Shown here in pieces: positions 1 through 64,000 of a DNA stretch of 64,000 nucleotides; position 1 is the stretch's first letter, and each line of letters opens with the position of its first letter. The DNA comes from Macrostomum lignano (taxonomy: Eukaryota). The stretch spans positions 186,001-250,000 of the forward strand of contig NIVC01000240.1 of assembly GCA_002269645.1 (NCBI GenBank), in the 5' to 3' direction. The notes below the pieces were generated by a model. That model had not been told where the DNA came from, did no database searches, and saw only the letters and a list, made by a program, of their open reading frames with translations. The translations under genes and the position numbers were made by a program.

Positions 1-240
1 AGAGAGAGATAGAAGGGGTGAGACGTAGAGAGAGATAGAAGGGGTGAGACGTAGAGAGAGATAGAAGGGGTGAGACGTAGAGAGAGATAGAAGGGGTGAG
101 ACGTAGAGAGAGATAGAAGGGGAGAGACGTAGAGAGAGATAGAAGGGGAGAGACGTAGAGAGAGATAGAAGGGGAGAGACAGAGAGAGATAGAAGGGGAG
201 AGACAGAGAGAGATAGAAGGGGTGAGACGTAGAGAGAGCG
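1..240. repeat. 26-bp purine-rich minisatellite (AGAGAGAGATAGAAGGGGTGAGACGT)n, truncated by window edge
   Basis: About 9 tandem copies read directly. Confidence 0.95.
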
Positions 241-475
241 GTATGAGCGGTATTGAAGGAGACATTACAGTAGGAGACGCAGACGCAGTTGCAGTTGCAA
301 TAAAAAGTGCACTCTCATTTCTGAGTCCACGCGGTCTGATTTATTGCTGAAAACTTCATCTTGCGCCAGAACGGATGGCGAATTTAAAGTATTTTGACGA
401 GAACAATTATCCAGTTTTGAATTGTTCAGATTACAAACTGCCAGTTGTTCATCTTTTTTTACATTTTTCCCGCAG

Positions 476-3400
476 GTCACTCCCAGCAACCACGTCGAAG
501 GCCCTGGCCGCAGGTCGCCGATCCAGCAGTCGCCGACTCTGCAGTTTCACGCTTCGAGCCCCTTGGCCGTCAGGTCATCCGAGGTCACAGCGGCGGAAGC
601 AGACGAAGCGGCCGAAGCGGAAGCGGCAATGCGGGCCCTCGCTGACGAGGTGGCCAGCCGGCTGGCGCTGCGGACCGCGGCGGACAGCGTGTTGTTCACC
701 GTGGACTCGCCGACAGGCGAGGAGGGCGGCGCCGGCAGCCGCCGCTGCTCAAGCAAGAGGCGAGCGTTCGCGCGGAACCGCACGACCACCATGGCCAGCG
801 CGGGCACCAGCGAGTCCGCTGCCACGGCGGCCACCGGAGCCGCCGAGTCGTCGAGTCGGCGACGCAGTCGGCGGCACCGCCGAAGCCGGGACGGGCATGG
901 CGGAAGCGTCTGCGGCGGCAGCAGGAGCTGCATTGACTTTGCCGCGATGTCGTCGGCTGGAGGCGATGCTGGACGACTGAACATCGCCGATAACGAAGGC
1001 TGGAACGGCGGCGGAAGTTCCCGGCGAAGACGGGGGCGCCGCTGCCGCCGCTGCTGCCAGGAGGAGGCCGAGGCAGAGGCGGAGGCGCCCGGACCGCCAG
1101 CTGAAGGCCCGCTGGACACCTCGGAGACGGCGGCGAATCGTCGTCAACTGTTGGACCGGCTGGTCCGCCAGGCTTCCGCCGGTTGCACCTGCCGCCGCTG
1201 CTGGCGTCGATTCCAGGCCGAGGTGCTTGTGCTGAGGGCGCGGTTTCACGGAGAAGGCGGCGCCGAGGCCGGGAGCAGCTGCGGTCGGGAGCACCGCCGA
1301 AGAAGTCGAAGCCGGCGATGCCTGATGGCGGAGGACGCGGAGCCGCTGCCAGCCTTGCAGCCGCGACTGTCGGCGTCCAGCTGCTGCGGTGGCGAGTTCA
1401 ACAGCGGGGTGGCCTCGTGGCTGCTGGCCCAGCAACCCACAGCTGCGGAGGCCCGAGCCAAGGGTGCCCAGGCGGTGAAGTGCAACTCCATCGAGGACAT
1501 GAGCTGCGCCGCGGCCAAGGCGGCTGCCGCCGAAGCGGCTGCAGCGGACGAGTTGGAGGAGGAGCAGGGGGAGGCGGGAAGTCAGGCCGACGGGCGCGAG
1601 CGCCGCAACTCCAGCCGGCAGCTCCGACGTCAGGGTCGGGAGCGGTGTCGGCGCCGGTCGGTCTCGGCGGTGCCCTGCGGCCCCGGCACCGATGCCGGCG
1701 TCGCCAGAGGACGCGTCGAGGAGCTGGCGAACCGCCGGTTGGAGCGGTTCCGGGCGGAGCTCCGCCAGCTGTGCGAGTCCGCGCAGCCGCGGCCGCCGCC
1801 GCCGAAGCTGCTGGCCGTGCCGCCGATTTCCTCAGCAGCGGCGTTTGCGACGGAGCCCTCGGCGGCGGCAGCGGCGGTGGCAGCGTCCTCAGCGAAGTCT
1901 ACCTACTCGACGAAGGGCGCCTGGGCAGCGGCCGCGCCAGCCTCGGCCTCGGCAGCGGAGCTCTGCCCGCCGCAGCTGGCCTCGCCGACGCCTTCGCTGG
2001 AGGACGTCGCTGGTGACTGTCGCTCCCCCATCGTGGCCGGGGACACCTTCATCTACGTGGAGGACTGGAGCCGCCGCGCCACCGAGTCGCACTCGGCGAT
2101 CCTGCCGGCTGCTGGCAGGCAGCTGCGGCAGCGGCAACTCCTCCGGCTGAGGCGCCGGGCGCTGGAGGACGACAACGACAACGAATTCGCGCAAGACTTC
2201 GGATTCGAATGCTTGGGCGGTGGGCCAGAGCATCCGCGGAGAGCGGCGGCGACACTGCCAGCGTATCGTCTAGGCAGTCGCCGACATCTGAAGCGGCGGC
2301 AACGGCAACGGATGCTGCGGCAGCGGGCGCGGCGGCGGAGGTGCAGCTTTCGACTGAGTCGGCGCCGACACAGAAGCCTCAGGCCGGGCCGCCGCCGCAG
2401 CCGCCGCCGCAGCCGCTCAACCGTCAGGGCAGCTGCCGCTCCAGCTGCAGCAGCAGCCGAAATCGATGTCAGCGTCACCGCGGCCACCGCCGCAGCGAGC
2501 GGGACTGCCCGACGCCAGTGAAGGCCAGGCTGGGCGACTCGGCCTACCAGACCAAGGAGAACTCGGCGGACATGCCGCCAAGAGCAGCTGGGTGAGCTCG
2601 GCTGGGCAGACTGCACTGATGGTGCACAGTCTCTTTGGAATTGAAAATCGATAATCATGTCATCGTAGTGACAGGCATGACAAGCAATCTGAGTCATGGA
2701 TTTTACTGGTCATATATGCACTACTTGCTGTAGTCAGTATTGATCATAGGGCGTCATAGTCAGTATTGATCATAGAGTGGTCATAGTCAGTATTGATCAC
2801 TGAGTGGTCATACTCAATATTGATCATAGAGTGGTCATAGTCAGTATTGATCATACGAGTATAGTGGTCATAGTCAATATTGGTCATAGATTGTTCATAC
2901 TCAATATTGGTCATAGATTGGTCATAGTCAAAATTGATGTCATAATTGGTCATAGTCAAAATTGATCTGTCATAATTGGTCATAGTCAAAATTGATGTCA
3001 TAATTTATTGGTCATAGCCAATGATAGATGAAGCTCCGGCAGTTCATCATTTGAAAAAAAAATGTTTAAAAATCTGATTCAAAGCCAACAAAAAATTGTT
3101 CGAAAAGTATGACAAAGAACATTGTAGCTGGGGTCCTTCGCTACCGTCTGATTTTCTAATTGTTTGTTTTTAGCTTTTTGCTAGTTTTTCTTTGACAATA
3201 GGGACGGACCGCTAGGGTTGCTGGTGAACTGCTGAAAATTAAAATAATAGAGCATTGCATTCTGCACAAACTCTGCTGCCATTTCTCAGCGTCTGCTAGT
3301 TCTATTTTTATCATAAATCGCTCAGAAGCAATTGCTTTAAAATTTAATCAATCAACTGCTAGGGAGGGACTTCACGAATGCGAAAAATAAGAGGAAGGCC

Positions 3401-6400
3401 TACAGGCATGGTTTAGCATTCTCTATTGTTACTTAACGAATTAACTAATTAATTAACTTACTTAATTAATTAACGAAATTAATTAGATTAAAGTAATAAC
3501 TAAATAGTTAACGAATTTACTAATTAACTAATACCTGCGGGAGACCAGGTAACAAAACAAATTCATGCAATCTTTAGGTTGCATCTGTGTAGAAAGCTCC
3601 TTCTCAACCAAGATAAGTAAATCAGAACCCTTAAACCCTAATCCTAACCTAGCCAGAGCCCTAGGCATAACCCTAGCCATAACCCTAGCCATAACCCTAG
3701 CCATAACCCTAGCCATAGCCCTAGCCAGAGCCTTAGCCATAACCCTAGCCATAGCCCTAGCTATAACCCTAGCCATAACCCTAGGCATAACCCTAGGCAT
3801 AACCCTAGCCATAGCCCTAGCCATAACCCTAGCCATAGCCCTAGCCATAACCCTAGCCATAGCCCTAGCCATAGCCCTAGCCATAGCCCTAGCCATAGCC
3901 CTAGGTATAACCCTAGCCATAACCCTAGGCATAACCCTAGGCATAACCCTAGCCATAGCCCAAGCCATAACACTAGCCATAACCCTAGGTATAACCCTAG
4001 CCATAACCCTTGGCATAACCCTAGGTATAACCCTAGCCATAACCCTAACCATAACCCTAGGCATAACCCTAGCCATAACCCTAGCCATAGCCCTAGCCAT
4101 AGCCCTAGGTATAACCCTAGCCATAACCCTAGGCATAACCCTAGGCATAACCCTAGCCATAGCCCAAGCCATAACACTAGCCATAACCCTAGCTATAACC
4201 CTAGCTATAACCCTAGGCATAACCCTAGCCATAGCCCAAGCCATAACACTAGCCATAACCCTAGGTATAACCCTAGCCATAACCCTTGGCATAACCCTAG
4301 GTATAACCCTAGCCATAGCCCTAGCCATAACCCTAGCCATAGCCCTAGCCATAGCCCTAGCCATAACCCTAGCCATAGCCCTAGCCATAACCCTAGCCAT
4401 AGCCCTAGCCATAGCCCTAGCCATAGCCCTAGCCATAGCCCTAGGTATAACCCTAGCCATAACCCTAGGCATAACCCTAGGCATAACCCTAGCCATAGCC
4501 CAAGCCATAACACTAGCCATAACCCTAGGTATAACCCTAGCCATAACCCTTGGCATAACCCTAGGTATAACCCTAGCCATAACCCTAACCATAACCCTAG
4601 GCATAACCCTAGCCATAACCCTAGCCATAGCCCTAGCCATAGCCCTAGGTATAACCCTAGCCATAACCCTAGGCATAACCCTAGGCATAACCCTAGCCAT
4701 AGCCCAAGCCATAACACTAGCCATAACCCTAGCTATAACCCTAGCTATAACCCTAGGCATAACCCTAGCCATAGCCCAAGCCATAACACTAGCCATAACC
4801 CTAGGTATAACCCTAGCCATAACCCTTGGCATAACCCTAGGTATAACCCTAGCCATAGCCCTAGCCATAACCCTAGCCATAGCCCTAGCCATAACCCTAG
4901 GTATAACCCTAGCCATAACCCTAGCCATAGCCCTAGCCATAACCCTAGCCATAGCCCTAGCCATAACCCTAGGTATAACCCTAGCCATAACCCTAGGCAT
5001 AACCCTAGGCATAACCCTAGCCATAGCCCTAGCCATAACCCTAGCCATAGCCCTAGCCATAACCCTAGCCATAGCCCTAGCCATAACCCTAGCCATAGCC
5101 CTAGCCATAGCCCCAGCACCAACCCTCAACCAACAGAGGCGGACGCGGCAGTGGCAGCACTTCAGACGTGGACGCCAGCCTTAGACTGGCAGCCAGCAAG
5201 CTGCAGGAAGTGGCCGCAATCGGTGACGGCAGCGCCCACTGCTGCTGCTGCTGCCGTCACGGCTCCGGTTGCCATGCTGAGCATCATCGAAGACGACGGC
5301 GGAGCTCCTCAAGCAAAAGCCTGGCCGCTGACGGCGACTGGTGAGACAGAGAAAATCGCATCCATTTACAAGCCCGACAGAGAGCTAAGATGAATGCTAA
5401 TTTTCAAATTGAAATCGCATGGTGGGTTGGGTGCCCAATAAACGCAAGCATTCAAGCAAAAAAGGAGAACACAAAATGTCGGACAAATGAACATGAAAGG
5501 TTTCCAATGGCTTGAGCCGCCCCGCGATTTTTATTGTATGGGGGTATGGGGCTATAGTGCACGCGTCCCCCTCCCTGTGTCAAAAGCGGAATTCAATCAT
5601 TGTGAGACTGGGCGTGTCCCCCCAGATCTAGCCAGCCTGAGCTGCGCAGGGGGCGTGGCCCCGCTTACTGCATGCATCGGCCGTGAAAACCGTTGCTTTG
5701 TGCCGAATATGTGCATGCATTCCGCTTATGACTACTTATAAGTAGCCAGTTTAGAACCGAATAGATGGCTAGTCTAATTCAGTATTCAGCGGACCCGATC
5801 AATTGTGAATGTTGGGAAATTACTGCTAGGAAATAGAGTCACCAATTGGGGACGTCAAGGTTCGAGCTGGTGAAGTTTTAACTCTGTGAAGTTTCGATTC
5901 TGTGAAGTTTCGATTCTGTGAAGTTTCGATTCTGTGAAGATTCGATTCTGTGAAGTTTCGATTCTGTGAAGTTTCGATTCTGTAAAGATTTGATTCTGTG
6001 AAGGTTCGATTCTGTGAAGTTTCGATTCTGTGAAGTTTCGATTCTGTGAAGTTTCGATTCTGTGAAGTTTCGAATCTGTGAAGTTTCGATTCTGTGAAGT
6101 TTCGATTCTGTAAAGATTTGATTCTGTGAAGGTTCGATTCTGTGAAGTTTCGATTCTGTGAAGTTTCGATTCTGTGAAGTTTCGATTCTGTGAAGTTTCG
6201 ATTCTGTGAAGTTTCGATTCTGTGAATTTTCGATTCTGTGAAGGTTCGATTCTGTGAAGTTTCGATTCTGTGAATTTTCGATTCTGTGAAGGTTCGATTC
6301 TGTGAATTTTCGATTCTGTGAAGTTTCGATTCTGTGAAGTTTCGATTCTGTGAAGTTTCGAATCTGTGAAGTTTCGATTCTGTGAAGGTTCGATTCTGTG

Positions 6401-6972
6401 AAGTTTCGATTCTGTGAAGTTTCGAATCTGTGAAGTTTCGATTCTGTGAAGGTTCGATTCTGTGAAGTTTCGATTTTGTGAATTTTCGATTCTGTGAAGG
6501 TTCGATTCTGTGAAGGTTCGATTCTGTGAAGTTTCGGTTCTGTGAATTTTCGATTCTGTGAAGGTTCGATTCTGTGAAGGTTCGATTCTGTGAAGTTTCG
6601 GTTCTGTGAATTTTCGATTCTGTGAAGTTTCGATTCTGTGAAGTTTCGATTTTGTGAATTTTCGAGCTTGTAAAGTTTCGAATCTGTGAAGATTCGATTC
6701 ATTAAAGGTTCGATTCTATGAAGGTTCGATTCTGTGAAGTTTCGATTCTGTGAAGATTCGATTCTGTGAAGATTTGATTCTGTGAAGTTTCGATTCTGTG
6801 AATTTTCGATTCTGTGTAGGTTCGATTCTGTGAAGTTTCAAATCTGTGAAGTTTCGAATCTGTGAAGTTTCGAATCTGTGAAGTTTCGAGCTTCAGTGGA
6901 ATGCTTGACTGGTTGGCTCCCCCTAGCTGCCCCCGGATCGACTGTTGCTTTGATTTGCGGCAGGGCCCATGA
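476..6972 (+). CDS. 3' portion of an unknown low-complexity (Ala/Arg/Ser/Cys-rich) protein gene; exons 476-2591 (1-nt frameshift at 2222-2224), 5137-5340, 6897-6972
   Basis: Polypyrimidine acceptor ttttcccgcag|GTC at 475/476 is in frame with ORF 422-2521. Donor GG|gtgagc at 2592 is phase 2 in the frame of ORF 2209-2595. Acceptor caacag|A at 5137 continues GGRGSGSTSDVDASLRLAASKLQEV...HCCCCCRH. Donor TG|gtgaga at 5341 and acceptor cttcag|T at 6897 give GMLDWLAPPSCPRIDCCFDLRQGP*. AATAAA cluster at 7253-7273. No recognisable domain. Confidence 0.55.
2730..3015. repeat. Degenerate ~27-bp minisatellite (GGTCATAGTCAGTATTGATCATAGAGT-like)
   Basis: About 10 diverging tandem copies in the intron. Confidence 0.85.
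3636..5112. repeat. 12-bp (2x6) telomere-like array (CCCTAG-CCATAA)n with 540-bp higher-order duplication
   Basis: Hexamers CCCTAG/CCATAA/CCATAG/GCATAA; the array starts at a perfect CCCTAA (3636). Lines 3901-4320 recur exactly at 4441-4860. Confidence 0.95.
5437..5442 (+). promoter_or_regulatory. Candidate proximal polyadenylation signal AATAAA
   Basis: About 90 nt after the in-frame TGA at 5342-5344. Confidence 0.35.
5872..6890. repeat. 16-bp minisatellite (GTTTCGATTCTGTGAA)n
   Basis: About 63 copies, ending immediately before the acceptor at 6896. Confidence 0.95.
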
Positions 6973-7252
6973 TTGCCAATTTATCCCACAAGCAACGGGA
7001 TTCGAATGCGCGCTGCCAATCTTCCAATCACCACACTCGCCTCCCCAGCCGGTCATGCCAGCCGGAGCCGCAGCGCGCCATTCGCGGCATCAATAGCGAG
7101 GCTTCCATTGCTGCTGCCAACACCAGCAACAGCCGCAGCCTGGTGTTTACCAACTTTGAAGAAGAACTCGAAGTTCAAGTATAATGCACCGAGTGTACTA
7201 CTGATAGTAGAAACCAGTAACCCCCGGTTTATTGTCAATTTGCAAATTTGCA

Positions 7253-7273
7253 AATAAATAAATAAACAATAAA
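7253..7273 (+). promoter_or_regulatory. Clustered polyadenylation signals (4x AATAAA)
   Basis: AATAAA at 7253, 7257, 7261 and 7268, downstream of the last + strand exon. Confidence 0.5.
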
Positions 7274-7734
7274 GTCCTGCTGCTTTCAGGCTAAACTGGC
7301 AATGTATTGTTGCTGAAGAAACGACTACTTCAAAGTCTAAAAAACAAAACTATTTTGAGCACTGATACGTGAATGTCAATTGAACGGCCTCAAAAAATAG
7401 ATCGGAATTTCCAAGTATTTGAAATAAACTTCTATAAAATATTTCTCGGTTACGTAAAAAAGCTGTTAAAAGAACTCTGCAATTCACATCGATAAAAAAT
7501 GCAAAAAGCTATTAGCAAGTATTCATTGATAAGCACCGCAACACACTACTGACTTAAGTAGAATAAGGCACACTTTTTACAGGCTAGTAAAACTGGGGAA
7601 TCACAGTCTATGAAAAAGTAGGTATAAAAAGCATTTGTACGAGCTGGCAGTACTGGATGGACACAGATGTGCTTACTATGCTACTGAAAGTTATGAGTAG
7701 CTAATAGCCTACCGATCTAATTCCCAATCAGTCA

Positions 7735-8492
7735 CGAACTAGGCCAGTCCCACCCTGTCAGGTCAGGCCAGTCCCACCCTGTCAGATCAGGCCAGTCCCA
7801 CCCTGTCAGATCAGGCCAGTCCCCTGCACTGTCAGATCAGGCCAGTCCCCCAATGTCAGATCAGGCCAGTCCCCCACTGTCAGATCAGGCCAGTCCCCTG
7901 CACTGTCAGATCAGGCCAGTCCGCCACTGTCAGATCAGGCCAGTCCCCTGCACTGTCAGATCAGGCCAGTCCCCCAATGTCAGATCAGGCCAGTCCCCCA
8001 CTGTCAGATCAGGCCAGTCCCCTGCACTGTCAGATCAGGCCAGTCCGCCACTGTCAGATCAGGCCAGTCCCCTGCACTTTCAGATCAGGCCAGTCCCCTG
8101 CACTGTCAGATCAGGCCAGTCCCCCACTGTCAGATCAGGCCAGTCCCCCACTGTCAGATCAGGCCAGTCCCCCACTGTCAGATCAGCCCAGTCCCACCCT
8201 GTCAGATCAGGCCAGTCCCCCACTGTCAGATCAGGCCAGTCCCCCTCTGTCAGATCAGGCCAGTCCCCCACTGTCAGATCAGGCCAGTCCGCCACTGTCA
8301 GATCAGGCCAGTCCCCCAATGTCAGATCAAGCCAGTCCGCCACTGTCAGATCAGGCCAGTCCGCCACTGTCAGATCAGGCCAGTCCGCGACTGTCAGATC
8401 AGGCCAGTCCCCCACTGTCAGATCAGGCCAGTCCCACCCTGTCAGATCAGGCCAGTCCCCCAAAGCCAGATCAGGCCAGTCCCCCACTGTCA
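7735..8492. repeat. 24/25-bp minisatellite (GTCAGATCAGGCCAGTCCCCCACT)n
   Basis: About 31 copies; the last degenerate unit overlaps the 3' end of the minus-strand CDS. Confidence 0.95.
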
Positions 8493-10725
8493 GGCAGCGC
8501 CACCCCGGCTGCCAGCGCGGCCTCCGCCAGCAGCTGGGTGGCGCCGAACTCAGCGGGCAGGGAGCGGCACAGCCTGGCCAGCGGCTCGACGCCGCTGGCC
8601 TCTTGCAGGTCGGCAGCCAGCAGCTGCACGCAGGTTGCCCAGTGGCCCCGCACCAGAGCCTCGGCCGCCAGCGCCTTCGTCGCCGATGCCACCTCAGGCC
8701 GATAGCGGCGGGCCGCCCGACCGGCCACTCGCTCAGCGGCGTCCCGAACGGCGGTCAGGTAGGCGGCCGCGTCGGCGGCGCCGGCCAGCAGCGACTCGGC
8801 CAGGACGGCGAACTCGGCGGCAAGGCGCGGCCGGAGATGTCGCGACCAGACCAGCGAGTCGAAGGCGCCAACGGAGGCCAGCGCGTCGCACAGGGCGCGC
8901 AGCCGATTGGCTCCGGGCGCGGCGTCGCTGCTGGTGCGGGGCTCGGCGGACACCAGCTCGGCCAGCAGCTGGTCCAGAGCGTCTGCCACCGGCCGGAAGC
9001 CGAGCACCTCCTCGCGCATGCCGGCATTGGCCGAGTCGGCCAGCCGCAACTTCAGCGCCGACTCCAGTGAGCTGACCGACTGGCGGTGCCGCTGACAGGC
9101 GGCCACTACGGCGCGCAGAAAGTCGCCGCTAAGGGCGCCGACCAGACTGGCGCAGGCGCGTCGTCTGGCGCCGGCCAGAGCGTCATCGGCGAGCGCGCGC
9201 AGGCGCCCGGAGTGGCCGGCCCGGCTCAGCTGAGACGCCAGCTGAGCCGCGCGTTCGGCGCGAGCGGAGGCGGCAACTCCGGCTGCTCCTCCGCTTTTAG
9301 CTGCGGCCGGCTCGCCAACAGCCTCGCTGACGTAAGCGGTCAGCTGGCGCAGCCGCTGCTCATCGGCCGGGCTGAGCGGTGGCAGTTGCTTTGATGCGCC
9401 TTGAGCCTTTGAAAGGGTTTAATACCTGTCAGCTCTGTGTACCTGTCAGCTCAGTTTACCTGTCAGCTCTGTCTACCTGTCAGCTCTGTCTACCTGTCAG
9501 CTCTGTCTACCTGTCAGCTCTGTCTACCTGTCAGCTCTGTCTACCTGTCAGCTCTGTCTACCTGTCAGCTCTGTCTACCTGTCAGCTCTGTCTACCTGTC
9601 AGCTCTGTCTACCTGTCAGCTCTGTCTACCTGTCAGCTCTGTCTACCTGTCAGCTCTGTCTACCTGTCAGCTCTGTCTACCTGTCAGCTCTGTTTACCTG
9701 TCAGCTTTGTCTACCTGTCAGCTCTGTCTACCTGTCAGCTCTGTCTACCTGTCAGCTCTGTCTACCTGTCAGCTCTGTCTACCTGTCAGCTCTGTTTACC
9801 TGTCAGCTCTGTCTACCTGTCAGCTCTGTCTACCTGTCAGCTCTGTCTACCTGTCAGCTCTGTCTACCTGTCAGCTCAGTCTACCTGTCTGTACTATCTA
9901 CCTGTCTGTACTATCTACCTATCTGTACTATCTACTGTCTGTATTATCTACATGTCTGTACTATCTACCTGTCTGTACTATCTACCTGTCTGTACTATCT
10001 ACCTGTCTGTACTTTCTACCTGTCTGTACTATCTACCTGTCTGTACTATCTACCTGTCTGTACTATCTACCTGTCTGTACTATCTACCTGTCTGTACTAT
10101 CTACCTGTCTGTACTATCTACCTGTCTGTACTATCTACCTGTCTGTACTATCTACCTGTCTGTACTATCTACCTGTCTGTACTATCTACCTGTCTGTACT
10201 ATCTGTCTGTATTATCTACCTGTCTGTACTACCTGTCTGTACTACCTGTCTGTACTACCTGTCTGTACTATCTACTTTCCTGTATCCTAGCATTAAAATA
10301 AAGAATCAAGTTCCAAAATGAATACAAAGCAAAATTGGTATCGTTTATTTAAAACATAAAACAGCTAACAGGGAAACATATTGTACTTCGCTTGTACAAC
10401 TGTAGTAGCAACAAATAGGAATACAAAGTCAGTCAGTGCGCCAGTGTTCATCCATCTACAGCACCTCGCCGCCATCAGTCGCAGAGGCTTCAGCGCTGCC
10501 GCTGTCAGCCCGCCGTCTAATCGCGGCCGCGGCCGCCGCAGCCCCAGCCCCGACTGTGCTGCCGCCCGTGGCCCGCCGCAGCTGGTCCCGCACGGAGCCC
10601 AGCTTCCTAGCCAGCCGGTCCTGCCGCCAGCGCAGAAAGCGCAGCCTGGCCGCGTAGGCTCCGTAGCCGCAGGCGAAGCCCAGGCCGAATGTCAGGCAGT
10701 AGCTGGCGACCCGCCACCAGCGCAT
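8471..10725 (-). CDS. 398-aa protein with N-terminal signal-anchor and divergent cullin-repeat-like helical region; exons 10725-10465 and 9406-8471
   Basis: ATG 10725; phase-0 donor GAG|gtgctg; phase-0 acceptor ttcaaag|GCT at 9406; open frame to TGA 8471. Segments FRPVADALDQLLAELVSAE, LRALCDALASVG, LVWSRHL, AYLTAVRDAAER and ALVRGH resemble cullin N-terminal repeats by eye. Gene model confidence is higher than the cullin call. Confidence 0.7.
9423..10280. repeat. Biphasic 17-bp minisatellite: (CTGTCAGCTCTGTCTAC)n switching at ~9890 to (CTGTCTGTACTATCTAC)n
   Basis: Read directly; fills most of the intron of the cullin-like gene. Confidence 0.95.
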
Positions 10726-10859
10726 GCTGCTGCTTCTACAGCTCTAATGCTCAAGTGTGAAGTCTGGAAGACCGCGGTACATGAATTTGAAAATTGGCCA
10801 CGGCTCTGTAATCATTGCGCGTATGGCTGTGTAAGCTCGCCACTGTCCTTTCTATAGCC

Positions 10860-11365
10860 TCTCTTCCTGACTACCTTCCCTCACTCTCACTTCCTCCCCG
10901 CTTTCTCCCTCACTCTCCCTTCCTCCCCGCTTTCTCCCTCACTCTCCCTTCCTCCCCGCTTTCTTCCCTCACTCTCCCTTCCTCCCCGCTTTCTTCCCTC
11001 ACTCTCCCTCCTTCCTCCCCGCTTTCTTCCCTCACTCTCCCTTCCTCCCCGCTTTCTTCCCTCACTCTCCCTTCCTCCCCGCTTTCTTCCCTCACTCTCC
11101 CTCCCCGCTTTCTCCCTCACTCTCCCTTCCTCCCCGCTTTCTCCCTCACTCTCTCTTCCTACCCGCTTTCTTCCCTCACTCTCCCTTCCTCCCCGCTTTC
11201 TTCCCTCACTCTCCCTTCCTCCCCGCTTTCTTCCCTCACTCTCCCTTCCTCCCCGCTTTCTTCCCTCACTCTCCCTTCCTCCCCGCTTTCTTCCCTCACT
11301 CTCCCTTCCTCCCCGCTTTCTTCCCTCACTCTCCCTTCCTCCCCGCTTCCTTCCCTCACTCTCAG
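10860..11365. repeat. ~30-bp polypyrimidine minisatellite (CCCTCACTCTCCCTTCCTCCCCGCTTTCTT)n
   Basis: About 17 copies, with 27-33 bp variants. Confidence 0.95.
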
Positions 11366-11910
11366 CCTCACTCTCAGAATGACTCTCAGCCAGAAAATGT
11401 TCAGTAACTAGTTTAAAAAAGCAGTTCGTTTTCAAATGCCATCGTTAGGCAAGCAACTTCTTGTTAATCTGGATACATCTATTTAAATAACTCAATACAC
11501 CTGATATGCGCATGGCAGATTAATAAACTTATCGCATAAAGCTATAATTGTCAAGCACAAAATAATGGTCACAGACAGATGCCTAACAACAGCAACAACA
11601 GCAACAACGCACTGATCCATTAAAACGACAATTGAAACAACATCAAATCAATCTTTATGAGTAATGGTCATTAATTTGTAAACTTACAGAAACACAGGTT
11701 GACAGGTTTGGCCATAGACAGCCCGCATTTTTTCGGAACTTGGCTACAAATTGCTCTGTGACCATAAATTGAAGTCTGGATACCCGACTCTAGGTGTCTA
11801 ATTTGTTCGTGTTGTCTATGGTCCAACCTGTCGTTGTTACTGTAGGCTTTCAACTTTGGATGCCTGTTTTCTAACTTAGCCAGACAAAAGCTAAAACTAT
11901 TCAGATGGCA

Positions 11911-11998
11911 GAGCAATCTGATTGGCTAAGCAATCTAATTGGCTGAGCAATCTAATTAGTCGAGCAATCTAATTGGCTGAGCTATCTGATTGGCTGAG
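11911..11998. repeat. 17-bp CCAAT-box (ATTGG) array, short copy
   Basis: About 5 units of GCAATCT(G/A)ATTGGCT(A/G)A. Confidence 0.85.
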
Positions 11999-12956
11999 CA
12001 TAGGATCCGACCTTTGAAACTTCACAATAGCAATCCGGCCCGCTCAAGGTTGCTGTCTCTTCTTCCCCATTTCTCTCCCTCTCCTCTCTCTTCTTTCCCT
12101 TCTTTTCTTTTCTTATCTTCCATCGTTTGTCTCTCATCTCTATCTACGATTTCCCTCTCATTTCCTCTCTCATCTGGCCCGCAGCCATGAACTGGATTCT
12201 TTATCTAGCCCTTGAGGTAAAAAAGTTTGCCGACTCCTGGCCTAGGCCCAAAATCAGGGGGAGAAAAGGTTAAAACTATCTGTCATGTTTACTGTGGCAA
12301 TAATAATTACTAGATAATATGCAGCGCAAACAATGTATAGTGCCATTTATAAGCTTAGCTCTCGCAAAGTCAAATAGCTCTATCAATAAATAGTTGTGAA
12401 GCTTGGACCGCAACAACAGCAGAATTACAAAGTGGATATAAGAAGTATTTGATAAAATCTGAAATTCTCCCACTCGATATATAATGGAATTGTTAACACC
12501 AAAAAATACAACAAAGTTCTGGGGAAAAAACGCAACAGAAAAAGCTGGAAAAATGCGCCGAGTGGAAGAACGCAAAATATAGATCAATATATACGGCTTG
12601 GAATAAAAGCGCTATTAATGCGACAGGTGAGAGCAGTTAATGAGCCTATTCGAATGAATAAGTACAGGCTTAAACTATCAATACAACAGGTGAGTAAATC
12701 TATATGATGGAGATGCGCATTGTAATATCAAAAAATGCCGTTAAATAGGATAATGCCGCAATAAGATAAAGGCTCTAAATTACATTTAATTTGTAAACCA
12801 AAACCAGACATGGCAATGATGAAGCATTACTACCGAGCTAATTAAGACAGGAAAGCACACACAGTTTCAATACGGAGCATTTAGGAAATAATTGTTACGG
12901 TTTTGACTTAGATTAAAACAATACGAAAAGCTCTTCCAGTGTTTCTAATGTTTAGC

Positions 12957-13225
12957 TAAGCTATCTGATTGGCTAAGCTATCTGATTGGCTAAGCTATCT
13001 GATTGGCTAAGCTATCTGATTGGCTAAGCTATCTGATTGGCTAAGCTATCTGATTGGCTAAGCTGTCTGATTGGCTAAACTATCTGATTGGCTGACCACT
13101 CTGATTGGCTAAGTTATCTAATTGGCTAAGCTATCTGATTGGCTGACTACTCTGATTGGCTAAGCTATCTGATTGGCTGAGCTATCTGATTGGTGGAGCA
13201 TAGTTGGCTAAGATACCTGATTGAC
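12957..13225. repeat. 17-bp CCAAT-box array (CTATCTGATTGGCTAAG)n
   Basis: 14 ATTGG-containing units, same family as 11911-11998. Confidence 0.95.
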
Positions 13226-13286
13226 TCATCAATATGATTGCTAAACTATTTGCCGATTGCACTCAATAAACGATTCCGAGGCAGCT

Positions 13287-16200
13287 TCAGTTCTCCGAGC
13301 GGCCCTGCATTCGAATCTCTGCCGTGGCGCCCCTGCCCTCGCCATCGACGCTGTCGGCCCTGAAAGCCACAATGTCCGGGTCTGCCTCCGCCAAGCCCTG
13401 CGGCATCGCGCGACCGCGTGTTTCAATCGGCAGCAGTAGGGCTAGGACGGCGCAGGCCACGGCAACGGTCACGTAGACGCAGAACGCTAGCAGGACGCTG
13501 ACGTCCGGCATCAGCACCTGCGCTACAAATGGAGTCGACATCGAGCCGAGTCGAGCTATCGAGGAGCAGACGCCAAGGCCAACACTGCGCACTACGGTTG
13601 GGTACACCTGGCGGAGAGATTGAGCAGGTGCGAACTGGATTGGACTTTTTAGTAGGCATCATAGATGGCAGTTTCCAATCATCACCCGCAGACACGGCAG
13701 TTTCCGATCATCACCCGCAGACATGGCAGTTTCCATTCGTCAGGCAGTCACAGACACGGCAGTTTCCATTCGTCAGGCAGCCATAGACACGGCAGTTTCC
13801 ATTCGTCAGGCAGTCACAGACACGGCAGTTTCCATTCGTCAGGCAGTCACAGACAGCAGTTTCCATTCGTCAGGCAGTCACAGACAGCAGTTTCCATTCG
13901 TCAGGCAGTCACAGACAGCAGTTTCCATTCGTCAGGCAGTCACAGACAGCAGTTTCCATTCGTCAGGCAGTCACAGACAGCAGTTTCCATTCGTCAGGCA
14001 GCCATAGACACGGCAGTTTCCATTCGTCAGGCAGTCACAGACAGCAGTTTCCATTCGTCAGGCAGCCATAGACACGGCAGTTTCCATTCGTCAGGCAGTC
14101 ACAGACAGCAGTTTCCATTCGTCAGGCAGTCACAGACAGCAGTTTCCATTCGTCAGGCAGTCACAGACAGCAGTTTCCATTCGTCAGGCAGTCACACAGA
14201 CACAGCAGTTTCCATCCGTAAGGCAGTCACAGACAGCAGAAAACAGTGAAAACGCACCTCCACAGTATAAATATAGATGGTATTGAATATGCCAGCCGCA
14301 TGCGCCCGAATCATGAACAGAAAAGCTGTAGTGACAGCCTTGGGCACGCAGATATAGGTGAGCCCAAAGAACACGCTGGTGAGTCCATAATTAATAGCCA
14401 TAGTCCAACGCCTGCCCAGGGCGTCAATCGTGATCAGATTAAACGGTATGATGACGAACTCGCCAAACGAAGATATTAGCATGGCCTTATAATCGTCCGG
14501 CTGCAGACTCCGACAGCAGGACTCGTCAGTGACAATCTCCGTGGTGTTGTGACCTACGGTGACCTCGGAGCTACCGTAGCAGTCGCTATGAAAGTGAAAG
14601 ATCTCTGTGCTAATCAGCACGATGCCATAGTACAGGAAGGCAACGCCGAACCACATGAAGAACAGGGTGAGCGTGGTGCGCCTGTAGTTGGGGTGGAACA
14701 GCGACAGCAGGGTGCCCCGGTCAGCCTGAAACCGCGGGCGCAGAGGCACAATGAAAGATTGTCGCTTGCTAGATGGATATTTTTTAAATCGTTTTTTTTA
14801 TAAAAGATCTAAATTCAGATAGTTAATGACAGTTCACTTAGTCTGAGAACTTTCTTAATTTGTCGGGAAACTCTCTTATGCAACCCTCTTAGTCTGGCAA
14901 CCTTCTCAATTAGACAACCCACTTGGTTAGGCAACCCTCTCAATTAGGCAACCCACTTGGTTAGGCAACCCTCTCAATTAGGCAACCCACTTGGTTAGGC
15001 AACCCTCTCAATTAGGCAACCCACTTGGTTAGACAACCCTCTCAATTAGGCAACCCACTTGGTTAGACAACCCTCTCAATTAGGCAATCCACTTGGTTAG
15101 GCAACCCTCTCAATTAGGCAACCCACTTGGTTAGACAACCTTCTCAATTAGACAACCCACTTGGTTAGGCAACCCTCTCAATTAGGCAACCCACTTGGTT
15201 AGACAACCCTCTCAATTAGGCAATCCACTTGGTTAGGCAACCCTCTCAATTAGGCAACCCACTTGGTTAGACAACCCTCTCAATTAGACAACCCACTTGG
15301 TTAGGCAACCCTCTCAATTAGGCAACCCACTTGGTTAGGCAACCTTCTCAATTAGACAACCCACTTGGTTAGGCAACCCTCTCAATTAGGCAACCCACTT
15401 GGTTAGACAACCCTCTCAATTAGGCAATCCACTTGGTTAGGCAACCCTCTCAATTAGGCAACCCACTTGGTTAGACAACCCTCTCAATTAGGCAATCCAC
15501 TTGATTAGGCAACCTTCTCAATTAGGCAAACCACTTGGTTAGGCAACCCACTTAGTTAGACAACCTTCTCAATTAGGCAATCCACTTAGCTAGACAACCT
15601 TCTTAGTTAGGCAACTTCTCAATTAGACAACCCACTTAGTTAGACAACCTTCTTAGTTAAGCAACCTTTTCAATTAGACAACCTTCTTAGTTGGGCAACC
15701 CTCTTAGTTAGGCAACCCTCTTAGTTAGGCAACCTCTCAATTAGACAACCCACTTAGTTAGACAACCTTCTTAGTTAAGCAACCTTTTCAATTAGACAAC
15801 CTTCTTAGTTGGGCAACCCTCTTAGTAGGGAACCCTCTTAGTTAGGCAACCCTCTCAATTAGACAACCCACTTAGTTAGGCAACCCTCTTAGTTAGGCAA
15901 CCCTCTCAATTAGACAACCCACTTAGTTAGACAACCTTCTTAGTTAAGCAACCTCTCAATTAGACAACCCACTTAGTTAGACAACCTTCTTAGTTAAGCA
16001 ACCTCTCAATTAGACAACCCACTTAGTTAGACAACCTTCTTAGTTAAGCAACCTTTTCAATTAGACAACCCACTTAGTTGGGCAACCCTCTTAGTTAGGC
16101 AACCCTCTTAGTTAGGCAACCCTCTCAATTAGACTGATCTAGAGACCCACGAAAATGTCAGTTTTCAGCAAAAAAATTCTCACCTCCGTGACGCTGGCGG

Positions 16201-19200
16201 CCACAGGCCGGCCAGTCATTGGCGGCTTTCGATTGTCTCTGGCAATCTGGTCGATGACAGCGGCCGCCTTCTTAGGCTGCCCGGAAGCCAGCAGGTATCG
16301 GGCAGATTCAGGCAGGAACTAAACAGCAATGAGCCAATGAGATAGTAGCATTTTACAGTTCTTCTATTTAAAGAGGAGATTCTCCAAGGTTGTTGGGGAA
16401 ATTCACCAAGGTTATTGGGAGACTCCCCAAGGTTATTGGGGAGATTCCCCAAGGTATTGGGGAGATTCCCCGAGGTTATTGGGGAGATTTCCCAAGGTTA
16501 TTGTGGAGATTTTAAAAGGTTATTGGGGAGATTCCTTAAGGTTATTGGGGAGATTCCTCAAGGTTATTGGGGAGATTTCCCAAGGTTATTGTGGAGATTT
16601 TAAAAGGTTATTGGGGAGATTCCTTAAGGTTATTGGGGAGATTCCTCAAGGTTATTGGGGAGATTTTACAAGGTTATTGCGGAGATTCACCAAGGTTATT
16701 GTGGAGAGTCTCAATGTAGATTGTAGGGGCGATTCCTGATGGAGGAGATTGTAGGGATAGTTCTTGATGGAGGAGACTGTAGTGATAGTTCTTGATGGAG
16801 GAGATTGTAGGGATAGTTCTTGATGGAGGAGACTGTAGGGATAATTCTTGATGGAGGAGATTGTAGGGATGATAGTTGATGGAGGTGATTGCAGAGGCGA
16901 TAACACAGAACTCACCCCCAGAGCCAGCATGAAGATGAAGAGCGGCAGGGCAGAGAAGGCAGTCAGGTAGCGCCATCCCAGGTTAGGCAACACCATGTAG
17001 GCCAGAAGAACTTCAAACGAACTTCCCAATCCCCAGAACACATTGTAGGCTATGAGCACTTTGGCCCTGTAGGTCTGAGGCAGGTACTCGGACAGCAGCG
17101 TGAAGGATGAGGTGGCGCCGCTGATGCAGAATCCAACCATGCCGCGGAGCGACACCAGCCAGAAAAAGCTTGGCGAGAATGAGCATAGCAGGCCGAAATA
17201 GGCGATGAGGCTCAGGCTCAGGCCGAACACGCCTCTCCGGCCGTGCTTGTCCGACACGGCGCCCCAGGCGGGCGCGCCGCCGAACATGCCGGCAAACACC
17301 ACCGTGGTGATGATGGCCACCTGGGCGGAGCTGAGCTGCCAGTCGCAGCGAAGTGCCGGGCCCAGTACAGAGAGAAGCAGCATCTCCATGGCGTCCGCGG
17401 CCTGCGCGGAGCGGGAATAGCATGCGGACAGTGTGTCTGGGCTCTGTCTGGGTTCTGTAGCTCTACAGACTGTTGGTGTCTGGTTTCTGTAGCTCTACAG
17501 ACTGTCTGTCTGTGTCTAGGTTATGTAGCTCTACAGACTGTCTGTCTGTATCTGGGTTCTGTAGCTCTACAGATTGTCTGTCTGTATCTGGGTTCTGTAG
17601 CTCTACAGATTGTCTGTCTGTATCTGGGTTCTGTAGCTCTACAGATTGTCTGTGTCTGGGTTCTGTAGCTCTACAGATTGTCTGTCTGTATCTGGGTTCT
17701 GTAGCTCTACAGACTGTCTGTCTGTGTCTGGGTTCTTCAGCTCTACAGACTGTCTGTGTCTGGGTTCTTCAGCTCTACAGACTGTCTGTGTCTGGGTTCT
17801 GTACCTCTACAGACTGTCTGTGTCTGGCTTTTATATCTGTATCTACAAAATTTGTATCTGAAGGCTGTAGCTCAAAGCACAGCGCGTTAAACATTTTGCC
17901 TTAGAATATAAGTAACTAGAAACACTGGCTACACAAATTGCATCACTATGAAGATTTCTTGCAAACTCGCAACACATGACAGTTATTTAACAACTAATAC
18001 GACGCAGCAAGCGAGGTCGACTAGGAATTTGAGCCAAGAACTTTTAAAAAATATCGCGAGACTTTCATACCCAGTAGAAGAAGCGAACGGTCTGTGCGTG
18101 AACTGCAACAATTCAGAAAAAAAGTGAGTCCTGTAAGGAGAGCTACTTTTGCAGTTTGAGCAGCTGGTCGGTGTAGCTACATAGGAAATTCTTTCTGCTC
18201 TCTTGCTAGACTGTGTGGGCGGGATTTCGCTAACTATATTGATTTTTCAACGAAGCTCTCACCGTCATGATGCCGCAAATGAACAGAATCCGTAGCTGGA
18301 ACCGACCAAATCCCAGCTTCTCAACTGCCTGCTCCACCGTGTAGGTCTCCTCGCCGTCGCCGATGCCATCAAAATCTGAGCTAGCCGAGGCCGTCGCCTT
18401 ACTGTCGGCTCCGCTGCCGATGTCTCGATCGGCGGCATCACTCAGCAGGCCGCGGGCATCTGCGGGATGGCGACGGAAATCAGTCGGGAGTGTCAGAAAC
18501 TGTCTCCGGATTAAGATAGTGTGAAACAGGCCTGGGGCATGCGGGGTCCAGAGGGGCAGGGTGGGGTTCAGAGGGGCAGGGTGGGGTTGAGAGGGTCAAG
18601 TTGGGGTTGAGAGGGGCAAGGTGGGGTTGAGAGGGGCAGGGTGGGGTTCAGAGGGGCAGGGTGGGGTTCAGAGGGGCAAGGTGGGGTTCAGAGGGGCAGG
18701 GTGGGGTTGAGAGGGTCAAGTTGGGGTTGAGAGGGGCAAGGTGGGGTTGAGAGGGGCAGGGTGGGGTTCAGAGGGCAGGGTGGGGTTGAGAGGGCAGGGT
18801 GGAGTTGAGAGGGGCAAGGTGGGGTTGAGAGGGGCCGGGTGGGGTTCAGAGGGGCAAGGTGGGGTTCAGAGGGGCAGGGTGGGGTTGAGAGGGTCAAGTT
18901 GGGGTTGAGAGGGGCAAGGTGGGGTTGAGAGGGGCAGGGTGGGGTTCAGAGGGGCAGGGTGGGGTTGAGAGGGGCAGGGTGGAGTTGAGAGGGGCAAGGT
19001 GGGGTTGAGAGGGGCCGGGTGGGGTTCAGAGGGGCAGGGTGGGGTTCAGAGGGGCAAGGTGGGGTTGAGAGGGGCAGGGTGGGGTTGAGAGGGGCAGGGT
19101 GGGGTTGAGAGGGGCAGGGTGGGGTTCAGAGGGGCAGGGTGGGTTTCAGAGGGGCAGGGTGGGGTTCAGAGGGGCAGGGTGGGGTTGAGAGGGGCAGGGT

Positions 19201-22200
19201 GGGGTTGAGAGGGGCAGGGTGGGGTTCAGAGGGGCAGGGTGGGGTTGAGAGGGGCAGGGTGGGGTTGAGAGGGGCCGGGTGGGGTTCAGAGGGGCAGGGT
19301 GGGGTTCAGAGGGGCAGGGTGGGGTTCAGAGGGGCCGGGTGGGGTTCAGAGGGGCAAGGTGGGGTTGAGAGGGGCAAGGTGGGGTTGAGAGGGGCAGGGT
19401 GGGGTTCAGAGGGGCAAGGTGGGGTTGAGAGGGGCAGGGTGGGGTTCAGAGGGGCAGGGTGGGGTTGAGAGGGGCAGGGTGGGGTTCAGAGGGCAAGGTG
19501 GGGTTGAGAGGGGCAGGGTGGGGTTGAGAGGGGCAGTGTGGGGTTGAGAGGGGCAGTGTGGGGTTGAGAGGGGAAGGGTGGGGTTCAGAGGGGCAGGGTG
19601 GGGTTCAGAGGGGCAGGGTGGGGTTCAGAGGGGCAGGGTGGGGTTGAGAGGGGCAGGGTGGGGTTGAGAGAGGCAGGGTGGGGTTCAGAGGGGCAGGGTG
19701 GGGTTGAGAGGGGCAGGGTGGGGTTCAGAGGGGCAGGGTGGGGTTGAGAGGGGCAGGGTGGGGTTGAGAGAGGCAGGGTGGGGTTCAGAGGGGCAGGGTG
19801 GGGTTGAGAGGGGCAGGGTGGGGTTCAGAGGGGCAGGGTGGGGTTGAGAGGGGCAGGGTGGGGTTCAGAGGGGCAGGGTGGGGTTGAGAGGGGCAGGCAA
19901 AATTGGAATTAATTATTTCTGCTTGAAATAAAAAACCAGCTACCAAGTAAGCAAAACAAGCCAATAAAAAGCTGAACACCAGCATACTGGATAAAATTTC
20001 AAAATGGAATAACTAGAACACAGAAGCTCTGGTATAGAATTGAAATTAATAAATAGAATATTGCTGCATAATAAAGCAGCTGATAGTAACTATACAAATT
20101 GGCTTCTGCATAAAAACTTTGGCGGACTTAAAATACAAGCTTGATAATTATGAAAAACTAGCAATATTAATTATTACTATTGCTTGGCCTATGGTGCACA
20201 CTGCTGCCAATGGGATGAGAAGACTCCTCCAGAGAGCGATAGTTGCTGGGCTTCTGAGCTGACATGGCGGCTGCCGATCAGTTTAGATTGAGTATTAATT
20301 GCAGGAATTTTGACTTCAGGCAAAAGTTAATAGAGAGCAATGCTTGCTGCCCGTCTGCTCATGTGCATGCTATATCTAGTAGCTACAGAAACTATAAATA
20401 GAATAGGATTGGAGCCAATCGTTGCCATTGAAAAATCGAAGAGAATTTCGCTATAAACAATCCGGTTGACCAATTTTAATCTGGAGTAATCTAGAGTTTA
20501 TGCAGTTTTAGTTTAAAAAAAGCTACCAGTAGTAGCAGATCCTGAGACAGCTGGATGGATCTGGGAGACGGGAGAGAGACAGGTAGAGAGACTGGTAGAG
20601 AAATACAGGGAAGAGACAGGGGAGAGACAGCTAGAGAGACAGGAAGAGAGACAGATAGAGAGACAGGTAGAGACAGGGGGGAGACAGGGGAGAGACAGGA
20701 AGAGAGACAGGAAGAGAGACAGAGGAGAGAAAGATAGAGAGACAGGAAGAGAGACAGGGGAGAGACAGGAAGAGAGACAGGAAGAGAGACAGAGGAGAGA
20801 AGATAGAGAGACAGGAAGAGAGACAGGGGAGAGACAGATAGAGAGACAGATAGAGAGACAGGAAGAGAGACAGGGGAGAGACAGGTAGAGAGACAGGTAG
20901 AGAGACAGGGGAGAGACAGGGGAGAGACAGATAGAGAGATATAAAGAGAGACAGGAAGAGAGACAGATAGAGAGACAGGGGAGAGACAGGTAGAGAGACA
21001 GGTAGAGAGACAGGGGAGAGACAGGGGAAAGACAGGTAGAGAGACAGATAGAGAGACAGAAAGAGAGACAGGAAGAGAGACAGACAGAGAGACAGGTAGA
21101 GAGACAGGGGAGAGACAGGGGAGAGACAGATAGAAAGACAGGGGAGAGACAGATAGAGAGACAGGAAGAGAGACAGGGGAGAGACAGATAGAGAGACAGG
21201 TAGAGAGACAGGGGAGAGACAGGGGAGAGAGACAGGAAGAGAGACAGAGGAGAGAAGATAGAGAGACAGGAAGAGAGACAGGAAGAGAGACAGAGGAGAG
21301 AAGATAGAGAGACAGGAAGAGAGACAGGGGAGAGACAGATAGAGAGACAGATAGAGAGACAGGAAGAGAGACAGGGGAGAGACAGGTAGAGAGACAGAAA
21401 GAGAGACAGGAAGAGAGACAGGTAGAGAGACAGATAGAGAGACAGATAGAAAGACAGGGGAGAGACAGATAGAGAGACAGGAAGAGAGACAGGGGAGAGA
21501 CAGATAGAGAGACAGATAGAAAGACAGGGGAGAGACAGATAGAGAGACAGGAAGAGAGACAGGGGAGAGACAGATAGAGAGACAGATAGAAAGACAGGGG
21601 AGAGACAGATAGAGAGACAGGAAGAGAGACAGGGGAGAGACAGATAGAGAGACAGATAGAGAGACAGATAGAGAGACAGGAAGAGAGACAGGGGAGAGAC
21701 AGGAAGAGAGACAGGTAGAGAGACAGGTAGAGAGACAGGGAAGAGACTGAGACAGGTGAGCACAGAGAGCCAGTTAAGGAAATCGGCACAGCAACCATAA
21801 ACACGCCCATAGAGTAACAACAATTCTGAGTAAACAAAAAACACCGAAATAAGCAAAGCACAGCCTTCCTCAAATTGATAATTTTCCAAACAGCAAAAGT
21901 CATTACGAGCGTATAAATCAATTAGTTAGAGCCGAGACCTCTGCTCTTGCTGCAAAAAAGAAGAGATTGGCAAAAAACTGGAGAGTGACTACTCCGCATA
22001 AGCAAAGTACATTTTAGTTTTGGCAAACAACACTGCTTCTATGCCGACTCGGCATACTAGTAAAAATGATTTTTACCTACGAGTACTACACAATAAGAAG
22101 GCGGGTCGCACAGCGCGGGTGAGAGCTATTCTCCCTGAGTGCTTTCTTTCTCCCTTCTGTCAAACGGAAGCAAAAATATGTGCAGCTGTTGCCTGAGAGC

Positions 22201-23913
22201 TACAGTTCTGGCTGGCGGAACTAACCGAACGGATTTGTATGCTTTATCTAGCTGCCCCCAGAGCGCTTTGATGAGCTTAATACGCTCGTACTGTGCCAAG
22301 CAGCCAGTCAGCCAAACGCGAATCCTGTTTATAGGCTCAAATTTCCAATCTTGTTTATAGTTTTATTGCCTGGTTTCTGCTTCTTCAGCTGGAACCGCTA
22401 GCTACCCTCCAGACCCTCAGCTGGAACCGCTAGCTACCCTCCAGACCCTCAGCTGGAGCCGCTAGCTACCCTCCAGACCCTCAGCTGGAGCCGCTAGCTA
22501 TCCTCAAGACCCTTAGCTGGAAGCGCTAGCTACCCTCCAGACCCTCAGCGGGGAGCCGCTAGCCACCCTCCAGACTCTCAGCGGGGAGCCGCTAGCCACC
22601 CTCCAGACTCTCAGCGGGGAGCCGCTAGCCACCCTCCAGACTCTCAGCGGGGAGCCGCTAGCTACCCTCCAGACCCTCATGGTAGCCGCTAGCTACCCTC
22701 CAGACCCTCATGGGAGCCGTTAGCTACCCTCCAGACCCTCAGCTGGAGCCGCTAGCTACCCTCCAGACCCTCAGCGGGGAGCCGCTAGCCACCCTCCAGA
22801 CTCTCAGCGGGGAGCCGCTAGCCACCCTCCAGACTCTCAGCGGGGAGCCGCTAGCTACCCTCCAGACCCTCAGCGGGGAGCCGCTAGCCACCCTCCAGAC
22901 CGTCATGGTAGCCGCTAGCTACCCTCCAGACCCTCATGGGAGCCGTTAGCTACCCTCCAGACCCTCAGCTGGAGCCGCTAGCTACCCTCCAGACCCTTAG
23001 CTGGAAGCGCTAGCTACCCTCCAGACCCTTAGCTGGAAGCGCTAGCTACCCTCCAGACCCTTAGCTGGAAGCGCTAGCTACCCTCCAGACCCTCATGGGA
23101 GCCGTTAGCTACCCTCCAGACGCTCAGCTGGAGCCGCTAGCTACCCTCCAGACCTTCAGCTGGAACCGCTAGCTACCCTCCAGACCCTCAGCTGGAACAG
23201 ATAGCTACCCTCCAGACCCTCAGCTGGAGCCGCTAGCGATCCTCCAGACCCTCAGCTGGAACCGCTAGCTACCCTCCAGACCCTCAGCTGGAGCCGCTAG
23301 CTATCCTCCAGACCCTCAGCTAGAGCCGCTAGCTACCCTCCAGACCCTCATGGGAGCCGTTAGCCACCCTCCAGACCCTCAGCTGGAGCCGCTAGCTACC
23401 CTCCAGACCCTTAGCTGGAAGCGCTAGCTACCCTCCAGACCCTCAGCGGGGAGCCGCTAGCCACCCTCCAGACCCTCATGGAAGCCGCTAGCTACCCTCC
23501 AGACCCTCAGCGGGGAGCCGCTAGCTACGCACTACACCAAAGTCTATCCCCATCCGGTAAGTCAGCAACAGCAAAAAAGCAAAATAGCAGGCAGTCTAAT
23601 TGAACCACTAGTTCGCAAAAAAATGGATGAACATTTTGGATAGCAATTCGACACACACTTGGTCGTAAAAATCCTACTCTTGGCTGGCGCTGAAAATCAG
23701 GGTCGGCTGCAATTGATGGTATAGAAATTAATTGGTAGACAATCAATGGCACTATCTAAGAATGAATGTACAAGTAAGACCTTACTGGTAAGAGATACAA
23801 TTTACTGTTAACTCACCGTCCTCAGTAAGTATATCATCAAAACCATATCGAGCAGCAGATGAAGAACTCTGCGGTACTGAGCTGAAAAAGCTGCCGGCAC
23901 CGCTGTCTGTCAT
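13287..23913 (-). CDS. SVOP: SVOP / SV2-related major facilitator superfamily transporter; exons 23913-23817, 20270-20202, 18459-18263, 17401-16916, 16318-16184, 14725-14258, 13607-13287 (590 aa; 556 aa if started at ATG 20265)
   Basis: All GT-AG junctions are phase-compatible. Motifs: YTVEQAVEKLGFGRFQ, ADAMEMLLLSVLGPALRCDWQL, WGAVSDKHGRR, LPESARYL, IDALGRR, EVYPTVVRSVGLGVCSSIARLG, LLPIETRGRAM. The two 5'-most exons are less certain. Confidence 0.92.
13690..14235. repeat. 31-33-bp minisatellite (CAGTTTCCATTCGTCAGGCAGTCACAGACAG)n
   Basis: In the last SVOP intron, ending ~20 nt from the donor at 14257. Confidence 0.95.
14880..16135. repeat. 17-bp-based dimeric (34-bp) minisatellite AACCCTCTCAATTAGGC/AACCCACTTGGTTAGGC
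   Basis: About 74 monomers, with gradual variant drift along the array. Confidence 0.95.
16380..16895. repeat. Two adjacent minisatellites: ~21-bp (AAGGTTATTGGGGAGATTCCC) then ~28-bp (GATGGAGGAGATTGTAGGGATAGTTCTT)
   Basis: They fill the 597-nt SVOP intron almost up to the donor at 16915. Confidence 0.9.
17430..17830. repeat. ~32-36-bp minisatellite with internal CTGTAG-CT-CTACAG inverted repeat
   Basis: About 12 units, ~25 nt from the acceptor at 17402. Confidence 0.9.
18545..19895. repeat. 20-bp G-rich minisatellite (AGGGGCAGGGTGGGGTT(G/C)AG)n
   Basis: About 67 copies, three G-tracts per unit. Confidence 0.97.
20560..21760. repeat. ~12-bp purine-rich repeat (AGAGAGACAGGN)n
   Basis: Read directly; source of ORFs 20491-21921. 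Confidence 0.95.
22385..23525. repeat. 32/33-bp minisatellite (CCTCAGCTGGAGCCGCTAGCTACCCTCCAGAC)n
   Basis: About 35 copies with sub-variants. Confidence 0.95.
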
Positions 23914-24009
23914 GATAGCCCTCAGCGATACTAATTTGATTTGCTAATCTGCAATCTGTCACTGCGTAGTGGGCGCTCAGGAGTAGTGACGGCCTGTCTG
24001 CGGAAGTGA

Positions 24010-25115
24010 TTGAGTACTGTGGGGTATAGATCAAGTACTGTGGGGTATAGATCAAGTACTGTGGGGTATAGATCAAGTACTGTGGGGTATAGATCAAGTA
24101 CTGTGTGGTATAGATCAAGTACTGTGGGGTATAGATCAAGTACTGTGGGGTATAGATCAAGTACTGTGGGGTATAGATCAAGTACTGTGGGGTATAGATC
24201 AAGTACTGTGGGGTATAGATCAAGTACTGTGGGGTATAGATCAAGTAATGTGGGGTATAGATCAAGTAATGTGGGGTATAGATCAAGTAATGTGGGGTAT
24301 AGATCAAGTAATGTGGGGTATAGATCAAGTACTGTGGGGTATAGATCAAGTAATGTGGGGTATAGATCAAGTACTGTGTGGTATAGATCAAGTAATGTGG
24401 GGTATAGATCAAGTACTGTGGGGTATAGATCAAGTAATGTGGGGTATAGATCAAGTACTGTGGGGTATAGATCAAGTAATGTGGGGTATAGATCAAGTAA
24501 TGTGGGGTATAGATCAAGTACTGTGGGTATAGATCAAGTAATGTGGGGTATAGATCAAGTACTGTGGGGTATAGATCAAGTAATGTGGGGTATAGATCAA
24601 GTACTGTGTGGTATAGATCAAGTAATGTGGGGTATAGATCAAGTACTGTGGGGTATAGATCAAGTAATGTGGGGTATAGATCAAGTACTGTGGGGTATAG
24701 ATCAAGTAATGTGGGGTATAGATCAAGTAATGTGGGGTATAGATCAAGTAATGTGGGGTATAGATCAAGTAATGTGGGGTATAGATCAAGTAATGTGGGG
24801 TATAGATCAAGTACTGTGGGGTATAGATCAAGTAATGTGGGGTATAGATCAAGTACTGTGTGGTATAGATCAAGTAATGTGGGGTATAGATCAAGTACTG
24901 TGGGGTATAGATCAAGTAATGTGGGGTATAGATCAAGTACTGTGGGGTATAGATCAAGTAATGTGGGGTATAGATCAAGTAATGTGGGGTATAGATCAAG
25001 TAATGTGGGGTATAGATCAAGTAATGTGGGGTATAGATCAAGTAATGTGGGGTATAGATCAAGTACTGTGGGGTATAGATCAAGTACTGTGTGGTGCAGC
25101 TCAAGTACTGTGGGC
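24010..25115. repeat. 21-bp minisatellite (GTA(C/A)TGTGGGGTATAGATCAA)n
   Basis: About 52 copies, starting ~12 nt from the minus-strand acceptor at 23998. Confidence 0.97.
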
Positions 25116-25809
25116 TGCAGCTTCAATATTTCAGTAGTAGCTACTACTAACTGACTACTTTCAGTAGTCCCGAAAGCCTGAAAGTATCCTAATTTTACTT
25201 TACAATCTGATTGGGAAATAAAATAAATTTAAAGAAAAAGACAAAATTAGTTAGGCTAAAATCAAATGGAAATATTTATTAATTGTAAGTTATTATCGAT
25301 ATACAAATTTATGCTGCAATTTGACAGTCTGTAAAACTCAATTGCTAGTTAAGAAATTGCAAGTAAAAATGAAGTAGCTTATTAATAAAACCTGTTTGGC
25401 ATCGATATAATAATGTAAAAAAAGAATTGGAAACAGAAATTCGGTTCTGCTCTGCAATTGCAATGTGTTATTAGGCACTTGAAGACCGCGAGTCCAGTTA
25501 AATTTAACAAATCATAGTAAAATTGTGCGCAAGGCAATAAATTTGGTACATTATATAACAAAGTTACGTAAACTATAGCTTGAAAGATTTAGCGGCAAAA
25601 ATGATTATGACTTTCAAATTTATTGCATAGCACTAATTGATTAGTTCTAGAAGTTCTGCTTAAAGGCTAAAATACTCTGTATATTATACGATACGGTGAA
25701 TGCTTCGGTCAAGGTCAAGTTCTCGCTCATTTTGAGCGGTGGTCGATTTTAAATAACGATGGCCGATACATACAGGAGCGAATGAAAGACCAGTAGGGGC
25801 GCACTACTT

Positions 25810-26635
25810 GAAGACCAGTCGGGGACCAGTTAAGGACCAGTAGGGGACCAGTTAGGGGACTAAGTAAGGACCAATTAAGGACCAGGTAAGGACCAGTCGG
25901 GGACCAGTTGGGGATTAGCTGGCGACCAATTAAGGACCAGTCGGGGACCAGTTGGGGATTAGCTAGGGACCAATTAAGGACCAGTCGGGGACCAGTTGGG
26001 GATTAGCTGGCGACCAATTAAGGACCAGTCGGGGACCAGTTGGGGATTAGCTGGGGACCAATTAAGGACCAGTCGGGGACCAGTTGGGGATTAGCTGGGG
26101 ACCAATTAAGGACCAGTTAGGGGACCAGTTGGGGATTAGCTGGGGATCAATTAAGGACCAGGTAGGGACCAGGTAAGGACCAGTCAAGGACCAGTTGGGG
26201 ATTAGCTGGGGACCAATTAAGGACCAGTTAGGGGACCAGTTGGGGATTAGCTGGGGACCAATTAAGGACCAGTCGAGGACCAGTTGGGGATTAGCTGGGG
26301 ACCAATTAAGGACCATTCGGGGACCAGTTGGGGATTAGCTGGGGACCAATTAAGGACCAGTTAGGGGACCAGTTGGGGATTAGCTGGGGATCAATTAAGG
26401 ACCAGGTAAGGACCAGGTAAGGACCAGTCAAGGACCAGTTGGGGATTAGCTGGCGACCAATTAAGGACCAGTCGGGGACCAGTTGGGGATTAGCTGGGGA
26501 CCAATTAAGGACCAGTTGGGGACCAGTTGGGGATTAGCTAGGGATCAATTAAGGACCAGTCGGGGACCAGTTGGGGATTAGCTGGGGACCAATTAAGGAC
26601 CAGTTAAGGACCAGTCGGGGACCAGTTGGAGACCA
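25810..26635. repeat. Composite ~44-bp minisatellite built from GGACCA-containing 11-12-mers
   Basis: GGACCAATTAAGGACCAGTCGGGGACCAGTTGGGGATTAGCTG repeated. Confidence 0.9.
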
Positions 26636-27334
26636 GTCAAGGAACATAATAAGTTTAAGAACCCAAGGACCAAAGATGGACCAGCCAAGCAGTCGCGGAG
26701 GACCTATCAAGATTATTTGCAACCTAATTAATGAGCAACCGAGTACCTATCGAGGACCAGATGTAGCAGCAAGATCAGGGCTCAGGGTGTTAGAAATGAG
26801 TTAGCTAGTCTCTATGTACACTCAAAGCGTATCTTTATGAGTCTTATTCGACAAACTGGCTATAAAAATCAGCGGTTGAATTGTGTAACTCGTACTGATT
26901 GGAGTTATTAACAGATCAAAGCATACCTCGAACATTTGTATACAGGACAGCCAGCAGCATAGCTTCAGGCCTATGGCCCTCGCGTGGAACTACTGTAGTA
27001 AATATACAAAACTAACCGAAAAGTTAAGACAACAGGACCGTCTTGAGGCCCATTATTCCTAAGAGAGCGTGTATTTAGTGTTTTTTTCTCTTTCAAAAGA
27101 GCTTGCCCGTACGAAGTTACTTCTAGTAGACAAGTGCGCGCATCAAACAAATAATTCTCAATTATAATAAATTTTGTAAGTACATAATAAGCTCGCACAA
27201 CACAATTGCGGACTGTGTAAGCCGCGTGTGCCCGTCGCAAAGTTTTATGATAGCTATAGAGAGAAGCAACACAGACTGATGATTGCCCTGCATCTCCTCA
27301 CCGTGACTGCACTCTGCCCTGCATCTGGGCTGCT

Positions 27335-28165
27335 GCTGGTGGCCCAGCAACTGAGGATCTGGGAGGCTGGCCCAGCAGCTGAGGATCTGGGAGGCTGGCC
27401 CAGCAACTGAGGATCTGGGAGGCTGGCCCAGCAGCTGAGGATCTGGGAGGCTGGCCCAGCAACTGAGGATCTGGGAGGCTGGCCCAGGAACTGAGGATCT
27501 GGGAGGCTGGCCCAGCAACTGAGGATCTGGGAGGCTGGCCCAGCAACTGAGGATCTGGGAGGCTGGCCCAGCGACTGAGGATCTGGGAGGCTGGCCCAGC
27601 AACTGAGGATCTGGGAGGCTGGCCCAGCAACTGAGGATCTGGGAGGCTGGCCCAGCAACTGAGGATCTGGGAGGCTGGCCCAGAAACTGAGGATCTGGGA
27701 GGCTGGCCCAGCAACTGAGGATCTGGGAGGCTGGCCCAGCAACTGAGAATCTGGGATGCTGGCCTAGCAACTGAGGATCTGGGAGGCTGGCCCAGAAACT
27801 GAGGATCTGGGATGCTGGCCTAGCAACTGAGGATCTGGGAGGCTGGCCCAGAAACTGAGGATCTGGGAGGCTGGCCCAGCAACTGAGGATCTGGGAGGCT
27901 GGCCCAGCAACTGAGAATCTGGGAGGTTGGCCCAGCAACTGAGGATCTGGGAGGTTGGCCCAGCAACTGAGGATCTGGGAGGCTGGCCCAGCAACTGAGG
28001 ATCTGGGAGACTGGCCCAGCAACTGAGGATCTGGGAGGCTGGCCCAGCAACTGAGGATCTGGGAGGCTGGCCCAGCAACTGAGGATCTGGGAGGCTGGCC
28101 CAGCAACTGAGGATCTGGGAGGCTGGCCCAGAAACTGAGCACCTGGGAGGCTGGCCCAGCAACTG
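27335..28165. repeat. 28-bp minisatellite (GGCCCAGCAACTGAGGATCTGGGAGGCT)n
   Basis: About 30 copies. Confidence 0.97.
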
Positions 28166-28738
28166 AGAAAATATAAGATTTCAGGCAACCATTCTCGTAG
28201 AGAAGATGACAGGCAATAGAAGAAGTTAGACAGAGCAAGTGCAGAAGCACGCAAAGATGCAATGCAATTTAAGGTAAACATGAAAATGAATATCAAACAG
28301 TATGGCAATTTGAAAACATCAATATTTCACGTGTGTACAAATAAAAAAAACAGATCGAGCACAAAGACAGTATGAAGTAATTCGCAATTGGTGCAAAGGC
28401 TATTATTGTTAATTGCTGATAAATGATTAAAATTCTTTTAAAAACAACTCATTATCTCAGGGGAAGGGGGGCATTTCTTTATCAGATAGCGCATTGAAAG
28501 CGAAGAGCAGAGCCAACAAACAAGATCGAGGTGAGGTGGGGGGGGGGGGTCAAGAACAGAGGAGACAGGAGGCTTCAATCGGACGAAAGAGATGCTAAAA
28601 CAATTTCTGCCTTCACAAAGCCAAGCGAGCACTGGGAATCGGACAGAGCCATAATTCAAAGAGTTACAAATGAAAGTTGATCCGCAAAGCAGCAGTTCGG
28701 GGGGGGCGACCTGAACTGATGGCGCAATCAACGCTTTA

Positions 28739-35972
<7,234 letters not shown>

Positions 35973-36344
35973 CAAATCCGACTTGCGTGGCCGAGTAGCA
36001 GTTGTTGAATAAGCGCGCGCTGTACTTAGAGAGAGGCTGGTTGCGAGGCTCACGCGCAGGACAGCGCAGCTGGCATGCTTTTAAACAGGAGTCACTGCTT
36101 CTGCAAGGCGAACGAGAGTAGGGCAGATGGCATGAAATGAAACGGGCCCGAAACAGATATTGGATGAAGACAACAATTGCAGCCACTAAACAAAAAAATC
36201 TCTGAACAAAAAGAGTTTTCGTAGAGAAGAAGATAACTTAATGACAATTTTGAATGGATCGGATGCAATGAATAGAAGGTGATGAATCGGTAAAAGCCAA
36301 AAGAAACAAAAGGCGACAATGCAAAGAATCAATCAACAAGATTG

Positions 36345-36363
36345 ATTGGCGGCGCTATAAAAG
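36345..36363 (+). promoter_or_regulatory. ATTGG (reverse CCAAT) + TATAAAAG, oriented away from TCF
   Basis: Motif match only, ~390 nt upstream of the TCF ATG. Confidence 0.3.
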
Positions 36364-38112
36364 GGAAGCCGCTCCCGCTCGCCTTCGATTTTGTCTAAGG
36401 GACAATGAAAACAGGGGATTTTTTTGTAGCAAAAGCTGAAAAGCCGCGGATTACAGCTTACCTTGCCGACAGGTTACCGGGAGGACCAAGCAAGAAACTC
36501 AATAAAAATGAGAGACAGGTCGGTCAAACGATGGAGACAGGCAATGCGTATTTAATTAAGGTACTTATACATGTATATTAAAAAGTCTAAATTGCAAGTC
36601 AAGGTTCACTTCCTGTCTGAGCGGCGACTTTCTATATGAATAATGTTGCTGGTCACTCTGTCCCAAGATCGTGTGCGATGAAAATGAGAAGAGATGGAAC
36701 CTGGCAATGGCGAGACAGGCTTTGACAACCTGGATAGGCGGCGATAACCGATATAGGCTAAATGAGCGAGAACTGTCAAAGAGAGAACAGATAAACACAC
36801 CGATTGAGAGGGAGGGCAGAGAGAAATGCAGGGTAGGGGCCGAGACAATTCACACGCGCGCACACATACCAAAGCAGACCAATAAAATAGAACTTTGGCT
36901 GCTAGTTAGCGGAGCGAGACAAAAGACAAAGATTAATTTAATAATAGACCAGTGGGAACCAGGGCCAAGCAGAGAATAGACTGTGAGAGTAGGCAGAGAA
37001 ATTTTCAGGCAGAAGAAAATTAAGACAACAAGCTGGGCCGGTTGGCACAACAAAGCCGCAGGTAGCGCGCTAGGGTGGGGCAGATATATCAGATGAATTG
37101 AGTAGTTGAAGAAGCGGAGACGCTGGAGAGTGGTCATGAGCCCTAAGTGAGAAGGCGGAGAGAGAATTCTGAATTTCCTGCGGTGCCGCCACTTCAGACA
37201 ATTTGAGCCTCGAGAACATCGGGACACGGGAGCAGTAAGCTTAGGGGCGGCAGAATACACACACAAACACACACATTATACACACACCCACAGTAAACTG
37301 AACCGGTGTGACTGACATGCTGGACTATACTAGAGAGAACACCCGGACAGCACTGCAAACAGATTTGTTAACCGCCTGACGCGCATAGGCAGATCATAAT
37401 TGATGGCAGCGGTTCTGGCGCATAGTGACTCAAGACTAAAGCTGCTCAGTGCGAAACAGATTTCCAACTCGAATTATTCCAAGCTCGGAAGGGTTCGTTA
37501 CCTCGTTAATTAATTTTTCATCTTTCTCAACACTCTCCAAGCTAGCGTAACACCTGGGCTGCCAGTATTAATAAAGCAAGCATATTTTCTCTATTATGAA
37601 CATAGCCACAGAAAGTTACCTTTGGCGAGGTTCAGCCGGCGTCTTCCTCAACTATAAATTAATTCTGAAGTGTTCAAACTGGCAAAGAAGAAACGGCTGA
37701 GAGAGGCACAGGCAGATGGAAGCCGACAGAAATAATTGCCGATTGAAGGAGGGAGAAGGCTGAAAATGATGAAGACGAAGGAAGCGAGCGACTCAATAAA
37801 AAGGGAGGCCGCGGGAGAACCAGAGAGGCGCAGCCAATCAGATTGGACTGGCGGATCGATTCGCGCTGCTTTGCCCAAAAGCGAACAGATGCGTCGGCCA
37901 AAAAAGAAGGAAAGAGCAGTAGGACAGAGCCTCAATGCAGACGGAATTGGTTACTGATCCCGCGTCTCATTGGATACGACACTCTGAACAGAAAGAGGAA
38001 ACACGTAAAGTAATAGTTTATTAGTAGTGCTGCAAGTAGTATGGCTGGGGTTATCGGAGTAAAAATGTGGAGAATGTTTTTATTTGCTCAAATTACACGA
38101 GAAATGGGGAGG

Positions 38113-38117
<5 letters not shown>

Positions 38118-38168
<51 letters not shown>
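38118..38168. repeat. (GA)n microsatellite
   Basis: Read directly. Confidence 0.95.
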
Positions 38169-38171
<3 letters not shown>

Positions 38172-39149
38172 ACGCTGCATTACGTCCAACAAGTTTGTGA
38201 GCTCACCACGCCACCAAGCAACAGAGCTGATTGACACATCGGAGCGAGCGGGAAGGTCAGACAAGGCAGTAATTTTCCCTTATGATGGCGATATGAGCAG
38301 ATAGGAATACAGGAAAAAACTACTTTCGAATTCTCAATTACAAAGCTTCAGGAAGGAAGTTCCAACATTATCTGGAGCCCCGCTTAATTTGCTCAAGGAG
38401 AGTAACCGTTGCTTTGGTGTCAACGTTGTTCCAAACTATATAGAACTTTCTAAGCTTCAATTTGCTTTTTAATTCATATTTCATTTAAAACATCAATGAT
38501 TCCATAATTATTTGGGATTTATAGATTTTTATCAATCATCATATTTGAGCAATCCATAAACATGGAATCAGCAGAATTGTGCAAATTCTATGGGTCAGAG
38601 AGGCTCAGCAGTGTTAAGGGTACTGAGTTTGGATCCTCTGGACCTTTGGACCCTCTTCAAAACAGCATACAAACCTAAAACTTGTGGATCCCTATGCTTT
38701 CCGAGAACTCCCAATCATTGAATCAACCAAAGCTAGCGACACATGATTTACAGACTGCACACAATAAACCAGTTTCATATTGCAAGAAAGTGAGAGTTAA
38801 AATATACGAAAGTACACTCTCCGCGGCCCTTTAAAAATACTTTGAAAGTGCACAATCTGCTTGGCGTGCCCGTCAAAACCGGGTCCGCGTCACCCGCAAC
38901 TGTTGCTCGAATTTTCTTCTACCGCGGCAGAAACGAAGAGGAACAAAACTAAAGAGGCTGACAAAAAATATCCAGGAGCCTCCCAGTTGAAGAATCCAAA
39001 AGGAAAAAATGGCCGGAACTGCGTTCGCGCTTTTTTCTCTTCTTTAACTGCTGCCTGATTGCTCCCTTGTTCGGCTCGGATTCTCACTGACCAGAAAGCT
39101 AACTTTTTTTAAAAGTAGATTTTGCTAGGAAAATTTTCAAAATTAGTTC

Positions 39150-39490
39150 ATATGATTCGGGATTGGGATCTTGATTTTTGGAATCGGGATCACAAGCCTT
39201 GAAGTCAGGATCTCGGTGTCTGGAGTCGGGATCAAAAGCTTTGAAATCGAGATCACAAGCTTTGAAATCAGGATCTCGGTGTCCGAAATCGGGATCACAA
39301 GCTTTGAAATCGCGGGATCTCGGTGTCCGGAATCGGGATCTCGGTGTCCGAAATCGGGATCACAAGCTTTGAAATCGCGGGATCTCGGTGTCCGGAATCG
39401 GGATCTCGGTGTTTGAAATCGGGATCGCAAGCTTTGAAATCGCGGGATCTCGGTGTTAAAATTGGGATCTCAGTGTCCGGAATCGAGATC
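39150..39490. repeat. Composite ~21-bp-based repeat with 5 CTTTGAA motifs and multiple CTCGGT motifs
   Basis: CTTTGAA at 39239, 39260, 39302, 39367 and 39432. Confidence 0.9.
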
Positions 39491-42394
39491 TCAGTTCCCA
39501 GAATCAGGACTACAGGCCTGGACAGAAATCATAAATTTTATCTAAGGTCTCCGAGTTTCGATCGGTATATAAGGACTGGGATCCTAGATTCTGCGATCAA
39601 GATATTAGGCCTTGGAATTTGTGGTATGGAAGTCTTGAACGGTATATTCCCGCTATTAGAGGAAGAATAATAATGTTTTCTAATTTTATTGTTATTTGGC
39701 AGTAGACCTTAGTCACACCAGAAGTTCGTATCTTCGCAAGGCAGAAAAGAACAACAATGCTCGTAAAAGCCATAAGAGACCAGACAATTACTAAGGTATA
39801 ATCGGTTGCTAGATGGAGTTTGATGCCTCCCACCTGAGTTTTTTAAGCTACGTCTAGATGCCATAAATATAGTTGCTAAAATTTTGCTTAAGCCCGCAAA
39901 GTTAAAACTGCGCAGCCACTTCTACGCAACTTCTTATACAAGACAGTATTGAGGCAATGGTTAGCTAAGAGAAAACGATATAACAGTAATATACACAGCA
40001 TTTATAAGCATCATTTAGTGCTAGATAAAGACCCAATTATAACCTATGCAGATCAACGGAGTCAGTAAAAGGGAAATGCCAAGAGTATCACTACGAGCCT
40101 GTCATGAATGCTTGCATCCGTTCCAAATGCTACAGCTTCGCTCTAAACTTTGCACAGCAAAAGTTTGGCTCCGAAAACGCTCTTCCAAGTTATTCGAAGA
40201 CGCCTTCGGGAAGGTCAAATTATTCCCCCTAAAAGACGTTACGATTTACTATTCATAAAATGAAACTTCCTATGTGTTTTTTCTCGTTCATCAGCAGCCT
40301 CGCGCCTTCAGTTTTCATAAAATCTAAATTTCACATCACATAAACTACACTTTTTTCATAACACAGAAACTTGACAAGGCCTAAATTTCACAATATCGCT
40401 TAAAAATTCGTATTGTCTAAAGTTTTCCTAAAAGTGAATGATAGAAATTTCTTGACAATTGTAAATTTAGGTCTCATAAACCTCTCAGACCTCTCATAAA
40501 CTTTAGGTCTTGTGAAATTTAGGTCTCATACACTTTATAGGTGTTGTGAAATTTAGGTCTGAAAAACTTTAGGTCTTGTGAAATTTAGGTCTCATAAGAC
40601 GCTTTTAGACGATGGTAAATTTGGGTATTTTAATTGAAACCCCCAACCTTCGGGATCTACAATAAAATATTCATAAACTTTACTGTCTACATCTGCGGCT
40701 GTCCTGTAAACACTAATCAGAACAGGAAACAATCAAATCTATCAAGTACATAACGCTGCCATGAAGCTTACATAGAAAATTGCGTCTCTTAATTCTCGCA
40801 CACTAATGCATACTTCCAAATTAATTTTGGAAGCACTTTGCCTTCTAATCAGGCAAAAAATCAGCATACAAGGTACGGCTGAACTGTAAGAGAAGAAACT
40901 GACGACTATATGCTCATGTTTCGCACCTTTCTACCTTTCTCATGCTTTAATTCTCTTTTTCTCTTTTTTGCCTACCTTCCTACTACTTCCTCTTTTACTC
41001 TCACTTTTACTTTCTTCCTCTCAGACCCCAGTTTACCTCCCACCTCTTGGCTACAAAAGCTGCCTCTCTCTCTCCAGGCGGAAGCGGTAAAAAACAAACA
41101 GAAAATTGCCACCTACACACTGGCGCGCGCATGCCTACATGCCATTCTCACGCAGCCTTTTGCATGCGTATGTACACGCCAATGGGAGAACGGACCGACG
41201 TGAAGTTGAGAGCGAAATAGGAGGGGGTGACGCACAGCAGCGGCAGCAGATCCTTCTAGTTAGCCGGCCCCGGGAGCACATAAGTTCTGTGTGGGAAGAG
41301 GAGCCTCTCAAATGCCGAGAGAGAGAGAAAGACAGACAGAGAAATGAGAGAAAGGGAGAGTGAGTGAGGGATTTTAAGCTGGGGGAGGCAACGCGCAACT
41401 CGTTAAGTCCCCAACACCCTCAGTGGAATTGAAGCAGCATCTGCTGACAGGCGTGAAAGAGAAGAAAGAAATAGAGAATTTGGTATACGGAGGGTGTGAG
41501 GAGAAGAGCGACAATGAGATGCAGGTGCAAAGTGGGCCGGCGCCAGCGGCAGTTCCAGTACCCTCACCTGTGCGGCGTGTTAAGGACTGTCGGGCTGAAA
41601 ACAATGCCACCAGTGCTTCATGCGCCATCCCCTTCCTCCATTCTCTCCTCGCGTGTATAGGTGCTATTTTTCACAAAGGGAAGCAGGTTGGAGGAAAACT
41701 ACTAACCACTACTAACTACTGAGTTGGGATGAGAGCAGGGCACTCTCTCCATTATCGTAGCCTGTTCCGCAGCTTCACACCCTCCGCTTGGGTGGCATCG
41801 CGTTGCATTAGTAGTAGCTAAGCTATTATAGTAGTTCTGAAGCTGGGGCGGAGCGTCCGGCATCCTGAGCCTCAAAGAAAGGGAAGGTATTGTTTGGAAG
41901 GGGCAGAGACAGAAGAACAGAACGGAGGAAAGCTAAGCATAAGAAAATGGTGTAGTGTGAAGTAAAGAGGGCGCGTCAGCGCATACAGTAGGCTGCTGTT
42001 GCTGCTGCTGGGCCTGAAGTCGGCACTGAGAAGACGCCGTGACAGTTTTTCACAAGGCGTCACTGCAACACCCCTGTGTTAACTGCCTTTCCCACCTCAG
42101 TCGCAACAACCGCACCTTTAGCAATCGGCTGCTATGTCTTAGCCATTCATTCATTCATTAATTCTCCATCTTTGTTTCCCACTTTTTGCTGCTTTAGTTA
42201 ATGCCTTGCTTAGTGCAGCCGCAGAGAGTTAGTTGTGAGTAGGAGAAAGGCGTAGTTTATCCGGTACAGAGGCAACACTGTCACTTTCCTGGGACTAAGC
42301 CTGTGTATGATGGCGGCAAGCTAAACAGAGGAAGGGAAAATAATATTTCACTGCAGGGTCGTGGATGTAGCCGAACACTGAAAGCAATGGCAAC

Positions 42395-43110
42395 AATGGA
42401 TCATAAAATGACCACGAGAGTGGTAGGATCATACAATGACCACAAGAATGGTAGGATCATACAATGACCACAAGAATGGTAGGATCATACAATGACCACA
42501 AGAATGGTAGGATCATAAAATGACCACAGAAGTGGTAGGATCATAAAATGACCACAAGAATGGTAGGATCATAAAATGACCATAAGAAGTGGAAGGATCA
42601 TAAAATGACCATAAGAAGTGGAAGGATCATAAAATGACCACAGAAGTGGTAGGATCATAAAATGACCACAAGAATGGTAGGATCATACAATGACCATAAG
42701 AAGTGGTAGGATCATAAAATGACCGCAGAAGTGGTAGGATCATAAAATGACCACAAGAGTGGTAGGATCATACAATGACCACAAGAATGGTAGGATCATA
42801 CAATGACCACAAGAATGGTAGGATCAAAAAATGACCACAGAAGTGGTAGGATTATAAAATGACCACAAGAATGGTAGGATCATAAAATGACCGCAGAAGT
42901 GGTAGGATCATAAAATGACCACAGAAGTGGTAGGATAATAAAATGACCACAAGAGTGGTAGGATCATACAATGACCACAAGAATGGTAGGATCATACAAT
43001 GACCACAAGAATGGTAGGATCATAAAATGACCACAGAAGTGGTAGGATCATAGAATGACCACAGAAGTGGTAGGATCATACAATGACCATAAGAAGTGGT
43101 AGGATCTTAA
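42395..43110. repeat. 28-bp minisatellite (GGTAGGATCATA(A/C)AATGACCACAAGAAT)n
   Basis: About 25 copies. Confidence 0.95.
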
Positions 43111-44369
43111 AGTAGGATCATAAAGTAACCCAAGGAGCGGCATGATCATACAATGACCATACGAGTGGCATGACTATGACTATACAATGACTGCATCTAA
43201 AGAGTATTAAGATCTGTAAGCCTCTGCAAGTAATCCTTGGGAATAGGAAAACAGGCAGGTAAACTGAACAGAGGCAATTCCGTGGCCATTTCGTAACGCG
43301 AACGGGTGGCTAACGATGCAAGAGTTTGGCACCCGGCTATTTTTTTAAATAAAAAGTGGCCCATTTTTTTAGTTTAAAGCTTCGAACAGACCCAGCCTAG
43401 CCGGAGATCCAGTGCTGAAATTCCAGCTGACTAGCTGTGTTGTTTTTTATTCTTATTCCCAAAATTCTCCACCCCCTTCCCTGGGCGTCCCTAGGCGCTA
43501 TACCGACTATCCGGGCTATTCATTGTTTCAGTTGGTTCCCCGACACTACTAGCTGCCTAGCTGCTGAGGCGAAAACGCAAGAGCACAGAGCTAGAGAGAT
43601 TCTCTTTTGTAGTCTCAGCTGTCAGTCAGAGGCGGTTCAATGGATCGGTGAGCTGCTCGGAATTGGCTTGAGGCGGAGGCGAGAAATGAAATAGGATGAA
43701 AAAGGAGGGGTGTTGAGCGCCTTTTATTCACAGCCCGGTCCCTATTCTTTCCCAGTCTACTGGCCCTGGTGCGGTTTTTAAAACGCGAGGGCTCAGCATG
43801 GAGCCCGTGTCAAACAGAGCGCGGGTAGTGCGGCACAGTGGTACGGTGAGACACAGACACCAACAACAATGCCACAATGCCGGCTGAGTCGGCGGGGGGG
43901 AGCTGAGCCAAGGCCAAATTGTGGGGAACTTGAGCAACAACCGAGAAAAAATGGGGAGGAGCCAATACGTGCTAGCAAGCGTTAAGCAGCACAGAGAGAA
44001 GGGCTTAGCCAAGTGGCAAATTACGCGGCACCCACCATCAAGAGCTCGGGGATCGAATTCCTACTGTTTAAGCGGTAGCTTGGCTGAGGCAGACCAAGAC
44101 AGGCCGTTTGTTGCTCGGCTTCAATGTCGAGTAAAACTGAGAGAAGGTAAGAGACAAAAAAAGCGAGGAAGAACCTGCCAAACGGGGACAATATAAACAA
44201 GTGGTTTTGGATAGAATATCCAGCGTCGGTAGGTAAATATTGCGTCAAAAACAGCTGCGCATTTTGCGACCGTTGCATTCTGGATCAGAAAGAGTGGCAC
44301 GAAGCCTAAGAATAATATAGCCTCGGCTATGAGAAAAACAGGTGTACAGAAGTGGCGCCAGTCTGTTAT

Positions 44370-45150
44370 ATAAACAGTAGCTGGAGATTGATAAACAGTA
44401 GCTGGAGTTTGATAAACAGTAGCTGGAGTTTGATAAACAGTAGCTGGAGTTTGATAAACAGTAGCTGGAGTTTGATAAACAGTAGCTGGAGCTTGATAAA
44501 CAGTAGCTGGAGTTTGATAAACAGTAGCTGGAGTTTGATAAACAGTAGTTGGAGTTTGATAAACAGTAGCTGGAGTTTGATAAACAGTAGCTGGAGTTTG
44601 ATAAACAGTAGCTGGAGTTTGATAAACAGTAGCTGGAGTTTGATAAACAGTAGCTGGAGTTTGATAAACAGTAGCTGGAGTTTGATAAACAGTAGCTGGA
44701 GTTTGATAAACAGTAGCTGGAGTTTGATACACAGTAGTTGGAGTTTGATAAACAGTAGCTGGAGTTTGATACACAGTAGTTGGAGATTGATAAACAGTAG
44801 CTGGAGTTTGATAAACATTAGCTGGAGTTTGATAAACAGTAGTTGGAGTTTAATAAACAGTAGTTGGAGTTTGATAAACAGTAGTTGGAGTTTGATAAAC
44901 AGTAGCTGGAGTTTGATAAACAGTAGCTGGAGTTTGATAAACATTAGCTGGAGTTTGATAAACAGTAGTTGGAGTTTAATAAACAGTAGTTGGAGTTTGA
45001 TAAACAGTAGTTGGAGTTTGATAAACAGTAGTTGGAGTTTAATAAACAGTAGTTGGAGTTTGATAAACAGTAGTTGGAGTTTGATAAACAGTAGTTGGAG
45101 TTTGATAAACAGTAGCTGGAGATTGATAAACAGTAGTTGCAGTTTGATCA
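44370..45150. repeat. 21-bp minisatellite (GAGTTTGATAAACAGTAGCTG)n
   Basis: About 37 copies. Confidence 0.97.
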
Positions 45151-46489
45151 ATGAAGCATTTTTATCAAGTTTCATACAAAACTTTTAAATGAAAGTACAC
45201 AATAGTATTAACACAACTCAGGACATCACTCATCTTACCATCGAAATCGCCAGCTTTCACTCTGGCAACAGAAAAACCAATCGAGTTGAACTACTTAATT
45301 AAAAAGAGTTGTAAACTATCTTTCGCCAAACGTGCATATTTTAGCTACCGATACGACTGTTTAGGACGTTTAGAAGACATGGTATGCCATGGGGCTCTGC
45401 CAGTTGCAAAGAATGGGCGATGATGAGGCGCCGGATTTTGGATCTCTATAGCGGAGGCTGGCATTCGAGAAATCGAGGATGGCAGGATGGAAGAGCGGCA
45501 GCCAAAATAGGGTGTGTTCCGGCCACTTTGCTGTTTGCTCGCTGTGCACACACACACACACAGCATACACTACACACTGAAAAGCGATGTTGCCGACACA
45601 CGATCCATGCCAGCCCGGGCGATCATGCTTACATTTTTCTTTCTTTTCTGCCCACCGCCTCCCCCTTCAAGCCCCCCCCCCCGATCTACCAGGCCGAAAG
45701 ATTAAACTGTGCCGCGCACTGCGAAGGAACTAAGTATATGGAGTTGGAAGCTCCTGTTAACAGGGGCGCAACAGGACCGGGCAGGGGGGTAGGGGAGAAA
45801 ACTTTGCTTTTATCTTATCCAATCCGATGCAATATAGTTCGGACTAGGCCATGCTGCAGCAGCCGCAGATGCAGTCAGCAGCGCCGACCCCGGCCCCAAC
45901 TGGTAGCAGTTTAATGTGATAACCTCAAGCTCCAATACTCGCTTTAGCCAGACAGACAGGGGTCTTAGGTACATACACAGACTTTCTGCGACGGGGAATG
46001 GTTCACTTCCGGCTGCGGATTCAGAATTGAGCAGGGACGGGATTGGACTCATTGATTTTTGCTTCAGTCTATGGCGGGGGTAGCGAGCAGAGAGCAGCTT
46101 GCGACAGACAGAATAAGGATTCGGTATGCTGCAAGTCATATTATTACATTTAGGTCGAGGTTCTGCTGCGCAGACGTCGCTTTGCTCATTTCGCAGACGC
46201 AAAACCTGCATATAAAGTGCTTTAAGTATGATTTATTAACTAATACCAATTGGTTCCCGCCCTTGGTCGGGAAGAAAACACACGAGGCCAGCAGCAACAT
46301 TGTGTGCTCACACACGGAGTATCAGGGAGCGCGAGATTGTGATAGGGACTCCAAAGCAGCTCAAGTCAATTGGAAACTCGCGAGGATTAAAATATACTCC
46401 TAAAAGCCTGCAAAGTGTAGTCACACAAGTGGCCATCGACTGAGGCAATATAATAAATGGAACTACAGATTTGAACGTTATTGACAGTG

Positions 46490-47935
46490 CAGTGAACCAT
46501 GGGACATCCTAGACAACCAGATGGATCGGAAAGTGAACCATGGGACATCCTAGACAACCAGATGGATCGGACAGTGAACCATGGGACATCCTAGACAACC
46601 AGATGGATCGGACAGTGAACCATGGGACATCCTAGACAACCAGATGGATCGGACAGTGAACCATGGGACATCCTAGACAACCAGATGGATCGGACAGTGA
46701 ACCAAGGGACATCCTAGACAATCAGATGGATCGGACAGTAAACCAAGGGACATCATAGACAATCCGGAGTGGACAGTAAACCAAGGGACATCCTAGACAA
46801 TCCGGAGTGGACAGTAAACCAAGGGACATCCTAGACAATCCGGTGGAGTGGACAGTGAACCAAGGGACATCCTAGACAATCCGGAGTGGACAGTAAACCA
46901 AGGGACATCCTAGACAATCCGGTGGAGTGGACAGTGAACCAAGGGACATCCTAGACAATCCGGAGTGGACAGTAAACCAAGGGACATCCTAGACAATATG
47001 ACGGAGTGGACAGTGAACCAAGAGACACCATAAACAATCCGGAGTGGACAGTAAACCAAGGGACATCCTAGACAATCCGACGGAGTGGACAGTGAACCAA
47101 GGGACATCCTAGACAATCCGACGGAGTGGACAGTAAACCAAGGGACATCCTAGACAATATGACGGAGTGGACAGTAAACCAAGGGACATCCTAGACAATA
47201 TGACGGAGTGGACAGTAAACCAAGGGACATCCTAGACAATCCGGAGTGGACAGTAAACCAAGGGACATCCTAGACAATATGACGGAGTGGACAGTGAACC
47301 AAGAGACATCATAAACAATCCGGAGTGGACAGTAAACCAAGGGACATCCTAGACAATCCGACGGAGTGGACAGTGAACCAAGGGACATCCTAGACAATCC
47401 GGAGTGGACAGTAAACCAAGGGACATCCTAGACAATCCGGAGTGGACAGTGAACCAAGGGACATCCTAGACAATCCGGAGTGGACAGTGAACCAAGGGAC
47501 ATCCTAGACAATCCGATGGAGTGGACAGTAAACCAAGGGACATCCTAGACAATATGACGGAGTGGACAGTAAACCAAGGGACATCCTAGACAATCCGACG
47601 GAGTGGACAGTAAACCAAGGGACATCCTAGACAATCCGACGGAGTGGACAGTAAACCAAGGGACATCCTAGACAATATGACGGAGTGGACAGTAAACCAA
47701 GGGACATCCTAGACAATCCGACGGAGTGGACAGTAAACCAAGGGACATCCTAGACAATATGACGGAGTGGACAGTAAACCAAGGGACATCCTAGACAATA
47801 TGACGGAGTGGACAGTAAACCAAGGGACATCCTAGACAATATGACGGAGTGGACAGTAAACCAAGGGACATTCTAGACAATATGACGGAGTGGACAGTAA
47901 ACCAAGGGACATCCTAGACAATAGAATGGAGTGGA
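46490..47935. repeat. 38-41-bp minisatellite (GGACAGT(G/A)AACCAAGGGACATCCTAGACAATCCG(AC)GGAGT)n
   Basis: About 36 copies; the variant changes after ~46740. Confidence 0.95.
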
Positions 47936-49489
47936 CATTGAGATAAAAGATACGCTCAAATAGACACTAATTTGAGTAGATAGTGAACCAATGACCAATT
48001 CACCCCTGAGAAACACGGCAACAAGAACCAGCAGATTAACGAATATTTGCAAAGATCAATATTCGTAATTATGCAATTTACATCAATATTTTGATTAATT
48101 GCCTCGCATTATCCAGCTGTCTTACCCCAAACTCGGGCAGGATGCAGGAGTAGGTAAAATAGTCTCTGAACCTGTTAAAATTGATGTTGCCAATTAATCA
48201 AACAATGATTGACCAGACCGTTTGAAATTTCACTGGCTCGCTCGATGCGTCAAATTTCATTGGTAAGTCCAATGAATTAAATAGGGAATAAATCAGAACA
48301 AGGGCCAATGGATTGGAAGTTACACAACAAGGCAAATTTGTTCAGTCAGACTGCGAGCCGCATAAGCTTGGATTCTTTTGCTACAGCCTTTACTGTCACT
48401 CCTCCCTCCCTCCCCCCAAATACTTCTCCCCACAACAATTCCACTAGGACAGCCAACCAATAGCGAGGCAGAGGTTTCCAGCAGCGAGTAGCATTGTGCC
48501 GGCAAATTACCAGCTGGGCAGGAGAGGCAGGAGGGGCACCCGTCTACAGCCTCAGACACTGAAGAGGGACTTAAATTTAGTCGATTTTTCTATTAAAAAG
48601 AAAACAAACGAAAAAACTGATTGGAAATCAAAATAGATTGTTGCCCTGGGACTGTGCGATTTCCGACCTATAGCAATTTGCATTAGCAACTGCGAATACA
48701 AGGACAGTAAAACGATAGTAGAGACAGGTGGAGAGAGAGTTGGCAGCTGAATGTCAGCAAGTACAGTGTAGTATTTACCTGTCAGCCTCATCACCATATC
48801 CCATTAGCGATTTCGCGGTAAGGACAGCCCTTCTCTCTCCGTGTGCACACATACAATAAGCGATTGCTTGCGGGGAGGGGGCATTCCAGTCTCCCTCAAA
48901 GCTAAATGCCCCACAAATTTCAAAGGACGGGCGACACGACGCGCCCGTGTTTCAAGTTCCGGCTGCTATGTGGCCTGTGGGCTAATGCCAATGAATTTGC
49001 GAAAAGTCCTGCCGCATCAGCCACTCCCCCTCCCCATATAATGAAACTAGCCGTCAATGAATGGAATGCATCAGCACAAACACGTTGATGCGCCAGTAGT
49101 GTGTTGATGTGTGTTTAGCCGCATCCGTGTGCGCGGCAGCGATGCGAGCAAACATACGCTGCCAAGCTTCCGCTATTAAGGCATCGGCAGCAAGCAAAAA
49201 GTTACCAAACTGGATGTTGCCCCGGCCTCAGTGCTGGCTTCTCAACGCCATGCAACGGCTTTACCTAATAGCTAATAGCAAGGGCGATGCGCTGCAACGA
49301 CATACTTGATCATGTGCCGCGCCTTCATTCGACACCGCTTATGATTGAGTGCATGTACCAGCATTGTATCTATCTGGCTTTTAGTGAAGCTCATTGATCT
49401 TCTATTCAATTGCTGTTGGCTGGGATCATCAAGGTACTTCGCAGAGCAATGAGACCTTTGATAGAGCAGTTTTTTAGATCTAAGAAGAC

Positions 49490-50125
49490 AGAGCTTTGAG
49501 ATCTTCGACAGAGCTTTGAGATCTTCGACAGAGCTTTGAGATCTTCGACAGAGCTTTGAGATCTTCGACAGAGCTTTGAGATCTTCGACAGAGCTTTGAG
49601 ATCTTCGACAGAGCTTTGAGATCTTCGACAGAGCTTTGAGATCTTCGACAGAGCTTTGAGATCTTCGACAGAGCTTTGAGATCTTCGACAGAGCTTTGAG
49701 ATCTTCGACAGAGCTTTGAGATCTTCGACAGAGCTTTGAGATCTTCGACAGAGCTTTGAGATCTTCGACAGAGCTTTGAGATCTTCGACAGAGCTTTGAG
49801 ATCTTCGACAGAGCTTTGAGATCTTCGACAGAGCTTTGAGATCTTCGACAGAGCTTTGAGATCTTCGACAGAGCTTTGAGATCTTCGACAGAGCTTTGAG
49901 ATCTTCGACAGAGCTTTGAGATCTTCGACAGAGCTTTGAGATCTTCGACAGAGCTTTGAGATCTTCGACAGAGCTTTGAGATCTTCGACAGAGCTTTGAG
50001 ATCTTCGACAGAGCTTTGAGATCTTCCATAGAGTTTTGAGATCGTCGACAGAGCTTTGAGATCTTCAACAGATCTTTGAGATCCTTGATAGAGCTTTGAG
50101 CTCTTCGACAGAGCATTGAGATCAT
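49490..50125. repeat. 20-bp minisatellite (GAGCTTTGAGATCTTCGACA)n, nearly invariant
   Basis: About 26 identical consecutive copies plus degenerate edges. Confidence 0.98.
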
Positions 50126-52258
50126 AGAAAGTGCCTCGAAATACAAGTTTTCTTTTGTGTGGAACTATAAAGTCACATTTTGTATTTCCACTGCTTATAA
50201 AATAAGTCAATAACACCCACTCAATTCGCACGCGCATCTAATAATAAAATTTTACTTCAATAATGTAATGACAATGAACTTAGTTTCCCGTCTGTTTCTG
50301 TTCTCTGTAATAATATCCTCTTCTGTCCTTCTAACGCACTTCCTCAATTACTTTCACATCTGGTTAGGTTTATTCAGCAGTGCGCAAGCAGGCTCACCAT
50401 AGCCATCGGAAGCAGCAGCTAGCCGCTATCCCAGCAGCAGCAGCAGAAACCAGAAGCACTTAGAGAATAAATCCGCATCGAGCCCAGAGCTCTACATCTG
50501 CAGATAGGCCGGAGCAATAGCTCTTTAGCAACTGTTGGCAGTCAATGGTCGCAACAATCCAGAGTGAGAAAAACGTAGGACAGCCACCTGGGCCTCAGCG
50601 ACCTGGAAGCAGACGGTTTCGCTATGCGTATGAGTAGGAAAACCCTTGATAGTGACGCGTGAAACCAATCACCTTGATAGGTAGTCACGCCCGCATGGCA
50701 CATCATGTATAAGCAGCTTCAGCTGCTGATGGAGGACATAATGGGACATTAATAATTTTAAGCGCGGATAATTTTTGACGCCTATTTGAAGTAAAAATCA
50801 ATATCAGGCCGCTACCCACATAGTTTCAACATAGCCTATCCACATCGCAATTCTGCTAGACTGCATCTGCAACTCAATTGTTAAAACTGTTTTATAACCA
50901 CTGGGACTAGGTTTTGGCAGTTTATTTCCGGAACAGGGGCGGGGAGAAAGAGTTGCAGCTCATACCAAATTCCAATACACTGGCTGCAGGAGTGAGAAGA
51001 GAATCGGGAAAGAGAGAGAAAGTGGGACAATGCAGTTTTCTCTCTCTCGCTTCAAGTGCATCGCGGGCTGCGCTGGATAGGGGATGAGAGAAGGCGTAAA
51101 TTCTCCCACCTTTCCAAACCCCCGCCTCCCCAATCAGCTTGCTTTTTAATAGCCTGGCCACGCAGAGCCGGCGCGCCAAACTCGGCTGCCAAATTTACTA
51201 TTTTTATAGACGTGCCATTCATAAATTATCCAATAAAACAGACTCTAAATGCGGCTCGGCAGTGTAATGCAACCCTACTCAGTTGTGCAAGGTTCGAGAG
51301 GCCCAAAACTGAAAACTACTGCTCATATAAAAAATCTCACCTACCTGTCAATTTTTTCTGCATCTTTCACAAAACTTAGGCTAGAATTTTTGTTAGCACG
51401 CGATTTGTCTACTATTAGTAGCATTAGAAGGACTCTAGTAATAACACTAGCTAAAAGTAATGGTAGCAGTGAACCATCTTAAATTTCATGTTTTGGCAAA
51501 AAGGCCTAAAAGAAACTTCTAAAAGTACTTGAACTCTAGTTTCATAGTTGTGTTTTAGATTTTATAAATTAGTCAATTTGTTTACAAGTTAAAAGTTAAG
51601 GTCTCTGAAGCTGTCTATTAGTATTACAATATCAATTTTATTGTTGAAGTGATCAGAGCATTCCCTAGATAGGAAAATGAAAAGATACTTTACACTAAGG
51701 CTAGGAGCATAGAATTAACAACTCTGATATATGATCATTTGATTAATTTCAATGCTAATTATAAGCACCCAACTAAGATATTAATTTTTATTAGATGCAG
51801 ATTTGAAAATAATTAGATTTTAGAACCCTATAAATAATGCTTTATAGGCCTAGTCTAAATGTATAACTTATAAATAAGGGAACAATTTTGCAGCTTAAAG
51901 TTTTCTAGACTTTGTGTTAGCATGCATTGCTGCTTCTCTCTATTAATTTATTCAGTGTTGAAAGCTATATATTTTGTTTTCCTCTTGGGATATATTCATT
52001 AATTGAATGGACTAAACCTATTTGTCTATTGTACTAGATTGGATGGGGTAGGCTAGCAAGATTTATTATTATTATAGAGTGACAAAGCAAAAGCATGTAC
52101 ATTATTCAATTTAATAATGGTTTTTGATGAATTTAAATAATACTAATTTGACTATTTGATAGGATAGGTATAAGCCTTAAAGATGACTATTTGAATTAAA
52201 ATATATCTTGGCTTTAATAGTAAATGTTTGGTAATATCCTTTATTCCTTCAATGGATA

Positions 52259-53563
52259 CAAGGGGTGATCAAAAAGCTCTGCAACCTTTTGTTATAGCTT
52301 TTAGTTATGCATTTGTAGAATTGGCAAAAGCCAAAAATTTACACATATGCGGCTATATCTGTTTGCTATATTTATATGCATTTTGGCTTCCAAATATGCT
52401 CTAGTCAAAGCTCATAGCCATATATTTTCCATGTGTTTTCAGTAGCTGATGGAAACATCAAAAGACAGTTTTCGCTTCTATACCTTTATGTGCATGCAAC
52501 TTGGTTGCAAAGTGACTAAGATTCATACCAATCTGGTGAATATTTTAGCTGACTCTGCTTCATCATTTGACATGGTTGCCTGCTGGCTGCACCATTTCTT
52601 AGAAGGCTGGGACAGCTTCAACGATGAACCAAGGTCTGGCCAACCCTGGACATTTAAGATGTCATGGCCCATGCCAATGCAGGATTGGAGCATTACACTA
52701 AGATTCCTTGCCTATGAGCTTGGTGTCAGCTATGGAAGTGCTCATAACATCATGCATGAGCAACTGGGCCACACAAAGACCTATGCTTGGTGGGTACCCC
52801 ATCTTCTCACTCTGGAGCAGCAAGCAGAGAGGGTGCACATCTGTCACTTGTGGGTGCAAATGTTTGAGCCCAACGGCCCACGATGACTATCAGATGTCAT
52901 CACAGGAGACAAATGTTGGATCTCCTTTTTTACCATGAAGGATAAGCAGTCCAACATAGTCTGGCTTGCAGAAGATGAGCCAAGGCCTGAGGTTCTAAAG
53001 ACCAGATTCTGCAGTTGAAAGCAGATGTTCACCATTGTTTCAACTCTCAGGGTATTGTATTAGTGAACATCCTTCCAGTAGGTGTCACAGTGACTGTCAG
53101 GTTCTAAACAGACAGTTCTGCTACGCATGCTGCAGGAGTGGCAGGAACATGAGCAAACTAGGCATGGACCTCGACTCCTGCTGCACCATGACAATATGGC
53201 ATTACACAGAGCAGCATTAACCATGGTGTACCTGGAGCAGCAGGGGGGTCCGGCTGCTGCCCCATCTACCCTACTCTTTAGACCTAGCACCATGAAACTT
53301 TTGGCTATTCCCAAGGATCAAATCCATCATTTCTAGGAGGCCATTTTCATACATACAAGACCTTGCCTAAGTGGTACATTCAGCTCTATAGGTATACCAA
53401 CTTCAGAGTACCATGACTGCTTTTAGACATGGTGCATATGCATTGCAATGGTGCATATATAGTGGTAGAAAGTACTTTGAGGGAATGTGACATTGATTAG
53501 ATGCCGCGGCTGCTGTAACACTGAGTTGTGAAGTCACTTGCAGAACTTTTTGATCACCCCTCA
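52259..53563 (+). mobile_element. Full-length (1305 bp) decayed mariner DNA transposon
   Basis: TIRs CAAGGGGTGATCAAAAAGCTCTGCAA / TTGCAGAACTTTTTGATCACCCCTCA; TA on both flanks (52257-58, 53564-65). Confidence 0.95.
52449..53430 (+). pseudogene. Mariner transposase pseudogene with stops and frameshifts
   Basis: Motifs FNDEPRSGQP, WVPHLLT, ITGDKCW, LLLHHDNMALH and PYSLDLAP*NFWLFPRIK spread over different frames. Confidence 0.92.
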
Positions 53564-54260
53564 TATTAACCTTAACAAATGATACTGTCTAAGATAATTA
53601 ATCAGTTTTCTAGAACTATATTACTTCCAAGAAAGGTCCTTCAGCTTTATATTGAAATATCTTTTGATGTCTAAATCTTTAAATATTTCTATTCTTATCT
53701 TAAAACAATACAAAATCAACAAATAAAAATAACAACTTGAACAATAAAAATGTTGTTAAATTAATGATAATGAATTTATAAACCATTTATATCTTTAAAT
53801 AGTATTACTGTATATATATGCAACACCTTAAATTACAAAAAAGCCTACCCAAAAACACAGATATTATACTTATTAAATGAAAAGACATTTAGCCTTATTA
53901 ATATAGATATAAAACTTACTCAAACTATTTATCCAAAATTATATTAATTTATACATTTATTTTATAGATAAGTCACATTTTGGTCAAAAAGTAAATCAAA
54001 TGGCCAGTGTAAATTAGGACTAGGAGGTTGTGTATATATGATAGTACCCTATAAGTAAATTTGACATAATGTAAAATATAAATATTGTTTCAAGTTTAAA
54101 AAATATTTTTATCAAGCTTTATGCCACTTAGCATTTGGTCTAGGTGAGCCTAGTTAAATAAAGTAATATATAATAATATAAATAAACAGTAGGCCGAATG
54201 TCCTAGTTTCTTGTATTCAATTATTTTGACCTAATTTTTATTATTTTCAGCATAAATCAT

Positions 54261-54454
54261 CAGTAGCGCAACCAGAAATTTTTCAAGGGGGGGGGCGGAT
54301 TCTGAGGGTAAAGTCCCGGGAGGGGGGGGGGCGGCGGAGGGGTGGCTCTGTTTTTGGCGAAAATTCGCTTGGTCCCCCTTTGATTTTTTTTCGGTCCCCC
54401 GCCTAAGGGGGGGGGCGACCGCCCCCCCCTGCCCCCCCCCTGGTTGCGCCACTG
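54261..54454. mobile_element. hAT-type MITE (194 bp, GC-rich)
   Basis: TIRs CAGTAGCGCAACCAG / CTGGTTGCGCCACTG; perfect 8-bp TSD TAAATCAT (54253-60, 54455-62). Confidence 0.92.
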
Positions 54455-55502
54455 TAAATCATGCCTGTAAATATTGTATCTCTTGCCAATTTGTGGCCAT
54501 TGGCTGACCTCTATGACCTTGAGATCAGTCACCACAATCTGGTGCTATTAACAGTTGATGTTAATAGTTGAATTAACTATGCATTGGCTATAAGCAACTA
54601 ATCATCTAATAGCCAACTCATAGAATTGCAGCCACTGTCAGGAAGCTCTAGCTATGTAGTTTTAATGTCAGGGTGGAGCTGACTATAATGATAGATACAC
54701 CTGGTCTTGTCCTATCTTTTAAGACCTAAGACATGTTTTAAATCTTAATAAACTTGCTTTAATTTGTTTCTTTCAAATTTTAGGTTAAAATTTAATGTGG
54801 GAAACTAGGACATTGCCAAATAAACATAGGCCTACTATAACTGTACTGTATATTAATAAATCTTATAACTAGTATAGCCACTATAGTAGGCTATATTATA
54901 ACTTGTATATATGCCAATGGTCATTAAATTCTATTATAATTATAAGTTCTACTGAACTTTCATTACTATTGTTATTAGTATTTTTATATTTAATTAGTCC
55001 CATCCACATTTCCTTTGAGTTGTGAGTCTTGTGACTAGACATGACTCTTCTTTTAGCCCACCTGCCCTTGAGCCTTGGACTTGGTTGATATTTACTCCCT
55101 TTAGTTTTGCCAACTCACTCTTCCTTCTGTCATCTTTTTCTCTTAATTTTCAGTGGAAAAGCCACTTTCTCTGGTTTTTAGTTGGACTATCCTTTCTTTA
55201 AAAGGAAAGGTCTCAATTACATTTTTGACGAGTGGACAAATATGTTGCTAAGCATGCTAATACCTGCAACAATCGACAAGGAAGAAAAAGTATTAAATTG
55301 AGGATGTTAAATTAAATACAGAGTTGAGCTGATGCAGGGATTCCCCGAGCGATATTCAAGATCGATTTTCGGAAATAACAAAAATCTTTGCTTTTAAAGC
55401 ACCAAACGCTATGATTTTTTACAGAAAAAACATCACCCACGAGATAAACCGACTTGAAAAAAATTACGGCTACAGATAGAAAGGATTTTTTACAATTTGC
55501 AA

Positions 55503-56181
55503 AAAACTGATGTTCCTATCTCCGCAATGTATTAGATTGATATTCGATTTCGAGTACTTCTGCTTGCTCTCTGTCGCTGAAAATTGACATGCAGGACTTC
55601 ACCCAGACACTAAGCGATTATCATAACTCAAACCGAACTCAAAGCTTCATGCTCGAGAACTATTCGAGAAAAACTGATGTTCCTATCTCCGCAATGTATT
55701 AGATTGATATTCGATTTCGAGTACTTCTGCTTGCTCTCTGTCGCTGAAAATTGACATGCAGGACTTCACCCAGACACTAAGCGATTATCATAACTCAAAC
55801 CGAACTCAAAGCTTCATGCTCGAGAACTATTCGAGAAAAACTGATGTTCCTATCTCCGCAATGTATTAGATTGATATTCGATTTCGAGTACTTCTGCTTG
55901 CTCTCTGTCGCTGAAAATTGACATGCAGGACTTCACCCAGACACTAAGCGATTATCATAACTCAAACCGAACTCAAAGCTTCATACTCGAGAACTATTCG
56001 AGAAAAACTGATGTTCCTATCTCCGCAATGTATTAGATTGATATTCGATTTCGAGTACTTCTGCTTGCTCTCTGTCGCTGAAAATTGACATGCAGGACTT
56101 CACCCAGACACTAAGCGATTATCATAACTCAAACCGAACTCAAAGCTTCATGCTCGAGAACTATTCGAGAAAAACTGATGT
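55503..56181 (+). repeat. 167-bp tandem subrepeat, left arm (~4 copies)
   Basis: Anchor CTGATGTT at 55507, 55674, 55841, 56008 and 56175. Confidence 0.97.
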
Positions 56182-56687
56182 TTCTACATGTACATGTACA
56201 TGTATCTCCACAGTGCATTAGATTGGGATAATAATTTTGTTCATTTGTGTGAATATATAGTAAGATGTTTGCATGCATGATGTACATATATTGGCTGATT
56301 TACAATAATTTTTTAAAGATTCTCTACTAGTAAACACTGACTCATTGGGTTCAATCAGTTTAATTGATTTCATTAAGCCATGCAGCACTATTAAACTTTT
56401 TCGCGTTGTGTACACTGACCTGCCTACTTGGACTGTTCGTACAGTTTCAGCCGTGCAATCAAACATCGGTACACCCGTATTTTCTGCGCTGAAATACTTT
56501 TTGCACTGCACATTTGACTGATATATTTCTTCGGACAGGGCTGGATACAATTTTGCGTCAAATTGGACCCACTCAAAATCACTCTGTAGCTACTGATTTT
56601 GAAAATAAGCTTTGAAGAAAATTTGCTGCGTCTAATTATTAGTTTCACGAATTGTTTCAGGAATAGTTTCACGTTCACGAATGACAG

Positions 56688-58356
56688 GCTTCTTTGTTAG
56701 GTCATTTCTCTTCTTTGTATGTTGCTTACTGTTGGCTCAAAGTATTCCGCCAAAAGATGAGGTAAGCCACTTTTTGTCCCTGTGTCACATCTTAATCTTT
56801 GTGGCATAGTAGCCATTTGTAAATTTTATTTCATAGCTACGAAATGCCTCGAAATTTGGACGATTTACAGATCGATAGCGTTGTGACTGATGGAATAAAA
56901 AAGTTTGCAACGCCTCGTAGTTTTAAAGCTTCGGCTCCCATCTTCTGCTACATCGCAGAACGACTAAATTTGAGGAATACCATACGCAATCGAGCCATGA
57001 TGTTCCACTGGATTCGCAAAAGAACAAAAGAAAAAAATGAATTGGCCGGATTGACTGGAACTTTCTCTGAGGGCCGCATTCCTTTGATTAGTACTCCCCC
57101 TAGACCTTCTGAGGGTCACCCTCCTCCGGTTAGCACTCCCCCTAGACCTTCTGAGGGTCACCCTCCTCCGGTTAGCACTCCCCCTAGACCTTCTGAGGGT
57201 CACCCTCCTCCGGTTAGCACTCCCCCTAGACCTTCTGAGGGTCACCCCCTCCGGTTAGCACTCCCCCTAGACCTTCTGAGGGTCACCCTCCTCCGGTTAG
57301 CACTCCCCCTAGACCTTCTGAGGGTCACCCTCCTCCGGTTAGCACTCCCCCTAGACCTTCTGAGGGTCACCCTCCTCCGGTTAGCACTCCCCCTAGACCT
57401 TCTGAGGGTCACCCTCCTCCGGTTAGCACTCCCCCTAGACCTTCTGAGGGTCACCCTCCTCCGGTTAGCACTCCCCCTAGACCTTCTGAGGGTCACCTTC
57501 TGAGGGTGAGTTAAGCACGCAAGAAAATCTATTTAGCTATGTAATTTGATTTTGACGTTTCCCGAATTATTTCATTTTTAGGAAGTCCGTTTGATTTTGG
57601 TTCCCATGTTTACTGGAAGCCATTTTTACCTGGTAGCGATTAACGTATCAGCTAGAAATGTTTACCTCTTCGACTCCTCTACCAGTAATATCCGCCAGCA
57701 GAATGTGTTGCCCAGAATTGTAGAAAACTGGAAGTAAGAAGCTTTTCCTTTCAACCTTTGACTTCAGATAAGACAATTATGAATGTAAGGATACACATCC
57801 ATGTAAGCTTTTCCGAACACCAATTGTAGTGCTTTTCTACGTCTGGCACCAAAAGAAATCTACGAGTATTTTTCACTCAAAGAAAATACTACTTTTCGCA
57901 GTGGCAGCGCTCCACACACTAAGCAAGACGATTCTTTTAGTTGTGGTGCCTTCGTCTGCTTGTATGCCAGAAGCATAATTCTTGGTAGGGAGCTACAATA
58001 TCAGAAAGCAAGCAAAGACTTTCTTGAGAAAGTGCGTTGTTACATATGGAAAGTAATCAGTAACAACTCCGTCGATAGCAACCAAGGTTCTTGTGCAATT
58101 TGTCAAGCAGAAGAGCCGCCAAAAGCAGACGGTGCAGCAACAATTGATTGGGTGAGTTGTAAAATTCTTGTATGTATAAACACCTCTGTGCCAAATATCC
58201 ATACACATGTACTCACTTTACCTTTACTTCTTGTACATGCACTACTGGTAGATTGAGTGCTCATTCTGTCTTGACTGGATCCACTGCGTCTGTGCATCCA
58301 CAACGCAAGAAGAGGAAAACTTCTGCTGCTCGACCTGCATCAATTTACTCAGCTGA
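56688..58356 (+). CDS. Ulp1/SENP-family (C48) cysteine protease fused to a C-terminal PHD finger, 5'-partial; exons 56688-56761, 56837-57505 (1-nt deletion at ~57247), 57582-57733, 57830-58151, 58252-58356
   Basis: RNLDDLQIDSVV...FHWIRKRT; LILVPMFTGSHFYLVAIN...VYLFDS (His 57621, Asp 57672); KQDDSFSCGAFV (Gln 57924, Cys 57942, Qx5C). PHD: CAIC...IDW|IECSFCLDWIHCVC...FCCSTC (C4HC3). All introns are GT-AG and phase-compatible once the single missing base is restored. Confidence 0.85.
57066..57505 (+). repeat. 42-bp minisatellite inside the Ulp1 exon, encoding (EGHPPPVSTPPRPS)n
   Basis: About 10 units; one unit at ~57241 is 41 bp. Confidence 0.95.
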
Positions 58357-58500
58357 TCGATTACCATACAAGTCAATGGCCTAACTTTGTGCAGCATTAA
58401 ATATGCATGACTATTAGACTATAGTCTAATGATTTAATTAAATGATAAGATTAAAGAGCTAATTGAGTTTCATCTAAATTATAATTTATTCAGTGCAAAT

Positions 58501-61127
58501 AAACGCTTAGTGTCTGGGTGAAGTCCTGCATGCCAATTTTCAGCGACAGAGAGCAAGCAGAAGTACTCGAAATCGAATATCAATCTAATACATTGTGGAG
58601 ATAGGAACATCAGTTTTTCTCGAATAGTTCTCGAGCATGAAGCTTTGAGTTCGGTTTGAGTTATGATAATCGCTTAGTGTCTGGGTGAAGTCCTGCATGC
58701 CAATTTTCAGCGACAGAGAGCAAGCAGAAGTACTCGAAATCGAATATCAATCTAATACATTGCGGAGATAGGAACATCAGTTTTTCTCGAATAGTTCTCG
58801 AGCATGAAGCTTTGAGTTCGGTTTGAGTTATGATAATCGCTTAGTGTCTGGGTGAAGTCCTGCATGTCAATTTTCAGCGACAGAGAGCAAGCAGAAGTAC
58901 TCGAAATCGAATATCAATCTAATGCATTGCGGAGATAGGAACATCAGTTTTTCTCGAATAGTTCTCGAGCATGAAGCTTTGAGTTCGGTTTGAGTTATGA
59001 TAATCGCTTAGTGTCTGGGTGAAGTCCTGCATGTCAATTTTCAGCGACAGAGAGCAAGCAGAAGTACTCGAAATCGAATATCAATCTAATACATTGCGGA
59101 GATAGGAACATCAGTTTTTCTCGAATAGTTCTCGAGCATGAAGCTTTGAGTTCGGTTTGAGTTATGATAATCGCTTAGTGTCTGGGTGAAGTCCTGCATG
59201 CCAATTTTCAGCGACAGAGAGCAAGCAGAAGTACTCGAAATCGAATATCAATCTAATACATTGTGGAGATAGGAACATCAGTTTTTCTCGAATAGTTCTC
59301 GAGCATGAAGCTTTGAGTTCGGTTTGAGTTATGATAATCGCTTAGTGTCTGGGTGAAGTCCTGCATGCCAATTTTCAGCGACAGAGAGCAAGCAGAAGTA
59401 CTCGAAATCGAATATCAATCTAATACATTGCGGAGATAGGAACATCAGTTTTTCTCGAATAGTTCTCGAGCATGAAGCTTTGAGTTCGGTTTGAGTTATG
59501 ATAATCGCTTAGTGTCTGGGTGAAGTCCTGCATGTCAATTTTCAGCGACAGAGAGCAAGCAGAAGTACTCGAAATCGAATATCAATCTAATGCATTGCGG
59601 AGATAGGAACATCAGTTTTTCTCGAATAGTTCTCGAGCATGAAGCTTTGAGTTCGGTTTGAGTTATGATAATCGCTTAGTGTCTGGGTGAAGTCCTGCAT
59701 GTCAATTTTCAGCGACAGAGAGCAAGCAGAAGTACTCGAAATCGAATATCAATCTAATACATTGCGGAGATAGGAACATCAGTTTTTCTCGAATAGTTCT
59801 CGAGCATGAAGCTTTGAGTTCGGTTTGAGTTATGATAATCGCTTAGTGTCTGGGTGAAGTCCTGCATGTCAATTTTCAGCGACAGAGAGCAAGCAGAAGT
59901 ACTCGAAATCGAATATCAATCTAATACATTGCGGAGATAGGAACATCAGTTTTTCTCGAATAGTTCTCGAGCATGAAGCTTTGAGTTCGGTTTGAGTTAT
60001 GATAATCGCTTAGTGTCTGGGTGAAGTCCTGCATGCCAATTTTCAGCGACAGAGAGCAAGCAGAAGTACTCGAAATCGAATATCAATCTAATGCATTGTG
60101 GAGATAGGAACATCAGTTTTTCTCGAATAGTTCTCGAGCATGAAGCTTTGAGTTCGGTTTGAGTTATGATAATCGCTTAGTGTCTGGGTGAAGTCCTGCA
60201 TGTCAATTTTCAGCGACAGAGAGCAAGCAGAAGTACTCGAAATCGAATATCAATCTAATACATTGCGGAGATAGGAACATCAGTTTTTCTCGAATAGTTC
60301 TCGAGCATGAAGCTTTGAGTTCGGTTTGAGTTATGATAAACGCTTAGTGTCTGGGTGAAGTCCTGCATGTCAATTTTCAGCGACAGAGAGCAAGCAGAAG
60401 TACTCGAAATCGAATATCAATCTAATACATTGCGGAGATAGGAACATCAGTTTTTCTCGAATAGTTCTCGAGCATGAAGCTTTGAGTTCGGTTTGAGTTA
60501 TGATAATCGCTTAGTGTCTGGGTGAAGTCCTGCATGTCAATTTTCAGCGACAGAGAGCAAGCAGAAGTACTCGAAATCGAATATCAATCTAATACATTGC
60601 GGAGATAGGAACATCAGTTTTTCTCGAATAGTTCTCGAGCATGAAGCTTTGAGTTCGGTTTGAGTTATGATAATCGCTTAGTGTCTGGGTGAAGTCCTGC
60701 ATGCCAATTTTCAGCGACAGAGAGCAAGCAGAAGTACTCGAAATCGAATATCAATCTAATGCATTGTGGAGATAGGAACATCAGTTTTTCTCGAATAGTT
60801 CTCGAGCATGAAGCTTTGAGTTCGGTTTGAGTTATGATAATCGCTTAGTGTCTGGGTGAAGTCCTGCATGTCAATTTTCAGCGACAGAGAGCAAGCAGAA
60901 GTACTCGAAATCGAATATCAATCTAATACATTGCGGAGATAGGAACATCAGTTTTTCTCGAATAGTTCTCGAGCATGAAGCTTTGAGTTCGGTTTGAGTT
61001 ATGATAATCGCTTAGTGTCTGGGTGAAGTCCTGCATGTCAATTTTCAGCGACAGAGAGCAAGCAGAAGTACTCGAAATCGAATATCAATCTAATACATTG
61101 CGGAGATAGGAACATCAGTTTTTTGCA
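58501..61127 (-). repeat. 167-bp tandem subrepeat, right arm (~16 copies, inverted relative to left arm)
   Basis: Reverse complement of the left-arm unit; SNP pattern of units 1-4 recurs in units 5-8. Confidence 0.97.
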
Positions 61128-61915
61128 AATTGTAAAAAATCCTTTCTATCTGTGGCCGTAATTTTTTTCAAGTCGGTTTATCTCGTGGGTGATGTTTTTT
61201 CTGTAAAAAATCATAGCGTTTGGTGCTTTAAAAGCAAAGATTTTTGTTATTTCCGAAAATCGATCTTGAATATCGCTCGGGGAATCCCTGCATGTTGAGC
61301 TGAGTTGCATGATCGTGCGAGCTCGCTTTTTATTTTCGCTGGAATTTAAAAAATCGTAGCATATGAGCACGCAAAGAAACAAAAAGTGTACTTGTTAGCA
61401 TTTAAAATACCAAAATGGTGTCAGATATCACAGCCGTATGGGGTGTCAAGGGAAGGTGTCAGTCGATATCACAGCCATATAGGGTGTCAGGGAAAGAGGG
61501 TTCTGCACGATGGTGGCAATGCAGGCAGAGGAGAGACATAGAGAAGGGGGCGCTTTCAAACGTTATTCTAGTTTTATTATTGTTCTCCGCTACAGAAATT
61601 TTAAGTCGTTTTTTGGTCCAAAATTCCATCAATTCGATATAACTATTAGATTTGTTGTTATCATTAAAACTGTAAGACAACCAACCAATCCTCGTTAAGT
61701 TTATTGCCATTTCGTCGGGTGCTCCCCTTTAAGGGGATCGAATGTCAACTTAAGCACCAGAATGGAGCCCGAAGTTCAGCTCCGGACCAAAACGACTGCA
61801 ATCGATAACTTGTCGCTCCAGACGACTAGAATCGCCGAGACATCTCATCCCAGGCCCTGACTTGGGGTCCCAGGGGATATAGGGGATAAAATGGGGATTT
61901 TGTGTCAACCAAGTC

Positions 61916-62606
61916 CATCGAGAGCTGCTTTCGTCTTCTGACGGAGATGCAACAGCGGTCTGCAACAGTCACTCCACTGTTAACGGCAGTTCGGTTGCAA
62001 CATCCAGATTCATTTCAAAAAATCAGCGCCATTGCGTCAACGAATTTGTTCAAACGCTTCTAATACATCTGGAATTTCTGTTATCAGATAGTTTCACAGA
62101 ATTTTCACTCATTCAAACTTGTCGGGATTGCCAGCGCACAAGTTCTGAAGTTCCTGTTGGCACAATCAAAATAAACAGAGTGATTTGCATTCCTCTCTGT
62201 CGGTTTGAGCGCTGAATTGTCAGTTTAGACAAAATATTCTGCGCTTTTGCCGCTCCTCAGGTATAGTGAAATGTTCGGATGCCAATTGCCTTGGCGATTG
62301 TAATCAAGAGATCGCAGTAACACCTGGAAAGTTTACCCTGATTTATCTTGACCGTGCTAGTATGGATGGCATCCTAACTCTTCAAACTCCTGTAAGCTTT
62401 TCCTCAAGGTAAGGGGTGTTTCTACACTTGGTAAGCCAGTGGCCACAATATCACACCATGGAAACCGACTGAAGTCGGGACATTTCACAGCAAGCGTACT
62501 GAGCTGTGTGTGGACGAGAATTGACGACATGAAAGTTACGTCAGACTATAACCCCTTCGTACGTGAGCTTGAGTGCATCGTGCTCGTTGCACTTTTAAAC
62601 TCGTAA
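61916..62606 (+). pseudogene. Ubiquitin-specific protease (USP/C19) domain fragment lacking the Cys box, at least 2 frameshifts
   Basis: Collinear motifs NQRHCVNEFVQTLLIHL (Gln-box-like), QTCRDCQRTSSE, KCSDANC...PGKFTLIYLDR...TPVSF and His box VATISHHGNRLKSGHFTAS...WTRIDDMKV (His 62481, Asp 62523/62526). Confidence 0.8.
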
Positions 62607-63194
62607 AAGCATTTTTAGCGAAAATGCAATTGTTTTAAACGAGTGTACTGTACGTTTTGTATTGCAGATTTTAAGGGACATGCAGATTAAGAAAAAATGT
62701 CATCTCACGCATTCTTTACGTACCATAGGTTACATGTGAAGATAATTCAGACTGTCATCAAATATCAAAAGCTTTGCATTAGTTCTTTCAATTTCTTTCA
62801 GACTCACAATTAGCTAAAAATTCGCAGCATTTTTTACTGCAGCAAAGAACTTAAACCCAAAAACATTTTTTAGGACTAAGAAACTTTTGCAATTATGATT
62901 TTACTGAGCTATGCGTAAGAGGCGTGACTTCATTTGCTTAAAAACGTTTGCTGCTTTGCATGACATGCTTTATTTTACCAATATACATGGCTTCGGTTTA
63001 TCGTCCAAAAATTCTGCTTACTAATAACCAAATTAATTTACCAATTAATTTTTTCAAAGTGAGTTTTAAGATCGGCGTTTTTAACATTGTTTCGATACGA
63101 GCAAATCATTTCTATTACTTAACAAACAATATACAATAGCTGAAATGAACTACACCCGCAAATGCGAGATTCGAATTGAATGGAGCTTCGTCAC

Positions 63195-63794
63195 TTAAAG
63201 CTGGATGGGATGTCTCGGCGATTCTAGTCGACTGGGCCGACAAGTTATCGATTGCAGTCGGTTTGGTCCGGAGCTGAACTTCGGGCTCCATTCCAGAGCC
63301 TTAAGTTGACATGAGATCCCCATTTTATCCCCTTTATCCCCTGGGACCCCAAGGAAGGGAGCCGGATGGGATGTCTCGGCGATTCTAGTCGTCTGGGCCG
63401 ACAAGTTATCGATTGCAGTCGGTTTGGTCCGGAGCTGAACTTCGGGCTCCATTCCAGAGCCTTAAGTTGACATGAGATCCCCATTTTATCCCCTTTATCC
63501 CCTGGGACCCCAAGGAAGGGAGCCGGATGGGATGTCTCGGCGATTCTAGTCGTCTGGGCCGACAAGTTATCGATTGCAGTCGGTTTGGTCCGGAGCTGAA
63601 CTTCGGGCTCCATTCCAGAGCCTTAAGTTGACATGAGATCCCCATTTTATCCCCTTTATCCCCTGGGACCCCAAGGAAGGGAGCCGGATGGGATGTCTCG
63701 GCGATTCTAGTCGTCTGGGCCGACAAGTTATCGATTGCAGTCGGTTTGGTCCGGAGCTGAACTTCGGGCTCCATTCTGGTGCTTAAGTTGACAT
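63195..63794 (-). repeat. 161-bp tandem subrepeat, right arm of element 2 (~3.7 copies)
   Basis: Identical ORF starts at 63452, 63613 and 63774 (161-bp spacing); one diverged inverted copy at 61742-61915. Confidence 0.97.
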
Positions 63795-64000
63795 CCCCTT
63801 TATTCGTGCAACAAACGAAGGATACACTAAACGAGAATGAAGGGTGAATGATGATTTATTAACATTAACAGTCAAACGGAATTTCTGTCTATGGTTTAAT
63901 TGTCGATAAAAATACGTTTATAATTATTGATCGATGCTAATTTCTTCTCACTTTTTTCAGTGTTTTGTCCTAATTTCGATTTTAAAACTTGCTGGATATT

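What the first reader, a model, noticed from the sequence alone, without database searches (positions are those of the whole stretch)
55332..63799. Two neighbouring, unrelated foldback transposons share one design: satellite-built arms plus a Ub/SUMO-protease cargo
Seen: two elements 438 bp apart with unrelated terminal sequences. Both have inverted arms made of ~160-170-bp tandem units, both have the 3' arm (relative to cargo) expanded, both have + strand cargo, and neither shows a recognisable transposase. One cargo is a Ulp1-type deSUMOylase + PHD finger, the other a USP-type deubiquitinase domain. Established: SUMO and ubiquitin marks participate in transposon silencing, and plant Mutator elements (Kaonashi) carry Ulp1 genes. 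Inference: these animal elements may repeatedly capture deconjugating proteases as anti-silencing factors, with the arm repeats as binding platforms. I know no description of this paired architecture but cannot search the literature.
Basis: partly seen in the sequence, partly recalled or inferred. Interest (0 to 1): 0.8.

Follow-up and report, generated by a model that had tools for sequence, protein, structure and literature searches.

The report
Two adjacent foldback transposons, one carrying SUMO-protease
Two unrelated "foldback" jumping genes sit side by side; the younger one carries a SUMO-protease/PHD-finger gene that is also found between inverted repeat arrays in oysters, so the gene looks like a long-standing passenger of this kind of element, but both the architecture and the protease theme are already described in the literature.

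Summary
The structures are real. E1 (55332-61293) is a young foldback DNA transposon. It has a perfect 9-bp target-site duplication and 99% identical arms. Each arm is a 160-bp terminal domain plus 167-bp units (4.1 copies left, 15.7 right). Its 2.3-kb middle holds a four-exon gene for a SENP-like Ulp1 (C48) protease with a C-terminal PHD finger. That reading frame is broken once, by a 1-nt deletion in a coding minisatellite.

E2 (about 61742-63794) is an older, unrelated foldback built from 161-bp units. Its "USP domain" is only a sub-threshold His-box remnant.

Neither element encodes a transposase.

The Ulp1-PHD gene is not a random host fragment. Homologues occur in Macrostomum and in oysters. 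In two oyster species the gene also lies between inverted tandem arrays and evolves under purifying selection (dN/dS about 0.16).

Foldback elements with satellite arms are published (FB, Tetris, Rehavkus, Muta1). So are Ulp1(+PHD), OTU and C19 domains in animal DNA transposons. The adjacency, shared strand and "3' arm expansion" look coincidental.

Verdict: new member of a known kind. Repeated capture of proteases and an anti-silencing role remain untested.

The parts
55323..55331 (.). E1 target-site duplication, left copy (GTTGAGCTG)
   Evidence: identical 9-mer immediately outside both termini
55332..55491 (+). E1 left terminal (flanking) domain, 160 bp, non-repeated, starts ATGCAGGGATTCCCC
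   Evidence: 159/160 identical to the reverse complement of 61134-61293
55492..56186 (+). E1 left arm array, 167-bp units x 4.1
56187..58498 (+). E1 middle domain (2312 bp) holding the Ulp1-PHD gene; no transposase
56844..57505 (+). Gene exon A: ATG, N-terminal region, then a coding minisatellite; GT donor at 57506
   Evidence: collinear BLASTP with oyster P0011 from residue 51 once the minisatellite is removed
57088..57497 (+). Coding minisatellite, 42 bp x 9.8 (STPPRPSEGHPPPV); period divisible by 3
57214..57254 (+). 41-bp repeat copy (1-nt deletion). This is the only frame break between the ATG and the stop
   Evidence: copy starts spaced 42, 42, 42, 41, 42...; frame 0 switches to frame 2
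57582..57733 (+). Gene exon B: catalytic His (GSHFYL) and Asp (LFDSS) of the C48 protease
57902..58151 (+). Gene exon C: catalytic Gln/Cys (KQDDSFSCG), RCYIWKVISNN linker, first half of the PHD finger
58252..58356 (+). Gene exon D: second half of the PHD finger and the stop codon. The intron position is shared with relative L001
58499..61133 (-). E1 right arm array, 167-bp units x 15.7 (inverted)
61134..61293 (-). E1 right terminal domain (inverted copy of 55332-55491)
61294..61302 (.). E1 target-site duplication, right copy (GTTGAGCTG)
61742..61909 (+). E2 left arm, one 161-168-bp unit, starts ATGTCAACTTAAGCACC
61910..63198 (+). E2 middle domain (1289 bp) with collinear USP-like motifs in three different frames; no Cys box
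62397..62606 (+). USP-like His-box open frame (…ISHHGNRLKSGHFTASV…WTRIDDMKV…)
   Evidence: Pfam UCH 19.2 bits, E 0.001, below the cut-off of 23.9
63199..63794 (-). E2 right arm, 161-bp units x 3.7 (inverted); inner units 100% identical to each other
61597..61736 (.). Possible degenerate outer inverted domain of E2 (partner 63795-63925); uncertain
   Evidence: local score 55 against shuffled 34 +/- 5 (maximum 53)

Best explanation
E1 is a recently inserted, non-autonomous foldback DNA transposon. Each arm has a 160-bp terminal domain followed by a variable number of 167-bp tandem units.

Mobilisation (inferred). It is moved in trans by a cut-and-paste DDE transposase encoded elsewhere. The most likely type is Mutator/Rehavkus, because the insertion made a 9-bp target-site duplication and because foldback arms with subterminal tandem repeats are typical of that group. 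The transposase would bind the terminal domain and possibly the units. Unit number would drift by unequal exchange or replication slippage, which would explain the unequal arms.

The gene (shown). The middle domain carries a stand-alone four-exon gene for a SENP-like cysteine protease with intact His, Asp, Gln and Cys residues. The protease is fused to a C-terminal PHD finger.

Its history (shown). This is an old gene family tied to this kind of element, not a freshly captured host fragment. Homologues with the same linker and PHD finger exist in a flatworm and in oysters. In oysters the gene also lies between inverted tandem arrays and is under purifying selection.

Its role (inferred). The protein is probably brought to chromatin by its PHD finger and removes SUMO or a related modifier there. 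This would help the element, either by countering SUMO-dependent silencing or by easing transposition or repair. In this particular copy the frame is broken by a 1-nt deletion in a coding minisatellite.

E2 is an older, unrelated foldback element. Its interior keeps only a decayed USP-like remnant, which could be a captured gene fragment or a dead accessory gene.

The adjacency, shared orientation and longer downstream arm of the two elements are coincidental.
For: Structure and recent transposition of E1:
- Arms are 99% complementary.
- Terminal domains are 159/160 identical and units are 98-100% identical.
- There is a perfect 9-bp TSD.

The gene:
- All splice sites are canonical GT-AG and there is a single frame break.
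- Pfam Peptidase_C48 scores 30-32 bits, above the cut-off.
- The family profile hits SENP1/SENP2 at E 4e-8. It also hits PHD fingers of PHF23, KDM5A/B, PHF13 and BPTF at E 3e-5 to 1e-3.
- Catalytic Q, D, C and G and all eight zinc ligands are invariant in the alignment.

A family tied to this architecture:
- Relatives are P0001 (58% identity, same intron in the PHD finger), Macrostomum lignano P0003, and oyster LOC144622971, LOC128182153 and LOC105320504.
- In C. virginica (L002) and M. angulata (L003) the gene sits between inverted arrays of 31-bp units.
- No transposase ORF lies inside the oyster element L002.
- The two oyster loci are collinear.

Selection:
- Oyster pair: dN/dS 0.16 over 199 codons.
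- E1 against L001: pN 0.355 and pS 0.82.
- Coding arrays have periods of 42, 144 and 189 bp, all divisible by 3. Arm arrays have periods of 167, 161 and 31 bp, which are not.

Literature:
- Rehavkus: 9-bp TSD, long TIRs with tandem repeats, PHD finger (PMC6446971; bioRxiv 10.1101/2024.12.02.626372).
- Aedes Muta families: 8-9-bp TSD, subterminal repeats, and non-autonomous derivatives with varying repeat number and foreign interiors (PMC5225508).
- Tetris: a flanking domain plus 220-bp repeats, 8-10-bp TSD, no transposase (PMC4079207).
- Ulp1(+PHD) in Ginger1 and Mutator elements of hydra and lancelet (PMC2836005).
Against: - No transposase or autonomous partner was seen, so the superfamily rests on TSD length and architecture alone.
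- The 9-bp TSD could also be read as 10 bp.
- The 167-bp units show no similarity to the terminal domain. Nothing therefore shows that they bind a transposase.
- The window is 38% tandem repeat overall, so array growth may simply reflect this genome's habits.
- The E1 copy of the gene is frameshifted.
- The oyster genes may be single-copy conserved loci, that is domesticated genes rather than mobile elements. No TSD could be found there. A KDZ transposase gene lies next to the right arm in both species.
- No copy number or expression data exist for the source genome. Its proteins are absent from the collections.
Confidence: 0.6

Rival explanations
1. First reader's model. Unrelated foldback families independently and repeatedly capture deconjugating proteases (Ulp1 in E1, USP in E2) as anti-silencing cargo, and the arm repeats act as binding platforms.
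For: - Two different protease folds are hinted at in two unrelated neighbouring elements.
- Ulp1, OTU and C19 domains recur in Ginger1, Mutator, Helitron and IS5-like elements (PMC2836005).
- L005 shows a Ulp1-like protein next to a PIF1 helicase.
- L004 shows a distant Ulp1 gene inside a 13-kb long-TIR element.
- Fungal DNA transposons of 11 lineages independently carry TET/JBP enzymes thought to counter silencing (PMC12730594).
Against: - E2's USP signal is sub-threshold (18-19 bits). It lacks the Cys box, is split over three frames, and has no detectable relatives.
- E1's gene is ancient and is inherited together with the architecture, not newly captured.
- Arm polarity is not conserved in oysters.
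- No functional data exist.
Confidence: 0.15
2. The Ulp1-PHD reading frame is the C-terminal remnant of a transposase-Ulp1-PHD fusion protein of the Mutator/Rehavkus or Ginger1 type. E1 would then be an internal-deletion derivative that lost the DDE part.
For: - Ginger1 and some Mutator transposases carry C-terminal Ulp1 and PHD domains (PMC2836005).
- Rehavkus transposases carry a PHD finger and a minisatellite (PMC6446971).
- Pfam matches only profile positions 78-192 of 217 of the C48 model.
Against: - All detectable relatives are stand-alone proteins of 150-560 aa with no transposase domain.
- E1's gene has its own ATG. Its exon A aligns collinearly with the oyster proteins upstream of the catalytic His.
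- Pfam also matches only profile positions 84-209 in the full-length oyster proteins, so the partial match reflects divergence, not truncation.
- A Ginger1 origin conflicts with the 9-bp TSD, because Ginger1 makes 4-bp duplications.
Confidence: 0.12
3. The Ulp1-PHD gene is, or is becoming, a host gene derived from a foldback element. The inverted arrays would be relics, and E1 would be a duplicated gene copy rather than an active transposon.
For: - Each oyster species appears to have one annotated locus.
- The oyster genes show strong purifying selection.
- The same KDZ neighbour is present in both species.
- No TSD is detectable in the oyster loci.
Against: - E1 has a perfect TSD exactly at its termini and near-identical arms, which marks recent transposition.
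- The left-hand neighbours of the two oyster loci differ.
- The E1 copy is frameshifted, which is unexpected for an essential host gene.
Confidence: 0.1
4. Assembly artefact: a foldback chimera or collapsed/expanded repeat that mimics inverted arms.
For: - The arrays are nearly identical and long.
- The single 1-nt deletion in a C/T-rich repeat could be a sequencing error.
Against: - There is a unique middle domain with a spliced, conserved gene.
- Unique 160-bp terminal domains are flanked by a perfect 9-bp TSD.
- The same architecture occurs in two independent oyster assemblies.
Confidence: 0.02

Closest known systems
Tetris foldback transposon of Drosophila virilis (PMC4079207)
   Same: Both have long inverted arms made of an outer non-repeated flanking domain followed by a variable number of satellite-size tandem units (about 220 bp in Tetris, 167 bp in E1). 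Both have unequal arms, 8-10-bp TSDs, no transposase, and a presumed mobilisation in trans.
   Different: The middle domain of Tetris has no coding capacity, whereas E1 carries a conserved spliced gene. The sequences are unrelated.
Rehavkus (Mutator-related) foldback DNA transposons (PMC6446971; bioRxiv 10.1101/2024.12.02.626372)
   Same: Both have a 9-bp TSD, long TIRs holding tandem satellite repeats with 2-50 or more copies, a PHD finger in the encoded protein, and an internal minisatellite.
   Different: Rehavkus encodes a DDE transposase that carries the PHD finger. E1 has no DDE domain, and its PHD finger is fused to a C48 protease. Homology to a Rehavkus protein could not be tested.
Muta1 and other Aedes aegypti MULEs and their non-autonomous derivatives (PMC5225508)
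   Same: Both are animal elements with 8-9-bp TSDs and foldback-type TIRs with subterminal tandem repeats. Both families have derivatives with variable repeat number and heterogeneous interiors, including host gene fragments.
   Different: Muta repeats are 9-15 bp, not about 165 bp. No Ulp1 gene is reported in them.
Kaonashi (KI-MULE) and other plant MULEs with ULP1-like genes (cited in PMC2836005 as Hoen et al. 2006 and van Leeuwen et al. 2007)
   Same: Both are Mutator-type elements that carry a Ulp1-like protease gene rather than, or besides, a transposase.
   Different: These are plant elements with ordinary TIRs and no PHD fusion, as far as I recall. No homology test was done here.
Ginger1 elements (for example Ginger1-9_HM) and MuDR elements of hydra and lancelet with Ulp1 +/- PHD; Helitrons with OTU (PMC2836005)
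   Same: All are animal DNA transposons that encode Ulp1 and PHD domains. The published hypothesis is that ubiquitin/SUMO deconjugation assists transposition.
   Different: In those elements the domains are C-terminal parts of the transposase. Ginger1 makes 4-bp TSDs and has short TIRs without satellite arrays.
Fungal DNA transposons carrying TET/JBP dioxygenases (PMC12730594)
   Same: This is a precedent for a chromatin-modifying accessory enzyme travelling in many unrelated DNA-transposon lineages, presumably to escape silencing.
   Different: The enzyme, kingdom and element architecture all differ.

Membership tests
Foldback (FB-like) DNA transposons (structural class) | Long terminal inverted arms built largely of tandem sub-repeats, often unequal in length | tested here: met
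   E1 arms are 855 and 2795 bp with 167-bp units. E2 arms are 168 and 596 bp with 161-bp units.
Foldback (FB-like) DNA transposons (structural class) | Target-site duplication at the outer ends of the arms | tested here: met
   E1 has a perfect 9-bp GTTGAGCTG. E2 is ambiguous: a candidate TCCCCTTTA at 61723-61731 and 63794-63802 is confounded with unit-like sequence.
Mutator / Rehavkus superfamily | TSD of 8-11 bp (typically 9) | tested here: met
   E1 has 9 bp, which could also be read as 10. The expected lengths are taken from PMC6446971 and PMC5225508.
Mutator / Rehavkus superfamily | MULE/Rehavkus DDE transposase encoded by the element or by a partner with the same termini | tested here: not met
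   No transposase domain is present in any ORF of E1 or E2. A partner elsewhere in the genome cannot be searched with these tools.
Mutator / Rehavkus superfamily | Rehavkus-type PHD finger homologous to that of Rehavkus transposases | not testable with these tools
   A C4HC3 PHD finger is present, but no Rehavkus protein sequence was available for comparison.
Ulp1/SENP (peptidase C48) proteases | C48 catalytic domain above the Pfam cut-off with His, Asp, Gln and Cys in order | tested here: met
   The domain scores 30.5-32 bits against a cut-off of 20.7. The SENP1 alignment covers H, D, Q and C, and these residues are invariant in the family.
USP/UCH (peptidase C19) deubiquitinases (E2) | UCH domain above the Pfam cut-off with both a Cys box and a His box | tested here: not met
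   Only the His box matches, at 18.2-19.2 bits against a cut-off of 23.9. There is no Cys box, and the concatenated translation finds nothing.
Ginger1 | 4-bp TSD and a Gypsy-integrase-like transposase | tested here: not met
   E1 has a 9-bp TSD and no integrase domain. The Ginger1 features are taken from PMC2836005.
KDZ (Kyakuja/Dileera/Zisupton) | 7-8-bp TSD and a KDZ transposase | tested here: not met
   E1's TSD is 9 bp, and no KDZ-like sequence is present in the window. KDZ genes do neighbour the oyster loci. TSD lengths are taken from PMC12730594.

The most novel reading that the evidence does not exclude
A cross-phylum lineage of foldback transposons (the source animal, flatworms, oysters) whose only conserved gene is a chromatin-targeted SUMO protease (Ulp1-PHD) rather than a transposase. 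Such elements would borrow a transposase in trans but carry their own effector against SUMO-dependent silencing, kept under purifying selection. This would be the animal counterpart of plant Kaonashi/VANDAL-type anti-silencing cargo.
Probability: 0.2. Interest if true: 0.65.

Novelty: new member of a known kind. Interest (0 to 1): 0.35.

Why it matters
If the Ulp1-PHD gene really serves the element, E1 and its oyster and flatworm relatives would give a tractable animal system. SUMO is central to transposon silencing in animals, and these elements could be used to ask whether transposons fight SUMO-dependent chromatin silencing with their own deSUMOylase.

They also give another clear example of satellite-size repeats being carried and amplified inside transposon arms, which is one proposed route for the birth of satellite DNA.

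As it stands, the finding mainly adds a well-preserved, recently moved example to families of features that are already described.

Tried and rejected
- A word-indexed homologue search with the spliced Ulp1-PHD protein found nothing. Exon C alone then worked.
- A profile search with alignment A2 added only a few short hits. A metagenome locus scan found none.
- For E2, the concatenated translation gave no Pfam, PDB or homologue hit.
- Exact look-ups of nine window ORFs showed that the source genome is not in the collections. Copy number and the identity of the organism could not be obtained.
- Similarity between the E1 and E2 arms, and between E1's terminal domain and its units, was rejected. 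Scores equal shuffled controls.
- KDZ as E1's transposase was rejected. There is no KDZ sequence in the window and the TSD length does not fit (PMC12730594).
- A TSD search in the oyster loci gave nothing in L002 and one doubtful 9-mer in L003 that overlaps a repeat unit.
- No Rfam family matches in 54-64 kb.
- No other inverted arrays occur among the 28 upstream minisatellites.
- The literature searches 'foldback + Ulp1 + transposon' and 'Zisupton + Ulp1' returned no papers.

Full report
**What is there: E1**

Tandem Repeats Finder and the repeat finder confirm two neighbouring foldback structures.

- E1 spans 55332-61293. Its outer 855 nt are 99% complementary between the two ends.
- Each arm is a 160-bp non-repeated terminal domain followed by 167-bp units.
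  - The terminal domains are 159/160 identical between the ends.
  - The units number 4.1 on the left (55502-56186) and 15.7 on the right (58499-61123).
  - Units are 98-100% identical to one another.
- The element is bracketed by a perfect 9-bp direct repeat, GTTGAGCTG, at 55323-55331 and 61294-61302.
- Identical 9-mers at two fixed positions are expected with a probability of about 4e-6. This is a target-site duplication, and E1 is a bona fide, recently transposed element.

**What is there: E2**

- E2 has one unit on the left (61742-61909) and 3.7 units of 161 bp on the right (63199-63794).
- The arms are only 90-92% complementary, while the inner right-hand units are 100% identical to each other.
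- Its termini are blurred.
  - The two outermost units share variants that the inner units lack.
  - Weak inverted similarity continues about 140 bp further out, with a score of 55 against 34 +/- 5 for shuffles.
  - A candidate 9-bp duplication, TCCCCTTTA, is confounded with unit-like sequence.
- E1 and E2 arms are unrelated. Local alignment scores equal shuffled controls in both orientations.
- The gap between the elements is 448 bp.

**Coding content of E1**

The 2.3-kb middle domain holds one plus-strand gene with canonical GT-AG introns.

- Exon A is 56844-57505, exon B 57582-57733, exon C 57902-58151, and exon D 58252-58356.
- The translation of exons B-D matches Pfam Peptidase_C48 above the curated cut-off, at 30.5-32 bits against 20.7.
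- It ends in a C4HC3 PHD finger.
- A profile of the family hits SENP1 and SENP2 at E about 4e-8 across the catalytic His, Asp, Gln and Cys.
- The same profile separately hits solved PHD fingers (PHF23, KDM5A/B, PHF13, BPTF) at E 3e-5 to 1e-3.
- The catalytic residues and all eight zinc ligands are invariant in the alignment.
- Exon A contains a 42-bp coding minisatellite of 9.8 copies, encoding STPPRPSEGHPPPV.
- One copy of it (57214-57254) is 41 bp long. This is the only frame break between the ATG and the stop. It may be a very recent mutation or a sequencing error.
- With the minisatellite removed, the protein aligns collinearly with an oyster relative from residue 51 through the PHD finger (E 5e-17). 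This suggests that the minisatellite sits in a loop of an otherwise complete protease.

**Coding content of E2**

- Three collinear USP-like motifs can be read by eye, in three different frames.
- Only the His-box frame gives a Pfam UCH match, at 18.2-19.2 bits against a cut-off of 23.9.
- There is no Cys box.
- The concatenated translation finds nothing in Pfam, the PDB or the protein collection.
- I therefore regard "USP domain" as a plausible but decayed and unproven remnant.
- No ORF of either element matches a transposase family. No Rfam family matches the region.

**Relatives**

An exhaustive HMMER search with exon C found a small family.

- The nearest relative is a contig from a sequencing run, at 58% identity. 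It has the same intron inside the PHD finger.
- Other members are proteins of the flatworm Macrostomum lignano and uncharacterised proteins of Crassostrea virginica, Magallana angulata and M. gigas.
- All share the protease, a characteristic RCxIWKTIxNN linker and the terminal PHD finger.
- None has a transposase domain.

**The oyster loci**

This is the key result. In both oyster genomes available, the gene lies between inverted arrays of 31-bp tandem units.

- In L002 the arrays are 6290-7710 and 23131-24086. In L003 they are 8077-9461 and 19056-22101.
- No transposase ORF lies inside the oyster element L002.
- The two loci are collinear through non-coding parts.
- The oyster proteins also carry in-frame coding tandem repeats, with periods of 144 and 189 bp.
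- Coding arrays in all three genes have periods divisible by three. The arm arrays (167, 161 and 31 bp) do not.

**Selection**

- Between the two oyster genes, dN/dS is 0.16 over 199 codons.
- Between E1 and its nearest relative, synonymous sites are saturated (pS 0.82) while pN is 0.355.

So the architecture "inverted tandem arrays plus a Ulp1-PHD gene" is conserved across phyla, and the gene is constrained. It is not a random host fragment. In E1 it was not newly captured.

**What it most likely is**

- The anatomy (a flanking domain, satellite-size repeats, unequal arms, a middle domain, an 8-10-bp TSD and no transposase) is that of published foldback transposons such as Tetris (PMC4079207).
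- Most foldback elements are attributed to the Mutator superfamily (same paper).
- Rehavkus elements combine 9-bp TSDs, long TIRs with satellite repeats, a minisatellite and a PHD finger (PMC6446971; bioRxiv 10.1101/2024.12.02.626372).
- Aedes Muta families have 8-9-bp TSDs, subterminal repeats, and non-autonomous derivatives with variable repeat number and foreign interiors (PMC5225508).
- Ulp1 with or without PHD, OTU and C19 domains in animal DNA transposons, and the idea that deconjugation assists transposition, were published in 2010 (PMC2836005).
- I therefore read E1 as a non-autonomous foldback element, probably mobilised by a Mutator/Rehavkus-type transposase.
  - The 9-bp TSD is shown.
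  - The superfamily is inferred.
- E1 carries an accessory SENP-like protease targeted to chromatin by a PHD finger.
  - The domains are shown.
  - The activity, and any benefit to the element, are inferred.
- KDZ and Ginger1 are excluded for E1 by TSD length and by the absence of their genes (PMC12730594; PMC2836005).

**What does not hold**

- The "shared design" beyond the generic foldback plan is weak.
  - The second protease is unproven.
  - Arm polarity is not conserved, because in oyster L002 the 5' arm is the longer one.
  - Same-strand orientation of two elements has even odds.
- The window as a whole is 38% tandem repeat, with 28 unrelated minisatellite arrays in the first 50 kb. Array expansion is thus a general habit of this genome.
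- Nothing shows that the 167-bp units bind a transposase. They share no motif with the terminal domain.

**Open points**

- The oyster genes may be single-copy conserved loci, that is domesticated genes. Alternatively they may be parts of a larger composite element, since a KDZ/CxC4 transposase gene lies just outside the right arm in both species. No TSD could be found there.
- The source genome is not in the searchable collections. Copy number, an autonomous partner, polymorphism and expression could not be examined.
- The organism is a metazoan. The window contains an HMG-box TCF/LEF-like exon and an MFS transporter exon. Its nearest Ulp1-PHD relatives are spiralian, but it was not identified.

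**Verdict**

  - There is a constrained, element-linked SUMO-protease gene.
  - There is no evidence for repeated capture or for a special paired design.
- The case falls within known kinds (foldback or Mutator-like elements; protease-bearing DNA transposons).
- The one moderately new point is the cross-phylum link between stand-alone Ulp1-PHD genes and foldback arms.

Noticed in passing
window 1-50123: Tandem-repeat density is extraordinary. There are 28 distinct minisatellite arrays, with periods of 11-47 bp and lengths of 0.2-1.5 kb. Each has its own unit and there is no dispersed homology between them. Together they cover about 40% of the first 50 kb, and tandem repeats cover 38% of the whole window. 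The arrays lie between and beside exons of host genes.
   Followed up: partly
window 28739-30268 (-), 35223-36053 (-), 14192-17389 (-): Host genes are present. One is an HMG-box (TCF/LEF-like) exon with long poly-Ala/Gln tracts (Pfam HMG_box, 76 bits). Another is a set of MFS transporter exons (MFS_1, 80 bits). The segment 1-2500 is 66% GC and holds a 699-aa Ala/Arg-rich ORF with no Pfam match.
   Followed up: partly
window 52449-52886 (+): This is a mariner-like transposase fragment. The only match is a weak one to the Mos1 HTH_48 domain (15.6 bits). It is a third transposon remnant just upstream of E1.
   Followed up: partly
L002 26022-27252 and L003 23420-28013: In both oyster species a KDZ/CxC4 transposase gene sits just outside the right inverted array of the Ulp1-PHD locus, on the opposite strand. 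Its exons are 86-89% identical between species. This could mean a composite element or conserved synteny, and it is unresolved.
   Followed up: partly
L004 317-13341 (Actinia tenebrosa): This is a 13-kb element with 1.4-kb terminal inverted repeats at 97-99% identity. It holds a distant Ulp1 gene next to the right repeat and a 570-aa gene with no Pfam match. There are no tandem arrays.
   Followed up: partly
L005 749-5305: A protein with two Ulp1-like domains lies directly downstream of a PIF1-type helicase gene on a 5.6-kb contig. This looks like a Helitron-type element with a cysteine protease.
   Followed up: no
L002 9347-9747, 13299-13830, 17774-18647: Three arrays of a 156-bp oyster satellite-like repeat are inserted in and around the Ulp1-PHD gene of C. 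virginica. Their ORFs are repetitive.
   Followed up: no
window 56755-56843: There may be a tiny upstream exon. An ATGAG followed by GTAAGC, and an acceptor just before 56838, would add MSYE in frame ahead of the annotated ATG of the E1 gene. This was read from the sequence and was not tested.
   Followed up: no
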